DNA of 64,000 nt from a virus: the IMG/VR virus record IMGVR_UViG_3300024339_000005; one strand, written 5' to 3'. Below are positions 1-64,000 of this stretch, piece by piece. The first letter of the stretch is position 1. Each line of letters starts with the position of its first letter. The position numbers and the translations under genes are program-made. The notes under the pieces are model-generated. The model had not been told where the DNA came from and searched no databases. It saw only the letters and a program-made list of their open reading frames with translations.

Positions 1-27
1 ACCGAACCTGGCTGCGTCTGTCCATTC

Positions 28-600
28 TCAGGCATCAGCGAACACCGCTGCGGCTTTATCAACTATCTCATCAAGGTACTTTACGTCCAGGATGTTGATA
101 ATGCGCTTGCTGTCATTTAGGGCCAGTTCATAGTCGTATGATGAAATTGATTTTCTGTCTGTTGCTATCAATGCGGTGTAGGTCGCAAGGTCCACAGTGA
201 CCACGATTTCGGGGATATGGGTACCTAGAGCGTTCCAACTTTCTTGTTGGATAATCTGTTCATAATGGTGTACTCCTGACTTAGCAAGAGCAATCGAACC
301 ATATTTTGATATCAAAAATTTGATAAAGTTCTGTTGTGACAGTGGCCAGTCATAATTTACGTCATAAATGTTGTTTAACATCATGATCACCCAATCATAG
401 TCAGAGCTACCGTAGTACTTATGGGCGATAATGTCTGGTCTATCACCATCCTTGATGTTGTACTGGTAGATTTCCGTTACACGTTTGTCAACGACGAGTC
501 GCACAATGAACCTACGAAGGATATCGGTCGCCTCTTTAGTAACGGTGTTGCCACTGATATCATAGGTCGCTTTAGGAAAGATTGAAAAATAATTTGACAT
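28..600 (-). CDS. gp53: baseplate wedge subunit, T4 gp53-like (LysM-type)
   Basis: MSNYF start, GDRPDIIAHKYYG motif, DWPLSQ, C-terminal N..KR.I.IL; next to gp48 and gp4 homologs. Confidence 0.88.
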   Translation of the reverse strand: MSNYFSIFPKATYDISGNTVTKEATDILRRFIVRLVVDKRVTEIYQYNIKDGDRPDIIAHKYYGSSDYDWVIMMLNNIYDVNYDWPLSQQNFIKFLISKYGSIALAKSGVHHYEQIIQQESWNALGTHIPEIVVTVDLATYTALIATDRKSISSYDYELALNDSKRIINILDVKYLDEIVDKAAAVFADA

Positions 601-1586
601 TAGAACCTCGTATTTGTTCTTTCATTTACAGCAAGTTGGCGACCAATAGATTTAGCGTTATCTTTTTGAAACGCTTCCTCCACCTGCTCTGAAGTATAGA
701 CCAACCCCTGAGCCTGGCTTTCACTCATTATTTTCTCGCGTGTAATGATTTCGATCTCTTTGAATGACATTTCAATCTTGACGTTCACAGGTGCGTTTGT
801 TCTCTCAAAGAATGTCGGTATGCCCTGACCATTAAAGGAAGCAGAGAACCCTGTCATCACGCAATTGGTGAAGTCGTATAGGTATGGGCGAATGTTGTCA
901 GAGAATTGCAGACCCCATTGGTAAGGGAATGTGAATGTATTTCCGCCATGAGCCAATCCTGGGTGCATAGCGTACTTGCAAATGTAGATGATATCCTTCA
1001 ATGCTTTGGACTCTTGTGGTGTCTTGGCAATGAAATCATAAGAGAATGAATGCGTTCTGAAGCCAACACCCTGGAATAGTGAAGCAAGGTGTGGATTTAC
1101 AGCCATACCCTTTGAAATAGAAGCAGCCTCATGGGCTTTGATACCCACAGCATCACCCAATGATTGAACGATATTCGATACCAGTCTGGGCATAGAACCC
1201 TTCAGTGCGCCTGCGATATCCGTTTTGACCAATGATTCTAATGCACCACCACCCTCACCAGCAAGGGCTTGCTCAAGTGCATTACCAATCGCTGGGTCAT
1301 CTATCATATGGTTAGCGATAGTACCCAATTCTACATCACCATGGCTTGCATTATAAGCAGCGGTTACGTTTGCAGGAACAGGCAATCTGATAGTGGCTAC
1401 CGTAGGGGCTGTTGACGAAACTTTTCTATTAGCCTTGTCATATTTAAGGACGCGAAATATTAGACCATGATTGTCATTACCGTAATCATCGGAATTGAGA
1501 GGAAACTTGACGTTGGGTTTAATACCCGCTTCGGCTTCAAGTTTTTCAAGTGGGTTACTGGCATTGGCTGAAGGTGATATAGACAT
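600..1586 (-). CDS. gp48: baseplate tail-tube cap, T4 gp48-like
   Basis: NPHLASLFQGVGFRTHSFSYDF..KTPQES and MSFKEIEIITRE motifs; synteny. Confidence 0.8.
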   Translation of the reverse strand: MSISPSANASNPLEKLEAEAGIKPNVKFPLNSDDYGNDNHGLIFRVLKYDKANRKVSSTAPTVATIRLPVPANVTAAYNASHGDVELGTIANHMIDDPAIGNALEQALAGEGGGALESLVKTDIAGALKGSMPRLVSNIVQSLGDAVGIKAHEAASISKGMAVNPHLASLFQGVGFRTHSFSYDFIAKTPQESKALKDIIYICKYAMHPGLAHGGNTFTFPYQWGLQFSDNIRPYLYDFTNCVMTGFSASFNGQGIPTFFERTNAPVNVKIEMSFKEIEIITREKIMSESQAQGLVYTSEQVEEAFQKDNAKSIGRQLAVNERTNTRF

Positions 1587-1613
1587 TTTTATTCCTTAGG
1601 GTTCTTTCATAAC

Positions 1614-1621
1614 TATTTATA
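1614..1621 (-). promoter_or_regulatory. T4-type late promoter TATAAATA
   Basis: exact TATAAATA on minus strand upstream of gp48. Confidence 0.75.
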
Positions 1622-1630
1622 CATATACGC

Positions 1631-2080
1631 ATGGCTTATGGAAAAACACACAAGGGTAAATTTAGACCCAAGAACCCGAACAAATACGTTGGTAATCCCG
1701 ACAATATCGTTTTCAGATCGGGCTGGGAACGCCAGGTGATGAAACAATTTGACGAGAGGATCGATGTACTTCAATGGGCATCAGAGGAGTTAGCCGTACG
1801 GTATTTTTCTCCTGTTGACAAGAAGGTGCATAGATACTTCCCCGATTTTATCATCAAAGCAAGACAAGCAAATGGTTCGACCAAGATGATAATGGTCGAG
1901 GTAAAGCCGTACGATCAAACGATGGCTCCTAAGAAGGGCAAGCGCAAGACGAGTAGGTACCTAAACGAGGTCAAAACCTACGCAGTCAATGAGGCTAAAT
2001 GGAAAGCCGCTGTTGAATATTGTGAAGACCATGGTTGGGAATTCGTAATCATGCATGAACGAAATACCAGATTTATATGA
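1631..2080 (+). CDS. gp4: head completion nuclease, T4 gp4-like (TnsA-like PD-(D/E)XK)
   Basis: GKFRPKNPNKYVG, RSGWE, WASEE, HRYFPDF, VEVKP, VNEAKWKAA. Confidence 0.93.
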   Translation: MAYGKTHKGKFRPKNPNKYVGNPDNIVFRSGWERQVMKQFDERIDVLQWASEELAVRYFSPVDKKVHRYFPDFIIKARQANGSTKMIMVEVKPYDQTMAPKKGKRKTSRYLNEVKTYAVNEAKWKAAVEYCEDHGWEFVIMHERNTRFI

Positions 2081-2081
2081 T

Positions 2082-2156
2082 GCTATATGTACCCTTATAA
2101 TGGTACATATAAACGCAGATCATCGCTATATGTACCCTTATAATGGTACATATAAA
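2082..2156. repeat. two direct copies of a 32-bp palindromic element
   Basis: GCTATATGTACCCTTATAATGGTACATATAAA at 2082-2113 and 2125-2156; each contains the inverted repeat TATATGTACC/GGTACATATA. Confidence 0.9.
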
Positions 2157-2183
2157 TCGAACAGCACACGCCATGAGTATATG

Positions 2184-2191
2184 TATAAATA
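2184..2191 (+). promoter_or_regulatory. T4-type late promoter TATAAATA
   Basis: exact match upstream of gp2. Confidence 0.8.
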
Positions 2192-2215
2192 GAAGACAGG
2201 AAAAGGAATAAAACT

Positions 2216-2803
2216 ATCGCCTACATATTTGACGAGATTTTGCTGAAGGGTGTTCGGTCTGGTAAGATGCCAGCACGTAACCAACAGTCGCGGGACTGGT
2301 TCAGAAACAAAGCAAAAACCACAGGTGTGTCTGATACCAAACTTATGCGTGAGGCAACAAGAGACAGACTCCGCACACGGGTTGCCATGGGCAATATGTA
2401 CCTATTCCAATACGACGCAAAACACAAGAAAACCCTGCCATATTTTGATAGGTTCCCATTGATCTTTCCTTTCGCTAAAGCCCCAGGTGGATTTCTAGGA
2501 ATGAACCTACATTATCTACCCTATCGTCAAAGAGCCATCCTTATGGACGCCCTTTACGAAACGGCTAATAATGACCGTTATGATGAATCGACAAAATTGA
2601 GATTATCATATGATGTATTGAATGGTGCGTCCAGATTCAAGTGGTTCCTCCCCACGGTTCATCACTACCTAACACCACACGTAAGAAGCAGATTTTTGTA
2701 TATCGCGCCGTCTGAATGGGATATTGCTTTGTTTCTCAATGTGCAGAATTTCGGTGGGGCCAACAGGCGCACAGTATGGTCAGACTCAAGGAAAATGGTA
2801 TAA
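2216..2803 (+). CDS. gp2: DNA end protector protein, T4 gp2-like (start uncertain: ATC 2216 or TTG 2240)
   Basis: G.MYLFQYDAKHKKTLPYFDRFPLIF, GFLGMNLHYLP, EWDIALFL, VWSDS. Confidence 0.9.
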   Translation: MAYIFDEILLKGVRSGKMPARNQQSRDWFRNKAKTTGVSDTKLMREATRDRLRTRVAMGNMYLFQYDAKHKKTLPYFDRFPLIFPFAKAPGGFLGMNLHYLPYRQRAILMDALYETANNDRYDESTKLRLSYDVLNGASRFKWFLPTVHHYLTPHVRSRFLYIAPSEWDIALFLNVQNFGGANRRTVWSDSRKMV

Positions 2804-3534
2804 TGGCTTTCGACATAAACGAATTCGTTGGTTCAGTCAACACAGGTGGTGTGGCTAAGAAATCTCATTTTGATGTTGAGATAAACTTGCAAGATATCAC
2901 CAACACCAGACGTATTCAAAGATTCGATGCAAGAGGCTTTGCCCGAAACTTATCACTCCGCTGTGAAACAGCCGAACTTCCTGGTATTCAGATAGCAACA
3001 GCCGAGCAGAAAATCTATGGTCCACTACAAAAGATGGCCTATGCCGGCATGTATACAGATACCAGCTTTTCGTTTTTGGTTTCATCCAATATGCGAGAGA
3101 AGGTATTCTTTGATGATTGGGCGCGGTCAATAGTTGGTAGTCAGCAATTCGCAGGCTCATCATATAACGTCGGCTACTTCAAAGACTATTCGACTACGGT
3201 TGATATTCACCAATACGACACAACGGGTAAAATAACCTACAGTGTTAGACTGTTCGACGCATTCCCAACCACAGTAGCACCCATTGCTTTGGATCGAAGC
3301 AGTAACGATATTCACCGATTGAACGTCACAATGACCTATCGCTGGTGGACCTCTATGAACTGGGCTGACTCACAACTTAAAACTGGTGCTGACCACAGCA
3401 ACTGGTTCCGCAGAAATTCGGCTACTCTCGGCGCCCTTGCTGGCGTTGTATCTGCAAAACTACCTCCTAGACTGGTACAAGGGCTTGGCGCAGCAGGCAA
3501 ACTACCAAGCATAGGGCGAAACATTTTTAGTTAA
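2803..3534 (+). CDS. gp54: baseplate tail-tube initiator, T4 gp54/gp19-like
   Basis: MAFDINEF start overlapping the gp2 stop; LRCETAELPG, FFDDW, LFDAFPT, LNVTMTYRWW. Confidence 0.75.
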   Translation: MAFDINEFVGSVNTGGVAKKSHFDVEINLQDITNTRRIQRFDARGFARNLSLRCETAELPGIQIATAEQKIYGPLQKMAYAGMYTDTSFSFLVSSNMREKVFFDDWARSIVGSQQFAGSSYNVGYFKDYSTTVDIHQYDTTGKITYSVRLFDAFPTTVAPIALDRSSNDIHRLNVTMTYRWWTSMNWADSQLKTGADHSNWFRRNSATLGALAGVVSAKLPPRLVQGLGAAGKLPSIGRNIFS

Positions 3535-3549
3535 TGACAAGGAATTATT

Positions 3550-4269
3550 ATGGCATTACCATTACTTACTACCCCAACATTTGAATTGACACAACCATCG
3601 ACAGGCAACACCATTGAATACCGCCCGTTCCTAGTGAAAGAAGAAAAGAACCTTCTTATCGCCAGAGAGGGTGAAGACGAGGGTGAAATTACCCGGGCTG
3701 TTAAGAACATCATTCGTGATTGCGTCCTTTCCCCAATAGATACCGAGACTCTACCATCATTCGATATCGAATACATCTTTCTTCATATCCGTGGCAAATC
3801 CGTGGGCGAGGAGATAGAACTTCAGTACCAACACACCGATGGCAAGAATGATATGGGCATAGAATGCAAGCATGTTCAAAACGTGGTTGTCAATGTGAAC
3901 GAAATCCTATGCACACCACTAGAAGGTCATACCAAGAAGATTGACTTGGGTGGTGATATCATCATGGTCATGAAATACCCGACCATGAAAGAAGTTGAAA
4001 ACGCCCAGAAGAAAAAGTCAGAGGTTGATTCACTCTTTTCGCTTATTTCAGCATGTGTTGAAAGTGTGTTCCAGGGTGAAACTCCATTCGAATTTGATGA
4101 GGCTGAAATGTCTGACTGGTTAGAAACTATGTCCAACATGCAATTCGAAAAGATTCAGAAATTCTTTGAAACAATGCCCAAGGTCCGGCACACCATCAAA
4201 TACTCATGTGGTGGATGTAAAATGGAAACAGAGATCGACCTTGAAGGACTTGCAGGGTTTTTTACATAA
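3550..4269 (+). CDS. gp26: baseplate hub assembly protein, T4 gp26-like
   Basis: MALP..TP.FEL..PSTG..I.YRPFLVKEEK, FDIEYIFL.IRGKSVGE, FFETMPK, C-terminal CxxC and LEGL.GFF. Confidence 0.92.
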   Translation: MALPLLTTPTFELTQPSTGNTIEYRPFLVKEEKNLLIAREGEDEGEITRAVKNIIRDCVLSPIDTETLPSFDIEYIFLHIRGKSVGEEIELQYQHTDGKNDMGIECKHVQNVVVNVNEILCTPLEGHTKKIDLGGDIIMVMKYPTMKEVENAQKKKSEVDSLFSLISACVESVFQGETPFEFDEAEMSDWLETMSNMQFEKIQKFFETMPKVRHTIKYSCGGCKMETEIDLEGLAGFFT

Positions 4270-4445
4270 GCCTCTCGCACGACAATCTGATAAACCACTA
4301 TCAGACCAATTTCGCAATGATGCAGCACCACAAATACTCTTTGACGGAATTGGAAGGGATGATACCGTTTGAGAGGCAGATATATGTGCAAATGCTTATG
4401 AATTTTCTTGAAGAAGAAGCGGAACGGCACAACAAAAAATCATAA
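4260..4445 (+). CDS. gp51: gp51-like baseplate hub assembly catalyst, in the -1 frame relative to gp26 (first ATG at 4317)
   Basis: hand translation FYISLSHDNLINHYQTNFAMMQHHKYSLTELEGMIPFERQIYVQML..., typical of T4-like gp51; absent from the ORF track. Confidence 0.8.
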   Translation, partial: FYISLSHDNLINHYQTNFAMMQHHKYSLTELEGMIPFERQIYVQMLMNFLEEEAERHNKKS

Positions 4446-4453
4446 ATAGTTGT

Positions 4454-4705
4454 ATGACTGACACTGAAAAAACACCGACAGATAATGATGAAAAATCTAC
4501 CGTGATAAAGAATAAAAATAAAAGAAGAATGGCCTGGGTGTCATTAATTTCCATTCTTATAGTGACTGGATTAATGATGTTTGCTGTCCCTATAGAACGA
4601 TTAGATAAATTGAGTGACGTTGTGACTTGGTTCTATATGTCTATGGCTACAGTCATTGGTGCTTACATGGGAGCCAGTGTATATGCCCATGTTAAAGGGA
4701 AATAA
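4454..4705 (+). CDS. small two-TM membrane protein, possible holin
   Basis: basic stretch followed by two hydrophobic helices; CATAAATA late-promoter-like site at 4441-4448. Confidence 0.5.
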   Translation: MTDTEKTPTDNDEKSTVIKNKNKRRMAWVSLISILIVTGLMMFAVPIERLDKLSDVVTWFYMSMATVIGAYMGASVYAHVKGK

Positions 4706-5270
4706 TAAAACCTTCTTTGCGTAATTTTTCTATGGTGTAATTCTTTACCTTTTTACCTATTGACTTCGATGCGGCATTCATACTAACGTAAACAATGCCA
4801 TCAATAGTTATAGATTTACTTTTGGGTGAAGATAATTGCCTGGTTTTTTTACCAGCGGCGTCCATAGGACCTAGTTTTTTACCCTTACTCCATGGTACAT
4901 AATTTTCCTTTTTCTTTCTCATTATTTCAATATTTTCTGGTGTATGTTTCTTACCATAGAAATGGTTGTCTTTTCCAGCAAGGGCTCCTGGGCCACCTAG
5001 TCTCATATTATAAGTGTTTGGGTTATCCACATATTCTTGGTCAACTATTCTCTGTTCTTCTTCAACAAGGCTTTTTCTATCAATATGAATTGAAATGATT
5101 TCTTTTAGGAAATTCTCTTTTCCGTATTTTTTTATCGCTTGTTTGATGGCTATACCAGACCCCATGTAACGATTATCACTCACAGGTGATGAAGAATTCG
5201 CGGTTGATCTTCTGCCGATATATTCTTTATTATTTGTTGTGTTGGTTATCTTATAAATATAGTGTAACAT
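4692..5270 (-). mobile_element. free-standing GIY-YIG homing endonuclease (Seg-like, NUMOD3)
   Basis: YIYKITN..NNKEYIG, YMGSG..IK.AIKKYGKENF.KEI, YNM, NHFYGKKHT; late promoter TATAAATA at 5300-5307 (minus); AT-rich and antisense to neighbours. Confidence 0.88.
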
Positions 5271-5345
5271 GAAAACCCCTTGGACTTGATATATGCAAGT
5301 ATTTATAAAAATCAATAGTTTCACAACATGGGCTGGTAAGAAATA

Positions 5346-7304
5346 ATGGCACTACCTACACTTCAGGAAGCAGGCGATAAAGCGTCGTCTGGTATATCTA
5401 TTGGACTATTAGCAGCCACAATGGCAGCAACAGGCGGTAAGTCTCCTCTTGCAATGGGCGCGGCTGGACTCGCTGGCAAAGGTATAGGCGCCGGTATTGG
5501 TGCATTGACAGGTGGTAGAAAGCCTGGACCAGAAGGAACGACCGAGGCTGTCGATGAATTGGCCGAAAATGTCGAGCAAGTAAATGTAAATGTGACAGAC
5601 CCCAAGAAGGGTATCTTTACCGAGATCAAGGATGTTCTGTTAGACATAGCCGATATCCTTGGTGGAAAAAAGAAAGACGGTGGCTCACCTGCTAAGACAG
5701 GAATGGCTAAATTAGCTGCCCGTGAAAAAGAATTAGAGGCTCAAAGAGCAGCCAAGAGTGGTGTTGAAAAAGCTGGTCCTGGCCCATCCCTTAAAGATCC
5801 AAAATCAATGTTGGGTGCATTAGCCCTCGCAGCCCTTGCATTTGTTCAGGGCTTCATTGGTGGATTTATCAGATCAACAAAAAGTATTCTCAATAGCATA
5901 GCAGCATTTTTCAAGGCTGACGTTCTATGGGCCAAGATGTTACCAATATTCAAAGGCATGAAAGCCAATGTTCTGTTGGCGTTTACCTCTGTCTTAGAAA
6001 GTGTCAAGTTGTGGGGTGCCGGACTGAAAGAAAGTAAATTCGGTATCGCTATTGCTGAATCTCTTACAGCCATCAAAACCAGCGTCAAGACATTTTTCAC
6101 CTCGATATCAACCACAGCAAAAGCATTTGCAACAGGAATGAAAGAGAGTGCTTTCGGGACCGCCATTGCAGAACTTATCACAAGCGCGAAAACCTCAATA
6201 ACAACGGGCATCACCGCTGTGAAGACTGCGTTGGCTGAAAGTGGTATCGGTAAATATTTCATCCAGATTGGTACTGATATCAAATCTCTTGCTGCGCCAC
6301 TTGAAAAACTATTTGCACCACTGAAATCATTCTTTGCTGTTGGTGAAGAATCAAAGGGTCTGACAAGCATACTTGCTAAGATAGTCAAACCATTCAAGAC
6401 CGCTATGGCGTGGGGTAAAACCATCGCCACAGAGGTAGGCGCATGGGCAAAAACATTTTCCAAAGTCACCGCTTGGTTCAAAACTTTCGGCGCTGTTCTT
6501 GGTAAACTTGCATGGCCATTGACCATCGTCATGGGCATATGGGATTCTGTCACTGGATTTATAGACGGTTACGAAAAGGGTGGTGCGTCTGAAGGCATCA
6601 AACAAGGGCTCATCAAACTCCTTCAGGGACTTATTGCTTTACCACTTGACCTGGTGAAATCTCTTGTTTCATGGATCGCTGGCAAAATGGGATTTGAAGA
6701 AGCCGAAAAATCCCTTGATAGTTTCTCTTTCGCTGACCTCATGGATGATATGGTAACCGGATTCTTCCGCTTTGTGGAAGATATGATCTTTGGCATTGTT
6801 GAAATGATAAAGACCTTCGACCCATCTGATTTCATAACGGGCGACAGTTTCCTAGCCAAGAAGTCCAGAGAATTCTTTGGTAAAAATAAGGAAGACAAAG
6901 CACACGACGAAAAGGTATTCGAGGTAGCCAGACAGAGAATTGACGCAAAGCGTGCCAAAGAAGATAAAGCTAAAGGTGTGGTACGGGCTTCAGTAAAAGC
7001 AGCCAAAATCGCTGAAAGTGAAGCAGCAACTTCATCAACCCCAGAAGGTAGTCTTCTACCCAAAATGAGTACGGCAAGTGCCCAGATGGCACCAAATGCC
7101 ACGGCTCAAGGGAAAACGATCAACCAGACTTCTAATGATAATCGTGCAGCCGCATCAAGTGCCGCTGCCAATGTGATTGTCTCCGCACCCGTAAGTTCCA
7201 AGTCTAGCACCGTGGCCGCTCAAACATCGAATTACACAATGACCAACACCACTATTGATTCGGGTGAATCATCAATCGGTAGAGTCAATCATCACAAATG
7301 GTAA
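5346..7304 (+). CDS. tape-measure/baseplate hub protein (gp29-like position)
   Basis: 652 aa, Ala/Gly/Lys-rich amphipathic helical repeats, TM-like segments, downstream of gp26/gp51. Confidence 0.65.
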   Translation: MALPTLQEAGDKASSGISIGLLAATMAATGGKSPLAMGAAGLAGKGIGAGIGALTGGRKPGPEGTTEAVDELAENVEQVNVNVTDPKKGIFTEIKDVLLDIADILGGKKKDGGSPAKTGMAKLAAREKELEAQRAAKSGVEKAGPGPSLKDPKSMLGALALAALAFVQGFIGGFIRSTKSILNSIAAFFKADVLWAKMLPIFKGMKANVLLAFTSVLESVKLWGAGLKESKFGIAIAESLTAIKTSVKTFFTSISTTAKAFATGMKESAFGTAIAELITSAKTSITTGITAVKTALAESGIGKYFIQIGTDIKSLAAPLEKLFAPLKSFFAVGEESKGLTSILAKIVKPFKTAMAWGKTIATEVGAWAKTFSKVTAWFKTFGAVLGKLAWPLTIVMGIWDSVTGFIDGYEKGGASEGIKQGLIKLLQGLIALPLDLVKSLVSWIAGKMGFEEAEKSLDSFSFADLMDDMVTGFFRFVEDMIFGIVEMIKTFDPSDFITGDSFLAKKSREFFGKNKEDKAHDEKVFEVARQRIDAKRAKEDKAKGVVRASVKAAKIAESEAATSSTPEGSLLPKMSTASAQMAPNATAQGKTINQTSNDNRAAASSAAANVIVSAPVSSKSSTVAAQTSNYTMTNTTIDSGESSIGRVNHHKW

Positions 7305-7305
7305 T

Positions 7306-7334
7306 AAAAAAGGGCACCCCGAAGGGTGCCCCTT
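7306..7334. terminator. intrinsic terminator between convergent genes
   Basis: GGGCACCC-CGAA-GGGTGCCC stem with an A-run (U-tail on minus strand). Confidence 0.85.
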
Positions 7335-7357
7335 AGTTCGATTGAAAACCCTAACAA

Positions 7358-8278
7358 TCAATCGTCAGCCGCCAAGCCCTTGAAAAAGGACATATCATCA
7401 TCATCGGCACTGGATTCTGCCAGTGAGTCTGCCTCGGCTGTAGGCGCAGACGTTTCTTCTTTCGCCCAAGGGAGATCTTCCTCCTGGGCTTCTTGTGCAG
7501 GAGCCGGTGCAACACCAGCAACATTACCAAGAACCTTATCCATGCGAGTCTTTTGCTCATCAAAGGATTTGTAGTTTTCAGGCGCAACAAATTCTGCGAG
7601 AGAATGTTGGCTGTTGTAGATAGCCTCCAATGCGTCATCGTCTTCACTCAAAGCCGCAGCCTTGGCAAATGTTGACTTGTCGAAATTTCTCCAACCTTCA
7701 ACTTTACGAATCTTCATTTTGAAGTCAGCACCAGTCCACAAGTTAAATGGATCGATGGCTTCCTCGTCGTCAAACTCTGGATACATCATATCATTGAGTT
7801 TGTCAAAAATCTTTTTACCATACTTGTAAAGAAAGACTTTGCCTTCGTTATCGGGATTGCCAGGATCTTTGACCACATAAATGTTACTCATGTAGTTCAT
7901 CTTACGCTTACGGCCGGGGCTACCCTCGGTACCACTTACGATAGACCTGTTGGCGGGAATGTCGCTGTTCCATAGAACACCGTTGGCTTCACAAACCGGG
8001 CAATCTTTGCCGATGGTTGTAAGGCAATTATCAATGAACCAACCGCCTGGTCCTTTGAAACCGTGAGAGAACAATTGTACCCATGGTGCTACTTCGCCCT
8101 CAGACTTAGGCAGGAACCGAATCACTGCGGCACCATTACCTGCTTTATCAACAGTTGGTTGCCACATACGGTCGTCTTTATTTGAGGAGCCTTTTGAATC
8201 GAACTTCTTGGCTTGTTCGATAGTATCCGCAAGAGATTTCTTACGGTTCTTCTTCATTGCTGCAAATGACATTATCAT
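7358..8278 (-). CDS. gp32: single-stranded DNA-binding protein
   Basis: DDRMWQP..DKAGNG.AVIRFLP, HGFKGPGGWFIDNCLTT, CPVC, NEGKVFLYKYGKKIFDK, acidic tail. Confidence 0.96.
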   Translation of the reverse strand: MIMSFAAMKKNRKKSLADTIEQAKKFDSKGSSNKDDRMWQPTVDKAGNGAAVIRFLPKSEGEVAPWVQLFSHGFKGPGGWFIDNCLTTIGKDCPVCEANGVLWNSDIPANRSIVSGTEGSPGRKRKMNYMSNIYVVKDPGNPDNEGKVFLYKYGKKIFDKLNDMMYPEFDDEEAIDPFNLWTGADFKMKIRKVEGWRNFDKSTFAKAAALSEDDDALEAIYNSQHSLAEFVAPENYKSFDEQKTRMDKVLGNVAGVAPAPAQEAQEEDLPWAKEETSAPTAEADSLAESSADDDDMSFFKGLAADD

Positions 8279-8377
8279 TTCCTTTTCGCTGTTTTCGATT
8301 TATACGCTTATTTCGCTTTGGTACGCTTTTACTATTATTGATCATAACATGAATACTTCGTTATGTCAACACTTTAT

Positions 8378-8968
8378 TTAGTTGTTTTCTACAAGTATCT
8401 CACGAATTATTTTCATATACTTGGGTTTCTCTACCGATAGAAATGGTCGGTACTTTTCGATGGTCTTTTTGATATCGGGCCAAACGTAGTCATCCATTGA
8501 TTCATCCCAACGGGTCATGAACGAGGCGCAGTGGTCAAGAATAATAAGGGTCTCAAGTGACAGCGAACCTTGTTGATAGGCTTTGAAGGCAAGTGGCTCC
8601 GCACCCTCAAACAACTCGCTATAAACGCCTGTCGATTCAAAAAGGTCTGTCACCTCTTGCTTGAACATATAACCCATCGACTCAATTCGTTTTTGCCATT
8701 GAGTATAGGCTTCTTCAGCCGCAGGACCAACGAGGTCACCAGACCACTTGATGCCAGGGCGAGAACTAAAATTGGCTACCAGGTAATCAATAAGATGATC
8801 ACCATGATTACGAGATAACTTGACATAATTCCATTTGTCCTTTTTCGTCTCAAGGTCACCAGCCTTGGTCTTGCCATGATACTTGAAATAATCATAACTT
8901 GTTGTGAAATGAAGTTTCACCGCTTGAAAGGTAACCAGGGCTTCTTCTGGGCTCATAGAGTTTTCCAT
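8378..8968 (-). CDS. gp59: helicase loader
   Basis: AVKLHFTT.YDYFKYHGK, YLVANF, SLETLIILD, KYRPFL; upstream of gp32. Confidence 0.9.
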   Translation of the reverse strand: MENSMSPEEALVTFQAVKLHFTTSYDYFKYHGKTKAGDLETKKDKWNYVKLSRNHGDHLIDYLVANFSSRPGIKWSGDLVGPAAEEAYTQWQKRIESMGYMFKQEVTDLFESTGVYSELFEGAEPLAFKAYQQGSLSLETLIILDHCASFMTRWDESMDDYVWPDIKKTIEKYRPFLSVEKPKYMKIIREILVENN

Positions 8969-9420
8969 CCTGAATTATAGCCGCGAGAAATAATATTGTG
9001 GTGTTCTGTATCAAACTGATTTGCAAAGTATCCCACAGGCTCGGTACTCGTTTGTAATTGCCAGGCTGCCGCCGCATCATACAAAGCCAATTCAAAATCT
9101 GGTGGAATTTGTGTCGATACTTGTAAATGGGAAATCATCATGTTTTCAGAAATCTTGGGTATGTTGATAACAGTTACCCCGGCATCATGCCCGACCAACA
9201 AATGACCCTTACAGACATTCAGAGAAACATTTTCTGAATCATCCCAATAACCTTCAATAACATGTTGTTGGCGTTCCCAGGGGCCGTCGGCATCCTTTTG
9301 CATCCACGAAATCCATATTTTACCTTCTTCTGTGGCTGCAAGGGAGTCCATAGCGGGGAGTAGCGCAGCGGCAACCGTAGCGCCGAATAGTTTAGCAAAA
9401 CCTCGTCTGGTGATATTCAT
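8953..9420 (-). CDS. hypothetical protein with twin-arginine (Tat) signal
   Basis: TRRGFAKLFGATVAAALLP...SLA N-terminus. Confidence 0.6.
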   Translation of the reverse strand: MNITRRGFAKLFGATVAAALLPAMDSLAATEEGKIWISWMQKDADGPWERQQHVIEGYWDDSENVSLNVCKGHLLVGHDAGVTVINIPKISENMMISHLQVSTQIPPDFELALYDAAAAWQLQTSTEPVGYFANQFDTEHHNIISRGYNSGWKTL

Positions 9421-9683
9421 TCTTCTACCTTTTCATACACGATTTCATAACCACCTTTGCGGTCAGAAATCCAATCTTCGTAGTGATCAATTTCTTCAAA
9501 CCAATCAGAATATCGAATGATTTCACCGAGGTCGTCATCACTAAGGGCCTGGAATTCCTCCCAAGTGCCCTCAAAGGTTTCGGAGTATTCGCACCCTTGA
9601 TGTTGATTAAAATTTTCTTCGGTGATTTCGTACTTACGTTCGACGTTGACGGTGTGAATCTCTGTTGCTGTAAAAATCATCAA
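9417..9683 (-). CDS. acidic phage hypothetical protein
   Basis: ORF overlapping neighbours in the same operon. Confidence 0.55.
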   Translation of the reverse strand: MMIFTATEIHTVNVERKYEITEENFNQHQGCEYSETFEGTWEEFQALSDDDLGEIIRYSDWFEEIDHYEDWISDRKGGYEIVYEKVEE

Positions 9684-9900
9684 TCAATTTCCTTGTTCAT
9701 CCATTTTTCTTCGGACACTTTGACACACATCATTTCCCAATTCACGGCTTTGGATTTCATCAGATGGCTTGTGGCGTTGACAGATTTGGCTTGTTGTTCT
9801 TTACATGATTGTTCGGAAATATATCGGCTGTGAATCTCAACGTCCATATTGTAGAAAATGGTTGTGTAAAACAATAATAGTACCCACATTAGTCAATCTC

Positions 9901-10143
9901 CTATATCGGTAGACGTTGTGTCTTCGGTAAATAATTGAGGTCTTCGGCTTCGACCTGGATCAGGGCTTTGATTTTGGTGTTGATAAGTTTAGCCATGGTC
10001 TCGACCTCGGCGCCTTCTTTTGCACAGTAGTCAACGACGGCGTCCATATAGGTACAACCAGTCTTGCTGACCTTCGCTTCAACTATCAACGAGAATTCTT
10101 TGGTTGATAGGATTTTAATTGCCGCTTCTGCTTCAGATTTCAA
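9901..10143 (-). CDS. gp33: late transcription co-activator
   Basis: FS..VE.......YMDAVVDYC....EVET.AKLIN..IK..I..EAE.LNYLPK...LPI. Confidence 0.9.
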   Translation of the reverse strand: MKSEAEAAIKILSTKEFSLIVEAKVSKTGCTYMDAVVDYCAKEGAEVETMAKLINTKIKALIQVEAEDLNYLPKTQRLPI

Positions 10144-10486
10144 TTGCGCCTCCTACGGTTTTGCGGATAATGTCTTCTGACAAAGCCGACGGATAATAAA
10201 GTTCAAATGCTTCAACATGCATTTCATTCGATTTGAATAAATGAAATTCTCCAGGTTTTACAGTCGTGAAATCACCGGGTCCCAGGTTGGTTGTGTCTTC
10301 AAGGTCATAATCGTTTTTGAATACAACAATTTGCAACACGCCTTTGACCACATAGAACGCATTCCACTTTTGGGTATGCTTATGCAGGCTGCATTGCATA
10401 TTCGGTTTGATTGTTATTCGGTGAAACTCAATAAGAGGAGTTTCGATAAGGGGTTCGGTCGTTCCCCATACTTTACCATATTTCAT
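10133..10486 (-). CDS. cupin-domain protein
   Basis: KVWG, CSLHKH..KWNAF, GDFTTVKPGEFHLF. Confidence 0.75.
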   Translation of the reverse strand: MKYGKVWGTTEPLIETPLIEFHRITIKPNMQCSLHKHTQKWNAFYVVKGVLQIVVFKNDYDLEDTTNLGPGDFTTVKPGEFHLFKSNEMHVEAFELYYPSALSEDIIRKTVGGAIEI

Positions 10487-11096
10487 TTACGTTTCCTATT
10501 TTTCACATGTTCTTTGATGAAATCAACCGGTATTTCTGGGTTCAGATAAATCAATTCGTTTTCTGAATATTCTTCTGGTCGTTTGATACCATGTTTGTCG
10601 AACTTGTCAAGAGCCCAATCGGTCAAATCATCTTTGGTTTCAAATTTCATTCTTCTACCTCAAGGTTTGGCCACGACATAAAATACCATCTATGTCCTAG
10701 GGCGTCTTCAACAACTTTTCGTAGATTCGGAATATCATCAAGACCATCCACCTCAAACACAATGCTCTTTGGCGAAATGTTTGGTGCTACCGATGGTGTG
10801 AAAATATCAACTCTCATCGGGATACGCTCGACACCGCTTAATCAGCCACTGCCCAAGTTTATGGGCATCACCTTCTTCCATTGAAATGGTGATATCGGTT
10901 CCAATGTGGCTACCGTTTTCGTAACCCATTCTGATTTGAAGATCAGTCTTGGAATTCAAGTCGTCATGCTCAAACGCATCCATAACAAGGTGCAAATCCA
11001 TTTCGCCAATCTTACAGCCTGCTTCACGGTGTAACATTTTCATAATATTCTCCATCTATAGGTACCATTATACAGCACCTACGTCAATTTGTCAAT

Positions 11097-11759
11097 CTAT
11101 TTCCTGTAAAAAATGTGGTCGCCAATCGTGGCGACCTCTTTGAAAGTCTTGCTCCAATAAGGGCTGACATAATTCGCATGATACCAAAGGGCCCCATGGG
11201 TTATGTCTTGCTCCGCATTAGCAGCCGTCACAACATCTTTAGCCTTTTCCCAGGCTGTCAGATCTCGTGGCTTGTCGCTCTTTCCGTCACAATAAAAGGA
11301 GAAGTGACATTTGTTTCGTATTGGATTACCCTTCCAGGTTTTTGATTGCTTGACCACGCCGCATACGCGACCAGGAAAGCCACTGTCAAGAACCCGATTC
11401 GCAACAACGTGGTAGACGGCTCTTTGCCCAGTATCGCTCTGATTCTTCGCCTCATGGTATACCGCCAATGCGGCGCACTCAAAGGCTTTTGCGGATAAAT
11501 CCAGGCGTTGGATACGCTCAAGAGTTCCCAATTGTGGCGCAAGAGTGGCATATTGTCTTTCCTTTGCGATATCAGGTATCTGGCTCGTTTTAGATTCCGT
11601 TTTATCTGCCGGATATCCGAGTCGAAATTGTCGATCATAACTAACACTCACTTTCACAGGTTCTGGTTTTTCAAATTCGGCTTTTCCAGCCAAGTCACCC
11701 ATTGTACTCGCATACCAACCAACAGCCACAAACGCAGCCGTAAATGTTATGGATTTCAT
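11097..11759 (-). CDS. cell wall hydrolase, SleB/Hydrolase_2 family
   Basis: CAALAVYHEA.NQ...GQ.AV.HV..NRV....FP..VC.VV.Q, C.FSFYCDGKSD, T.GALWYHANYVSPYW, IGDHIFY. Confidence 0.9.
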   Translation of the reverse strand: MKSITFTAAFVAVGWYASTMGDLAGKAEFEKPEPVKVSVSYDRQFRLGYPADKTESKTSQIPDIAKERQYATLAPQLGTLERIQRLDLSAKAFECAALAVYHEAKNQSDTGQRAVYHVVANRVLDSGFPGRVCGVVKQSKTWKGNPIRNKCHFSFYCDGKSDKPRDLTAWEKAKDVVTAANAEQDITHGALWYHANYVSPYWSKTFKEVATIGDHIFYRK

Positions 11760-12607
11760 GGTGTCTTTCTCCTACACGTTGTTGAATGCTTCTAGGACTC
11801 TCTCGTCGCTGATCGGAAAATCTCCGACCAAAGTTCCGCAGTCGAGACAAAATTCAATGTCGATATAATCACCACCGCCGATTTCTTTTAATTCGACAAC
11901 ATAGCCATCATGTTCCAGACTCAGGTTGGGACAGCCAGCGTTGCTCAAGTCATTTGTTTTACCACTGACCCAAAACGACCTCTCGCTCCCGCATGATTTA
12001 CAAACAACTTTTCTTCATCAACCTCTGGCGTTTCAACAACAGCCGTCTGATTCTCTTTGAACGCTTCAAATTCTGGTGTCATTTTCTCTCTCATCAAATG
12101 TTTTCGTTGATAACTTTCTTGTCCCAAGCACGGCGACGAACATTCACCAGCTTTCGGTTGTCTTGGCATCGGGCCATATCTTTGTAGCCTGTGGGGGAAC
12201 CGTTGGTAAGAAAGCCGGACTGACCGTCTTTATATCCAGTATCCCACTTTGTAACAGCCTTGCGATTTGTTCTTGACATTAGTTCAACATCCCCTTGTCT
12301 TTAATATTCTTAGCCTCCGCTTCAGTAAGCACTTGTTCAAGATATTCTGAAATCTTTGTTAAGAATTCCATCCGATCGTCGGGATCTGGCCTCGCAATTT
12401 TCAACAAACGCAATGCTTCAGCCGTTTGTGCGTCTTTTGACATTTTATTTTACCTCGTATGAATCCAGTTCACCGTATTCGCCTGGGTGCAATTCCATTT
12501 CGTCCATGTATTTCAGAGCCTTTTCTTCTGAATCAAAAACACCATCGACCCACGATTCTTCGTATTTCACGCCTCTTTCAACTATCCAAACTTCCATTTT
12601 CTCTCTC

Positions 12608-12847
12608 CTATTCGTAGTGCCATTGTTCGGGGATAACGCCCATCTGGCGTTCTGTAATCACATATTCGTGAAATTCATATTCTGGTTCTTCGGGGTCATT
12701 CAAGTAACCCTCGGCAGAACCATCGTAAGGAACGCCACGAACTTCAAAAACATCAACAGCGGCTTCGGCTTCAACAAGTGAAGCATAAACGGCAATCAAC
12801 ATATCGCCTTCGTACGGTGTGCGACCTAAAACAACATAAACAGACAT
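12608..12847 (-). CDS. early hypothetical protein
   Basis: ATG after GAGAGA RBS, downstream of a promoter repeat. Confidence 0.55.
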   Translation of the reverse strand: MSVYVVLGRTPYEGDMLIAVYASLVEAEAAVDVFEVRGVPYDGSAEGYLNDPEEPEYEFHEYVITERQMGVIPEQWHYE

Positions 12848-12870
12848 TTTTCTCTCGCTTTTCTCTCTAA

Positions 12871-12915
12871 TTGATCTTACTATTTGATCATGCACCATTT
12901 TAGACCAAATGTCAA
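12871..12915 (-). promoter_or_regulatory. conserved early promoter repeat
   Basis: TTGACA-17bp-CATGAT followed by CAAATAGTAAGATCAA. Confidence 0.8.
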
Positions 12916-12954
12916 GTGAAAAGTGCATAAAAAGTCAAAAAAAATGAAATAAAT

Positions 12955-13270
12955 TGGGGGATTCTGTTTCTAGGTTCCCCCGAACCCAATGAGATCACGC
13001 TGCGATAGCGAAAGCCTCAAATGCAAAACGGTTATCGTTTGCGGTTACTTAATTGAGCCAGAACGCCTGCTCATACGACTATCTCCACTCACCTATTCAG
13101 CATCGGTCGATCCTAATTTCACCCCCAGCAAAAAAACACTGTCAACCACCTAGGTGATTTCGTTGGCTATGCCCAGAACTTTCATTCCTATTTAAACAAT
13201 GTTCTTATGGTGGAGGTGCGGGGTACCGCCCCCCGGTATCCGATATACTTTTCAATTCGCTTCATCAATA
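12955..13270 (-). ncRNA. ssrA: circularly permuted two-piece tmRNA (alphaproteobacterial type)
   Basis: acceptor piece ends CACCTCCACCA (13208); coding piece starts GGGGGTGAAATTAGGATCGAC (13126); G3:U70; tag ORF 13042-12995 = ANDNRFAFEAFAIAA*; late promoter at 13278-13285. Confidence 0.93.
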
Positions 13271-13476
13271 GCAACTTTATTTATACATACTCGGTGATAT
13301 GGGGTCAAGACATAAACAATCATTCCACCCATAATAAATCCGGCTATGAAGCCGATGTTATATGTCTTTCCATCAGGGCACATATATCTTGACGTTTTCG
13401 ACAATCATAATGCCTGCGTCAGCCCAGCCAGCCGCCATCAAAGCGACCATGAAAACAGCGCCACCCAGTAAATAAT

Positions 13477-13722
13477 TCATACTGTCTCTCCTTCATTGAC
13501 CCAAACACCGATGTTTCCACCGTTAACGCCCTTAGACGCTTTGATTTCATGGACGCCCCATGTACCATCTTCCCAGCGGATATTCGCTTCAGTGACTTTG
13601 CCACGACGAACACCACCATATGTGGTCCAAACGTCGGTGACTTCACCGTAACTCATAGGATGCATTGCACCCCAATTGCCAACGACTTTGGTACCGGGCT
13701 TAAATTCTGTATCGTAATTCAT
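13477..13722 (-). CDS. early hypothetical protein
   Basis: ATG after GAGAGA RBS and promoter repeat. Confidence 0.55.
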   Translation of the reverse strand: MNYDTEFKPGTKVVGNWGAMHPMSYGEVTDVWTTYGGVRRGKVTEANIRWEDGTWGVHEIKASKGVNGGNIGVWVNEGETV

Positions 13723-13742
13723 AATTTTCTCTCTCTTGGTTT

Positions 13743-13787
13743 CTGATCTTACTATCTGATCATGCACTATTTTTGACCAAATGTCAA
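13743..13787 (-). promoter_or_regulatory. conserved early promoter repeat
   Basis: same 45-bp element. Confidence 0.8.
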
Positions 13788-13824
13788 CCCCTAAATGACA
13801 TTTTTATGCATTATATATACGATT

Positions 13825-14073
13825 ATGGATAAAATATATCATTTAATAGCAGGCATCGCCCTAGCATTAGTAACGCTAATTGCAACCGGAAGTGTATTCG
13901 CAGCCATGATTGCGACCACAGTGGTTGGACTTGGTAAGGAAATTTACGACTATCAGCATCAGGATAAACACACCCCAGAGGTAGCCGATTTCTTGGCTAC
14001 CGTGGTTGGTGGATTGTTAGTCTGTTTGGTCTACTTGCTTTCTTGGCAATGGTTGTTCGGGCTGTTTCAATAG
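13825..14073 (+). CDS. small membrane protein (VanZ/YfiM-like)
   Basis: DK..H...G, GLGKEIYD, D.LAT..GG with hydrophobic helices. Confidence 0.55.
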   Translation: MDKIYHLIAGIALALVTLIATGSVFAAMIATTVVGLGKEIYDYQHQDKHTPEVADFLATVVGGLLVCLVYLLSWQWLFGLFQ

Positions 14074-14484
14074 TTCCATAAAAACCTTGCGTTGATTGCC
14101 TTTGCCACGCTTCAATTTAATATCGGTCTTTATCCCTTTGGCTTTCGCTCGTTTTGCTTCATCCAGTTTCTTGTGCATTTCTTTGGTGTAAGGCAACTCT
14201 AGGTTCTTGGGTTTGAGGGCAACAGCATCATTCGGTAGAACCCATAGGAAAATCGCTGTAGGCTCGTCAACCAAACTATCGACCAATCGGTATTCCCCGA
14301 GGTATTCGCTGGTTGTAGGATCTCCCAATAAATCCTGATAGACAGCATACCCATTGACGGCGAGAGCCATTGTGATTGGTATCATCAATACCATGCGCCA
14401 GGTATTCCCTCTCATCAAGATAATGAGCCAGAACGTCACCGCAATATACATGAATAGGGCTAGAAATAAAAGGAACGCGCTCAT
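14017..14484 (-). CDS. membrane-anchored protein, third gene of MotA/ExbD-like cassette
   Basis: two N-terminal TM helices; start overlaps the upstream stop. Confidence 0.55.
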   Translation of the reverse strand: MSAFLLFLALFMYIAVTFWLIILMRGNTWRMVLMIPITMALAVNGYAVYQDLLGDPTTSEYLGEYRLVDSLVDEPTAIFLWVLPNDAVALKPKNLELPYTKEMHKKLDEAKRAKAKGIKTDIKLKRGKGNQRKVFMELLKQPEQPLPRKQVDQTD

Positions 14485-15134
14485 CGGCCAACTCCATTAG
14501 GTCTATATCCAACTTCGCCTGGGTGCATAGAGGCTTGCAACATCTTGTTGATAAAAAATGCGCTCCTCGGTCCTACATCACGGGCTTTGCCATTTGGCTT
14601 CAATGTGAATCTGAACATGTGTAATTCCTCACGGTTCCTCTGTAATATGAAGCCCGCGATTCTGTGGACTTTGTATGGGTTTATCTGGATAAGTTCCACA
14701 GTACCAGTCACTGGTTCAGGGCCGCGTTTGGTATACATATGGACGTTGACCACATATTCGCCAGCCGTTGGCACCCTCACAGTAATGACCTCACGATTGA
14801 TTCGGGCTATCACTTCGTTGCCTGCACCGTCCACCGATTTATCGTTATGAACGCCGAGGTCGTCGCGCTCAAGGTATAGAGAACCGTTTTGGGTGTTTTT
14901 GAATCCGACAGGTTGCCCCGCTGGTGTCTGCACCCACATATCAACGTCATCAGCCACATTGGCATCCCAGTCAAGGACAATGATGTAATCGGCCTTCTTC
15001 TTAACGTCTTGCTTCTTCGTGGGTGGATTGATAAGGATCGCAGTCAGAATAAACAGAGACACAAAGGTCAGAGCCGTCAGAAATAGAACGTCTATGAATG
15101 CGGTCTTGGTGACCGTCTTAACCGAAATATTCAT
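14481..15134 (-). CDS. ExbD/TolR/MotB-like single-TM protein with periplasmic beta (YfaP-like) domain
   Basis: TM with conserved Asp (AFIDVLFL...F..LF), then W....DD.DMWV.TP.G, LERDDLG, NREV. Confidence 0.6.
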   Translation of the reverse strand: MNISVKTVTKTAFIDVLFLTALTFVSLFILTAILINPPTKKQDVKKKADYIIVLDWDANVADDVDMWVQTPAGQPVGFKNTQNGSLYLERDDLGVHNDKSVDGAGNEVIARINREVITVRVPTAGEYVVNVHMYTKRGPEPVTGTVELIQINPYKVHRIAGFILQRNREELHMFRFTLKPNGKARDVGPRSAFFINKMLQASMHPGEVGYRPNGVGR

Positions 15135-15606
15135 CGCTTGTTTCACCGTAGGCACCAATCGCCATTTCCATGTTCATTATCTGTAGGCTGACCAACACAC
15201 CACAGACATAGCCCATAAGGGTTGTGTATAGCGCAGTACCCAATCCAGCAGCCACCGATACCAGAGCTTCCTTAACGCTAGACGTATCAGAAACATCAAG
15301 CAACCCAAACGTCCCGCTGGTCGCAATAATAAAGCCGATGATAGTGCCGACGAGCCCTGCGGTCACCATGAACTCTGGAATGTACCAGAGATATTTGCTA
15401 TCTGACCAAACATCATTGAAGGCTACTCGGTACGTCTTCAATCCTAGGACCAAGGACGATAGAACAAAGACGCCGAAAATGCCTGTACTTATGAACGTCT
15501 GGTCATTGTCAATGAATAGGTGGTGAATGTCAAACATTGTCATTACAGCGACCAAAGAAATCATCACAGCCGCAAACAAGTACCATCGCATAAAGAATTT
15601 TTTCAT
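15118..15606 (-). CDS. MotA/TolQ/ExbB proton-channel family protein
   Basis: GLVGTIIGFI and GLGTALYTTLMG signature helices. Confidence 0.8.
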   Translation of the reverse strand: MKKFFMRWYLFAAVMISLVAVMTMFDIHHLFIDNDQTFISTGIFGVFVLSSLVLGLKTYRVAFNDVWSDSKYLWYIPEFMVTAGLVGTIIGFIIATSGTFGLLDVSDTSSVKEALVSVAAGLGTALYTTLMGYVCGVLVSLQIMNMEMAIGAYGETSDEYFG

Positions 15607-16052
15607 CAGCCTTCTGCCCTTTGATCGGGTTTTTTCATTTTCAAATCAATATGCAATTGTTTGCCGATAAAAATATAGCAGGACATTTTATTGGTGTAGT
15701 GTTCGACAACGGTAAAATTTCTTGTCTTTGGATCAACATAAGTCACAATGACCACTTTGTCGTTATTCGCAACACCTATCTCAATAGAAATTTGTTTTGA
15801 GTGTTCGATGTTTGCCATAACATACTTGGTTTCATTGCAAATTACTGGCTTCGCCCGTTGGAATGCCTGACCAGTTTTTCGTGGTACAGGCTTTGGTCGT
15901 GGCTTTGCTTTCGCAACAACAGGAGGTTTCACGACCGCCTTCGCGACTTTCACCGCAGGTTTCACTACCTCACCGACGTGTTTTATCTCGACAGAGATAC
16001 AGCCACTAAGCAGCAAACCGGCTAATGTAATTAGGATTAAGGGTCTTTTCAT
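15606..16052 (-). CDS. lipoprotein
   Basis: lipobox LLSGC; Pro/Lys-rich linker. Confidence 0.6.
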   Translation of the reverse strand: MKRPLILITLAGLLLSGCISVEIKHVGEVVKPAVKVAKAVVKPPVVAKAKPRPKPVPRKTGQAFQRAKPVICNETKYVMANIEHSKQISIEIGVANNDKVVIVTYVDPKTRNFTVVEHYTNKMSCYIFIGKQLHIDLKMKKPDQRAEG

Positions 16053-16710
16053 ACTCTTTCCTCAATTCGATATAATCCCCGATGTGGTCGTCGCGTTTCT
16101 CATGGTAGACCACACCTTCAGGTCTGTTTTCGACAGCCATAATAATGATTATATCATTGATAGGGGTGCCCGTAAGTTCCTCATACATCACGGCATAGAC
16201 CGCGCATTGCATGAAATAAGACTTGATGAATTCTTTCTTGCGGAATTTCCGCGAGTTTTTGAAATCAACAATAGCCAACTTTCCCTTATATTTAGCGATC
16301 ATATCACAGCGACCACCAGTTTCAAGGTAGTCAGAATACATCGCAACTTCTTGGTGTGCAATATCGGTGATAGTGCCGTCAAGGATAGGTTTGATAGACG
16401 AGAACATGGAGTCCACGCCAGGCATAATATTGGCGTCGTAGTTTTCATTGCCCAACAGATACTTTTCGATCATATCATGCAAGGCTGAACCACGCAAACG
16501 TCCAACTCGACTCACTCTGTCGGCTTCTTCATCACCAACGGCTTCACGCCATTTAGCCAGACCCTCGTTCTTTTCGTCATCCGACGCAAGGACGGTGGTA
16601 ACCGAAGGATAGTGGCGACCTTCGGGAGTTAGATAAAAGCGACGACCGCCCTTATAAATCTCCTTCATATCACCTATGAAATCAAATGTCTGTTTTGTTG
16701 CCAACATCAA
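16006..16710 (-). CDS. PD-(D/E)XK exonuclease (Cas4/RecB-like, conserved in T4-like phages)
   Basis: R.Y.TPEG..YPSVTTVL, RG...H, GR.D, IVDFKNS, YFMQ...YA.M.EE. Confidence 0.85.
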   Translation of the reverse strand: MMLATKQTFDFIGDMKEIYKGGRRFYLTPEGRHYPSVTTVLASDDEKNEGLAKWREAVGDEEADRVSRVGRLRGSALHDMIEKYLLGNENYDANIMPGVDSMFSSIKPILDGTITDIAHQEVAMYSDYLETGGRCDMIAKYKGKLAIVDFKNSRKFRKKEFIKSYFMQCAVYAVMYEELTGTPINDIIIIMAVENRPEGVVYHEKRDDHIGDYIELRKEYEKTLNPNYISRFAA

Positions 16711-16939
16711 TGGTACTCTTAGGGTGGTGTTCTTTCACCCGCTGTAAGGTTTCACGGAATTCGGGAGTATGCTTCAAACCTGAAACGCTCCTCATGTTGT
16801 CACCCAAAAATAATGGTGCTTGGGCGATAAAGGTTTCCCAGTTTGGGTGGGCTGATAGATGGGATTGTAGTTCGTCCCAGGTACAATACTCCTCCCATTC
16901 CTTTTTGGTCTTCTTATTTCTTATTGAATAAATCGGCAA
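16682..16939 (-). CDS. FmdB-like small protein
   Basis: MPIY...NKKT...WE and F.E.L.RVK..HP.ST, typical of T4-like marine phages. Confidence 0.55.
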   Translation of the reverse strand: MPIYSIRNKKTKKEWEEYCTWDELQSHLSAHPNWETFIAQAPLFLGDNMRSVSGLKHTPEFRETLQRVKEHHPKSTIDVGNKTDI

Positions 16940-17128
16940 TGTATTGTCCTAATTCTGTAAGTTGTTTCACGGTGATATCAGCCCATTGAAAGACTGTATC
17001 AAAAAGTTCGGGTGGTGTAATACCCAATAAACAAATAGTGACTAGGCCTGATAATACAAAATTACCAAGCCCAGCCTTCCATATCACAAAGGCAGCCAGA
17101 CCTAAAACGATAAAAATTTCAGGTGTCA

Positions 17129-17776
17129 TTACTCGGTCGTCACTTTAGGAACGGGCAAGGCAGGCATAGTTGCGACGGGCACATTGGTTTCTTTTTCCAG
17201 TTCCTTATGGGCTGCAGCCGCACGACCCAGGCTTTCGGTATTCAAAACCTTAACCAGTTGGGCTAACGCGATCTCGTTGGTTCCGTTGATAGGAAACTCC
17301 AACAGCGCATAGGTACGATAGAGGTTGCCATGAGGAACCACTTTGGTTTCGTTTACATGATAACCACTGGCTTGGGCGTTGGCAATCAAGTTGGCTGTGA
17401 CACGCTCGACCTCAGATACGATATGTCCAGAAGCAGCCTGTCCAACCCTGGAAGTATATTCCTTGAGTTTAGAACTCATTTGACCACGGATACGATCCGC
17501 CAAGACTCGTTTAGCCGCTAGAACGGCCAAGTCAACCGACAACTGAAGGTCTTGAGAGGTAGCCGTGCCCGCAGAGAACACCGAGTCCTCTTTCGCAGGT
17601 GTGTCCAAAAACCAATCGGGAATAGAACTAACCGTTTCTTCTGTCACGGTTGACTTTTTCTCGAGGTAGGCTTTGGAGTGGGTAGTTTCTGCCTGAGGGT
17701 CAATATCAATGGTTTGTGAACAAGCACCCAAAAGGGCCAACATGCTAACGGTAGCGAGTAACTTTTTCATAATCAA
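17129..17776 (-). CDS. LPP20-like lipoprotein
   Basis: lipobox LGAC, IPDWF, G.A.S.DLQ...D.A.L.AK..LAD. Confidence 0.65.
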   Translation of the reverse strand: MIMKKLLATVSMLALLGACSQTIDIDPQAETTHSKAYLEKKSTVTEETVSSIPDWFLDTPAKEDSVFSAGTATSQDLQLSVDLAVLAAKRVLADRIRGQMSSKLKEYTSRVGQAASGHIVSEVERVTANLIANAQASGYHVNETKVVPHGNLYRTYALLEFPINGTNEIALAQLVKVLNTESLGRAAAAHKELEKETNVPVATMPALPVPKVTTE

Positions 17777-18207
17777 TTTCCAATAAATTTGGGTTTAACC
17801 CAGGGCAATCCAAATCGAGCCGTATCAATGATCCGATTGTTTCCCTGCATTTTCATACCCGTTTTACAGACCTCTTTTTTCACCATACTTAACGTGTGCG
17901 AAGTCTGTTCAAGGATTTTCGTCTTGGCTTCAATAAGAGCCTGTTCACACGCCCATTTCTCTGTCTCGCTGGGTCTAAAGAAAAATGATGAAGTACCCGA
18001 TACCTCGGATGTACCAACCAACCCAACAACCTGTACGACGCATTTGCGCCCAGTCAAAAAAGGCACCGTCGTTGACGATACGCTTTTGATATAATCCAGC
18101 CTACCATGATAGACCTCTTTTGTCTGTCTATCAATATAGCATGGAGTCGTGGCGCTTGCGGCTGTTGAAAGCAGCATAAGAGCGCCGACGGTCAATGATG
18201 TTTTCAC
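17773..18207 (-). CDS. secreted hypothetical protein
   Basis: signal peptide ending ASA; four Cys. Confidence 0.5.
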   Translation of the reverse strand: MKTSLTVGALMLLSTAASATTPCYIDRQTKEVYHGRLDYIKSVSSTTVPFLTGRKCVVQVVGLVGTSEVSGTSSFFFRPSETEKWACEQALIEAKTKILEQTSHTLSMVKKEVCKTGMKMQGNNRIIDTARFGLPWVKPKFIGN

Positions 18208-18777
18208 TGGTCTTCCATCGCTTTGATGAATGCGCTAATCATCCCAAACATTTTGGCAGTCTCGGCTTTCGCCACAGCGGGGTCTTTGACTTTCATAGGG
18301 ACACAGACAACATCAACGTCGGTAGACATTTGGTTGATAACTTTGATAGACTCAGTCCGGCAGGTTTTCCAGTCGTCATAAGGAACCCTGGTCAATTCAT
18401 TTCCAGATACAAGGCTGGTCACGATCAGTACAATTTTCAACATCACAAAGGGTTATCCTTTTTCACCTCAAAATATTGTGGAACCGCTTGTAATGCGGCC
18501 AGCAACTGGCGATTTTGTAAAGACATATCTTCAACAACACGCCGGAGTTTATTGTTTGCCTTGTGGCGTAATTCTTCAACAATATCCATAATCACATTCC
18601 GTAAGTCAGAGTTTCAAAAACTTCGTCGTAGGCTTCTTCGGCCTCAACATCCTCACAACCGGTAATTTCTATGGCATGAATAACAGCTTGGTTATGGTTC
18701 ATATCCATTTCGACCAGGGCTTCTAAAATTGCATTCCGAATTTCACACATGATTTTCTCCTCAAAAGGTAAACAATC

Positions 18778-18815
18778 ACTATCTAGATCATGCACCATTT
18801 CGGGGTAAATGTCAA
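18778..18815 (-). promoter_or_regulatory. early promoter repeat (divergent copy)
   Basis: TTGACA-17-CATGAT. Confidence 0.7.
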
Positions 18816-20385
18816 CCCCTTTTATCAAAAAACTTCACCTTTTTACCAATTTTCTTCAATCATTCCCGCCGTGCACCAGTATTCAATGCGTTCATATGCG
18901 TCCTGTTTCGACTTGGCCCGGACCTCTCTTACGATTTTTCCGTCCTCATCTATGCATATTGCGTAATAACTTTCACCGATAAAACCCAATTGTCCTGTAC
19001 GTTCACCCATTTTCATTTTCCTTTTCTGGTACCCAATCGTACCGTTTTACATCAATCACACGTTGACCATCTTTTACCAACACAATTTTGCCGGAGTCTT
19101 CCAGTTTGTGCAACATCATATCAATAATTTCACCCACCACCATAAGGGGTGGTACGACTTCTCTGACAGCCCTCATGGTATCGGCTAATCCCGCTTTATA
19201 CGAAACAAACGCGCAAACACCAAGAGAGGCTAAAAGTACCCAATCGGGCACCATAATTCCGAACATATTTCAGTTCCTTTCAGGGTTATTTAGTGTGAAC
19301 TAAATCCACTCGCTTTCCTTGATGATATAGTTTTCCTCGTTTACACCAGCCAGCTCTCGGTCAGCCGTCAGCGTGACAAACGAATCGAACAACAGGTTGA
19401 AATGATACAAGAGGTTGTTGTAGTCGCCAGTCTTCATTCGATTTATGATCTCGGTGACTTCTTCTTCGGTGTCTACCGAATCTCGTAGCCAATTCTGGGC
19501 AATCCCAAGCAAGACAAAAGCATTGCCTTTGGGACCACCGATATCAAGATATTTCATTATCGAATTCCTTCTTGCCTTGAGAGGTCCAAACCTTGGGCCA
19601 ACATCAGTTTCAATTCAACCTGCTCGTCGGGAATATTCACTGTGGCTTCGCCACTTAGACCAACCCGAACAATAATTCTCGCCACTTCAACATGGTCTGT
19701 CGGCCAGAAATCTTCGCCGTCTTTGGTGACCATAACCAACACGCCTTTGGGCGTGGCTCCAATATGCGTTATCATAGAGTTTTTCCTACTCGTAAGAGTT
19801 TGCCGATTTTTTCATCTTCGTATTTGCCACGCAGGCACCAGTTACGGAATGCAGAGCATTCGTTACCATCGGCTTCGCAGACAGCCTCCAGGTCACAGCC
19901 CTCGCAGGGCAAGTCCATTTTGCTGGTTAGATCGGGCAATTCATACTGACTCGCAGTAGATTTGCCCCATGCGGCTTCGCTTTCCCACCCGCTTGAAAGT
20001 GTTTCAATCATTATACATTTCCTCCAGGTTTTCACAGGTGCCACAACGGTTGCCGTTGATATCATAAAGATAATCAGCGGGGATTCCGACTTCAACACTA
20101 TCGGCGAGATCGCGCAAGATACGGGCGACTTGTTTTTCGCCGTATCCTGCAAACGCATCATTATCGGTATTCAAGGTGATGGTAATCATTTACTGAACCT
20201 CCACTTCCACAATTTCTATATCAAGGGCTGATTCGAGCCATGATTCATAGGCATGAACAAAACTTTCATCGTCCGAGTCGAGCATGTAATTATTGCGTTC
20301 GACAAGTGCATCCCTGGCTTTATCTAATGAATCGAAAAAACCATCCAAATCGCCACAGCCCTCATGTAAATACCAAATTTTCATT

Positions 20386-20697
20386 TTACAGCCCCGCCCA
20401 ACGAACGGTGTAACCACCATCCAGAATGTTTCCACGGGCAAAGTTACGCGCAGGACCAGCCCAGCCAGCAGGCTTCAGGATATCGCCCTTACGAAACTTT
20501 TTGTCGTTATCAACAGCAACAACAAAACCCCAGACGCAATTGTTCTGGATGATTTTGGTATATTTGTTTCCTTCAACGACTTCAAGGCCGTTTTCGAAAC
20601 GCTCGATCATCGCTTCGTTGGGCGAATTTACAAGGCCGGACCAGCGTCTGTAATCAGCTTTCAGATTCTCAAGCAGAGTGGCTATTTCGGTATTCAT
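20386..20697 (-). CDS. conserved phage early hypothetical protein
   Basis: GNKYTKII....VWGFV.....KKF.KGDILKPAGW..PARN.ARGNI motif, widespread in myoviruses. Confidence 0.65.
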   Translation of the reverse strand: MNTEIATLLENLKADYRRWSGLVNSPNEAMIERFENGLEVVEGNKYTKIIQNNCVWGFVVAVDNDKKFRKGDILKPAGWAGPARNFARGNILDGGYTVRWAGL

Positions 20698-20857
20698 TTC
20701 GCAGAAACTCCTTTGTTATAAGCAAGTTCTTTACTCATTGACTTTGCAGCAACTTGTTTCACGGAACCACCACCAGCGAGATATTCAGCGGTTTTGGCTT
20801 CAATCATTTCACGCATTTCTTGTTTAGTCATTTTCAATTCTCTCTCTTTGTTTCTAA

Positions 20858-20902
20858 TTGATCTTACTATTTGATCATGCACTATTTCTGACCAAATGTC
20901 AA
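20858..20902 (-). promoter_or_regulatory. conserved early promoter repeat
   Basis: same 45-bp element. Confidence 0.8.
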
Positions 20903-20907
20903 GCGTT

Positions 20908-20969
20908 TATTGCACTTTATTGAAATAAAGTTTGCATCTATTGCACTTTATTTCAATAAAGTTTGCATC
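20908..20969. repeat. 31-bp tandem palindromic repeat with flipped core
   Basis: TATTGCACTTTAT[TGAA]ATAAAGTTTGCATC then TATTGCACTTTAT[TTCA]ATAAAGTTTGCATC. Confidence 0.85.
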
Positions 20970-21277
20970 ATTTCAGGGGTAAAACCGGAAGCATTAAGCA
21001 ACCCGGCGAATTCTGCGTTTAATTTAGCGTTTGCAGCATTTTTTGCAGCACGGGCAGCAGCGCGACTTTCCGCAGTTTCAAGCGTAGTAACTTCGTTCAA
21101 GACAGCGGTAAAAGCATCTTTGACAGTCGCAGCAACAGCAACACCAGTTTTGCCCTGATATTTCGCAGTAGCACGAAAATTTCCGTCTTCAGTAGGACGA
21201 ATCCAACCGAGTGTGGCGCGACCAGTGGTAATTCTGAAACTGGTCTGGGTCTCTTTTTTCATGGTGAAAGTAGTCAT
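20948..21277 (-). CDS. early hypothetical protein
   Basis: RBS and promoter repeat upstream. Confidence 0.6.
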   Translation of the reverse strand: MTTFTMKKETQTSFRITTGRATLGWIRPTEDGNFRATAKYQGKTGVAVAATVKDAFTAVLNEVTTLETAESRAAARAAKNAANAKLNAEFAGLLNASGFTPEMMQTLLK

Positions 21278-21296
21278 TTGTTTTCTCTCTTGGTTC

Positions 21297-21341
21297 TTGA
21301 TCTTACTATCTGATCATGCACTATATTTGACCAAATGTCAA
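21297..21341 (-). promoter_or_regulatory. conserved early promoter repeat
   Basis: same 45-bp element. Confidence 0.8.
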
Positions 21342-21373
21342 GCGAAATCGACAAAAAAGGTGAGAAAAAAGCA

Positions 21374-21411
21374 AAAAAAATGCCCCAGAGTGGCCATTCC
21401 CCGGGGCATTT
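21374..21411 (-). terminator. intrinsic terminator
   Basis: AAATGCCCCGGGG...CTCTGGGGCATTTTTTTT. Confidence 0.8.
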
Positions 21412-21646
21412 CTCTTATTCATAGTCTTACGTCTTATACATCTATATCTCATATATGGGGTCTTATCCCCCTGTGGGCAGAGATTCCAGAATTCAGCACG
21501 ACACACTCTCGGTCTTGGGCTGCCGGTGTTTCTGGGCAGCCTTCTATCGAAAGATTTATATATCGCTCCTTCTTTTCTCCTCACGGTACCAGTAACCGAT
21601 AGTCACATTCGACTATTCTTGATCCTAGCATAAAGCCAGGCGTTTG

Positions 21647-22582
21647 TCAATCATAAATTACGCATTGTTCGCAAATAGTTCCGGTCACATCTTTTTCAAT
21701 ATGCTTGGCCCGTAACTCCTGAAACTTTTCAGAATGCCATGCGTCCATGAATGAAGTTGTATTAAGGTCACCCATATCAAACCTAGAGTCGTGGTCGAAG
21801 CAACAGGCGCTTAGGCGACCATCAAAGGAAATGTGCCCCTCGGTGAAAATACTCCAACATGGGAGTGGGTCGCGTAGCGCGTCAAGCCGACCACGGTTTC
21901 CTTGAACGAAAGTCCAATCTTCATTTTCGACCAAAGCAGCCTGGTTGTATAAAGGCAGCGCATACATTTCATCAAGGTGTGGGCTCAAGTCAGCCAGGTA
22001 TTCCTCGATCTTGTCAGCTTGGTCGCCTGTGTATTCGATAAAGGAAGCAGAGAGGGTGCAGTTATAGCCACCTTCTTCACGGACCTTGTAAGCACCCTTG
22101 ACGTTCTCGGCAATGGTGTAAAACAGTTCACCCTTGACCCGTGCGATTTCCTTGAATTGCTCCTCGTCGGCATAGTTCAATGAGAACTTGAGGCTATCGA
22201 GTCCAGCCTCCATGCATTCTTTCACCTTCTCGGGTGTAGACAGAGAACCGTTGGTTGTCAAAAACACATACGGATAACCGCAGTCTTCTTTGGCATACCG
22301 AATGGCTTCAGGCAACCTTGGGTCTAAAAATGATTCACCCAAATAAAACATTCCAAGTTCCTCGACTCCAGCCTCACGCATTTCTTTTACCACTCTTTTG
22401 AAGAGGTCCCAATCCATTGCGCCTGTTTGTCGTAAACGATCATTATGGGCACAAAATCCGCATCGAAAATTACATTTTCCTGTCAGTTCAATTTTCACAC
22501 TTTCGGGTGTGGGTGGCTTGAGAGAAAAATGTTTTTCTTTCATCCCTGTTATGTTATCAATCCGGTCGGTAATCTTACCCAT
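21647..22582 (-). CDS. radical SAM enzyme with SPASM/Twitch domain
   Basis: CNFRCGFC, GE, TTNGS, C-terminal CWSIF...G...ACCFD...CEQC. Confidence 0.9.
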   Translation of the reverse strand: MGKITDRIDNITGMKEKHFSLKPPTPESVKIELTGKCNFRCGFCAHNDRLRQTGAMDWDLFKRVVKEMREAGVEELGMFYLGESFLDPRLPEAIRYAKEDCGYPYVFLTTNGSLSTPEKVKECMEAGLDSLKFSLNYADEEQFKEIARVKGELFYTIAENVKGAYKVREEGGYNCTLSASFIEYTGDQADKIEEYLADLSPHLDEMYALPLYNQAALVENEDWTFVQGNRGRLDALRDPLPCWSIFTEGHISFDGRLSACCFDHDSRFDMGDLNTTSFMDAWHSEKFQELRAKHIEKDVTGTICEQCVIYD

Positions 22583-22670
22583 TATCTATTTCCTTGTTGT
22601 TATAAATAGTTGTAGTCGCGGAATTCGTAGTTCCCACCACATCTAATTCTCTCATAGGAGATATCAGCAA

Positions 22671-22867
22671 ATGATTCCATACACATATTTAGTTACTTCC
22701 AAAACGACTGGTCAAAAATACTATGGCGCCCGTTATGCGTCAAATGGTCAGCCGAGACAAAAGCGAAAATGAGTAAATCGGCAATGGGTAATAAATGGGG
22801 TGTTGGTTATAAACAGACAGACGAACACCGAGCAAAAATTACTGGTCGACCAAAATCACTCAGTTGA
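22671..22867 (+). pseudogene. internally deleted GIY-YIG homing endonuclease
   Basis: MIPYTYLVTSKTTGQKYYGARYA, then out-of-frame NUMOD3 motifs (SAETKAKMSKSAMGNK..., QTDEHRAKI); late promoter at 22601-22608. Confidence 0.75.
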
Positions 22868-23606
22868 TAATATCCTCATGGGAAAACGGTCGACCAAATG
22901 TAGCCTTGAATTCCTCTTTCCAGTAGTCTGCATAATCTACATCTTGGCATTCGGCGAATAAAGGAGCCCCAAGCGTATGATGTACTACCATCGGCATCTT
23001 CTCTGGCTTGTCCTGTTCGCCAACTAGAAAGTTGAAATCAAGAGGCAAGTCACCGATATATTCATCGGGGCACCATTCGAATCTGTGTAAGTATTTAGGA
23101 GAGGCAGTCTCAACAACCGTGTTGGTGAGTTGTTTTGTCACAGGGTGATCGCAATTATAAATCGTGAAAGCGGACCATTGTTTCCGTGGGTAAACCGTCT
23201 GTGGTATACCACCCATCTTGTCATCGAACTTCGGTGTATAATCATGCTGTGGGCATTGAATAGCCTTAGACGGATCGAAAGCGTCAAACACTTCCAAAAT
23301 ATTCCGGGTGATAAGCATATCACAATCCATGAACACACCAACGCCCTGATAGCCCATCAAATGTGGCACAAGGAATCGGGTGATAGAAAACTGGGTGCTG
23401 CCCATTGGGTCAATAGGACGGTCACAAATATCATAAGCAAGCAACTGGTCCCGTATGATAGGAAAAATACCAAGTTTCATATTGGTTCGACTACGAATAG
23501 AATGAGCCAACATCTTTGCGGCTTTGTCCTCAAGTGGGTCGTACCCAATAAACACCGCGTCATCACAAAACGGGGCTTCTTCTATATCATCAAAAAATCT
23601 AGTCAT
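22860..23606 (-). CDS. glycosyltransferase, GT-A fold (GT8-like)
   Basis: VFIGYD..E, STQFS.TRFLVP.L, FMDCDM, YPRKQWS, LHRFEW, HHTLG.P. Confidence 0.85.
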   Translation of the reverse strand: MTRFFDDIEEAPFCDDAVFIGYDPLEDKAAKMLAHSIRSRTNMKLGIFPIIRDQLLAYDICDRPIDPMGSTQFSITRFLVPHLMGYQGVGVFMDCDMLITRNILEVFDAFDPSKAIQCPQHDYTPKFDDKMGGIPQTVYPRKQWSAFTIYNCDHPVTKQLTNTVVETASPKYLHRFEWCPDEYIGDLPLDFNFLVGEQDKPEKMPMVVHHTLGAPLFAECQDVDYADYWKEEFKATFGRPFSHEDIIN

Positions 23607-24177
23607 TCTCTAATTCTTTCATCAACGTATTGTAGAAAATTCCGTCGGCATTCGTGGCACTCAATTGGTGAAAGCCCTCATGCAATTCATCAAACACAAA
23701 TCTGAAATGTATGTTGGGATTATCTCGGGCATACCAATCAAAATAATGGCAGCGTTTTTGAGAATCCGTCATGGTCGTGCGAACTTTTTTATCGCCGTCG
23801 AACATGTTGGAAATGCTCTGAATACTGTTATACATGAAATCGAAGCCGAGTAAATACAGCCTGGTGTTTCCAGCCTTGATGGCTTCGGCCATAGCATTCA
23901 TGCCGGCATTGGACCTGATGCTAGACGGACCATTATAGCCCTCTAATTCATATTGTTCATGTTCGGGCGGAAAGATACAGCGGTCTTCAGGAAAACCAGC
24001 TTCACGAATCATTTCCTTGCGATAGTCTTCAATCGAAACGGTGAAGTCTGGTATCTCAAAGTTTGGGTATTCCGTGAATAACAGATTGCATCCGTATACT
24101 GTGCCGTATGGTTTCAGGAAGCGGAGGTCAAAGCCTTCACGACTCCGCCCGTTGCCCACTATAAATGCTGTCGTCAT
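23599..24177 (-). CDS. glycosyltransferase-like (Maf/DUF115-like) protein
   Basis: AFIVGNG.SR, YGCN, S.AG..AM..A...G...LYLLGFDF. Confidence 0.6.
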   Translation of the reverse strand: MTTAFIVGNGRSREGFDLRFLKPYGTVYGCNLLFTEYPNFEIPDFTVSIEDYRKEMIREAGFPEDRCIFPPEHEQYELEGYNGPSSIRSNAGMNAMAEAIKAGNTRLYLLGFDFMYNSIQSISNMFDGDKKVRTTMTDSQKRCHYFDWYARDNPNIHFRFVFDELHEGFHQLSATNADGIFYNTLMKELEND

Positions 24178-24303
24178 TTTCTTCTAATTCCTCGACATAA
24201 TCAAACAGTTCCTTTTTAGAGAACCTTTTCCGGGTGCCGGTTTCGCGGGGTAGCTTGTTGCTACCCCACTCGTCGTCGTATTCTTTTCGCTGTACTTTTG
24301 ACA

Positions 24304-24714
24304 TTAGTAGGTCAGTAGGCCGGGGAAGGCCTCCCTCACAGTAGCCTCGTTCAGGCCCTTGAGTTTACCGTTTGCCATCGCAATCATCATTTTGGCATCA
24401 TCAGGATGAAGCATTTCAAGCGTATCCACCCACAATTTCTCACGACGATTCGGCGCTAGATTTGGTGCACCGCCCTCGACAAACACATAGAGTTTTCGAA
24501 CTTGACCCCATAGATTTTCTTCGGCGTCATGTGGCTCGTTCACCACATAAGGTGGCTCACCATCTGGAAGCAACCACTTGATGTTTGGGTTAACCCAATA
24601 GGCACAGAACTCCCGAAATGTCGGGTTGTCGTTCTTGCGTAGAATCTCAATCTTCTTGGTATTGCTGCGGCACTTCTTTAAGTCAGCCGCAATTTCTGCT
24701 AGTAATGGTTTCAT
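24304..24714 (-). CDS. conserved T4-like hypothetical protein next to rnh
   Basis: W.LP.GEPPY, RRE.LW...LE.LHP.DA..., VREAFP. Confidence 0.65.
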   Translation of the reverse strand: MKPLLAEIAADLKKCRSNTKKIEILRKNDNPTFREFCAYWVNPNIKWLLPDGEPPYVVNEPHDAEENLWGQVRKLYVFVEGGAPNLAPNRREKLWVDTLEMLHPDDAKMMIAMANGKLKGLNEATVREAFPGLLTY

Positions 24715-25577
24715 TGGAAGTCCCTTATGTCCTTCATTAAATGTTTCAATTTGTTGGTGATGAAATAACTGAACAGGTCACCCGTAGGCTTATGTTCGGT
24801 ATTATATTGCTTCATCACTTGGTGTTTCACGTTGTCGGGTACAAGCGCAAGGTCAATAAGAGCCTCGTTTCGCTTCCAACCACGTAGCATTTTCTCGTCA
24901 CAAAAATCTTCTGGCGCCTGATTAATCCATTTGCCAATCTTGACTTTGCCTAGAGTTTTCTTAACGCCACTATCTTCAACAAGGCAGTTATCGTCGGAAA
25001 GGAAGTTGGGTATGCCATCGCCCTTATCGCCTGCCATGATATGCTCCCTAAGATAGCGTTCCGGGTTTTTCTCTTTAACCCATTTCTTTTGAATAGGGGA
25101 GTATTGATCCACGTTGGAAAATTTCTGAAGTTGTACGAAATCCTTGTCAGAACTCAAGATCAGAATGGGCTCTCCGCCGCCGAATTCAATTCCGAATTCA
25201 TAGCATAGAGTACCAATGCAGTCGTCAGCCTCGGCATGTTCAACTTGAATCATTTTCCAGGGGAAGTGGTTGCGAACTTCATCACGCACCTTATTGAGAA
25301 TGCGGAACAGTTCCTGCCAATCAATGGTATCTTTGTCTTGGGTACCTTTACGACCAGCCTTGTAATAGGGGAACATTTCCTTGCGCCAGTAATGGCGATC
25401 GTCGGCACAGATAATCATTTCACCGTATTTGTCGCCGAACTTGCGTTTGTACGAGCGAAGCCCATTCAACACCATATGGCGTATCATGCCTTCATCAAGG
25501 GCGTTGTCACTCCCACCAAAACGCATTTGCATAAAAATATTCGAAATCATCACTTGGTTTATATCAACGAGAATCAT
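24711..25577 (-). CDS. rnh: T4-type RNase H / 5'-3' exonuclease
   Basis: MILVD.NQ, IRHMVLN, YWRK..FPYYKA.RK, EADD.I, SSDKDF.QL, GDKGDGIPN. Confidence 0.95.
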   Translation of the reverse strand: MILVDINQVMISNIFMQMRFGGSDNALDEGMIRHMVLNGLRSYKRKFGDKYGEMIICADDRHYWRKEMFPYYKAGRKGTQDKDTIDWQELFRILNKVRDEVRNHFPWKMIQVEHAEADDCIGTLCYEFGIEFGGGEPILILSSDKDFVQLQKFSNVDQYSPIQKKWVKEKNPERYLREHIMAGDKGDGIPNFLSDDNCLVEDSGVKKTLGKVKIGKWINQAPEDFCDEKMLRGWKRNEALIDLALVPDNVKHQVMKQYNTEHKPTGDLFSYFITNKLKHLMKDIRDFQ

Positions 25578-25882
25578 TTTTCAGTCCTAGTAATAATAAA
25601 TTGGCCATCCTTTGGGATTGGTCCATAAAACTTAATCGTGCCATCACCTGACGGAACATAATCGGGATCGGACTGGTATTTTTTACCGTCGAACCACACA
25701 GACAAAGAAAAGGGTTCAGTACCGAATCCCCATTCTGCAAAGTCTTGGGTCAAATGACTCTTGCTTCCCCAAAATTTAGAGGCCTTCGCGGGTAACGTCA
25801 TCAACACAGGTACAGCCGCGATAGTCGCAAACAACCCTGTTAAAAAATTTCTGCGTTTCATCATATTACGATCATACACCAA
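25574..25882 (-). CDS. hypothetical protein with twin-arginine signal
   Basis: KRRNFLTGLFATIAAVP...AKA. Confidence 0.55.
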   Translation of the reverse strand: MVYDRNMMKRRNFLTGLFATIAAVPVLMTLPAKASKFWGSKSHLTQDFAEWGFGTEPFSLSVWFDGKKYQSDPDYVPSGDGTIKFYGPIPKDGQFIITRTEK

Positions 25883-25895
25883 TTATTTCATTATG

Positions 25896-26288
25896 TCAAG
25901 TAAAATCTGGGTCTTCTTCTTCATTTTGTAAATATTCTTCGAATTCCTCATCAAAATAGTCTGGCAATTCTTCATCACCAAAGTATCCGGCTTGGTTTTC
26001 GTACATATCATCCATGAGGCTGTGAAGCGGGTGGTCTATATCGACATTGCGATACATCGCGCACCTTATCATTTCCATCACAATTGAAAAGTCCTCGCCG
26101 CATTTCTGGTCGAAGACATTGATACCAATCATAGCAAAACTGTTCATCAAAGCCCCGCCAATCTGGTCCACCGAAGCGTCCAGATAGCGTTGCTTATTCA
26201 TTTGTAGGTCTTGCTTATCAGGTTCCGATAGCGCGTTCTCAATACTCTTGATGGCGTGTATCGGAAACTGTACCACATTGTCAGTCAT
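25896..26288 (-). CDS. conserved hypothetical protein
   Basis: DNVVQFP start, HPLH motif, acidic tail; TATAAATA at 26312-26319. Confidence 0.55.
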   Translation of the reverse strand: MTDNVVQFPIHAIKSIENALSEPDKQDLQMNKQRYLDASVDQIGGALMNSFAMIGINVFDQKCGEDFSIVMEMIRCAMYRNVDIDHPLHSLMDDMYENQAGYFGDEELPDYFDEEFEEYLQNEEEDPDFT

Positions 26289-27370
26289 ACAAACACCTTT
26301 CATTGTGCTTGTATTTATATGTCCCCGCGGTACAATTCTTGATAAGCCTGTTTCCAGGCACGTTTTTCCTCGACCAGTTCATTACCAGCCCTCAGGAGGT
26401 CGTCACGTCGCCACCGAAGAAACTCGATTTCCTTCCGCAGTTCTTTATGGTATTGGTCAAATGCCCATGACATAACCGACATATACTGCCGTTGGTCTTT
26501 CAGAACATCATTCATCAGGAATCTCCGAAATGGCTTTCAGCAACTTGTCGCGGGCGGTGATTACCGCATCACGCGAATGTTTCCACTCTGTGGTTACCCC
26601 TGGCACTGTATTTCGTACAGCATCAACGATGGTATTGAAGTGCCTGGCTCCGCCAGATAACACCTCGACACAAGCGGCTAGTTCTCGCTTTTCACGTTTG
26701 TCCATCACCATTGCTCCTTCAATTGTTGTGCATCACCTGGGTCTAACCATAATGTCAGACTTTCGCCAGACTTGAAATGAACAACCGCAACGACGATATC
26801 CATTTCCTCATAAGTCTTTTTGTGTGGTGTCACCGTTACATCAGCCTTGAACCACAGCCAGACTCTCTGTCTTTCTGTGACTCTTTCTTGCTCGGTGAAT
26901 ACATCGGTATCCTTAGTCGCCTCGGCAAACGTCATGCTTTCGACTTCTTTGAGATCAATATCAGCCACATACTTTGGTACTTTTGTACCTATGTGGTATG
27001 CATCAAAAGAAAAAGCACCAGGGTATCCACCCCAATGATTGACGCGGGCTTGCTCATAAGCTACAACAGAATATTTCATTTTCCTTCCTTACATTTCTCG
27101 ACATTTTGTGGGGCTGTGGTATATTCTTTTGGCATCTTCGACGCCGCCCAAATCGGAACAATAATAAGAGTGGTGAATACAACAGCCGCCACCGTTAATT
27201 TGAATCCAAGTGTATTCATCATTTTCTTTTCTTCACATTAATCCATCGCTTGACAAATTCCCAAAATGGGGTGGTACGGGCACAGGATGGGCATTGATAA
27301 TTTTCATCCAATACAGTAACGTCCCAGCAAGTCATGCATGTTAGACGGTCGTCCATAATTTCTTTTTCAA

Positions 27371-28516
27371 TCATTTTTCAACCCTCAAGATAATGGTATC
27401 CTTGTTGATACGCCCGTTAGGCTTACCAGGTTTGGTCGTCAAATCAGGAATCAACTTGCGCCGGACAATCTTGCCACCCGTAAGGGCTTTAGGCAGGACT
27501 TCATCCGGCTTACGAACAGCTTTGTGTTCGCTTTGCTTTTCATCCCAGTTTTTCAGTGTTGAACCTTTGACGGTCAGTCCACCACGGTCAAGTGCGACAA
27601 ACTTTGAAATCGACTTGTACTTGGTGTTGAAAATCCAAAGTTCGGAAGCACCGATGATTTTTTCAGGATTGACAGAAACCAACTTGTAGTTCTTATCCTC
27701 AACCTGATACTTCAGATCTTTGACAAGAGAGCCAGTGGTCTTCACTTTGGCCTTCTTGGGTTTACGAGCGACTTTTGCAGATTTCACCATCATGTTGGCG
27801 TCGTCAACAAGATCCTGAATGAACTTAATATACCGCGTCAATTCTCGCGGCTTGATAAAACTGAAAGCCTCGTTCAAGTCGTCGTCTTTTTTGCCTTTGA
27901 CTTCAACCAATTCGACAAGCAACGGCTCATAGAAAGCGGCTATCTTGCCAGCTTGCATAGCTTTGACTTGATTCTTTTGGAGGTAATCATAAGCCTTGAA
28001 TTCAGACTTGTAATCGTTTTCCACAAAAGCGTCAACTTCAACCTCGAGGCCAGCAATCAATTCTGAAACTTGTTCGCGGATACGCTCTTGAATGTTGGGC
28101 TTGTAAACCTTCGCCTCTTTTTTCTCGACCTTCTTTTTGGTCTTCACAGCGATTTTACCCTTTTCAACCAACTTCGCAGAAAGGTTTGAAATACGAGTCA
28201 TGCTATGGGCATCAAGTTCAGCGCCGTTGTTGGCGATCCAGCATTGCTTACCGATAGCAAAAAATTCCCAATCGGGTAAAACTTTCAAAGCCGCTGTATC
28301 TGTTTTGTTGGGGTCAAGATATTTTATGACCTCCTTTTTCAAAACAGCTTTGTCGAGAATCACGCCTGCATAGTTCAATGCCCAATGATATGCGTTGGCA
28401 TACTTGGGATTGTCTAAGGTCAATTCTGACCAATCAGGTGCTTTGTAGTTTCCGATATCAGACGCCTTGGTCCCACGGAATACTGCCTTCTTTTTCGCTT
28501 TTTTGGGTAATGCCAT
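27371..28516 (-). CDS. conserved T4-like core hypothetical protein
   Basis: P.IQER, LVSV.P.KIIGA..LW.FNTK, VKGSTL, RKP, NGRIN.DTIILR. Confidence 0.7.
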   Translation of the reverse strand: MALPKKAKKKAVFRGTKASDIGNYKAPDWSELTLDNPKYANAYHWALNYAGVILDKAVLKKEVIKYLDPNKTDTAALKVLPDWEFFAIGKQCWIANNGAELDAHSMTRISNLSAKLVEKGKIAVKTKKKVEKKEAKVYKPNIQERIREQVSELIAGLEVEVDAFVENDYKSEFKAYDYLQKNQVKAMQAGKIAAFYEPLLVELVEVKGKKDDDLNEAFSFIKPRELTRYIKFIQDLVDDANMMVKSAKVARKPKKAKVKTTGSLVKDLKYQVEDKNYKLVSVNPEKIIGASELWIFNTKYKSISKFVALDRGGLTVKGSTLKNWDEKQSEHKAVRKPDEVLPKALTGGKIVRRKLIPDLTTKPGKPNGRINKDTIILRVEK

Positions 28517-28811
28517 AATCTCTCTCCTAAAGAGTTGCTGTCAGATTGAATTCCGACATAAAATCTCCAGCGCCATAAGTGCTAAACATTTCGCCCTCAC
28601 CGCCATGAACTTTAACGAACGCCCAAACTTCATCGGCCATTTCAGCCGTGACATAGGCATAAAAGCAACTTGATTCACAATCCGTTTCAACATTATCGCC
28701 GAACGTGTTTTGAACCAGTTCACCCAGTTCATAATTACAAACATCGCCAGCGGCACAGCCAGAAACCAACATCGTGTATTCTTTAGTCATTTGTTCTCTC
28801 TTTTGTTACAA

Positions 28812-28856
28812 TTGATCTTACTATCTGATCATGCACTATTTCTGACCAAATGTCAA
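28812..28856 (-). promoter_or_regulatory. conserved early promoter repeat
   Basis: same 45-bp element. Confidence 0.8.
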
Positions 28857-29025
28857 CCCCTAATCGCAACAATTTTCGAAATTAAATTGCACAACCTGGT
28901 CGATAGAATTCTGCATAATTACAACTTGGGCTTCAAGGTCGTTTATTCTTACAACCGATACCCACAACACCACCGCCATGAAAGCCACCATCGCAGAGAA
29001 AATAACACCTTCAATTCTACTCATT

Positions 29026-29751
29026 TCAAATCTCCACAGTTGTATAATCGCGGAATTCACGGTCATTGGTATGTTCGCCAGGATATCCAGCGGGGTTACA
29101 AACGACTCGGGTATCACCAATCATATAGTCGAACGAATTATGAACGTGCCCATGAATCCACAGAGCAGGATTATGGTCCAGCATGATATCGGTCAGGTCA
29201 GAATAGAAAGCACCGTTCAGACCAGACTTTCTGAAATGCTCCGAGATCGAACCGTAGCAAGGTGCGTGGTGCGTTACCACAACGTCACCAGGTTTCACAA
29301 AAGCATCCAGCCAAATCTTAGAAACATTCCAAATCCGCATGGCGTCTTCAGCCATGAAACGGTTGTCACCATCTGTAATCATTCGATGGTCGTTCATCAC
29401 ATTGTTGGCTTCGTTCATTTCCAGAGGGTTGCCACCGTTGTAGTCGGTCCACATGGTCGCGCCATGAAAAGTCACGCCTTCGATTTCCACCGACTCACGA
29501 TTCAGAACGTGGACTCTTGGGTCCAGTGAATTGCGAATCATTGTTTCAGTGAATCCGATATCACCACCATAAAACTCATGGTTGCCCAGAACATAAACGA
29601 TATGTTCATGTGGCAGTTGGTTGATCCAGGTGACTTCATCACCCATAGTAATGTCGCCAGCAAGCACTAGAACGTCACCTTCGACAGGCGGCACTGGTCT
29701 GGTGTAGTTCGTAAACTCGATATGTAGATCACTTAAATATTGGATTTTCAC
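29026..29751 (-). CDS. calcineurin-like metallophosphoesterase
   Basis: SDLH, AGD, GNHE, THH, HGHVH. Confidence 0.92.
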   Translation of the reverse strand: MKIQYLSDLHIEFTNYTRPVPPVEGDVLVLAGDITMGDEVTWINQLPHEHIVYVLGNHEFYGGDIGFTETMIRNSLDPRVHVLNRESVEIEGVTFHGATMWTDYNGGNPLEMNEANNVMNDHRMITDGDNRFMAEDAMRIWNVSKIWLDAFVKPGDVVVTHHAPCYGSISEHFRKSGLNGAFYSDLTDIMLDHNPALWIHGHVHNSFDYMIGDTRVVCNPAGYPGEHTNDREFRDYTTVEI

Positions 29752-30353
29752 GTTACATTGCTTTCAGTTTTGCAGCCACATAATCGACAGCATGAATGCC
29801 ATAAATCTTTCGCACTTGATGTAGAATCAGGGACCAGACGTAACCTTGATCTATAAGGCCCTCAACATATTCGTCAATGCCCATTTGCCAATCGCTAACT
29901 TTACTCATAGACCCATTCCTACTTCATCAGTTTCAACAGGGTGACAGGCAGTTTGAACGCCCGAAACATCCAGGGCAGCCATTACAGCTTGGCGAGCATT
30001 ATCAGCAACCACGTTCACAGCTTGGGAAACAATGCCAACGCTGTTGTTACATCGCTCCATACCAGCTTGCCAAGTTACTCGCACATTCCAAAATCTCATT
30101 CTGCGACCTCCGTCACTCGACCAGCCCATTCACCGAAATAAACATGAAGGGGAACATAAACGCTTTCACGCGGGTTTTCAGGATAACAAGTATCTTCTGT
30201 TACCGTGATTGTATAGGTGCCACCAGACAGGTCAGTGATTATACCTTCAACGTATAATTCACCAATTTCCTCGCGGGGTTGAAAATCATAGGCGCGAATC
30301 TTAGAACCCAGTGCAAACATATTTTCTAACATAATCTCTCTTTTCTCTGTTAG

Positions 30354-30398
30354 TTGATCTTACTATTTGATCATGCACTATTTCTGACCAAATGTCAA
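30354..30398 (-). promoter_or_regulatory. conserved early promoter repeat
   Basis: same 45-bp element. Confidence 0.8.
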
Positions 30399-30787
30399 CC
30401 CCTAATCGTGATTTTTACCAAACTTTTTATGCATTTTCCGGGCTGCATCAGCCGTTTGCATCAGTGGTGCAATCACCAATAGATATTCCTGGGCTTCTTT
30501 CTCGTCCCAGGCTGCCATTTCGGTATTATATTGCCACATAAGAGCCTTCTCCATTTCATCAAAGAAGTCGGCCATAACGTCGAAGCGCAGTCTGGCGACC
30601 ATTGTCGCCATGTCAGCCATGGATACGTCTATTGCGGTTTCGCCGTCTTGCAATTGTAGTTCGGGTGTTTCACTTGTCTTGGTTGTCATTGTCGATTCCT
30701 TTAGTTTTCCAGTATTCTTTTATGTCTTTTTTGTTTTTCGGGCTGAGGTTCATATCCCACATATCCTCGGCTACCATCTGTTCTAGG

Positions 30788-31765
30788 TCACCCATTGTCA
30801 GCCGCCTTCAAAATCATTTCCCATTCATTCTTTCGTATATCCCACGAATAGAATTGGTCGGTATATGTTTTCTGTATATTCAAGAAATTTTCAATTCCAT
30901 CTGCCCGACAATTCACGATAGCTCCCGCAAGAGTGTTCGCAAACGTCTGGGCGTGTCTGTTGATATTTTCATCCCATTGATAACCCCACGCGAAGTTTGC
31001 AGTGGTTTCTGGTAGTGCAGCCAGATTCGGGCATACGATAATATTCTTGGCTGTCATTGCTTCCATCGCCGCAATGCATGAAGTCTCCTGCCAGATGCTT
31101 GGGTACGCAAAGATATGCGATTTGGTTAGAGCCTTGCGGATCACTGAATTTGGTTGTGCGCCATGATATGTGATTTTCGGGTGGTCGCGGCATTGTTGGA
31201 ACAACGGCTCATATTCCGCATCCCGTTCGCCCCAGCCATATACATTGAAACTTGAGTAAACATCAAGGTGAATATCAAACTGTTCAGCCAAAGACAAAAA
31301 CACGGGCACTAGAATATTCAACCCGCGGTGTGGCGTCGTATGATAAATGATGTTGATTGTGCCTTGGGGCTTCGGTACGTCTATGATAGGATAGATGGCA
31401 TTCTTCAACACGACCGATTGGCTCGGTGGAACACCCAAGAAATATTCATATTCCTGACGTTGCCAATTTGATACGAAAATCAATTTCTCGAATCTGTCGC
31501 GGCTTTCCTTATCTTTTAGATGCTCCGCTTCCGGGTCTCTCGCCAAATCATGGCACCAAAGAAACTTTGGCTTATCATCGAGGTCACGAACCCGCGACGA
31601 GATAATTTGAAACTTATCAAGCAAGTCGTTATCTACATTTTCATAGAGCCACTTGCGTTGTAATTCCGTTCCGCCCATAGCGTTATCGGTTGGCGTGGGA
31701 TCGTTTGTTCCATCAAACGAAAACACACCGGGCTGTTGTTGCAGCCCAGTTATCTTTAGTGCCAT
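30788..31765 (-). CDS. glycosyltransferase, GT-B (GT4-like)
   Basis: MGGTE, IYHTTPHRGL, FAYPSIWQETSCIAAMEAM, ALPET. Confidence 0.88.
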   Translation of the reverse strand: MALKITGLQQQPGVFSFDGTNDPTPTDNAMGGTELQRKWLYENVDNDLLDKFQIISSRVRDLDDKPKFLWCHDLARDPEAEHLKDKESRDRFEKLIFVSNWQRQEYEYFLGVPPSQSVVLKNAIYPIIDVPKPQGTINIIYHTTPHRGLNILVPVFLSLAEQFDIHLDVYSSFNVYGWGERDAEYEPLFQQCRDHPKITYHGAQPNSVIRKALTKSHIFAYPSIWQETSCIAAMEAMTAKNIIVCPNLAALPETTANFAWGYQWDENINRHAQTFANTLAGAIVNCRADGIENFLNIQKTYTDQFYSWDIRKNEWEMILKAADNG

Positions 31766-31774
31766 TATATTTCC

Positions 31775-32125
31775 TTATTCACCACCACAGCCGAGGTCAA
31801 AACCATCGGCAAATCCTTCTTCATAACCTTCGTCCCAACCCACACCGAAATCCTCGTCATCGTGCAATCGTCTTTCTTCGGCTCCACCATCTAGGAAACC
31901 TTCGTCATAGCCTACATCCCGACCATCTTCATACGATTGTCGGACTTCTTCATCGGCGTCACCTTCACCTTCGGCATGACCACGGTTAAAAGCCTCGTCA
32001 TAATCACCCGGACCGAAATCCATAGCATGAATAATGGCTTCACGTAGGGTCGCTCGATTATCGGAGTTCAGTTTACCGACAACTTCGCTGCCGAACAAAA
32101 TATCATTTCCAATCACACGCAACAT
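31775..32125 (-). CDS. protein with acidic G-x-x-x repeats (GYDEG-type)
   Basis: repeated YEDG/YDEG/FADG motifs. Confidence 0.5.
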   Translation of the reverse strand: MLRVIGNDILFGSEVVGKLNSDNRATLREAIIHAMDFGPGDYDEAFNRGHAEGEGDADEEVRQSYEDGRDVGYDEGFLDGGAEERRLHDDEDFGVGWDEGYEEGFADGFDLGCGGE

Positions 32126-32144
32126 AATCTATCTCCTGTAAGGG

Positions 32145-32504
32145 TCAGTAGTCTTGGCCACCGTCGACCAATTCAAAATATTTCATCAATTGCTCATAAC
32201 CACCAATCAATTCACCATTGATAACGCATTGTGGTACAGTCGTCGCACCGTTCGTCATCATTTGAAACGTCTTCATATCAACATCAACGCCGATAACCAT
32301 TTTCTTCACGGGCAAGCCACGGCTCTTTGAAAGGGCTTCTGCTTTATCACACCATGAACATAAGTCTGTACCGAAGATTTCCACCGTGGGCTTCTTCTGG
32401 TCATTCAAGACAATGGCTGGTCTGCCGTCATCAACGGGAATTTGGGTGCTTTGTGTTTGCTCTTGTTCGCCCATTGTGCCGAACAGTCTGTCTAAATTAC
32501 TCAT
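32145..32504 (-). CDS. glutaredoxin (NrdC-like)
   Basis: CSWC, TVPQ, IGGY. Confidence 0.85.
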   Translation of the reverse strand: MSNLDRLFGTMGEQEQTQSTQIPVDDGRPAIVLNDQKKPTVEIFGTDLCSWCDKAEALSKSRGLPVKKMVIGVDVDMKTFQMMTNGATTVPQCVINGELIGGYEQLMKYFELVDGGQDY

Positions 32505-32899
32505 TATGAATTCTCCTTCGGTCTATTTATCATGCCTTCTTACCGACATTTTGCACTACCATCATGCCATAGAAAATAGTTTTCTTACCCCACAGCATGA
32601 AATCCTCAACGGTCTCGACCTTTTCATATTCAAAAAGACAACAATCGCCAGCGTCGACCAATCGTAAATCCGCCCATGCTCCTCGCCCAAGGAATTTTTC
32701 ACCAGACCGAGAACTTAATTCCATATTAAGGTACACAGATTTGCCCTGATTATAATGTTCGTCGTCTATGGTATCGACTCGTAAAAATACGGGTACACGT
32801 TTCCCTCCGGTACGCGCACTGCCCATTGAGGGGTTGGGTATAGGCTTGGCATGACCTCTCCGCACAGACTCGTTATAGGCTTCAGCATCAAACGCCATA

Positions 32900-33328
32900 T
32901 CAATTTATCTCCCAGCGAGCGGTCTTGTTATTCCGACAAGCGGAAATGATGTTACTATAAATTTTGTTGTGGATTTTCACTGTCTCAAATAACTGACGGC
33001 AATACTTTCCATCAGCCCGTTGGATCGTGCTATCAACCGTGAACGACCCGCTGTTGAATGTAGATGGGTCGTACCAACTTCTAGTCTCTCCGCGCTGACC
33101 ATGTTCGGCCGCTTGTTGAAATGCAAGGTCAGTATGGTTGCGTTTTGTCTTGAACATGTTGAACACGTTCATGCCTACGAGCGCACCAGTCGCAGCACCA
33201 CCAAGCCCATAGCCAACTTTGGTTCCTATTGCAGAACCACCCAGTCCCCCTAGTGTCGAGCCATTGTTACTGCCCATACAGGCTGTCAAGGACAAAGCGA
33301 TAGCGCCTATTGCGATAAGATTTTTCAT
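32900..33328 (-). CDS. glycine-zipper lipoprotein, Rickettsia 17-kDa surface antigen-like
   Basis: lipobox LTAC, Gly zipper, W.DP.T..SG, YCR, ACR. Confidence 0.75.
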   Translation of the reverse strand: MKNLIAIGAIALSLTACMGSNNGSTLGGLGGSAIGTKVGYGLGGAATGALVGMNVFNMFKTKRNHTDLAFQQAAEHGQRGETRSWYDPSTFNSGSFTVDSTIQRADGKYCRQLFETVKIHNKIYSNIISACRNNKTARWEIN

Positions 33329-33593
33329 GGTGTACCTTTGTTGCCAAGAACTTTCACTTCTTCTAACTTGCGAACAGAGGCAGCCATGCCAGGTTCTTTG
33401 GCATTATAAACGATATTACCATATTCAACCAGAATGCAATCGTTTACATGAATGTAGTTGCCCTGAACTTCCCAGCCCTGCAACCTAAACATATAATCCT
33501 GACCAATTCTGTCAACAGCCGCCATGCCGTATTGCCCGTTGTTGAGGTCTTCTGTCAAAGCACAAACTTTCAGAAACACTTGGTTATTTTCCA

Positions 33594-34271
33594 TCACGCG
33601 GCTCCTACGTTATTCAGAACTTTGATTCGATTGAAACGAGTCTCTTTGACCCCAGTGTAGGTGCTGATCTCTTGACCGACAGGCGTCCCTTTGAACAGGA
33701 AGCATTCGCCCTTCTCTGCAATAGAGGCATTGATATCGCAAATGATAACACCCATGTTACCAGTGCGGTCAACGACCTTATTGACTTTGAAGCCACGATT
33801 TGAAACAGGAACCACTTCAATGAGTTTCACAAAGAATTCACCGCGCTTCTTCAGGGTGCCCATGAACTCGCTACCTTTGTGCGCTTCCTTGAACTTGGCT
33901 TGGTCTTCTATACGAGCCATTTCTTTTTTGTAAACGTCAAACATAGCCGCCAAGATAGCCACTTCATTCGACTTGATATCGCCTGTACGAGAACCATTGC
34001 GAAGAACATGGATTCCGCTATTAAGGAAATCGTTGCGGTTGTCGGTATGAGCATTAGCCCAGTTCACCATCGACATACCAAGCATGGTCAGGGTATTGGT
34101 TCGTGGATCTATAGTGGAATTTTGATATGCCGCGAGGGCAACGACCGAAGTAGGCGTTTCGCCTGTGGCCATGGCTTGGGTCTTAGATACAAACCCGTTC
34201 AAGTCAATCTCCGCTTGAATATGGCGAAAGATGAAATTGAAGTTGATACGGATGTTTTTCGCTTTGGTCAT
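33594..34271 (-). CDS. early hypothetical protein
   Basis: long ORF after promoter repeat and GGAGAG RBS. Confidence 0.55.
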   Translation of the reverse strand: MTKAKNIRINFNFIFRHIQAEIDLNGFVSKTQAMATGETPTSVVALAAYQNSTIDPRTNTLTMLGMSMVNWANAHTDNRNDFLNSGIHVLRNGSRTGDIKSNEVAILAAMFDVYKKEMARIEDQAKFKEAHKGSEFMGTLKKRGEFFVKLIEVVPVSNRGFKVNKVVDRTGNMGVIICDINASIAEKGECFLFKGTPVGQEISTYTGVKETRFNRIKVLNNVGAA

Positions 34272-34286
34272 GGTTCTCTCCGGTTG

Positions 34287-34331
34287 CTGATCTTACTATC
34301 TGATCATGCACCATTTCCAACCAAATGTCAA
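34287..34331 (-). promoter_or_regulatory. conserved early promoter repeat
   Basis: same 45-bp element. Confidence 0.8.
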
Positions 34332-34337
34332 GTGTTT

Positions 34338-35375
34338 TTATCGAATAATATCAAAAATTATTTTTTCTATTATTTCAGTCCTTATGTTAAAAGCACCATT
34401 TGTTGACCTAAAAGCATTGCCCGCCCAATCAGCGGTTCTGATTTTTTCATATAAATCTTCATCTGATACAATTTTTAAGCCAAACCCACGCCGCTGGGGC
34501 AATTCCTCAAAATTGGAATATGCTTTCATTGCGCTTTCACCAAAACATGTAGATGGTATATAAACATCACACGAATTTATATGTTTTTTATTCCTTGTTG
34601 AACCAGGTGAACCACCATCCGAAAGAGAATAGATGGTTACATGATCACTAACGTCAATATCAATTTCATTAGATGCTTCAACAATAATGTTTCCCCAGAC
34701 CTGAAACACAACATTCACAACAACCGATTTGCCGTCTGGATAAAAGAAAGAACTATCGATTCTTTCAGAATGAATTAGATTCAATCCTTTAACTCTTTTT
34801 TTACAACTGCCTCGGCCGTTACTATCAAATGTCTGTGGTAAAATAAAACAAACAAAATCACTAAATTTACTGGCGTGATTAATGAATTTTAATGCCATGT
34901 GTCCCCTGAAACCAAATGGTGGATTACCTATACATATATTATTTTCCGTACTAGGAAACCATGAAAGAAAATCAGACTTCAGAATATCATCAATCTTGGG
35001 TTCGATATCCACACCAATTCTCTTTTCTTCGGGTAACAGATTGTAAAAAGCACCAGCACCCGCAGAAGGTTCTATGAAATTATATTTTTCAATATCAACA
35101 CCAAGGCTCTTGAGGATTTCATATGTTTTTGAAATACAGCTTTTTGCCGTTGATATATTTGTGTAAAATTGATCTTTTTCGCCGAAACTCAAATCATCTA
35201 AATTTGTTTCCCCGGCACTTAATTTACACAAATCAAGATAATATTGAGAGGGCACCCTTTTCTTCTCATTCCATCGACCGATGGCGTCAACACCAACACC
35301 CATATGTTCTGAAATTTCTTCAATCGAATGCGACGACAACAATTCTTCAAATAAAACCAATGTTTTATTCATCAA
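34338..35375 (-). CDS. N6-adenine DNA methyltransferase (gamma order) with N-terminal HTH
   Basis: DQFYT (motif X), IEPSAGAGAF (motif I), GNPPF (motif IV), FILP. Confidence 0.88.
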   Translation of the reverse strand: MMNKTLVLFEELLSSHSIEEISEHMGVGVDAIGRWNEKKRVPSQYYLDLCKLSAGETNLDDLSFGEKDQFYTNISTAKSCISKTYEILKSLGVDIEKYNFIEPSAGAGAFYNLLPEEKRIGVDIEPKIDDILKSDFLSWFPSTENNICIGNPPFGFRGHMALKFINHASKFSDFVCFILPQTFDSNGRGSCKKRVKGLNLIHSERIDSSFFYPDGKSVVVNVVFQVWGNIIVEASNEIDIDVSDHVTIYSLSDGGSPGSTRNKKHINSCDVYIPSTCFGESAMKAYSNFEELPQRRGFGLKIVSDEDLYEKIRTADWAGNAFRSTNGAFNIRTEIIEKIIFDIIR

Positions 35376-35998
35376 GATAACCTATCATTGATAAATGATG
35401 ATATGTTTTTATGAGTGGTGTTTTTGTCTACATAAATAGCCATTTTTTCACCTACCATTCTTGTGTATCCCTTTCTTACATCTTTAGTTTTCATCATATC
35501 AAATTTGAAGCCGTCTTTACAAGGAGTTTTAACACGTTGTAAAATCGAATGTTTTTCGCCCCTTTTCGGAAATTCGGAATGTTTGTGGATGGTTATATAA
35601 AAATTCCCATCTTCACCAACACACCTATCATAGAACATCAGATAATCCCAGCCGTCTTCCTTAATACTGTCATGCTGCCACGAATCGAGGTTGCGGCCTT
35701 CCATAGAAGATTTAACTTCGACTTTCTTTTGGGTGGCTTTGCCATCAGGCATTTCAGTTATGACAAAATCATAAGTATCGGCGTCTTTGGATGAAATATT
35801 AGAATCGCCTTCCCAAAAAACACCGAAGCCAATAGATTCTAACAATGCAACACAAAATTCTTCACCATTGCGACCACGTTCGTCTGTAGACATATGACCC
35901 AATTTTTGATATGGTGATTTTTTCCATATATCATTATTCATAGATTTTATAGTTTTTTCAGCCACCGACCGGGAAATCTTCAAAGGATTTTTCAACAT
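35372..35998 (-). CDS. putative restriction-endonuclease-like PD-(D/E)XK protein
   Basis: G..GE, YD...VEVKS catalytic pattern; overlaps the MTase start. Confidence 0.55.
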   Translation of the reverse strand: MLKNPLKISRSVAEKTIKSMNNDIWKKSPYQKLGHMSTDERGRNGEEFCVALLESIGFGVFWEGDSNISSKDADTYDFVITEMPDGKATQKKVEVKSSMEGRNLDSWQHDSIKEDGWDYLMFYDRCVGEDGNFYITIHKHSEFPKRGEKHSILQRVKTPCKDGFKFDMMKTKDVRKGYTRMVGEKMAIYVDKNTTHKNISSFINDRLS

Positions 35999-36574
35999 TT
36001 TCAGTTCCTATATTCAACTTACTATTTGTTCATAGAGGAAAACTAAGCAAATGTCAAGACAATTCTTCAATTATTTTGAAAAAAGTTTCCCTTGCGGCAT
36101 CCATATCATGGCTCCACCTGTCACCACCATCGGGATATTTCACCCAGTCGCATGGTTCGTCTGTGGGGTAATCTTCATCGGTGGCTTCCCACACCCGTTT
36201 ATATTCCTTTGCAGCCGTAAGTAGCAAAGCGTTAAAGAGTTGCACTTCTGGTTCAGTCATTTCGCACCACCATCACGGGCACCATTAATACCAAGCCCAG
36301 CATTCTTGGCGATCAGATATTCCCGATACTCTGCAAACTTGGGATCCATTTTCATTTCATCCAGTTCGGCTGTCCTGTCTTTGATTTGCTTTTTAACCTC
36401 TTTCAATTCGTCATGGGCTTTAAACAAATCTCGTTTGTCATACAAAGAGGCTTCCATGCGGTTAGCAAGAACCTGGGCTTCTTCAATCATGCCCTTCATA
36501 TATGAATAATTGTGGCCTTCGTGCGCTGTACGCATTTCTTGCAGAACGTCGCAGATATAACGATTAGGCATTTT

Positions 36575-37177
36575 CTACTCCTCAAGAGCCTGAATGATTG
36601 TCTGGATTCGCATTACGTCCATGGCAATATCGTGCCGTGGATCGTGGGCGATAAATTTGTCTTCTAATCCATCGGGAATGTATTTGTTGCTAACACCTGA
36701 ACCCCAAGAGAGTCCTTCAATCATGGTGCGGGTGTCACGGATATTGTAGAATTTGTAGGGTTCCGGGTTGCCCGTAGCAAGACAGAGGCTTTCCATAAAC
36801 ATAGGGTCAAAGGTATTTCCTCGGGTGTAAACCTTCTTTGGGTTCGCACAGTAGGCGACCACGCTATCGTACAGAGTGTCGATAGAAACATCGGTGTCCA
36901 TAGGGCGAATCATTTTCTTCGCTTCTGCATTTTGTGTAGCCCACCAATCGACGGTAGACTGCATGACCTTACGACCATATCTCTGAACCTGTTCGCCAAC
37001 ATCAAACTTGATGAACACGGCTTTCGCAACCAAGTCTTCATATTCATAGACGGCTTTTTCATCATAGGCTAACATGCCAAGAGAGACAACAACACCATCA
37101 TATGGATTCGTTGACATTGTTTCAAAATCAAAAATCAGGCAGTCATTCGCCATTGTCATCACCTTTGCTATAACCAA
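36575..37177 (-). CDS. dexA: exonuclease A (DEDD 3'-5')
   Basis: IFDFET, TVDWW..Q, RGN.FD, IRDTRT, AHDPRHDIAMDV. Confidence 0.88.
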   Translation of the reverse strand: MVIAKVMTMANDCLIFDFETMSTNPYDGVVVSLGMLAYDEKAVYEYEDLVAKAVFIKFDVGEQVQRYGRKVMQSTVDWWATQNAEAKKMIRPMDTDVSIDTLYDSVVAYCANPKKVYTRGNTFDPMFMESLCLATGNPEPYKFYNIRDTRTMIEGLSWGSGVSNKYIPDGLEDKFIAHDPRHDIAMDVMRIQTIIQALEE

Positions 37178-37697
37178 GAACGTCCTTGACGGACAGTTGT
37201 TTCACAGTCTGGCTCAATGTCCACCGATGAAGAATTCGTTTTTCATCATTGCGATCGTGGCTCATAACAAGGCCCGCATTATACAGACTTTTAAACATTT
37301 GTTGGATGGTCATTTCACTCTCCCTATTCTGTCCGAATTACTAACATACCACTTTCAGAAGTCTTTGGATTGACAAACTTGGTTTGTGTAAATGACATTG
37401 CATTTCTGACTGTCACGGGTATTGCTAATCGCTTCATACTTGGTGGTAGCTTGTCGTCTGGTACAAAAAAAGAGCCACCGACGGGTGTGGAATGCCATGG
37501 ATATTTACAACGAGAATCATTTGTACGAATAGGAAACGCTTTAGTTTCTGTTGGTGTGAATGTTTGAAATTCCATTTCTCTCTCCTCTTGAAAATCGGTG
37601 GTGCAGTTTAACGTCATGCGCCCGGACGAGAAGTACGGATTTGCCGGCGGTACTTGTACTATCGCCGTATCGCTGCCTAGCGAGAGAGGTGAGAGAA

Positions 37698-39155
37698 CTA
37701 GGCAGCAATCTTGTATCTGTCAACCATTACAGTTGCCAGCATGATTGCTTCTGGAGTCATATCTTCTCCCGAAAGAATTGACTTCAAAATGTTCGGTGAG
37801 AAACCTGAAACAAGCGCCGTGCCCGCTTCATCAAACCGAACGGGAACATTACCGTCACGGGCGTTCAGGTTCCAGAATACCACGTTTGGCATTTCGTAAC
37901 CAGCCTGACGGAACAGAGTCTTGGTTGCTTCCATGGCAGTCAAGTTGAAACTACCTGAAGCGCAATGGTCGAACTCCATATCAGACAGGATAACCAGCGT
38001 CTTAGGCATATCCTCTTGTGGAACACGGTGAGTCTGGGCGTGTGACAAAATCTTAGCCATAGCCTTCATCAAATCGGTGTTCATGCCCCAATCAGACCGG
38101 ATCATTGACATAAACTTTTCAATGATATCACCCTTTAAGTTTTCCAACTTTGGGTTACCGGAGAAGGTCAAGAACGTGTCCTTAAAAGCGCCCTCTTGCT
38201 TGTCTGCGATATACAAGCCAAGAGAGACCGCAACGTCCATACATGACAGGTTGTTGTTACCAGCAACGGGGCAACCCATTGAACCGGAGGTGTCAACCAT
38301 AGCCAGTATGTTGTCGTCACCCAACATGTTTGGAAGGGCGTTCCATTGCGCGATAATTACTTCCTTGTTAGAAACGGTGGTATCCTGACGCCAACCATAA
38401 TTCATGTTAGCCCGCAGAGACTTGATAACGTCATAAGGATAGATAGCCCCGGCGTTGATCTTTTCAGTGCCTGCTTCTAGTCCCTCACGGTACTTGCTAT
38501 AAGCATCCGTTGCGTTCTTAGAGAAAGCCTTTTGGTAACGAGCAGCCGCGACAGAAGGTACCTTGCCGAATTCAATTGCGTCCCATTCTTTGGCGCACAT
38601 TTGAGATTCAACAACCTTAGTCAGACCCACCAGAGTCTTGCGATAGAATTTTGGTGACCAGCCGAGGTTGCGACGAATATCGGCAGCCTTCTTACCCTTA
38701 CGAGGCATCCACTTAGCGCAGAGACCGTCACCAGCCTCAAGTGCCTTACGAATCATTTCGATTGCATAAACTTGGGCACGACCTGTGCCGCAATTCAGAA
38801 TATCATCCCAGCGACCCAATTCAGGCACCATTGCCAGTACGCTTTCGAATTCGTCTGGGTCCATGGTGCGTTCCATAACCAACAGTAGGCTACGGAAGGT
38901 CTGGCGTTCGCCAGCACCACCACGAATATCGCGGGCCCATAGAGCCGTACGAATAGCGAGGTCGGGGTTATGTTGGAAGGCTTTAGAGAATGCGCCTGTA
39001 ACATCATTGTTACGGCTAGACCCAATTTGGAAAAACAGGTCAGTGTTTACGTCAAGTGACGATGTGCGGGTAGCCATACCATTGAAGGTAAGCCCGTAGT
39101 CGTCACGCATACCAAGAGACTTGGTGTTGATTGAGTCGGTGAAAGTGTTCATCAT
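37698..39155 (-). CDS. DUF2828-type helical + vWA protein (Ro60/TROVE-like architecture)
   Basis: T.NG, DLFF, RDIRGGAGER, GRWDD, AKWMPRK, C-terminal vWA MIDAS DTSGSM, TFS, SDMEFD, VFWNL, VSGFS. Confidence 0.8.
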   Translation of the reverse strand: MMNTFTDSINTKSLGMRDDYGLTFNGMATRTSSLDVNTDLFFQIGSSRNNDVTGAFSKAFQHNPDLAIRTALWARDIRGGAGERQTFRSLLLVMERTMDPDEFESVLAMVPELGRWDDILNCGTGRAQVYAIEMIRKALEAGDGLCAKWMPRKGKKAADIRRNLGWSPKFYRKTLVGLTKVVESQMCAKEWDAIEFGKVPSVAAARYQKAFSKNATDAYSKYREGLEAGTEKINAGAIYPYDVIKSLRANMNYGWRQDTTVSNKEVIIAQWNALPNMLGDDNILAMVDTSGSMGCPVAGNNNLSCMDVAVSLGLYIADKQEGAFKDTFLTFSGNPKLENLKGDIIEKFMSMIRSDWGMNTDLMKAMAKILSHAQTHRVPQEDMPKTLVILSDMEFDHCASGSFNLTAMEATKTLFRQAGYEMPNVVFWNLNARDGNVPVRFDEAGTALVSGFSPNILKSILSGEDMTPEAIMLATVMVDRYKIAA

Positions 39156-39175
39156 TCTCTCCATTATAAGTTAGC

Positions 39176-39482
39176 AGGCTCGACTTGGTTTTTTATACAA
39201 AAAAAGTTAGTTGCTGTAACGAGCCTTAAAAGTTTCGTCAGGGTGACGATATTTATCGACGGCTTTTACCTCCGCCTACAGATTGTTTCTGCCCTTATTA
39301 TTTTCTGTGGTATCGGCGCCCACTGGCTAAAAAATTTAGTTGCTGTATTCACCCTAGTAAAGTTTAACGGGATGCCAATTTACAGTTTTCTTCTGCATTC
39401 TAATTTTTTCCAGTGGTTAGACTTCCACCCAGTCCCATATTTCAGAGACATTCTGATTTGTTTTAGTTGCTGAAATCATCCC
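39176..39482 (-). ncRNA. array of three stem-closed RNAs with a conserved CAGCAACTAA motif (Y-RNA-like)
   Basis: units 39369-39482, 39240-39355 and 39176-39226, each closed by a 6-7 bp stem of different sequence; shared motif and AACTT linkers. Confidence 0.6.
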
Positions 39483-39507
39483 TAATTTCGTAATCTTCAT
39501 TATCTTG

Positions 39508-39536
39508 ATCATACTACGTTTTTTGTGTTTCGTCAA
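39508..39536 (-). promoter_or_regulatory. sigma70-type promoter for the RNA array and DUF2828 gene
   Basis: TTGACG-17bp-TATGAT. Confidence 0.7.
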
Positions 39537-39578
39537 TACTTTTTTTGAGAAAATATTGACATACCTGTTTCAGAGAAT

Positions 39579-39653
39579 TGGTACTCCCGGCTGGACTTGA
39601 ACCAACATCATAACCGTTATGAGCGATAGGCTTTACCGTTAAGCTACGAGAGC
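39579..39653 (-). tRNA. tRNA-Met/Ile2 (CAT)
   Basis: cloverleaf, CT-CAT-AA loop, CCA. Confidence 0.85.
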
Positions 39654-39658
39654 AATCT

Positions 39659-39734
39659 TGGAGCGGCCAGGGAGAATCGAACTCCACTCAGTACGGGTTG
39701 GAAACCCGACGACTGATCCCGTCAGCTTGGCCGC
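39659..39734 (-). tRNA. tRNA-Gly (TCC)
   Basis: GCGGCCA/TGGCCGC, TT-TCC-AA, U73, CCA. Confidence 0.85.
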
Positions 39735-39737
39735 AAT

Positions 39738-39811
39738 TGGTGCCGCTACGAGGAATCGAACCCCGAAATTCTGATTACAAAACAGACATTATGCCATTTA
39801 ATTATAGCGGC
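39738..39811 (-). tRNA. tRNA-Thr (TGT)
   Basis: cloverleaf, CCA. Confidence 0.9.
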
Positions 39812-40139
39812 GTTATTTCTTATTTCTCGGCTGGTCCTTCAATTGCGTTGATAACTTGTTCAACAGGATCAAACCCCGCTTCAATCGCAGCGGCTTCGGC
39901 AATTAGGTCTTGACCTTTATCACCAAATACTTTTTGTGGTGCGAGCCAGCGAATGCTTCTTGCAAGACGGGTAGGGCATTTTGTAATTACGCCACCGTTT
40001 GCTAGGAATTCGGCTGTCAGTCTTTCAATTTCTTTTCGTTGTTGAATTTTCTCAATTGAAGGCGATACCATCATTGTCTCTCTCCGATGTTTCAGTATTT
40101 ATTGATCATAGTCTATTTGGGTCGAAATGTCAATACTTT

Positions 40140-40421
40140 TTATCCGCCCATATAAATCTGGTCAAGCATTTCTTTGAAGGCAGATACCTTTTCAACACGA
40201 TTGGGCCACAAGATATATTCCTTTTCAGGGTTTTCACAGAGGTTCCGCAAGAGTGGTTGAATGGCATTATACAAATTATTCAACTTCTCGTCGGTCTCCT
40301 CTAAATCAAGTTGTGTTTCTGAGGCAGCCAGCGTCGCTGTTTCCGAGGCTGCGACCGCTTCTGTTACTACGGTCAGGTCATCGCCATCAACGAGTGAAAA
40401 ACCAAAATCAAATTCTTCCAT
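40140..40421 (-). CDS. conserved T4-like hypothetical protein
   Basis: FDFGFS, LYNAI.PLL.NL..NPEKEYILWPNR. Confidence 0.65.
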   Translation of the reverse strand: MEEFDFGFSLVDGDDLTVVTEAVAASETATLAASETQLDLEETDEKLNNLYNAIQPLLRNLCENPEKEYILWPNRVEKVSAFKEMLDQIYMGG

Positions 40422-40666
40422 CTAAATCTCCAAGTCTATTTTGTTGCCCATGTGGTCATACTTAGGCAATTTCTTTTCGTCTTTATTTATGTCATCAGGT
40501 GGCGTAGGTGGTTCGACTTTCCGCCTTTGCTCAATCCTTTCGTCATATTCAAATGTTGATCTTGTTTTGGCTAATTTCATTGTCTCTCTCAAATTGGTTA
40601 CGACAGGCACCGTCGCGCCCATCGTCTTAGTATATCCTGCTCTTGGACCTACAGATATACCGTTAT

Positions 40667-40740
40667 TGGTGCCACTAGATAGAATCGAACTATCATCTAT
40701 CCCGTACCAGGGGATTGCATTGCCATTGTGCTATAGCGGC
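40667..40740 (-). tRNA. tRNA-Thr (GGT)
   Basis: cloverleaf, CCA. Confidence 0.9.
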
Positions 40741-41063
40741 AGTAATTCTTGTGGTAAGTCGACCATATCAATCAATGTGATTTTATCGCCGTACAGACCT
40801 TGTATTTTATCCCATATCCCAGCCTGCGCCATTGACATTCTTTCAGCGCCAACATGACATTTATAAATGCTACCCGAATGACCGTGGAATAAATAACAAT
40901 CATCTTCTTCAAGGTAACTTGTGTAGGCGATACCAGAATTGATTCTCCATGAATCGCCGTCGAGATATCCACCACTCCAACCACCAAGAACTTTGTAAAG
41001 AACCTCGTCGTCGTCGTTTTCAATCCGCATAATTTTCCAGTGGTGCGGGTAATATTCAGTCAT
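40731..41063 (-). CDS. conserved phage hypothetical protein
   Basis: YKVLGGWSGGYLDGDSWRINSGI...GHSGSIY.C. Confidence 0.65.
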   Translation of the reverse strand: MTEYYPHHWKIMRIENDDDEVLYKVLGGWSGGYLDGDSWRINSGIAYTSYLEEDDCYLFHGHSGSIYKCHVGAERMSMAQAGIWDKIQGLYGDKITLIDMVDLPQELLPL

Positions 41064-41442
41064 TTTCGGCCTCCGATTTTTCTTTCCAGCCTGTATCACA
41101 TGATTTTTTTAAAATCCATATTACCGATAATGGCAACAAGACCAAAGACATTGAAAGAATTTCTGATTGAAAATATGTTAAACCAATTACCATTCCTATC
41201 ATAATAGACGCGCCGGCGACCAGCGGGCCAATCCCGATAACAATAAACGCCAATAAAATGAGAGGAATTGTGACAGCGCGTGCCAGCCATAAGAATAATT
41301 TGTTTCGGCAATATTCAGTTTTTGTTTTTGACTCATCTTCTAAATCAGAAAGATACTGCATAGGTATGGTCAAAAAATTGCCCACAGGTGTTATAAACGT
41401 ATCCACATAATCTTCGTAATCGTCAAATCCAAACATTTTCAT
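41056..41442 (-). CDS. membrane protein
   Basis: three hydrophobic segments. Confidence 0.5.
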   Translation of the reverse strand: MKMFGFDDYEDYVDTFITPVGNFLTIPMQYLSDLEDESKTKTEYCRNKLFLWLARAVTIPLILLAFIVIGIGPLVAGASIMIGMVIGLTYFQSEILSMSLVLLPLSVIWILKKSCDTGWKEKSEAEND

Positions 41443-41454
41443 TCTCTCTCAAAT

Positions 41455-41539
41455 TGGCGAACCCTGAAGGAGTCGAACCTTATGCCATCCACCCAACTCT
41501 AAGGTCCGGTTTAGAAGACCGGTGTCGGGAACAGGGTCC
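41455..41539 (-). tRNA. atypical tRNA-Arg (TCT): 8-bp acceptor, 4-bp T stem, no D arm
   Basis: GGACCCTG/CAGGGTTC-G-CCA, CCGGT-CT-TCT-AA-ACCGG, AAGG-TTCGACT-CCTT. Confidence 0.6.
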
Positions 41540-41556
41540 TAAAATTTATTCTGTGT

Positions 41557-41803
41557 CAGCCGTTTCAGAAACAACATGATCTTCACGGTGTGCCATTACA
41601 GCAATTTTGTATCGACGGCCAAATTCTTCAATTTTTTCAGCCAGCGCCAATTCAATTTCAGAATCTTCGCTATGCATCCAGCCGTTTCAGAAACAACATG
41701 ATCTTCACGGTGTGCCATTACAGCAATTTTGTATCGACGGCCAAATTCTTCAATTTTTTCAGCCAGCGCCAATTCAATTTCAGAATCTTCGCTATGCATC
41801 CAG
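41557..41803. repeat. perfect 122-bp tandem duplication
   Basis: 41557-41678 identical to 41679-41800, with CAG microhomology. Confidence 0.92.
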
Positions 41804-41982
41804 GCATTTTTCAGCCCTTCGCTTTCGATATAGTTAAGCAAGACTTCCTCAAGGTCGAGAGGCGGAACCTCAATCGACATTTGTTCGTCGTCGCCTTGTG
41901 CGGTCATGCAAATATACAGTTTGGGTTTTCCGGCAATGGAATCCATACCGATGGTCGCACTAACATCAAGTTCAAATTTCAT
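41596..41982 (-). CDS. hypothetical protein whose C-terminus is altered by the duplication
   Basis: MKFELD start after AAGGA RBS; the longer ORF call overlaps a tRNA. Confidence 0.5.
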   Translation of the reverse strand: MKFELDVSATIGMDSIAGKPKLYICMTAQGDDEQMSIEVPPLDLEEVLLNYIESEGLKNAWMHSEDSEIELALAEKIEEFGRRYKIAVMAHREDHVVSETAGCIAKILKLNWRWLKKLKNLAVDTKLL

Positions 41983-41997
41983 AATCAATTCCTTAGT

Positions 41998-42071
41998 TGG
42001 CAGCCCCGCGTGGATTCGAGCCACGATTTCCTGTGTCAGAGACAAGCGTTTTGCCGTTAAACTACAGGGCT
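41998..42071 (-). tRNA. tRNA-Gln (CTG)
   Basis: cloverleaf, CT-CTG-AC, CCA. Confidence 0.85.
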
Positions 42072-42209
42072 AATTTCTAATGCAACAAATTTTCAAGGCT
42101 GAATAATCAGCCCAAGGACAACAACCACGGCGACCCATAACTTGACTTGAAACATCAGCCAATAGGTATCATGCTCGTTCCATTTCATAATCAAATCTCT
42201 CTTTTGTTT

Positions 42210-42253
42210 CTCTATCTTAATTTGATCTTACGCTATTTTTCGGCAAATGTCAA
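42210..42253 (-). promoter_or_regulatory. early promoter repeat, variant class
   Basis: TTGACATTTGCCGAAAAATAGCGTAAGATCAAATTAAGATAGAGA; near-identical to 49362-49406. Confidence 0.75.
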
Positions 42254-42523
42254 TACTTTTAAGCGAGATAATTCATTTGGTCGAGAGGCATTTCGACAAT
42301 TTCTGGTGAGTTGATTGGGTAGCGAGTTTTATCACGGGTAGCGAGTGCGTCTTTTGCTGCACCTTCGCTATGGAATACGCCGAAGACATATAAGCCTTCA
42401 TGCTTGACATTTTCAGTCAGTAGGAATACGGTGACAGGCATCGGCTAACTCCTTTGTGCGGTATCTCTTATATAGTGATCTTCGCACAAAGCAAGGCAAA
42501 TGTCAAGTCTTTTTTTTGAGAAT

Positions 42524-42609
42524 TGGCGGATAGCGGAGTATTCGAAACTCAAACATTTCTGTTCCCTTCGGTTAGCAACCGAGCCTAGAACCTATCTAGT
42601 TCACTATCC
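42524..42609 (-). tRNA. tRNA-Ser (GCT)
   Basis: long variable arm, G73, CCA. Confidence 0.85.
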
Positions 42610-43024
42610 ATTTCTCTTTTCTTTACAGCTTTTCGGTATTCTATGTCATGGCGGAGCTTTTCAAGGATATGTTTCAAACCTTTGTTAGCATTACCAGGCA
42701 TCTTATGCGTTTCAGAACTTTTGATGATTGTATGAATATCGAAAAAACTGATTTGACCACCAATGGAACATTCTTCAATCAACCCGGCTATTTGCCATGA
42801 GGTTCTACCCCAACAAACACCGCGTTTCTTTTCTTGTCGCAATGATTCATCATTGACCAGATTTTTCACGGCATCAGCATTAAACATAGTTTGCGCTAAT
42901 TTTGATTTCGGGTCCATCATAAACTCCATAAAAAGTTGCCGCAGTCGCGTACCTGCTCCCTTTCGGGTATGCGCCTTAGTGGTGTCTGGGCCTTACTATC
43001 GGAACCCCAAACTGCGATCTCTTA

Positions 43025-43582
43025 TTAAGCGGCTACTTCAACGCCGCCTGTCCATTCACCCAACCATGGTATCCATGATTCGTGGGCCACCTTCAATGGG
43101 TACATACGACGAAGGTCGAGTAACTTCCAATATGAAGGCGTGTATGGCTTATGCTTTGGCTTCCAACGACCCTTAGGTGCGAAGTCGCTTTTTGCGTTGT
43201 TGCATGTTGCACAACAAGCCACTACGTTATCCCATACGTTGCGACCACCCTTTGATTGTGGGTGAACGTGGTCAACGGTGATGTTGGTCAAGGTCAGACC
43301 CTTCTCACAGTAGGCGCAGACGCCATGATCTCTGTAGTAAAGGTATTCAGACGTTAGACCAATGATACGTGGGATGTTGGTGTATTGCTTCCGCATGATA
43401 ACAGAAGGCCAAGCCATCTGTAGCGTTGGTGTTTGAATCATTCGGTCGTATTCTTCAACAACAGAACATGTACCATTAACGATTCTTGTCACAGCATCTT
43501 CAGCCGGAATCCATTCCGGTATCGGCAAAAGTTGGATGGGTGTCATATCCGCATTTAATACTAATGTTCTTAAACCAATCAT
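43025..43582 (-). CDS. HNH endonuclease (McrA-like)
   Basis: LVLNAD, RD...CAYC, TVDHVHP.SKGG...WDNVVACC..CN..K. Confidence 0.88.
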   Translation of the reverse strand: MIGLRTLVLNADMTPIQLLPIPEWIPAEDAVTRIVNGTCSVVEEYDRMIQTPTLQMAWPSVIMRKQYTNIPRIIGLTSEYLYYRDHGVCAYCEKGLTLTNITVDHVHPQSKGGRNVWDNVVACCATCNNAKSDFAPKGRWKPKHKPYTPSYWKLLDLRRMYPLKVAHESWIPWLGEWTGGVEVAA

Positions 43583-43680
43583 GATAACCCCCTTTGCCGA
43601 AATTTCCAGTGTTATAAATAATGTTAGTCGCGGTGTATCAAGCACCCACTAACCCTAATGCTTTATGGAGCAATCAGCAT

Positions 43681-43770
43681 ATGACTATTTATTACACCTA
43701 CAGAATCACTTCCAAAACTACTGGTCAGCATTATTATGGCGTTCGCTATGCGAAAAATTGCCATCCTCAT
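43681..43770 (+). pseudogene. frameshifted, truncated GIY-YIG homing endonuclease
   Basis: MTI then, after a frameshift, YYTYRITSKTTGQHYYGVRYAKNCHP; paralog of the 22671 remnant; late promoter at 43613-43620. Confidence 0.7.
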
Positions 43771-43837
43771 GGTTGGATTTGAACCAACGACCTACGGCTT
43801 TCAATGCAAAATTAGTGGCTGAAGGTATCCTAAAAAT

Positions 43838-43913
43838 TGGCAGCCCCTGTAGGATTCGAACCCACAACCACCTGACTCAAAATCAGGCGCACTACCAATT
43901 GTGCTAAGGAGCT
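43838..43913 (-). tRNA. tRNA-Gln (TTG)
   Basis: cloverleaf, CCA. Confidence 0.9.
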
Positions 43914-43919
43914 AGAATT

Positions 43920-43995
43920 TGGTGGACCCGGTCAGATTCGAACTGACAACCTTTTCCGTGCAAGGGAAATACACTCCCAATTGTGTTACGGGCCC
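43920..43995 (-). tRNA. tRNA-Ala (TGC)
   Basis: G3:U70, CCA. Confidence 0.92.
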
Positions 43996-44001
43996 ATGAA
44001 T

Positions 44002-44075
44002 TGGAGCGACCGGTCGGATTCGAACCGACATATTCTTGTTGGCAACAAGAGATTCTACCTTTGAATTACGGCTGC
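44002..44075 (-). tRNA. tRNA-Gly (GCC)
   Basis: cloverleaf, CCA. Confidence 0.9.
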
Positions 44076-44081
44076 ATTGTT

Positions 44082-44159
44082 TGGTACCCATAGTAGGATT
44101 CGAACCTACAAACACAAGTTTTTAAGACTGGCTGCGTTTCCTGGTTAGCATATACGGGC
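44082..44159 (-). tRNA. tRNA-Leu (TAA), short variable arm
   Basis: CT-TAA-AA loop, CCA. Confidence 0.82.
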
Positions 44160-44165
44160 AGAATT

Positions 44166-44241
44166 TGGTACCCATAGGCGGAGTCGAACCCCCAAACACC
44201 TGCTTTTGAAACAGGCCGCTTTGCCATTTGCGTATACGGGC
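44166..44241 (-). tRNA. tRNA-Leu (CAA), short variable arm
   Basis: TT-CAA-AA loop, CCA. Confidence 0.85.
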
Positions 44242-44244
44242 ATA

Positions 44245-44571
44245 TTAAACGCTGAAGGATGAACCGCAACCGCACTGATTTTTGTGCATGGGATTATTGA
44301 ACACAAATCCCGATTGAAGTAATTCCTCAACATAATCTATCTCTGTCCCGAACAGGAACAATTGAGATTTTGAATCTATCAATACTTTGATGCCATGCTG
44401 ATCTAAAACTTCATCGCCTTCCTCAATCTCGTTTGAGAATTCCATGAAATTTGAAAAGCCAGAACATCCACCCGATTTCACGCCCAAGCGAACAAACAAA
44501 TAATCCTTACCTTCTAGTAGGGATTTCATTCGGGTAGCGGCGTTCTCGGTTATCGTTGCTATGTCATTCAT
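44245..44571 (-). CDS. iscA: A-type Fe-S carrier (IscA/ErpA/HesB family)
   Basis: ITE.A, GGCSG, GTEIDY, GFVFNNP, CGCGSSF; late promoter at 44577-44584. Confidence 0.92.
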   Translation of the reverse strand: MNDIATITENAATRMKSLLEGKDYLFVRLGVKSGGCSGFSNFMEFSNEIEEGDEVLDQHGIKVLIDSKSQLFLFGTEIDYVEELLQSGFVFNNPMHKNQCGCGSSFSV

Positions 44572-44591
44572 ATTGGTATTTATATGTCCTT

Positions 44592-44680
44592 CTTATAAAC
44601 ATGCGGGCGTTCTACCATTAAACTAGCCAAGGTTTCCCCGGAGTGGGACTCGAACCCACATTTCCCGCTAACTCTATAAG
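44592..44680 (-). ncRNA. circularly permuted tRNA-like RNA (YrlA-like topology)
   Basis: order: outer stem, GCGGG, T arm, loop-closed acceptor stem, D arm, CCCGC, outer stem. Confidence 0.7.
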
Positions 44681-44768
44681 TTCTCCTAAAGCTGATTATC
44701 TACCGCGTGTAGTCGCGTCCATAGGATAGGCGTGTATTGACGCCTCGTTTTACTTCTGACAAGTATTT

Positions 44769-44844
44769 TGGTGCTAGGAGAGAGATTCGAACTCCCACCG
44801 CATGGTTCTTCAAACCATCGCTCTACCGTTGGAGCTACCCTAGC
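44769..44844 (-). tRNA. tRNA-Phe (GAA)
   Basis: cloverleaf, CCA. Confidence 0.9.
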
Positions 44845-45413
44845 GAATATTTTTCAAAATCTAAGTCTTCAATAATCAATATATTTTTATCTTTATGTTG
44901 TTTTTGAACTTCAATCATTTTTTCTTTATCGTTGCCCCACCAATATCCTTTTATTTCTATGAATAAATTTAATTCGGGTAAGAAAAAATCTGGAGTATAA
45001 TGTTTTTCTTTATCTTTTATTGTATATTTCCAAGGCTTACACCGTTCCCATTCAATTTTTCTTTCTTCTAAAAACATAGCAAACTTTTGCTCCCATGTTC
45101 CTTGAACTTTTTTACCGGCGACTGTAAACCATTTAGAACGTCCGCCGCGATTATTTGTGGATTGAATTATTGATAGTCGTTTGTTCGCTTCGTCGTTGGG
45201 CCTATTAGGACCATATTTTTCCAAAGCAAGTTTTCCAGCTTCGCTTAAAGTTCTTGCCACAATAAAACCAAGTCTATTTGCTCTCATATGGTCACTTTGA
45301 GTCAAAGGCGAGACAGACGAGATTTCTCTCATAGATTTTCCCTGGTTGTAAAGAACAGCATAACGCTTTGCCCTTTCAATCCATTTTGTTTGTTCATCAT
45401 ATTTTAATTTCAT
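44835..45413 (-). mobile_element. putative PD-(D/E)XK homing endonuclease
   Basis: QGTWE, HYTPDF.LP....FIEIKGYW...DK.K; AT-rich; late promoter at 45419-45426; inserted among tRNAs. Confidence 0.7.
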
Positions 45414-45432
45414 ACAAGTATTTATATAAAAC

Positions 45433-45475
45433 AGAAATTACAAACCGGCGCATTAACCATAACTGCCTACAATGC
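45433..45475 (-). pseudogene. 5' half of a tRNA (Tyr GTA-like), truncated at the anticodon
   Basis: GCATTGTAGGCAGTTATGGTTAATGCGCCGGTTTGTA; its 5' end resembles the tRNA-Tyr at 48335-48419. Confidence 0.5.
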
Positions 45476-45479
45476 AAAT

Positions 45480-45554
45480 TGGTCGGAAACCCCGGAGTCG
45501 AACCGGGTATTGCCTGCTCCCAAAGCAGGAGGATTACCGTCTTCCTCGTTTCCG
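45480..45554 (-). tRNA. tRNA-Pro (TGG)
   Basis: C1:G72, CCA. Confidence 0.9.
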
Positions 45555-45560
45555 TTGATT

Positions 45561-45637
45561 TGGTACCCCTGGAGAGACTCGAACTCCCAACACCTCGGAC
45601 CTAAACCGAGTGACTCTTCCAATTGGCCTACAGGGGC
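45561..45637 (-). tRNA. tRNA-Leu (TAG), short variable arm
   Basis: TT-TAG-GT loop, CCA. Confidence 0.85.
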
Positions 45638-45644
45638 ATATGTT

Positions 45645-45731
45645 TGGTTGCGGAAACCCGATTTGAACGAGTGTCGTGAAGGTTATGAGCCTACCGCTGG
45701 GGCCTGATTACCACTCCAGCATCATTCCGCA
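45645..45731 (-). tRNA. initiator-like tRNA-Met (CAT) with enlarged D arm
   Basis: TGCGGAA/TTCCGCA-ACCA, CT-CAT-AA, TTCAAAT T loop. Confidence 0.7.
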
Positions 45732-45754
45732 TCATGTTGTATTTAGTTCTTGGT

Positions 45755-45825
45755 TGGTGCCGGAGCTAGGAATCGAACCTAGAACATATTCCGTATGAGA
45801 GAATAGTGAATCCAATTCCACCGAC
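45755..45825 (-). tRNA. tRNA (CAT) with shortened D region
   Basis: ATTCT-CT-CAT-AC-GGAAT, canonical T arm, CCA. Confidence 0.6.
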
Positions 45826-45828
45826 ATA

Positions 45829-46097
45829 ATAGCTTCGGTCACTTTCGCAGACCGACAACGGATAGTTATTCAGGTGGTTCCCTTTTTTTGTATTGTCCAT
45901 GGCTCATCAGGAAATCGTTATTCACTATCGACCCTAGAGGGATTAACCACCGTGGCCCGTTTTCTTAAATTGGCTTTGCGAGGTGTTCATTTAAGACCGA
46001 CTACTTTTGCGTTTCGAACCGCGCTTTCGTCACCCATACCCCGGCTCATTTCGCCGGTACTTTATCACTCGGGAGCTACCCGGGATTATTAAGCTAT
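45829..46097 (-). ncRNA. ~270-nt structured non-coding RNA of unknown family
   Basis: terminal ATAGCTT/AAGCTAT pairing, several internal hairpins, no credible ORF, flanked by tRNAs. Confidence 0.45.
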
Positions 46098-46105
46098 CGC
46101 AAACT

Positions 46106-46183
46106 TGGCGATCTGGAAGGGACTCAAACCCTCATACACCCGGGAGACAACCGAGGACATTAGTTCATTTATGATACCAGACC
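46106..46183 (-). tRNA. tRNA-Asp (GTC)
   Basis: cloverleaf, G73, CCA. Confidence 0.82.
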
Positions 46184-46255
46184 ATGATTTTTGGGGACAG
46201 TTTAAAGACTTGCCCTGGTCTGTATTTGGACGGATTTTGCTCCGCCGGGCGTGTT

Positions 46256-46329
46256 TGGTACCCGCAGGAAGAATCGAACTTCCATATTTCGGTTATCAGC
46301 CGAATGTTCTACCGTTGAGCTATACGGGC
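46256..46329 (-). tRNA. tRNA-Ile (GAT)
   Basis: cloverleaf, CCA. Confidence 0.92.
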
Positions 46330-46334
46330 ATAAT

Positions 46335-46408
46335 TGGCGAAGGTGCGAGGAATCGAACCCCGGTCCGCAGGTTTGGAATCTGCTATTCTACCACTGAAAT
46401 ACACCAAC
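46335..46408 (-). tRNA. tRNA-Trp (CCA), copy 1
   Basis: TT-CCA-AA loop, CCA end; two U.U mismatches in acceptor stem. Confidence 0.8.
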
Positions 46409-46414
46409 ATAAAT

Positions 46415-46489
46415 TGGCGAAGGTGAGAGGAATCGAACCCCCGACGCTCGGTTTTGGAGACCGACGCTCTACCACTGAGCTACACCAAC
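46415..46489 (-). tRNA. tRNA-Trp (CCA), copy 2
   Basis: CT-CCA-AA loop, CCA end; same acceptor stem as copy 1. Confidence 0.85.
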
Positions 46490-46496
46490 ATGAATT

Positions 46497-46590
46497 AGTT
46501 ATCCCCTTCGGAATCGAACCCACATCGCTCTCTAATCTGGAGACTGTGCGGTTTATAAAACCGGTGTTTTACCGTTAAACTATAGGGGTA
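46497..46590 (-). tRNA. tRNA-Ile (TAT) with long variable arm
   Basis: canonical D arm, CCGGT-TT-TAT-AA-ACCG, extra arm, imperfect T stem, no encoded CCA. Confidence 0.6.
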
Positions 46591-46594
46591 TTAT

Positions 46595-46665
46595 TGGTGG
46601 CTTGGAGGGAGTTTCACCCTATCTTTTCCCTTATTAGGGGACTGCTTTGATTAAGCTACCGCGCC
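46595..46665 (-). tRNA. atypical tRNA-Ile (AAT)
   Basis: GTCCC-CT-AAT-AA-GGGAA, AGGG-TGAAACT-CCCT, ACCA end. Confidence 0.55.
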
Positions 46666-47279
46666 ATAGTTCGACCTTTGCGCCATCCTTCTGGAATAAC
46701 ATCGGTCTTTTTGATCTTCTTGGTTTCTTGGTTGTTTGTTATCCACATGGAACCGAACTGGGAACTTTGTTCACCTGTGTTTCTTCCTTTAAGGCATTTA
46801 CTTATCTTCTTTTTAGTATCTTCTGTATGTTTTTTGCCTTTGAAATTATTATATTTTGCCAAGCCGTCTATATGAACATTAGCAAAATTTATTTTTGATG
46901 TTCTATGTCCCGCGGCCACTCTGGATGGATGATTTTTGACTTGACCAGAATTTCGTTTATGAAAGTTTTCAGACTTCGACCAATATTCTCTATTGAGATA
47001 TGACCAGCCACCATGACCACCAGAACATAAATTATAGGTGTCTTCTCGTTGGCAAAATTCTTCTGTAACCAGTTCCGCTTCCTTGGCATTCATTTCTTGT
47101 TCGGTATCAAATACATGAAGGATTTTCTTTTCAAGGACTTCTTTACCATGTTTTTCGATAACTCGTCTTATGAGTTTACCAGAACCCATATAGCCATCAT
47201 CCAATTTTTTTGTTTGATGTTTACCGATATAGATTTTACCGGTTCTGGTATCGGTCGTTTGATAGATCGTATAGAACAT
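46656..47279 (-). mobile_element. GIY-YIG homing endonuclease (Seg-like)
   Basis: YTIYQTT...TGKIYIGKHQT..LDDGYMGSG, YNL..GG, FKGKKHTE.TK.KIS, GSMWITN, GWRKGR. Confidence 0.9.
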
Positions 47280-47284
47280 AAGAT

Positions 47285-47332
47285 ACCTCGTTTGTCTAAT
47301 AGTCTTACATATGGCTATTTAGACAAACGAGG
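47285..47332 (-). promoter_or_regulatory. RBS-sequestering hairpin containing a late-promoter variant
   Basis: ACCTCGTTTGTCTAA/TTAGACAAACGAGGT stem covers the GAGG RBS; TCTAAATA in the 5' arm, as in T4 I-TevI/seg control. Confidence 0.7.
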
Positions 47333-47342
47333 TTCTCTATGT

Positions 47343-47415
47343 CGACCCGACGAGACTCAAACTCGCATTATCCACATTGAAAGTGTGGTTTCCTATTTCA
47401 TTTAGAAGACGGGTC
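47343..47415 (-). tRNA. tRNA-Glu (TTC)
   Basis: CT-TTC-AA loop; ends G-ACA (no encoded CCA). Confidence 0.8.
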
Positions 47416-47420
47416 GGTAT

Positions 47421-47508
47421 TGGAGGAGAACAATGTAATCGAAACATCGGGGCTACTAACCACCGGCACGGTATTCAACACCGCTTTGCCACCTTGGCGC
47501 TGCTCTCC
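47421..47508 (-). tRNA. tRNA-Ser (TGA)
   Basis: long variable arm, CCA. Confidence 0.8.
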
Positions 47509-47515
47509 ATGAATT

Positions 47516-47592
47516 TGGCTCCTGTGACACGGCTCGAACGTGTAACTTCCGGCTTAACAGGCCGACTCCCCTCCCAATAGGGACCCACAGGA
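47516..47592 (-). tRNA. tRNA-Asn (GTT)
   Basis: TCCTGTG/CACAGGA-G-CCA. Confidence 0.85.
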
Positions 47593-47600
47593 AAAAACTT

Positions 47601-47677
47601 TGGTACCCGGGATAGGATTCGAACCTACATAAATCACACCGTGTAAAGGTGCTGCTTCCCCATCAAGCCAACCGGGC
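47601..47677 (-). tRNA. tRNA-Val (TAC)
   Basis: cloverleaf, CCA. Confidence 0.88.
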
Positions 47678-47854
47678 AAAGTGTTTGTTATTACTACCGC
47701 CTACTAGCATTTTGTTGGATACCGCACCATCGGCGTCCAGAATGTTGGTGCCTAGTAGACAGTAGAAATAACAAATTTATCACAAACATTGCGCGACTGG
47801 AGGCAGGCGAAATCCTCTGGCTACCACACGTCCCTTGTGGATGGTCGCTAACTT

Positions 47855-47933
47855 TGGAGGATACGGAGGGAATCAAACCCTCGAATACACGGTTTAAGAG
47901 ACCGTTGGTATAGTCACCACTACCTTCGTATCC
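47855..47933 (-). tRNA. tRNA-Lys (CTT)
   Basis: CT-CTT-AA loop, CCA. Confidence 0.82.
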
Positions 47934-47942
47934 ATATATGTG

Positions 47943-48006
47943 CTGTAATCCTTGTTGTTTATTCGCTATTATTTTATAATAGTTCGATATTCAACAAGGA
48001 TTACAG
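47943..48006. repeat. long hairpin with 15-bp perfect outer stem
   Basis: CTGTAATCCTTGTTG ... CAACAAGGATTACAG. Confidence 0.8.
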
Positions 48007-48008
48007 AA

Positions 48009-48086
48009 TGAGGACCGCCTGGGAATCGAACCCAGATCTAACAAACTTAAAAGGATTGCCCTATAGCCACTACTAGGAAGCGGTCC
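48009..48086 (-). tRNA. tRNA-Lys (TTT)
   Basis: CT-TTT-AA loop; no full CCA. Confidence 0.75.
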
Positions 48087-48168
48087 ATTAATTTTTGGGG
48101 CGGGAGGTTTAATGCACCGTTCCCCGTAAGTGCAACGTTTGAAGCTAGGCCACAACGCCATCTCTTTT

Positions 48169-48242
48169 TGGGGCGGAGCCGGGAATCGAACCCTGGTCTC
48201 TTGATTCACAGTCAAGAATTCTGCCACTGAACTAGCAACGCC
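48169..48242 (-). tRNA. tRNA-His (GTG) with G-1:C73
   Basis: CT-GTG-AA loop, C-CCA end. Confidence 0.85.
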
Positions 48243-48252
48243 ATATTTGAAT

Positions 48253-48329
48253 TGGGGCTTCTGACAGGATTCGAACCTGCATTATGTCTCCTTCGTAGGG
48301 AGGTGCCAAATCCATTTGACTACAGAAGC
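48253..48329 (-). tRNA. tRNA-Arg (ACG)
   Basis: cloverleaf, CCA. Confidence 0.85.
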
Positions 48330-48334
48330 ATGAT

Positions 48335-48419
48335 TGGTGCATCGGGAAGGAATCGAACCTTCAAAGTAAAAAACGGGAGATTTACAGTCTCTTAGGCTCA
48401 CCACCTGCCTAACCAATGC
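48335..48419 (-). tRNA. tRNA-Tyr (GTA)
   Basis: CT-GTA-AA loop, long variable region, CCA. Confidence 0.8.
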
Positions 48420-48426
48420 ATATAAA

Positions 48427-48530
48427 ATAAACGCTAGAACGGAATCGAACCGTTTCTATTCCCAACTTTACACCAGTAGCCTACACATTCCCTTGGGAAA
48501 GTTTTGTTGTGTAGAACATCAAGCGTTTAT
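48427..48530 (-). ncRNA. tRNA-like RNA with T arm but no canonical D or anticodon arm
   Basis: ATAAACGCT/AGCGTTTAT stem, AACGG-TTCGATT-CCGTT. Confidence 0.5.
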
Positions 48531-48535
48531 AAAAA

Positions 48536-48636
48536 GGGGGAACTCGACGCTTCGCCAAAAGCGGAATTCAACCCAGTAATTTTCAGAGAAAGGGGAGTTG
48601 AACCCCTTTGATAGAAATTAGTTCGGTGTCGACCCC
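48536..48636 (-). ncRNA. stem-closed RNA with a T-loop hairpin
   Basis: GGGG-TCGAC/GTCGA-GTT-CCCC outer stem, AAGGGG-TTCAACT-CCCCTT. Confidence 0.45.
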
Positions 48637-48687
48637 TTACTAACTTCCGAAACATTCAAGTTTCTTAACACGCCCGCACCCTTAATT

Positions 48688-48788
48688 TGGCAGCCATAAC
48701 AGGAATCGAACCTGTATTCGGTATTCGCAAGATATACCGGACTTTCTTACTTGCGGCTTAAAAGTCAGCCCCCAATGGGCATAGGCTA
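48688..48788 (-). ncRNA. tRNA-like RNA with CCA end and enlarged anticodon loop
   Basis: D-like, anticodon-like, long variable and T arms; GCCA end. Confidence 0.55.
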
Positions 48789-48793
48789 TAATT

Positions 48794-48869
48794 TGGAGAG
48801 CATGGTCGGAATCGAACCGACTTCAATTTCGCTTTGCAGGCGAAGACCTTACCATTCGGCATCACGCTC
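48794..48869 (-). tRNA. tRNA-Cys (GCA)
   Basis: U73, CCA. Confidence 0.9.
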
Positions 48870-48873
48870 ATTG

Positions 48874-49078
48874 TAAACAGTTTTGAAGAAAGGTGATCCG
48901 GGGCTCCGCACCCTCCATATGTCTAGTAATTACTCTCCGCCGTTTGCAACCGACTTTGAATTCTAATCATATGCCCTCTAGTGACCCTCATATGTAAACC
49001 TCTGGAAACATACTTGTTACGGACTCTAGCAGTTTATTCCTCGTAGATTGTGGAACCACATTTCATCAAAAATGTTTA
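48874..49078 (-). ncRNA. ~205-nt stem-closed non-coding RNA
   Basis: TAAACATTTTTGATGAAA / TTTCTTCAAAACTGTTTA terminal stem. Confidence 0.45.
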
Positions 49079-49361
49079 TTTAACCAATTCTCTGCTATCG
49101 GTGTCCACATCAAAGATGCTTCGTTGCCCTCCAGACAGGCCCTACCTCACTCACAGCCGCAGGTCGCTGTACTCGTTTACTTCTGGGTTTTTTACGTCTT
49201 TGCTGACTGCTACATGAAACCCCAGGATTCTGATTTCATAATCGTTCTCTATTTATTTTCTGTGTCCATAACTATCAGCCGAACGATTTGCTTCTAGTAG
49301 TTTTAACGGACTAACTCTTGACCAATCTCTTTCGTTCTCTCCTCTAACTCTCTCGTTTGTT

Positions 49362-49406
49362 TCTCTATCTTAATTTGATCATACGCTATTTTTCGGCAAA
49401 TGTCAA
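49362..49406 (-). promoter_or_regulatory. early promoter at the head of the tRNA island (variant repeat)
   Basis: TTGACA-17-TATGAT. Confidence 0.8.
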
Positions 49407-49424
49407 GCACTAATTTCACTTTTT

Positions 49425-49634
49425 TCAAATAAACTTTTCACAAAAGATTATCGAATTACCAGGAAAAACCAAACTCACATTCTCAAGAAATTCTTCTTCG
49501 GTTCTAGCGGATTTCACGCGAACCCAGTTATTACTCTTTTTTAATCCACCATCATTCCAAACGTCACTCATCAAGGCTGCATCACCAGAGAACCAGGCTC
49601 CTGTTTTTCCGAATTGCGCTACAATCTTTTTCAT
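49425..49634 (-). CDS. early hypothetical protein
   Basis: GAGAGAG RBS after promoter repeat. Confidence 0.55.
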   Translation of the reverse strand: MKKIVAQFGKTGAWFSGDAALMSDVWNDGGLKKSNNWVRVKSARTEEEFLENVSLVFPGNSIIFCEKFI

Positions 49635-49651
49635 AATCTCTCTCTTGGTTC

Positions 49652-49696
49652 TTGATCTTACTATCTGATCATGCACTATTTCTGACCAAATGTCAA
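49652..49696 (-). promoter_or_regulatory. conserved early promoter repeat
   Basis: same 45-bp element. Confidence 0.8.
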
Positions 49697-49717
49697 CCCC
49701 TAAATGCAATAAAACTC

Positions 49718-49755
49718 AAAAAAAATGCCCCATCCTATATTCTAGGGTGGGGCAT
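49718..49755 (-). terminator. intrinsic terminator (attenuator terminator)
   Basis: ATGCCCCACCCTA-GAATA-TAGGATGGGGCAT followed by a T run. Confidence 0.85.
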
Positions 49756-49787
49756 GAAAGTTACTACTTTTACTACTTAAACTTTCA

Positions 49788-49901
49788 TCATCCCATCCCG
49801 GTTCCGCCAATATTATCTTGGCGTTTCGCCCAGGCGCAACTCACCATCGGAAATGATTCCGACAATAGATATGACGTATGGGCGAGTAATATGGAAGTCA
49901 T
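49788..49901 (-). CDS. putative attenuator leader peptide (37 aa, all 20 amino acids)
   Basis: MTSILLAHTSYLLSESFPMVSCAWAKRQDNIGGTGMG*, between late promoter and terminator. Confidence 0.65.
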   Translation of the reverse strand: MTSILLAHTSYLLSESFPMVSCAWAKRQDNIGGTGMG

Positions 49902-49949
49902 GGTCTTTTCTTTATTTGTAGCCAGTAACGAAGGCTTGTTGTTCACTTT

Positions 49950-49957
49950 TATTTATA
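49950..49957 (-). promoter_or_regulatory. T4-type late promoter TATAAATA
   Basis: exact match ~50 nt upstream of the leader ORF. Confidence 0.8.
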
Positions 49958-49985
49958 CGTTTGGTACCAGGGATTTGAAAAAAGA

Positions 49986-50201
49986 TCAACCTTTTTTATC
50001 CATGATGTAGGGCGCCATGTTCTTGGTTTCGTCTTTACCAAGGCTGGTGTTCTTGCGCTCTTTATGCGCTTCCATCTGGTTCAAAACCCGACGGATAGGA
50101 TTCTTGTTAGCAATCCGAACCGACTTCAAGGTCTTCTTCGATACGTTGCGACCGGTACCTTTCGATACCTGCTTGGTGCGCTTGTTCCTTACTGACGACA
50201 T
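49986..50201 (-). CDS. small basic hypothetical protein
   Basis: Lys/Arg-rich; GGAGAG RBS; promoter at 50228-50256. Confidence 0.55.
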   Translation of the reverse strand: MSSVRNKRTKQVSKGTGRNVSKKTLKSVRIANKNPIRRVLNQMEAHKERKNTSLGKDETKNMAPYIMDKKG

Positions 50202-50263
50202 TTTTTCTCTCCTGTTTCTATTTTACGATCATACTCTGTCTGACCGCTTTTGTCAATACTTTT

Positions 50264-50860
50264 TTAGGCTTCTTCTATATAAACAACACCGATGCCTAGC
50301 ATGGCTGGTTTGTTTTTGAATATCTCCAAACAATCGGCGTCGTGGGTATGGGTCATTTCCTGGTATTCATCCAGAGACTCTGGTCGGTCCATGACTTGCT
50401 TCAGGTCTTTCCAGAATCTATGAACACCGAAGTTGGCGTTTGATATATCATGGATACCGACCATAACATTGGCCATAGGTGAGTATTCGTTCCAATCTTT
50501 CAAAGCCCCGTCGTAACTGTGGTCACCATCAATGTAAACCAAATCGAATGGACCCCGGGCTTCTGCGATTGATTTGATACTCTCGTCATGTGAATTACCA
50601 AAAATCAACTTAACATCATAGCCTTTGGCTGTCAACGCCTTCGCTATATTCTCGAGGCTTTCTTTCGAATCTTCAAAGCCATCTGAGGCGTTCGGCCAAT
50701 CAATCGCTGTAATCTTTGAACCCACGGGCAGGCAATTAGCCATATGCCAAAGGTTCTGCCCATACAGACTACCAATCTCAAGGAGAGAATCGACCTCTTT
50801 CTCCTTGATTAGTTTCTGGAATCTGTCGCTTTCTACCAAGCAGCCGTTATGAGAAATCAT
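50264..50860 (-). CDS. class I SAM-dependent methyltransferase (Methyltransf_24-like)
   Basis: LEIGSLYG, FDLVYIDGDHSY.G...DW, HD. Confidence 0.82.
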   Translation of the reverse strand: MISHNGCLVESDRFQKLIKEKEVDSLLEIGSLYGQNLWHMANCLPVGSKITAIDWPNASDGFEDSKESLENIAKALTAKGYDVKLIFGNSHDESIKSIAEARGPFDLVYIDGDHSYDGALKDWNEYSPMANVMVGIHDISNANFGVHRFWKDLKQVMDRPESLDEYQEMTHTHDADCLEIFKNKPAMLGIGVVYIEEA

Positions 50861-51181
50861 CAAGCCACCCGATATTCGTTGTTGCTGAAACCTTCGCGGT
50901 CCTTGCGTTCGGTATTCTTCAGGAACGTATGAACGGTCCATGCGTGGGGTGGATAATCCTCGAGGTAATCACAGATTTTTTCAAGGGCTTTATAGCCAAT
51001 ATCAAAACCGATATATTGCCAGACGGGTTCCATGGCTTTGAAGTCTTTCTGGTTGCAGTCCATTGAGATCGAACCAGCGAATTCAATATCTCCCAGGAAA
51101 TCATAAAGATACATTTCCGTAAGAGCCTTGAATTCTTCTGTGTCGTTCACTTCGAACCCGGGCTTGGCTTCAAACATAATT

Positions 51182-51571
51182 CTAAGATTCATCATGGCAA
51201 ATTTCCTTCATTTGTGTAATGTGTTGGCACTTCCGATATTTGAAAAACGGAAAGCAAGAACAAGACCAATAACCGAAGATACGGGCTACCGTATCGGGAC
51301 CATCGACCCACTTGTTGTAGTTATCCATATCCCACATAAAGCGGTAAGCCGGTTTTGGCTCAGGCTCACAGTAGGCCTTACAGGAAAGAACTCGTTCGCG
51401 GTCTATGACACGCTCGGTAAATTCACCCCTGCCTTCAACAGACAGACGAACTTTGGCTGCACCCTCGGGTGACAGCAATTCACCCACGAACTTGTAGGTC
51501 TCCGCGATAGGCTTGACATAAGCCTTACGGTTTTTCCAGTTCGGGTTCAGGACCGTCAGTTCAACTTTCAT
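51182..51571 (-). CDS. protein with C-terminal SWIM-type zinc finger
   Basis: WSCSC..F.YRKCQHI. Confidence 0.55.
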   Translation of the reverse strand: MKVELTVLNPNWKNRKAYVKPIAETYKFVGELLSPEGAAKVRLSVEGRGEFTERVIDRERVLSCKAYCEPEPKPAYRFMWDMDNYNKWVDGPDTVARIFGYWSCSCFPFFKYRKCQHITQMKEICHDES

Positions 51572-51779
51572 TTCAGGAAGTCCCTTGTTTTATGGCTTGC
51601 TTTAATCATTGCGTCGGCCCATTGATAGCGCAATTCGCATTTCATTTGGAGCCATTGTTCGTCGCTGCCATACTGGCCCTCCACTCTATCACCGAAATGG
51701 ATTTTGATAGCGCCGAGTGTCAAATCTTTATAGACTTCTTTTGGGGCGTGACAGGCGAAATAATCTCTGGTGCTGATAC

Positions 51780-51908
51780 TCATTCAATTTTCAGGTTCTT
51801 TCTGCTATACTTACGTTTCAAAGGTACGACACGCTTGCGGAATAATGGTGACGCAAGAGCCATAGCCATAGCACAACGGCGCTTTGGTATTTTGTTCTTG
51901 CGTTTCAT
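51780..51908 (-). CDS. ArfA-like small basic protein (42 aa)
   Basis: MKRKNKIPKRRCAMAMALASPLFRKRVVPLKRKYSRKNLKIE; GGAG RBS; stop overlaps the next start. Confidence 0.5.
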   Translation of the reverse strand: MKRKNKIPKRRCAMAMALASPLFRKRVVPLKRKYSRKNLKIE

Positions 51909-51911
51909 CGG

Positions 51912-52607
51912 TCACACTCCTATAAGGGCACGGTCTGCTTTTGACAGTTTGGCCAGGACGGCTTTCTTTTTAGCAGCCTGAGCAGTACGGGCGGCGGCAA
52001 ATTCAGCCTCCTGCTTTTTCCACATTGCGCGATCGTTGCGGTCTGCTTCTTTATACATTTCAAGATTGCCCTGGGCAACAGAAATTTCTATCAGCCCGAT
52101 GTTATCAGGCAGGGAAGGAACGACCAACATTTCGATGGTGTTGCTAACATGACTCACATGGCCGTTATTGTATTTATTCAGCCACAAAACAGAGACAGAC
52201 TTTTTGGAAACTTTAGTAACAACGCCCCACTGACCAGAATAGAAAATTTTGTCGTTTTCTTTTATGACAACGCCAGCGCCGTCTTTCAGGACAGGCATGG
52301 CTTCTTCTTCAGCTTTGACAACCGCGTTTGCGTCAACGATAATAACGTCAGTGGTTTGGGGAACAACATTGACAAGACAGCGATCGAACCATTGTTTGCG
52401 CCCATTGATTTTTGTCAAGAACTGGTCGCGGCGGTTATACACTCGCGTTTCAGTCACTTCAACAACAGACCCAGACCACTTTGTGGTTTGTTTCGCATGA
52501 TACGAATTTGAGTAATAACTGGTGGAAAAGTAGTTTGAAATCTTGACTATCAAGGAGCCCTTTTCGGCGATTTTGGCTGCTGACGCTTTGAATGTTTCTT
52601 TTTTCAT
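51912..52607 (-). CDS. early hypothetical protein
   Basis: long ORF in early cassette. Confidence 0.55.
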   Translation of the reverse strand: MKKETFKASAAKIAEKGSLIVKISNYFSTSYYSNSYHAKQTTKWSGSVVEVTETRVYNRRDQFLTKINGRKQWFDRCLVNVVPQTTDVIIVDANAVVKAEEEAMPVLKDGAGVVIKENDKIFYSGQWGVVTKVSKKSVSVLWLNKYNNGHVSHVSNTIEMLVVPSLPDNIGLIEISVAQGNLEMYKEADRNDRAMWKKQEAEFAAARTAQAAKKKAVLAKLSKADRALIGV

Positions 52608-52609
52608 GT

Positions 52610-52978
52610 TCAGCCCCCAAACTCGACGGTGCGTTCATTGACTTTGAACTTGCCATTGGCAGTTTCGACAATGAAAGGATACTTGGAAGCGCGTTTGTTC
52701 CAGCCGACAACTTTGCCGGACAGCCCGTTGTTGAGGTTGACAGTCTTGTCAGCCCAACCAGGGTAGAATGCTTCTAAGGCAACACGGTATTTATCTTGCG
52801 CGTTACCAGTTGAATTCAGAACGGACAATTCAACTTTGAATGTGACGTTGGTAGCCGTGAAACGAGCGTTCCCAACATCAATTTTTACACCCAAATTTGC
52901 TTCAACAACAGCGAGGGCCGCCGCTAACTCGTCGCGGGTGGACTTCACTGTGGCGCGGTCAAAAGTCTTAATAGTCAT
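52610..52978 (-). CDS. early hypothetical protein
   Basis: RBS after promoter repeat. Confidence 0.6.
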   Translation of the reverse strand: MTIKTFDRATVKSTRDELAAALAVVEANLGVKIDVGNARFTATNVTFKVELSVLNSTGNAQDKYRVALEAFYPGWADKTVNLNNGLSGKVVGWNKRASKYPFIVETANGKFKVNERTVEFGG

Positions 52979-52998
52979 TTCTTTTCTTTCTCTCTCTG

Positions 52999-53043
52999 TT
53001 GATCTTACTATTTGATCATGCACCATTTTCGACCAAATGTCAA
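52999..53043 (-). promoter_or_regulatory. conserved early promoter repeat
   Basis: same 45-bp element. Confidence 0.8.
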
Positions 53044-53057
53044 GAGAAAAATGAAAA

Positions 53058-53648
53058 TTAATAGCGTTTTGGAGAGATTTTTTTCAGGTAGAGTGCATCA
53101 CCAGTTTTCTCTAATAATACGAGAGTATGACCATCATAAAATGGCGGCAATTCATCCATAACAAATTGTTGAAATTGTGCGCGGTTATGCTCTCGTAAGT
53201 AAAGGAACATATAGCCACCATCTTTGAGGCAATTCGTCATATCGTTCATGGCGTCTGTGAAAACTTGACCCGACAAATGTTCAAGGACAGCCAGAGACAG
53301 GACATAATCAAACTGTTGGTCTGGGATATCATTGGTGATCTCAAGGTTGGCTTTTAGGTGGTCGTTTTTCAAATCGTCTTTGATTATGGTGCCGACCCTG
53401 ACACAATCCTGGTTGGGGTCATAGGAAACTGTCGGTGTGTTGTAGTAAAGGCAGAGGTACATTGAGACACGCCCAGTACCACCACCGAAATCAAGAATCG
53501 TTTGTTTCTCATCACGAATTTTCTGATTATCCACAATTTCCATAAAGGAGAAAGCAGGGCGAAACGCTGCGAATAAATGCGTCATGTGGGTTCCGCGCCC
53601 GTACATTGATTGAATTGGGTCGTCCCAGTGGTTCAGTTCGAAGGTCAT
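53058..53648 (-). CDS. class I SAM-dependent methyltransferase
   Basis: ILDFGGGTG, FDYVLSLAVLEHL, LKDGG. Confidence 0.82.
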   Translation of the reverse strand: MTFELNHWDDPIQSMYGRGTHMTHLFAAFRPAFSFMEIVDNQKIRDEKQTILDFGGGTGRVSMYLCLYYNTPTVSYDPNQDCVRVGTIIKDDLKNDHLKANLEITNDIPDQQFDYVLSLAVLEHLSGQVFTDAMNDMTNCLKDGGYMFLYLREHNRAQFQQFVMDELPPFYDGHTLVLLEKTGDALYLKKISPKRY

Positions 53649-54436
53649 AATATGAATTCCTTGATTGCTTTCATCACCATATCTGGTGTTATATCGTTCA
53701 TCGCATCGCGGCAGTGTGGGCATGATTTATATAGCGTACCGCATGGTTCTCCGCCAGATGAAATATTCACATGACAATCATAGCCAGTACTATCCGGCGA
53801 GATAAAGCCACCGAATATCACAACACCCGGGATGTTCAAGGCTGCAGCGGCATGATGCATTCCACCTTCACCCGAAACGAAAAGTTCTGCCAATGAGAGA
53901 ATCGCAAAGGCTTCCCTTGCGCTTTCAGTGCGTATAATATAGGCGTTACTCAATTTGTCTTGTGATGGCGTAACTGTTCCCGATACATCGGTGTAATCAT
54001 CCACAGGAACCAACTGAACAACTCGGCGACCCTCTTCGGTTAACATATCTGTCAGTGGTTGATACTTTTCAAAACCCCAGTCTTTGTTGTCAGCCGAAGT
54101 GGTGCCTTTGAAATCTGGGTTGAGAATAATAAACGGTTCGTCTGGTATCCTAGAATAGGCGACTTCCATTTCCTCGTCTGTGAATTTCAGAACGCCCGGG
54201 ATCGCTTTCCAATCGGTGTATTCAATATGGTCAGTCCATGATTCAACGTACCATCGTTTGCCGTTGGGTTTTGTTTCGACAATAGTACCATGCTCATTAG
54301 ACAAAAAGTCGATGTTATCCCACATTGACGACCAGACGGGTCTGCCGTTTAACGTTGGTCGAATTAGTCCATCGGTCTGTCTTACATCAAGGTTCTTTGC
54401 GATCCCTGAAAACATAATATCGTCACCGACTCCCAT
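53645..54436 (-). CDS. GT9 (heptosyltransferase-like) glycosyltransferase
   Basis: GVGDDIM, NKDW, FVSGEGGMHHAAAAL..PGVVIFG, C...C..C..AM..I. Confidence 0.82.
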   Translation of the reverse strand: MGVGDDIMFSGIAKNLDVRQTDGLIRPTLNGRPVWSSMWDNIDFLSNEHGTIVETKPNGKRWYVESWTDHIEYTDWKAIPGVLKFTDEEMEVAYSRIPDEPFIILNPDFKGTTSADNKDWGFEKYQPLTDMLTEEGRRVVQLVPVDDYTDVSGTVTPSQDKLSNAYIIRTESAREAFAILSLAELFVSGEGGMHHAAAALNIPGVVIFGGFISPDSTGYDCHVNISSGGEPCGTLYKSCPHCRDAMNDITPDMVMKAIKEFIL

Positions 54437-55020
54437 CAGATATAACCGTGTTGCTGGGAGAAGTTGTTGTTGGCTTCATTTATCCTTCTGCGGATATCAG
54501 GCTCCATGGTGTTGACATTACCAGGCCGAACTATCTGGTTGGCATGTTCGATGATATATGGCTTGTTGTAATCTTCGCCGCACTGGTCGAGGATTTTTAT
54601 CATATCGTCGGCTAGGTTTTCTTGTTTGCCCACAATAATATTTGGGTATTTACCAATGTAATGGTCGTAGTATTCAGCGACGCCATTTTCACAGTTGGCA
54701 CAGTTTTCCAAAAAGGCATCATAGTCTTCTGACTTACATTCACTTTCAAGCCGCAGATATTCCTGCCAGTTCCATTTATGACCTCGGTTGTTGTTTTTGA
54801 CCTTGGCGCGTTGGTGCCACAGACTACGGGCGAAAGTGGCTGGCTCTCTTATAAACGCAAACACATGTTCCTTGGCGGTGTCGGGGCTTGCGTGTCCGTC
54901 ATAAACCGGATCACCTATTGTTTTATAACCGATGACCGCTTGTGTAATCATTTGAACGGCCCAGGTGCCACCCGTTTTAGGTATATGAACAAACATACTA
55001 TTTTTCAATTCAATCGCCAA
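54436..55020 (-). CDS. sulfotransferase-like protein
   Basis: FVHIPKTGGT (5'-PSB motif), F.REP....RS.W. Confidence 0.7.
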   Translation of the reverse strand: MAIELKNSMFVHIPKTGGTWAVQMITQAVIGYKTIGDPVYDGHASPDTAKEHVFAFIREPATFARSLWHQRAKVKNNNRGHKWNWQEYLRLESECKSEDYDAFLENCANCENGVAEYYDHYIGKYPNIIVGKQENLADDMIKILDQCGEDYNKPYIIEHANQIVRPGNVNTMEPDIRRRINEANNNFSQQHGYI

Positions 55021-55021
55021 G

Positions 55022-55732
55022 TCACCTCTCCATAAACAAAAAATCGCCGTCATGTAATTTATGATGGTTCGCAACAGCGTGTTCACCATCTTCGGCTGTA
55101 TTTATACTGACCAATTCATCAGAACCGTCGTAATAAAAGGCCGTATATCCCCTGTCGAATAGGAATTTGAAATATTCACCACTGGGAGTATTCGTCTTTT
55201 TACACCAAGGCTCATAGATTTCAACCATCAAGGACGGGCGGTCGCGCATTAAAATATTTTCCGCGCCCCTAAGAACATCTAACTCATATCCTTCAACATC
55301 AATTTTTATAAAACCGACGTTGTTATGATCTTGCAGGTCAAGAGCAACACAAGGCACAATGATTTCCTTGACGTTGCTAACCAGTGGCGTCTGTGAAGTC
55401 ATAGATAACCGGTCGGTATCAACATAAAGGGTAATGTCGTGGTCGGTCGCACCCACAGCGGCGTTGATAAATTCAACTTTGTGGGGAGGATTTTTACCGA
55501 TGATGTTCTGTTTCAGGACTTGAAACAATTCAGGCACAGGTTCGTAAGTAACCACCTCATTTATTTGAGAATGGAAATAGGTTTGATATCCTGTATTTCC
55601 ACCAACGTCAATGGTCAGTCTATCCTTTTGAACAAAAGGTTCTAACACCCGCAAGATCGATTTCGTCATTAGTTGTTGGTAAAGGTCGTCTTTCCATTGA
55701 CGCCGGACCAAAACTTCATTTGATAGTTCCAT
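55022..55732 (-). CDS. FkbM-family methyltransferase
   Basis: IDVGGNTG, YEP, IKIDVEGYELDVLRGA, RP.LMVE. Confidence 0.88.
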   Translation of the reverse strand: MELSNEVLVRRQWKDDLYQQLMTKSILRVLEPFVQKDRLTIDVGGNTGYQTYFHSQINEVVTYEPVPELFQVLKQNIIGKNPPHKVEFINAAVGATDHDITLYVDTDRLSMTSQTPLVSNVKEIIVPCVALDLQDHNNVGFIKIDVEGYELDVLRGAENILMRDRPSLMVEIYEPWCKKTNTPSGEYFKFLFDRGYTAFYYDGSDELVSINTAEDGEHAVANHHKLHDGDFLFMER

Positions 55733-55734
55733 GA

Positions 55735-56796
55735 TTACCTCATTAAGATTTGTAAAGCAATTCTTCTTTTAGATTTACAAATTCCGCCCATGTGGGCTGT
55801 TTTCACCGGGTCGAATACCATACAATTGGATTCTTCGCTTATATGCTCGACCATGTTTTTCAAAATCTCATCACTTTCGCCAGAACCATCGGCATAATAT
55901 CCACCGAAGATAGCGTTTCCCCGCATCTGGTCAGGAAACATCTTCATCACATTTCTATGAGCCGGAGACAATAGATAATTTCCAATCGAATTACCAGAGG
56001 CGATAATAAAATCTAAATCGTCTTGCTTCCAGTGAAATGATTCTGGAACCGTGATTAATGGGCCTGATTCCGAATCCACATTGTTTAGATATATAATGGA
56101 CTTCATCAAGTTTCGTTTTGGGTCTTTGTGTAGATTACCCAATTTGGTTTTCGAAGCGGGCAAATCTCGCATGACTCTTTCATGGTGGGTATCCGTCGGT
56201 TCAGAGATATGCAGATTTATCGAAGTCATTGTTAGATTTTTATGCGTACCATTAGACTTAGATAAAGCCTCAAGTATTTTATGCTCGTCAAACGCTTTCA
56301 AAAACAATTCAAATAATTCAGGCTCAGCACCGGGCGAAATTGCTAATGCACGATCCATTTGATGCGGCGCTGCCACATGGTCAGTAAGATTCAATAGTGA
56401 ATCAATGCGACCGCTCAAGATTTCCGTTGCGCGTGAAATCACATCTTCGCCAATGGTAAAACTATGAACGCCCTTGTATTTCAAATCATCATATACTGGC
56501 GACGAAGGCAAATCAAGGCGGACTGTCTGGTCTTTTTTCCATGACAAATGGGTATTGACGCACATTTGAACGATACCCCTCTGATACTCCAAAATCTTAG
56601 ATTCCTCGGGCGTCAAGATATTATGCTCTTTAATTTTCCTTACTATGCCATCATAGCCAGACATAAACCCGGCGAGGTAAGCCATATCAATAGCCACCCT
56701 CATAGAATCATAATACGGCGACGGGTCAACGCTTTCAGGGAACATTGATTCTCCGACGCCGGGAATGTCGCACAAATCAGGATATTTGAAAAACAT
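55735..56796 (-). CDS. 2OG-Fe(II) dioxygenase-like (PhyH-type) protein
   Basis: LHKD...K.IIYL.NV...GP...VP.S, H.GG....R. Confidence 0.65.
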   Translation of the reverse strand: MFFKYPDLCDIPGVGESMFPESVDPSPYYDSMRVAIDMAYLAGFMSGYDGIVRKIKEHNILTPEESKILEYQRGIVQMCVNTHLSWKKDQTVRLDLPSSPVYDDLKYKGVHSFTIGEDVISRATEILSGRIDSLLNLTDHVAAPHQMDRALAISPGAEPELFELFLKAFDEHKILEALSKSNGTHKNLTMTSINLHISEPTDTHHERVMRDLPASKTKLGNLHKDPKRNLMKSIIYLNNVDSESGPLITVPESFHWKQDDLDFIIASGNSIGNYLLSPAHRNVMKMFPDQMRGNAIFGGYYADGSGESDEILKNMVEHISEESNCMVFDPVKTAHMGGICKSKRRIALQILMR

Positions 56797-56797
56797 T

Positions 56798-57358
56798 TTA
56801 GTCGTTCCTTTTATAGAACATACCGCGTTCTTTTATGAAAGGTTTGCCCATGGTCGAAGCGGAACGAATTCGTTCGGTAACTTCCTCGTCGTATTCAAAA
56901 CCATAACTCGCAAACTTGTCAACCCAATATTCATGCGGCTGACAGTTTACATGGTGGTGACCAGGGAAGCCGGGGGGAGCATAGGTGCATACGACATATT
57001 TACAGCGCCGGAACAAATCCATATAGTTGACCATATATTTTTCTTCAACATGCTCCAAGAATTCAACAGACCAACCGAGGTCAAAAGTTTCATCCATGTA
57101 ATCCGGCTTTCCGTCTTGAAAATCAAATAGAGAAACCCTGTCAAAAATATCGTCGTCCCAAGTCAGGGTAAAATCGCCGTCGATACCGTAACTGTCGATA
57201 CCCAAAGCCAACCCCTCGCGGATTTGCCAGCCCATACTACAACCAATGTCCATCATAGATTTTATGCCGAAATTCTTCTGCATGAACTCTAATGAACCAA
57301 TGTCAATATGTGTATAATTCACATGCCCACCAAGGTGGTCTGGAAGTTTGTCTGTCAT
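56798..57358 (-). CDS. class I SAM-dependent methyltransferase
   Basis: DIGC..G, FDLGWSVEFLEHV, GHHHVNCQ. Confidence 0.8.
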   Translation of the reverse strand: MTDKLPDHLGGHVNYTHIDIGSLEFMQKNFGIKSMMDIGCSMGWQIREGLALGIDSYGIDGDFTLTWDDDIFDRVSLFDFQDGKPDYMDETFDLGWSVEFLEHVEEKYMVNYMDLFRRCKYVVCTYAPPGFPGHHHVNCQPHEYWVDKFASYGFEYDEEVTERIRSASTMGKPFIKERGMFYKRND

Positions 57359-58251
57359 AATTTACTCCTAATATATTTCCAACATTCGCCGTTTAATAAT
57401 TCCTCTTGCGACCACTGACAATAACACATATCATGAATCCATTGGCGGCGGTCGGTAGGTGTAAATGTTTCAAGCCATTGAATTCGATTGGGCACGATAC
57501 CATAAACCATCGAAGCCGAATTATACGCAACAGTAGGTGTACCGTTGATAACAGCGTCCGTACCTACGCCGCTTGAATACGTCACAAAACAACTGGCATG
57601 ATCCATGGTTGATTGAAGATTTTCAGCCGTGCCTTCTTGGTATAGAACACCATCGGGCATTCCAGAGAAATCGAATTGTCTAGGCAATTGAGGTGTTCTG
57701 ATCAGAATTTGCTTGTCTGTGTAATGCTTGGCTTCGTGGGCCATCATGGTTGCCCACTGGCTGATATCAGCGCCGCGCAATGAAGCATCACCAGGCAACT
57801 GAAGACAAATCACAATTGGTCCACCAGAGGTTTTCCATGGCTTGTAAGCAATGTCTAACTCTTCCGACATTTTCAGATAGCGATCGCCGGGCGACCCGAC
57901 CGTATGATGAAAACCTGTATCACCCAGAAAGCCATTAATACCAACGCGGTACCACGTATCGTCCATAACATCCTTGACTGGCTTGCGCCCCATTACAGGG
58001 GTTTCAAGGACCAAGAAAGGCGTGTCTTCTGCGACAACAGCCCGCTTGACTTCATGCCATGGTGTGTTTCTATCTTTCCATGAACCCCAAATGATATTGA
58101 GGTCAGCACCATCGCGGCACCATGGAGTGATTTGTTCGCCATAGACAACATCAACCGTATCTTCAACGGTAGCAATTGCATTACCAAAGTCGTGCAATAA
58201 AGTTTCAAACTTCGGATGGTTGGCCGATGCTGCGTAAATCACAACTCTCAT
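57355..58251 (-). CDS. capsule-polysaccharide (KpsS/KpsC-like) glycosyltransferase-like protein
   Basis: LQ.PGD.S, IR.P, VTYSS..G.DAVI.G.P, QW...E...G. Confidence 0.6.
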   Translation of the reverse strand: MRVVIYAASANHPKFETLLHDFGNAIATVEDTVDVVYGEQITPWCRDGADLNIIWGSWKDRNTPWHEVKRAVVAEDTPFLVLETPVMGRKPVKDVMDDTWYRVGINGFLGDTGFHHTVGSPGDRYLKMSEELDIAYKPWKTSGGPIVICLQLPGDASLRGADISQWATMMAHEAKHYTDKQILIRTPQLPRQFDFSGMPDGVLYQEGTAENLQSTMDHASCFVTYSSGVGTDAVINGTPTVAYNSASMVYGIVPNRIQWLETFTPTDRRQWIHDMCYCQWSQEELLNGECWKYIRSKL

Positions 58252-58657
58252 TATAAATTCTCGCTTCCATAATATGCTGTGGCTTTCTGTGCCACTTACC
58301 GTTGATATTTTCGTTGTACCAACCATCAGTTTCAAGGACGTTATGCAAAAACTGTTGCTTCACTTCTTCATAATTTACGTCGCCATTTGTCGTGTGTATT
58401 GAAAGAATTTCACGTTTGAAGATTTCTTTACCATACATGGCGAGATCTTCAAGTAAAGGTTTTGAACTACCATAGTATTGCCGCCAATTAGACTCGGTAC
58501 GCTGGCGTCTTGACTTGCCTTTTACTTTACGAACACTCCAGAAATACTTTCGCCCGATATATTTCATACCGGTTTGAGTGTTGGTAATCAGATAGACAAA
58601 TCCCGCATAGCCCTTAGGTGCTTCTTCGATCTCTTTATTCCCAAGGGTCCAGTTCAT
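58205..58657 (-). CDS. GIY-YIG endonuclease (T4-like endonuclease II position, next to RNR)
   Basis: GFVYLITN...G.KYIGRK, ESNW..YYGSS, F.REIL, YNENI. Confidence 0.8.
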   Translation of the reverse strand: MNWTLGNKEIEEAPKGYAGFVYLITNTQTGMKYIGRKYFWSVRKVKGKSRRQRTESNWRQYYGSSKPLLEDLAMYGKEIFKREILSIHTTNGDVNYEEVKQQFLHNVLETDGWYNENINGKWHRKPQHIMEARIYNESCDLRSIGQPSEV

Positions 58658-58857
58658 CACCGAACTCCTCTGCGAAACCTTCAACTTCTTCAGCATAGAC
58701 AATATCATGCCCGCAATATGGGCAATGTCTTACTTCTTCATTTTCGCAATTCTTGCCAGCAATGATAGTAAATTCACTGCCGCAAGAATCGCATTCAATT
58801 TTTTCTTCGCTCATAATTGCAACTCATATTGTTATCGTTGCAACTATGTATATGTCC

Positions 58858-60801
58858 CTAGACGTTACCACCAATATCAACGATTTCACAGGCGCCGCCG
58901 GCGGCAGAACACGCCAATTCTTGGCTACCACTTGTGTTATCCATTTGTTCATAGTCAGAGAGTTTTGACCAATCAACACCGGTTGGCATTTCGCCCTCCA
59001 TTTGAATAAAGTCCATGGCTGAAATATCTTCATACGGGGCTTGCCGATAAGTGTGTTCGCTATGCGGCAAGAACGAAACACCACCAACGTCGTCAAAGTT
59101 TTCATAAACCCAAGCGCCAACATCCATCCATTCATGTTCCCTTACAGAAACGGTGATAGATGGGTTATGCTCTGTCCAATGGTTGCGATAAACGAACCAC
59201 AACCGAAGTTGGTCGAGCGCGGTCATTTCGTCACGGGTAATAGCACCCTTAGGGGATTGTTGTGGGAATGAAAAGACGGTTGTTGAATCTGCTTTCGTAA
59301 CGTCATCCTCATGGGGAAAGCCGGCTTCCATCATCATTTGGGTAAGTGGGTCTTTCTTATCACCACGAACACGACGAATGAAATGGGTGCTGTGACGGCT
59401 GTGAATACCAGAAGAAGAATTGACCAACTGTGAGGCTGTACCAGATGGCTTGACCGTAGTGATCGCAACCGACTGGTTGATTTTCAATTTCTTACACCAT
59501 TCGGCATTGACTTCAACAGCAACCAGACGCAACTCGTCAAGCAAGGCTTCTAGTTTTGCCATGCCCATCTTACCGTTAGTCAATTCGTTATCCATGATGC
59601 CAGTCATAGACACGCCCAACAGGCGTTCTTCTTCTGCGTTCTCTTTCCATTTCTTCGTAAGGTATTTGAAGTTGGTCAGGGTAGATTGGAATGTACCAAG
59701 GATAACAGCAAGACGAACTTTCTCTTTTAGGCTTTCAGCCGTATCAGTAGCACGAACCACGATTTCAGAGAGGTTACAGAAACCACGTGGGCGCATGATG
59801 ATTTCACCACAAGGATTTACACCCCATTCATGACCAGCCTCACGGCGACCATATTTGATGGCTTGTCTTTCAGCAGCGGCTCTATTGAAGATGCCTCGTT
59901 CTCCGGACTTTGAATTATAGAGCGACAGCCATTCTTCCATAAAGATACCAATGTCTGGCTTCTCTGTGTAAGCGGCTGAATTATTAGCAAGAGCCCTTTG
60001 AACGTCATTCTCCCACCACTGACCAGATTTTGCATGGCGCATACGGTCGTCAGAAAGGTTAGACAATGAAATTAGTGCAGAACGACGAACACCACCAACG
60101 ACCACAATCTCTGCGATCTTGCAAACGATATCATGGCATTCAAGGGAATTCAGTTTGCGCCCTTTAGCGGCCTGAAAAGTGGCAACAACGAAACGGAACA
60201 AATCCTCAAGAGGTTCTGGACCAGATGCACGACCACCGAAAGTTTTCAATACAGTGCCTGCTGGTCTTACTTTGTCAGTGTTCCAACTAGGAATAGCCCC
60301 AGAATACAAAAGGCTGATAAGTTCCTTGAGTGATTTAGCCCAGCCCATTTTGGAATCAGCCACGACTATCACGGTGTCTGTAGGATAAATTTCTTCTGGC
60401 ACTTCAGGTAGTTTGTTTACGTCTTGGCGTTCAACAGTAAAACCAACACCAGTACCGTTCATAAGAATGTAAAGGATTTCATCAAACGAACGGACGTTAT
60501 CAATAGGAACGAACGAACAATTGTACCCAGCCACATTTTCACGTTTCAGTGCTTCACCAGCCGTCATAAGACAGCGCATAGATGGCAACACTTTTTGTTC
60601 AAGAACAGAAAACATCAACTCGTCACGCATAGGCTTGGTCAGACGAAATTTATGGTTCTCATAAAGATGCTCTTGAAAAAAGTCAAAGTATCGCTCGACA
60701 GTTTCCATCCAAGTTTCACGGCGGTTCAACAGGGGCAGCCATCTTGAGTAACGACTTAGGTGGATAAATTCTTGGTAAGGGGTGGCTAGGTAGTTATTCA
60801 T
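58858..60801 (-). CDS. nrdJ: class II (B12-dependent) ribonucleotide reductase, monomeric RTPR type
   Basis: PSMR, YNCS, GGVRRSALI, NPCGEI, FCNL, TTVKPSGT, C-terminal AC...GACE; no nrdB adjacent. Confidence 0.92.
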   Translation of the reverse strand: MNNYLATPYQEFIHLSRYSRWLPLLNRRETWMETVERYFDFFQEHLYENHKFRLTKPMRDELMFSVLEQKVLPSMRCLMTAGEALKRENVAGYNCSFVPIDNVRSFDEILYILMNGTGVGFTVERQDVNKLPEVPEEIYPTDTVIVVADSKMGWAKSLKELISLLYSGAIPSWNTDKVRPAGTVLKTFGGRASGPEPLEDLFRFVVATFQAAKGRKLNSLECHDIVCKIAEIVVVGGVRRSALISLSNLSDDRMRHAKSGQWWENDVQRALANNSAAYTEKPDIGIFMEEWLSLYNSKSGERGIFNRAAAERQAIKYGRREAGHEWGVNPCGEIIMRPRGFCNLSEIVVRATDTAESLKEKVRLAVILGTFQSTLTNFKYLTKKWKENAEEERLLGVSMTGIMDNELTNGKMGMAKLEALLDELRLVAVEVNAEWCKKLKINQSVAITTVKPSGTASQLVNSSSGIHSRHSTHFIRRVRGDKKDPLTQMMMEAGFPHEDDVTKADSTTVFSFPQQSPKGAITRDEMTALDQLRLWFVYRNHWTEHNPSITVSVREHEWMDVGAWVYENFDDVGGVSFLPHSEHTYRQAPYEDISAMDFIQMEGEMPTGVDWSKLSDYEQMDNTSGSQELACSAAGGACEIVDIGGNV

Positions 60802-61029
60802 TTGTTTTTTCGTTCCTCTGCAATCCGCTTGTTATTTTTTTTTAGAAAGTCGTTCAATTTGGCATCGCAAGTGACGCCTTGATAATGCCACCCTGCAACT
60901 TTGTCTATTTGATATATGGCGCAATCACGGAAGCCTTGTTTCTTTTTGTATTTTTTATCGGTGACAAAACCCCGATATTGGGTTCGTTGTGGACCAACAA
61001 AAACAATCACTTCATCGCCTATATCATTC

Positions 61030-61698
61030 TCAATCGGCATCAACAAATTCCTTCATCAACGGAAAGATACTAGCGATTTCGGTAGCACAAGCCACAGCGA
61101 TTTCACGGTGTTCTTTCTGCGTTCCGTTACCAGAGCGCAAGGATATATAGTGAATCCATGACCGGATAGATCCTTTCATATACATTGTGGTCGTCGTAAG
61201 CCCCTCGGGTAGAATCTTTCTCGCTTGTTCTTTTGCTATGCCATTTTCAATAGCCCATGTGTATATTACTTTCGACGCCTCAATGTGTAGTTCTTGCATT
61301 TTTACCCAGGCTTGGCTCAATATTTTATCATCAACCTCAATACTGTTCTGACGGTTCTTGGTGTCTTGTAGTCTAGCCTCACTAATCTCAAAACCCATTC
61401 CGGTCGGGTCAGCATAGCGTTGGCTAAATTCCTGAAACACGAAAGAACGGTGGCGCAAAACCTGCCGACCGATATCTCTCGTCGTTTGAATCTCAATCGT
61501 TGCATCAGCCATTTCAAGTGGTGACCAGTGCTGGTGTTTGACGAGGTACTTGATAAGTTTAGCCGATGTTTCTTTGTTGATTTGATTGGCAGGATTAGAA
61601 ACCCTCGCACAGTACGCCACAAGATCTTCAACCGAAGTCAAGCCTTCTAGCATCAACTCCTCACTCGGCATTGTGTAAGATTTTAGTGTTACTTTCAT
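61030..61698 (-). CDS. thyX: flavin-dependent thymidylate synthase
   Basis: ARVSNP, HWSPLE, RHRSF.FQEFSQRY, EQAR, R....TQKEHR. Confidence 0.96.
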   Translation of the reverse strand: MKVTLKSYTMPSEELMLEGLTSVEDLVAYCARVSNPANQINKETSAKLIKYLVKHQHWSPLEMADATIEIQTTRDIGRQVLRHRSFVFQEFSQRYADPTGMGFEISEARLQDTKNRQNSIEVDDKILSQAWVKMQELHIEASKVIYTWAIENGIAKEQARKILPEGLTTTTMYMKGSIRSWIHYISLRSGNGTQKEHREIAVACATEIASIFPLMKEFVDAD

Positions 61699-61882
61699 CG
61701 GCCTATTCCTCCCAAGCCATATAATTCACGCAATTCTTCTTCGGTGTATTCGTCATAGGTTTTATCCCCTGTCGAATAACCACCAGAACAGGTACAGCCG
61801 GCGTATTGTTTACCCGGATTATCCTGGTGAAACTGACAAACCGAGCGGGTTGTTGTAACGACCTGTGGCTTTTGTTCAACTA

Positions 61883-62920
61883 TCATAATTTACTCCATTC
61901 ATTAATTGCAAGATGGGCCGCTGCGCCTGTTTTGGATCTCGCTTCGATATTGTCCATCATCAATTCTTTCGTGGCTCCTGCCTGAACCCACTCGTTGATA
62001 TCTTTTGCGACGACAGCATCAGGCCAAATGAATACTTTGAAGCCTGCGTTAGCAGAACCCCGCATCTGGTTGATTACATCTTTGTTTCTTGGCTGATTGT
62101 CAAGAATCATGGTCGTGCTTTCGGGCGACAAGAGTTTGCGAATCTTCTTAAAGTCAGAGCCAGCGACAGCCAGACAGTTATCAAGGAACAGAGAATCAAT
62201 CGGTCCTTCGACAACGTACATAGGCATTTTTGGGTCGATAGTTTCTGAACCGTAAATCAAAGGAATATTTTCATCAATGCGAAGCATCAAGTACCGAACT
62301 TTGGCCTCGTCTTCATATGACCGACAAGTAAGTGCGAACATATGTTCACCATTATGATTTTTATGCCAGAACGGAATCGCTAATCGTGGCTCGTTGCCGA
62401 TGATACGGTCTTTATAGCCGTCAGACAATTGGTGCAAGTCTTGAACGTCGTTGATATGATACAAACGACTCCAAGCGGCCTTTGGGATTTGACGGCCCCT
62501 GACAAACTGTACCGCCATGTGGTCTTCGGGTAATTTGTCTACCCTGTCCATCAATGTGTCGATAAGTGATTTTTTAGCGAAGACCGGGGCATCACCTTTG
62601 TATTCAACCTTGGCATGGGGTTTAGCATGTTTACCATGACCCTCACCAGACTTGTATCTTTCCATGACGTATTGCTGGTAGAGTGTTGGGTCGAGAGACT
62701 TAATGACGTTGCCAAGGCTGTGACCTATTTCGCAGTTATGACATTTGAATGCCATCCCCGATTTCTTGGTGAAGAAATAACCTCGGGCTTTGTATTTGTT
62801 TTTCTGACTGTCACCACAGAAAGGGCACCGACAGTTGGCAATAGTGTTTGATTTCCACTTGAAACGATCAAGACGGGCCGATAGTATATTCAGAAAATTC
62901 TTGTCTACCCACAATGACAT
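61883..62920 (-). CDS. gp61: DNA primase
   Basis: CRCPFCGDSQKN..KARG, CHNC, VEGPIDSLF, DNQPRN, KDINE. Confidence 0.95.
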   Translation of the reverse strand: MSLWVDKNFLNILSARLDRFKWKSNTIANCRCPFCGDSQKNKYKARGYFFTKKSGMAFKCHNCEIGHSLGNVIKSLDPTLYQQYVMERYKSGEGHGKHAKPHAKVEYKGDAPVFAKKSLIDTLMDRVDKLPEDHMAVQFVRGRQIPKAAWSRLYHINDVQDLHQLSDGYKDRIIGNEPRLAIPFWHKNHNGEHMFALTCRSYEDEAKVRYLMLRIDENIPLIYGSETIDPKMPMYVVEGPIDSLFLDNCLAVAGSDFKKIRKLLSPESTTMILDNQPRNKDVINQMRGSANAGFKVFIWPDAVVAKDINEWVQAGATKELMMDNIEARSKTGAAAHLAINEWSKL

Positions 62921-63357
62921 TATTCATAAACTCCTAAAAGTTGATTGGCGATATCAACGCCCTCATCAAGTGTTTTCACAATCCAACCACAGCCGTATGC
63001 GAACAACGGGTGATTAGAAATATCGGGATTGTCTGTGACGAGAATAATTGGCTTATTCATAAACATGAACCAAGCGCATTCCATTGTCGTGCCATAGTTT
63101 CCGCGACCTTCAGACATTTCAGACGGCAGATAAGCGAACAACAGATCGCAGCGTTTTGAGTCCATCAGGTTTTTATGATAGATTTCCTTGACGCCACGTT
63201 GGCTGTAAGGCTCGTCTGGTTCACAGCGGTTAGGGGTGATGCCGACAATCGTTCGTCCATCCATTTCCCATTCTTTCGAAACAGCCCAGCGCCAATCATC
63301 AATCTGTTTTTGGTTCATGCCCTCCATTGGGCCGCCCAAATAAACATATTTTTTCAT
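62920..63357 (-). CDS. nucleoside 2-deoxyribosyltransferase-like protein
   Basis: VYLGGPM, WR, D....D, GT.ME.......KP, HP. Confidence 0.65.
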   Translation of the reverse strand: MKKYVYLGGPMEGMNQKQIDDWRWAVSKEWEMDGRTIVGITPNRCEPDEPYSQRGVKEIYHKNLMDSKRCDLLFAYLPSEMSEGRGNYGTTMECAWFMFMNKPIILVTDNPDISNHPLFAYGCGWIVKTLDEGVDIANQLLGVYE

Positions 63358-63593
63358 TTTGAAACTTGTGTGGGTTTGAAGAATGCAGCAAAGAAAGCCA
63401 AAGCAGCGCCTACTTCAGCAAGTGAAAAATCGGGCATACCAAGAAGTACCAAAAACTTATCTGTCGTTTCAACAAACGCCCATTCAACCATCCAGCCTGC
63501 TACCCAACCGGAAGCGGCTGAAATGATAGGCAAGAATAATCCAAGGACAAGACCGACGGTGCCAGCACCAAATGCAATTCCAAGTTTTTCCAT
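63354..63593 (-). CDS. small membrane protein
   Basis: hydrophobic; AGGAG RBS before MEKLG. Confidence 0.5.
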   Translation of the reverse strand: MEKLGIAFGAGTVGLVLGLFLPIISAASGWVAGWMVEWAFVETTDKFLVLLGMPDFSLAEVGAALAFFAAFFKPTQVSK

Positions 63594-63603
63594 AATATAT
63601 CTC

Positions 63604-63891
63604 CTAAAAGAGGGTTTTAGTATTAGCGATTTCAAAAAGCACATCACCATGACAGGCTTTTGGTTTACAATGACAAAGCAAATCTTTACCACATAACTCG
63701 TTTTTGATTTCCTGTTCAAATTCAGGCGTAATTGATTGGCGGAATTTCTCTATAACCTGCCGTCGATTCCCGTCTTTACCGATTTCAAAAGGGTTTCCCC
63801 ATTTGGTTCTTCGGTCAACGAGAGTGCCATTCGATGGGTGAATGCTGTGGAGGTTCCAAACGGCGTGGTCTGTTGTGTAATTTTTTATCAT
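63604..63891 (-). CDS. DUF4326-like protein
   Basis: R.TKWGNPF.IG.DG.R..VI, L.GKDL.C.C.P..CHGDVL. Confidence 0.8.
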   Translation of the reverse strand: MIKNYTTDHAVWNLHSIHPSNGTLVDRRTKWGNPFEIGKDGNRRQVIEKFRQSITPEFEQEIKNELCGKDLLCHCKPKACHGDVLFEIANTKTLF

Positions 63892-64000
63892 ACTAGATCA
63901 TAGCATGATAAGACCGGAGAGTCAATCTTTTTTTGGTTCTTTTTTCTTATCGTACAGGAATTTTTCGTAGTAGATAATAATACTTTTTTGCTCTCGTAGG

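Follow-up and report, generated by a model that had tools for sequence, protein, structure and literature searches.

The 64,000-nt stretch of viral DNA analyzed here (the window) carries on its minus strand a tRNA/ncRNA island in which ARAGORN found 27 tRNAs at its default settings and 30 once the threshold was relaxed, with all 20 amino acids represented. As had been claimed in a first-pass annotation of the same DNA, the island lies downstream of, and on the same strand as, a short unit made up of a late promoter, a leader open reading frame (ORF), a spacer hairpin and an intrinsic terminator, the last being followed by an early promoter cassette (Table 1). The late promoter, which is of the T4 type, is present on the minus strand where that annotation had placed it. 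The window contains 12 copies of its octamer, TATAAATA, where 2.3 would be expected, and about one in five of the copies can be expected by chance. Late-type promoter motifs are also found within the island, at 45426 and 44584, and another copy of the octamer stands 6 nt ahead of the first model position of the phage's tmRNA match. The phage is an uncultured, T4-like one of marine source, and its tmRNA matches the alphaproteobacterial model. In the window 919 nt separate the leader from the first tRNA, compared with 137-273 nt from the end of the equivalent ORF to the first tRNA in the seven freshwater lineages described below. This gap holds two repeated early cassettes, two small ORFs and structured RNA, and no intrinsic terminator was seen when the sequence of 49303-49634 was read by eye.

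Table 1. Features of the unit, of the material that follows it and of the tRNA array (positions in the window).
Feature	Position	Strand	Details
T4-type late promoter TATAAATA	49950-49957	minus	exact consensus
Purine-rich, weak Shine-Dalgarno-like stretch AAAGAAAAG	49905-49913	minus	anti-SD duplex energy -0.9 kcal/mol
Leader ORF	49788-49901	minus	ATG at 49901, TGA at 49788; 37 codons plus TGA; 20 amino acids; 32 different codons
Two stable hairpins within the ORF (folding)	49806-49885	minus	about 49885-49826, and 49822-49806
G-run GGGAUGGG in the final codons	49792-49799	minus	5' strand of the antiterminator extension; pairs with the terminator 5' arm
Spacer hairpin P1	49754-49788	minus	AUGAAAGUU, 17-nt loop, AACUUUCAU; begins at the last base of the stop codon
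Intrinsic terminator	49718-49753	minus	11-bp stem with one C.A mismatch, 5-nt loop, then A and eight U
Early (sigma-70-type) promoter and 5'UTR cassette	49635-49706	minus	TTGACA 49696-49691, CATGAT 49673-49668, GAGAGAGA RBS
Inserted material between switch and array	49303-49634	minus	69-aa ORF 49634-49425; early cassette 49406-49378; 41-aa ORF 49428-49303
tRNA/ncRNA island	39579-48869	minus	first gene tRNA-Cys at 48869; read-through transcripts would enter

The leader ORF was found on the minus strand at the position first reported, with the full set of amino acids and the number of codons claimed for it, and the codons that had been listed for Leu, Ser, Thr, Gly and Ile were correct. Thirteen amino acids occur once each, the commonest (Ser) occurs five times and none is dominant, and a composition count over the 37 codons revealed neither a run nor an enrichment of one regulatory amino acid. 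Completeness substitutes in this leader for single-amino-acid enrichment, which is a variant feature when compared with classical attenuators. A weak Shine-Dalgarno (SD) sequence had been conceded from the outset, and rightly so, as the duplex is weaker than those of 83% of the window's genes and random sites are equally good. The codon log-odds of the leader (-0.04) resemble those of spurious small ORFs and not those of genes (0.23 +/- 0.15), its GC content by codon position is likewise unlike that of genes, and the ORF was left uncalled by the gene callers in the nine contigs for which gene calls were listed. The predicted peptide shows moderate hydrophobicity in its N-terminal half. When folded, the segment 49806-49886 reached -35.3 kcal/mol (z = -5.3; z = -3.9 for the entire ORF), which against the background of the window (mean z -0.42, sd 1.28) places the leader structure at about the top 1-2%. 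The predicted hairpins within the ORF might represent a pause or "1:2"-type structure.

Such a strongly structured ORF, with its weak SD, its non-coding-like codon usage and no gene call, could also be explained if the locus yielded a separate late sRNA of about 225 nt, or if the mRNA of the upstream 71-aa gene ended here in a structured 3' portion, with a terminator of its own and with the ORF being incidental. The phage's tmRNA has the same layout (TATAAATA, structured RNA, terminator and early cassette), and a similar unit, whose function is unknown, lies at 21615-21375 (z = -4.7). Against this, no Rfam family matches the region, and a small RNA leaves it unaccounted for that seven other lineages carry an ORF with all 20 amino acids in the equivalent slot and that completeness has survived 8-22 substitutions. 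We therefore regard an RNA with an incidental ORF as improbable. A small RNA and an attenuator are not mutually exclusive readings, since terminated attenuator RNAs can work as sRNAs, as is described for rnTrpL (PMC6614838).

Around the stop codon two alternative structures were predicted. In the fold of the full-length RNA the AUGAAAGUU/AACUUUCAU hairpin is followed by the terminator (-26.4 kcal/mol, with about -18 kcal/mol in the terminator stem). Without the 3' arm of the terminator, the minimum-energy fold extends the same hairpin by GGG(A)UGGG:CCCACCC (-19.1 kcal/mol), the G-run pairing with the CCCACCC of the terminator 5' arm. The spacer hairpin is common to both conformers, and the terminator conformer is the more stable by 7 kcal/mol. 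The two hairpins had been claimed to be mutually exclusive, and folding both conformers supported this claim. The partners of the C-rich arm lie from -9 to +2 relative to the stop codon, so that the 5' strand of the antiterminator falls in the stretch that a ribosome would occupy on reaching the stop codon. The stop codon lies 33 nt from the terminator and about 70 nt ahead of the end of the U-tract, and in trpL the distance from the stop codon to the end of the U-tract is similar. In one of two shuffle designs 67% of the shuffles paired as many bases as the alternative pairing and 24% gained equal energy, and in the other design the energy gain had a P of 0.015.

The window has the layout of an attenuator, with a promoter, a short ORF and an intrinsic terminator following one another ahead of a tRNA island on the same strand. 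It was also annotated that two early promoters feed the island, and both were located, at 49696 and 49406. The first of these (TTGACA-17-CATGAT) begins 21 nt past the terminator U-tract, in a cassette that is one of 10-13 aligned repeat copies and whose hexamers match 17 minus-strand promoter sites. Three of the 17 sites have an upstream terminator, namely the unit's own and those at 12915 and 21341, and a terminator of the same type stands ahead of another early cassette at about 21385-21420. The combination of terminator and early cassette is a PeSL-type composite and fits the definition of a PeSL, a stem-loop terminator with a conserved strong sigma-70 promoter, SD and start codon that flanks ORFans in the hyperplastic regions of T4-type phages (PMC2839356, PMC4122927). 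It is therefore conceivable that the locus is an ordinary boundary of this kind, at which the terminator merely insulates the next early cassette against transcription from upstream while the octamer and the ORF are there by chance and regulate nothing. The closeness of the terminator to a promoter of the repeated type, the shared terminator-then-promoter layout at 12915 and 21341, the flanking 71-aa gene being an ORFan and the share of TATAAATA copies owed to chance would all fit such a boundary. However, a boundary accounts for the terminator and the early promoter and not for the leader, and PeSLs as described have neither a translated leader nor a competing antiterminator, whereas here the stem-loop would double as the terminator of a switch.

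The probability that 37 codons hold all 20 amino acids is 0.24-0.46%. A frequency check of this kind had been proposed with the first-pass annotation, and its outcome was divided: a single ORF of this composition is rare, but about one is expected by chance in every 64-kb window (1.0-2.1 such ORFs of 30-45 codons expected and 2 observed). Complete ORFs of up to 40 codons are expected 0.4-0.7 times in 128 kb (both strands), and by our own arithmetic the chance of one landing in this slot of about 230 nt is near 1e-3. What chance leaves unexplained is that a complete ORF lies in the exact slot and that it recurs in related phages. Since promoter, complete ORF and terminator are found again upstream of those phages' tRNA arrays, a chance ORF at an insulating boundary has, in our judgment, only a slight prospect of being the right answer. 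Tests confined to the window were equivocal, and the attenuator reading could not be supported from the window alone. The reading first adopted, in which the ORF had arisen by chance within a late small RNA or at a PeSL boundary, was dropped after the systematic scan of related loci.

For that scan, T4-like contigs were fetched by way of a DUF2828-type protein adjoining the array and were scanned systematically. Of the 18 loci in which the start of the tRNA array could be seen, 11 had a complete ORF of 32-42 codons upstream of it, and these belong to eight lineages, that of the window included. The freshwater units of this class, from uncultured T4-like phages, are those at L015, L018, L024, L026, L027, L030, L031, L042 and L115-L124. 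With a background of 2.75% per random 1100 nt, the chance of such a recurrence is about 1e-9 (own arithmetic). It had been anticipated that a search upstream of the tRNA arrays of other T4-like phages would find a conserved architecture with a diverged peptide, and both were found. Ten units were folded, nine of them complete (the window included) and one, L041, a variant with 18 of the 20 amino acids. In all ten pre-terminator folds, G-rich bases within roughly the final ten codons, or directly past them, pair with the 5' arm of the terminator, the partners lying between -28 and +3 of the stop codon (L018 has one further partner at -41), and the antiterminator encloses a spacer hairpin in the nine other units as well. 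The spacing from stop codon to terminator was 18-34 nt, and the pairing energy gain gave P values of 0.000-0.075 against shuffles. Several freshwater units also have a hairpin upstream of the G-run in these folds. The octamer TATAAATA was found in most freshwater units, and sigma-70-type hexamers past the terminator were matched in four of them by a regular expression, with weaker candidates seen by eye in the others. AAGGA precedes the leader in five freshwater units and a similar A/G-rich stretch does so in L026, while the leaders of L024 and L030 may be leaderless, as their putative ATG lies only a few bases past a -10-like hexamer.

Completeness was retained while the peptides changed. In one lineage, five variants were compared that have 8-22 substitutions among some 39 residues, yet all of them keep the 20 amino acids, for which the chance is 2-11% per pair, and their lengths differ by whole codons. 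In L118 Tyr was lost at one site and is present at another, and three peptide variants of the L015 type also remain complete. The antiterminator helix shows one compensatory change from A-U to G-C and several wobble changes. In the leaders of the related phages, which are almost unalignable (mean column identity 27%), it is the composition that is conserved and not the sequence, and a MAFFT alignment gave only loose shared features, an early His and Ser-x-Trp. The freshwater units share with the marine one the design of leader, G-run, spacer hairpin, terminator and same-strand array, but have no detectable sequence homology to it. Hidden Markov models built from 14 freshwater leaders or units (peptide or DNA) gave no match over 49718-49957 among the matches listed, and other sites of the window ranked first. 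The membership of the window's unit in this class therefore rests on architecture only.

Nine contigs of the same phage had 100% identity over the region and so offered no substitution pattern, and a diverged relative of the window's unit was not found. The closest relative lineage has about 70% nucleotide identity (L012, L053, L056 and L057), and all four contigs end about 650 nt before the tRNA-Cys, short of the expected position of the unit. The unit was not found in INPHARED by blastn, nor were homologues found in IMG/VR scans with both flanking proteins and the early-cassette pattern. In protein searches the upstream 71-aa gene and the antisense ORF each matched only themselves, and a search with the methyltransferase gave no unit homologue, the nearest match being in an unrelated siphovirus. 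The hairpin pattern gave 57 unrelated matches in metagenome contigs, none of which was homologous by blastn. Two freshwater units searched by blastn against the cultured phages of INPHARED had no match. A 52-aa form of the leader was compared with 1.84 billion representative proteins, and its sole matches were a translated tandem repeat, which were rejected as artefacts.

Two further explanations would dispense with the attenuator. In an RNA-only switch of the riboswitch or T-box kind, the binding of a ligand or tRNA would choose the conformer and the reading frame would be unused. A structured domain followed by competing hairpins is compatible with this, as is a CGCACA motif that several freshwater units keep, third codon positions included. 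The motif is absent from the window's unit, however, and searches with T-box, riboswitch and other Rfam models at E up to 10 gave only sub-threshold, terminator-driven matches. Since such a switch predicts neither amino acid completeness nor length changes in whole codons, we find it very unlikely. That the unit is a late gene whose product is a functional micro-protein of 37 residues is hardly credible in spite of its complete small transcription unit (promoter, ORF and terminator) and partly hydrophobic peptide, as the SD is weak, the related leaders conserve composition and hardly any sequence, and the peptide has no PHROG family and, tandem-repeat artefacts aside, no homologue among the representative proteins.

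Taken with moderate confidence, the reading we favor is that the unit 49957-49718 is a ribosome-dependent transcription attenuator whose leader was selected to hold every amino acid, with its translation and regulation being inferred. Support comes from the same slot and architecture in seven other, divergent T4-like lineages, the shared fold and completeness preserved through heavy substitution. The first-pass annotation had inferred an all-amino-acid attenuator that gates late transcription of the island and audits the whole tRNA pool. Its core is supported by the comparative recurrence, while an audit of isoacceptors codon by codon is not. A codon checklist, in which the leader would use the codons that the phage's tRNAs read, was tried and rejected: 252 of 316 pooled leader codons were readable against 251.8 expected from gene usage, and in the window's leader 32 of 37 were readable with one anticodon list and 28 of 36 in a second count, with genes at about 81%. 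The pooled leaders hold 300 distinct codons, compared with 275 expected from gene codon usage (z 4.7) and 289.5 expected from unbiased synonymous choice (z 2.15). As the codon match is no better than that of ordinary genes and the diversity is barely above unbiased synonymous choice, an audit of each isoacceptor is unsupported.

In the attenuator that we propose, the late promoter would start an RNA of about 225 nt, and a ribosome translating the 37-codon leader would, at the stop codon, cover the G-run and the start of the spacer hairpin. With the G-run covered, the C-rich 5' arm of the terminator would pair with its own 3' arm and transcription would stop at the U-tract. Were the ribosome delayed before that, at whichever codon is short of charged tRNA, or were it never to load, the G-run would instead pair with the terminator 5' arm around the spacer hairpin, and the antiterminator so formed would let the polymerase continue past the pair of small genes of the early cassettes and reach the tRNA island. 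The two sigma-70-type promoters past the terminator would feed the island independently early in infection. As related freshwater phages keep the design, the leader switch probably raises late tRNA production when ribosomes slow. The analysis shows the features of the sequence and both conformers, as well as a design that recurs and is conserved among related phages. That the leader is translated, which way the switch works, what signal it senses and its late timing are inferred. Because most amino acids have one codon each in the leader, a shortage of just one would evoke only a weak response.

In the known leader-peptide attenuators of amino acid operons (trpL, hisL, leuL, thrL, pheL and the ilv leaders), as in the phage unit, a promoter is followed by a short ORF and then by an intrinsic terminator. 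In trpL-type attenuators, too, a strand of the antiterminator is covered by the ribosome at the stop codon, and a stall upstream favors read-through. Those leaders differ in having a run or enrichment of a single amino acid and in controlling biosynthetic enzymes, whereas the genes that the phage unit would control are tRNA genes. Unlike them, moreover, the phage unit stands behind a T4-type late promoter and has an early bypass through the promoters past its terminator. The T-box riboswitch likewise ties tRNA charging to the choice between antiterminator and terminator, but it senses one uncharged tRNA by direct RNA-RNA contact and without translation. The closest published broad translation-stress sensor of this type is the whiB7/wblC uORF of Actinobacteria, at which a stall is believed to cause antitermination, and which is activated when any of a wide range of amino acids, tRNAs or synthetases is lost, the composition of the uORF setting what is sensed (PMC10274678). 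The whiB7 uORF is alanine-enriched and controls a transcription factor, in contrast to the complete composition of the phage leader and its output, a tRNA array. No published description of an all-20 leader switch before a tRNA array was found in the literature.

It is tempting to go further and to see in the unit a pan-aminoacyl-tRNA sensor that serves the phage as a counter-measure to late tRNA depletion or cleavage, whether by host defences or by its own shut-off. Ribosome stalls would then turn on a replacement tRNA set together with neighboring RNA-repair and rescue genes. We offer this only tentatively and consider it doubtful. The marine unit shows no sequence homology to the freshwater ones, so the design would then be either very old or invented more than once, and, if true, it would be a general regulatory principle of phages with large tRNA arrays. 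Should the attenuator itself prove correct, tRNA supply would be controlled by demand, with the phage gauging the cell's remaining translation and responding with its own tRNAs, which bears on the open question of why phages carry large tRNA sets and when these are used. Attenuation would also be extended from single-pathway feedback to a sensor of translation as a whole, from enzymes to tRNA genes, and from bacteria to phages. The design is small, at about 240 nt, and the window places it in a marine phage, outside the freshwater group and with a sequence that is not detectably related.

All the parts described in the first-pass annotation, namely a late promoter, a 37-codon ORF with every amino acid (all-20) and 32 codons, a terminator and a downstream same-strand island of phage tRNA genes, are present on the minus strand. 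The window comes from a marine metagenome phage of 140-167 kb (JGI Ga0233448_1000049 and others), which had no match in INPHARED and was not recovered in IMG/VR scans; judged by a baseplate protein, its closest cultured relatives are myoviruses of Alphaproteobacteria, with <30% identity. The window has 12 copies of the promoter motif TATAAATA (2.3 expected); one stands ahead of the baseplate gene at 1586, in the manner of T4-type late promoters, and two lie within the island (45426, 44584). The tRNAs cover every amino acid and number 27 by ARAGORN, or 30 once the threshold is relaxed.

Layout of the leader unit and positions of the early cassette promoters in the window
Feature	Position	Strand	Remarks
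71-aa gene, end	49986	-	upstream of unit
TATAAATA late promoter	49957-49950	-	49 nt before ATG
Leader ORF, 37 codons	ATG 49901, TGA 49790-49788	-	20 amino acids, 32 different codons
Spacer hairpin	49788-49754	-	9 bp, 17-nt loop
Terminator	49753-49718	-	11-bp stem with one mismatch, 5-nt loop, A + eight U
Sigma-70-type (early) promoter	49696-49668	-	21 nt past U-tract
69-aa ORF	between the 49696-49668 and 49406 promoters	-	
Second promoter	49406	-	same kind as 49696-49668
41-aa ORF, then structured RNA	ORF 49428-49303, both before first tRNA	-	
tRNA-Cys	48869	-	first tRNA of array
Early cassette promoter sites	53043, 49696, 49406, 42253, 40133, 34331, 30398, 28856, 21341, 20902, 18815, 13787, 12915 and others	-	

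Evidence from the window alone is equivocal. Completeness is rare per ORF, with a probability of 0.24-0.46% for 37 codons depending on the model, but it is not rare per window, as 1.0-2.1 complete ORFs were expected among the 169-317 ORFs of 30-45 codons and 2 were observed. The leader has a weak SD (-0.9 kcal/mol), a codon log-odds (-0.04) equal to that of spurious small ORFs and a GC content by codon position unlike that of genes, and its RNA is highly structured (z = -3.9, core -5.3; background mean -0.42, sd 1.28). The two proposed conformers do fold, at -19.1 kcal/mol before the terminator and -26.4 kcal/mol with it, the terminator conformer being the thermodynamically favoured one. An equal number of C-rich-arm bases paired in 67% of shuffles of the upstream 80 nt, and 24% matched the energy gain; the significance of this single case varies with the shuffle set-up (24% versus P 0.015).

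The unit was initially read as a late small RNA, or as a boundary of the PeSL type (the stem-loop terminator and strong sigma-70-type promoter cassette of T4-type phages) with a chance ORF. That reading rested on the cassette repeats, the PeSL-like layout and two other structured units. The early promoter past the terminator belongs to a ~70-nt cassette (TTGACA, 17 nt, C/TATGAT, a conserved leader and a GAGAGA RBS), 10-13 copies of which were aligned by a repeat finder; a terminator lies upstream of 3 of the 17 minus-strand promoter sites of this type. The terminator-then-promoter layout matches PeSL composites of T4-type phages (PMC2839356, PMC4122927), the window's own terminator and early promoter form such a composite, and the repeated cassettes give this marine phage a PeSL-like system. 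The two-piece (permuted) phage tmRNA (12953-13312, minus strand) has the order TATAAATA, structured RNA, terminator and early cassette. It fits the alphaproteobacterial model (Rfam RF04321, 92 bits, starting 6 nt past the TATAAATA at 13285-13278; RF01849, 89 bits), a sequence match that hints at an alphaproteobacterial host. At 21375-21648 (minus strand) a sigma-70-like promoter is followed by a ~240-nt structured RNA (21615-21375, z = -4.7) with no Rfam family match and no obvious ORF, a terminator of the same type (AUGCCCC.../...GGGGCAU-U8) and an early cassette. The small-RNA or boundary reading was overturned by a comparative scan of related loci.

The comparison set, fetched earlier for a different purpose, comprised 41 IMG/VR loci of related T4-like phages encoding a relative (38-71% identity) of a DUF2828-type protein beside the array. 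In the window this 488-aa protein (37698-39164, minus strand; PHROG 850 'RNA-binding protein') is encoded at the island's far end; Pfam DUF2828 and DUF7788 are found in its relatives, and since the protein is conserved beside tRNA arrays in 41 IMG/VR contigs it is usable as a marker to fetch them. Among ATG ORFs of 25-50 codons with TATAAATA upstream, 6 of 35 were all-20, and each of the six immediately preceded the leading tRNA of an array of 25-28 genes. When the 1.1-kb stretch ahead of every visible array start was scanned systematically with any start codon permitted, all-20 ORFs of 32-42 codons were found at 11 of 18 loci in eight lineages (L015, L018, L024, L026, L021, which is identical to L026, L027, L030, L031, L033, L042 and the window), against 2.75% of 581 random 1.1-kb stretches from the same loci. 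By our own arithmetic the chance of this count is ~1e-9, although the loci are not fully independent because several freshwater lineages share ancestry. At L027 the top-ranked ORF of the systematic scan lay elsewhere and the unit was identified by the first scan. The freshwater ORFs end 137-273 nt before the first tRNA. No all-20 leader was present in the 1.1 kb before the arrays of L039, L045, L048 and L052, and no ORF of the size range before that of L038; L041 has 28 codons and 18 amino acids, and L053 is truncated by the contig end upstream of its array.

The pre-terminator minimum-energy structure of all ten folded units is a single nested hairpin. It encloses the hairpin that lies in the 18-34-nt stop-to-terminator spacer, and joins the terminator's C-rich 5' arm to G-rich bases at -28..+3 of the stop, in or just past the last ten or so leader codons (in L018 also one at -41). 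The energy gain lies in the low tail of the shuffles for every unit (P 0.000-0.075; window 0.015). The antiterminator helix also comes out of RNAalifold, where it shows a single compensatory change (A-U to G-C) and several wobble changes. Most units carry TATAAATA 29-59 nt upstream of the start codon, replaced by sigma-70-like hexamers in L024, L026 and L030, and most have sigma-70-type hexamers past the terminator. With further variants from two pattern scans, differences among five members of the L027/L042 lineage amount to 8-22 of ~39 residues and to whole codons in length, and all five remain complete, which equally many random replacements would achieve in 2-11% of cases per pair. In L118 Tyr is gone from a shared Phe-Gly-Tyr site, and one is found near the N-terminus instead. 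A codon-by-codon checklist of the tRNA pool could not be substantiated: phage tRNAs can read 252 of 316 leader codons (251.8 expected from gene codons), and codon diversity, at z 4.7 over gene usage, is only slightly above that of unbiased synonymous choice (z 2.15). Judged from these comparisons, the design recurs in related phages with its completeness conserved, and the selected feature of the leaders is amino-acid completeness.

The window's unit lacks none of the architectural features of the class: a late promoter, the complete ORF, a spacer hairpin, a strong terminator, an early promoter and a same-strand array are all present, positions -9..+2 relative to its stop codon hold the competing strand, within reach of a ribosome there, and the stop-to-terminator spacing is 33 nt. 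Unlike in the freshwater phages, a gap of 919 nt precedes the first tRNA; it contains a structured RNA as well as two repeated early cassettes with small ORFs, and we infer that the cassettes are what PeSL-mediated insertion would leave. Peptide and DNA HMMs of the freshwater leaders fail to detect the unit and a MAFFT alignment gave only loosely shared residues, and its place in the class thus rests on design, without descent having been demonstrated. The chance of an unrelated all-20 ORF in this slot is ~1e-3 by our own arithmetic. DNA, protein and pattern searches for homologues of the unit returned identical copies only, and selection for completeness cannot be assessed within a lineage without variation; two freshwater units had no match among cultured phages. 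In the nearest relative lineage (~70% nt identity) all four contigs break off just short of the unit's place, which suggests a repeat or hypervariable junction there. These independent assemblies (L053, L055, L056, L057; position 1-175) share an end point, which lies ~650 nt before tRNA-Cys at a 42-aa YccV-like fragment. The window contributes a marine case whose sequence is unrelated to the freshwater units.

Translation of the leader and its regulatory role are inferred from classical leader-peptide attenuation, with neither translation evidence nor expression data. As in the trp, his and leu leaders, a ribosome finishing the leader would cover the G-run and let the terminator form, while one slowed at any codon, or absent, would leave the antiterminator in place and transcription would run on into the island. 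Hairpins within the ORF may pause the polymerase so that the ribosome can catch up. Late timing is presumed from the promoter type, and early island expression would come from promoters downstream of the terminator. Among published systems with a broad input, the whiB7 uORF comes closest: it is switched on when many different amino acids, tRNAs or synthetases are lost, but unlike the phage unit it is rich in alanine and its target is a transcription factor (PMC10274678). Full-text literature searches turned up no description of a leader with the complete amino-acid alphabet, and none of attenuation acting on phage tRNA genes.

Several further features of the islands were observed. Arrays of L039, L041, L045, L052 and L053 (2623-2697) carry CUA-anticodon tRNA genes ('Pyl' by ARAGORN), possibly amber suppressors; none was found in the window. 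A motif close to GTTCTTTAAAAATT is conserved directly before the first tRNA in L015, L018, L024, L026, L027, L030 and L042, and a similar TTTCTTCAAAACTG occupies the equivalent place in the window (48871-48891, minus strand); a role in processing or as a leader signal is possible. Within the window's island, 44575-44691 (minus strand) gave a sub-threshold YrlA (Y RNA-like) match (25 bits, gathering score 69), and 41557-41800 is a perfect tandem duplication of a 122-nt unit.
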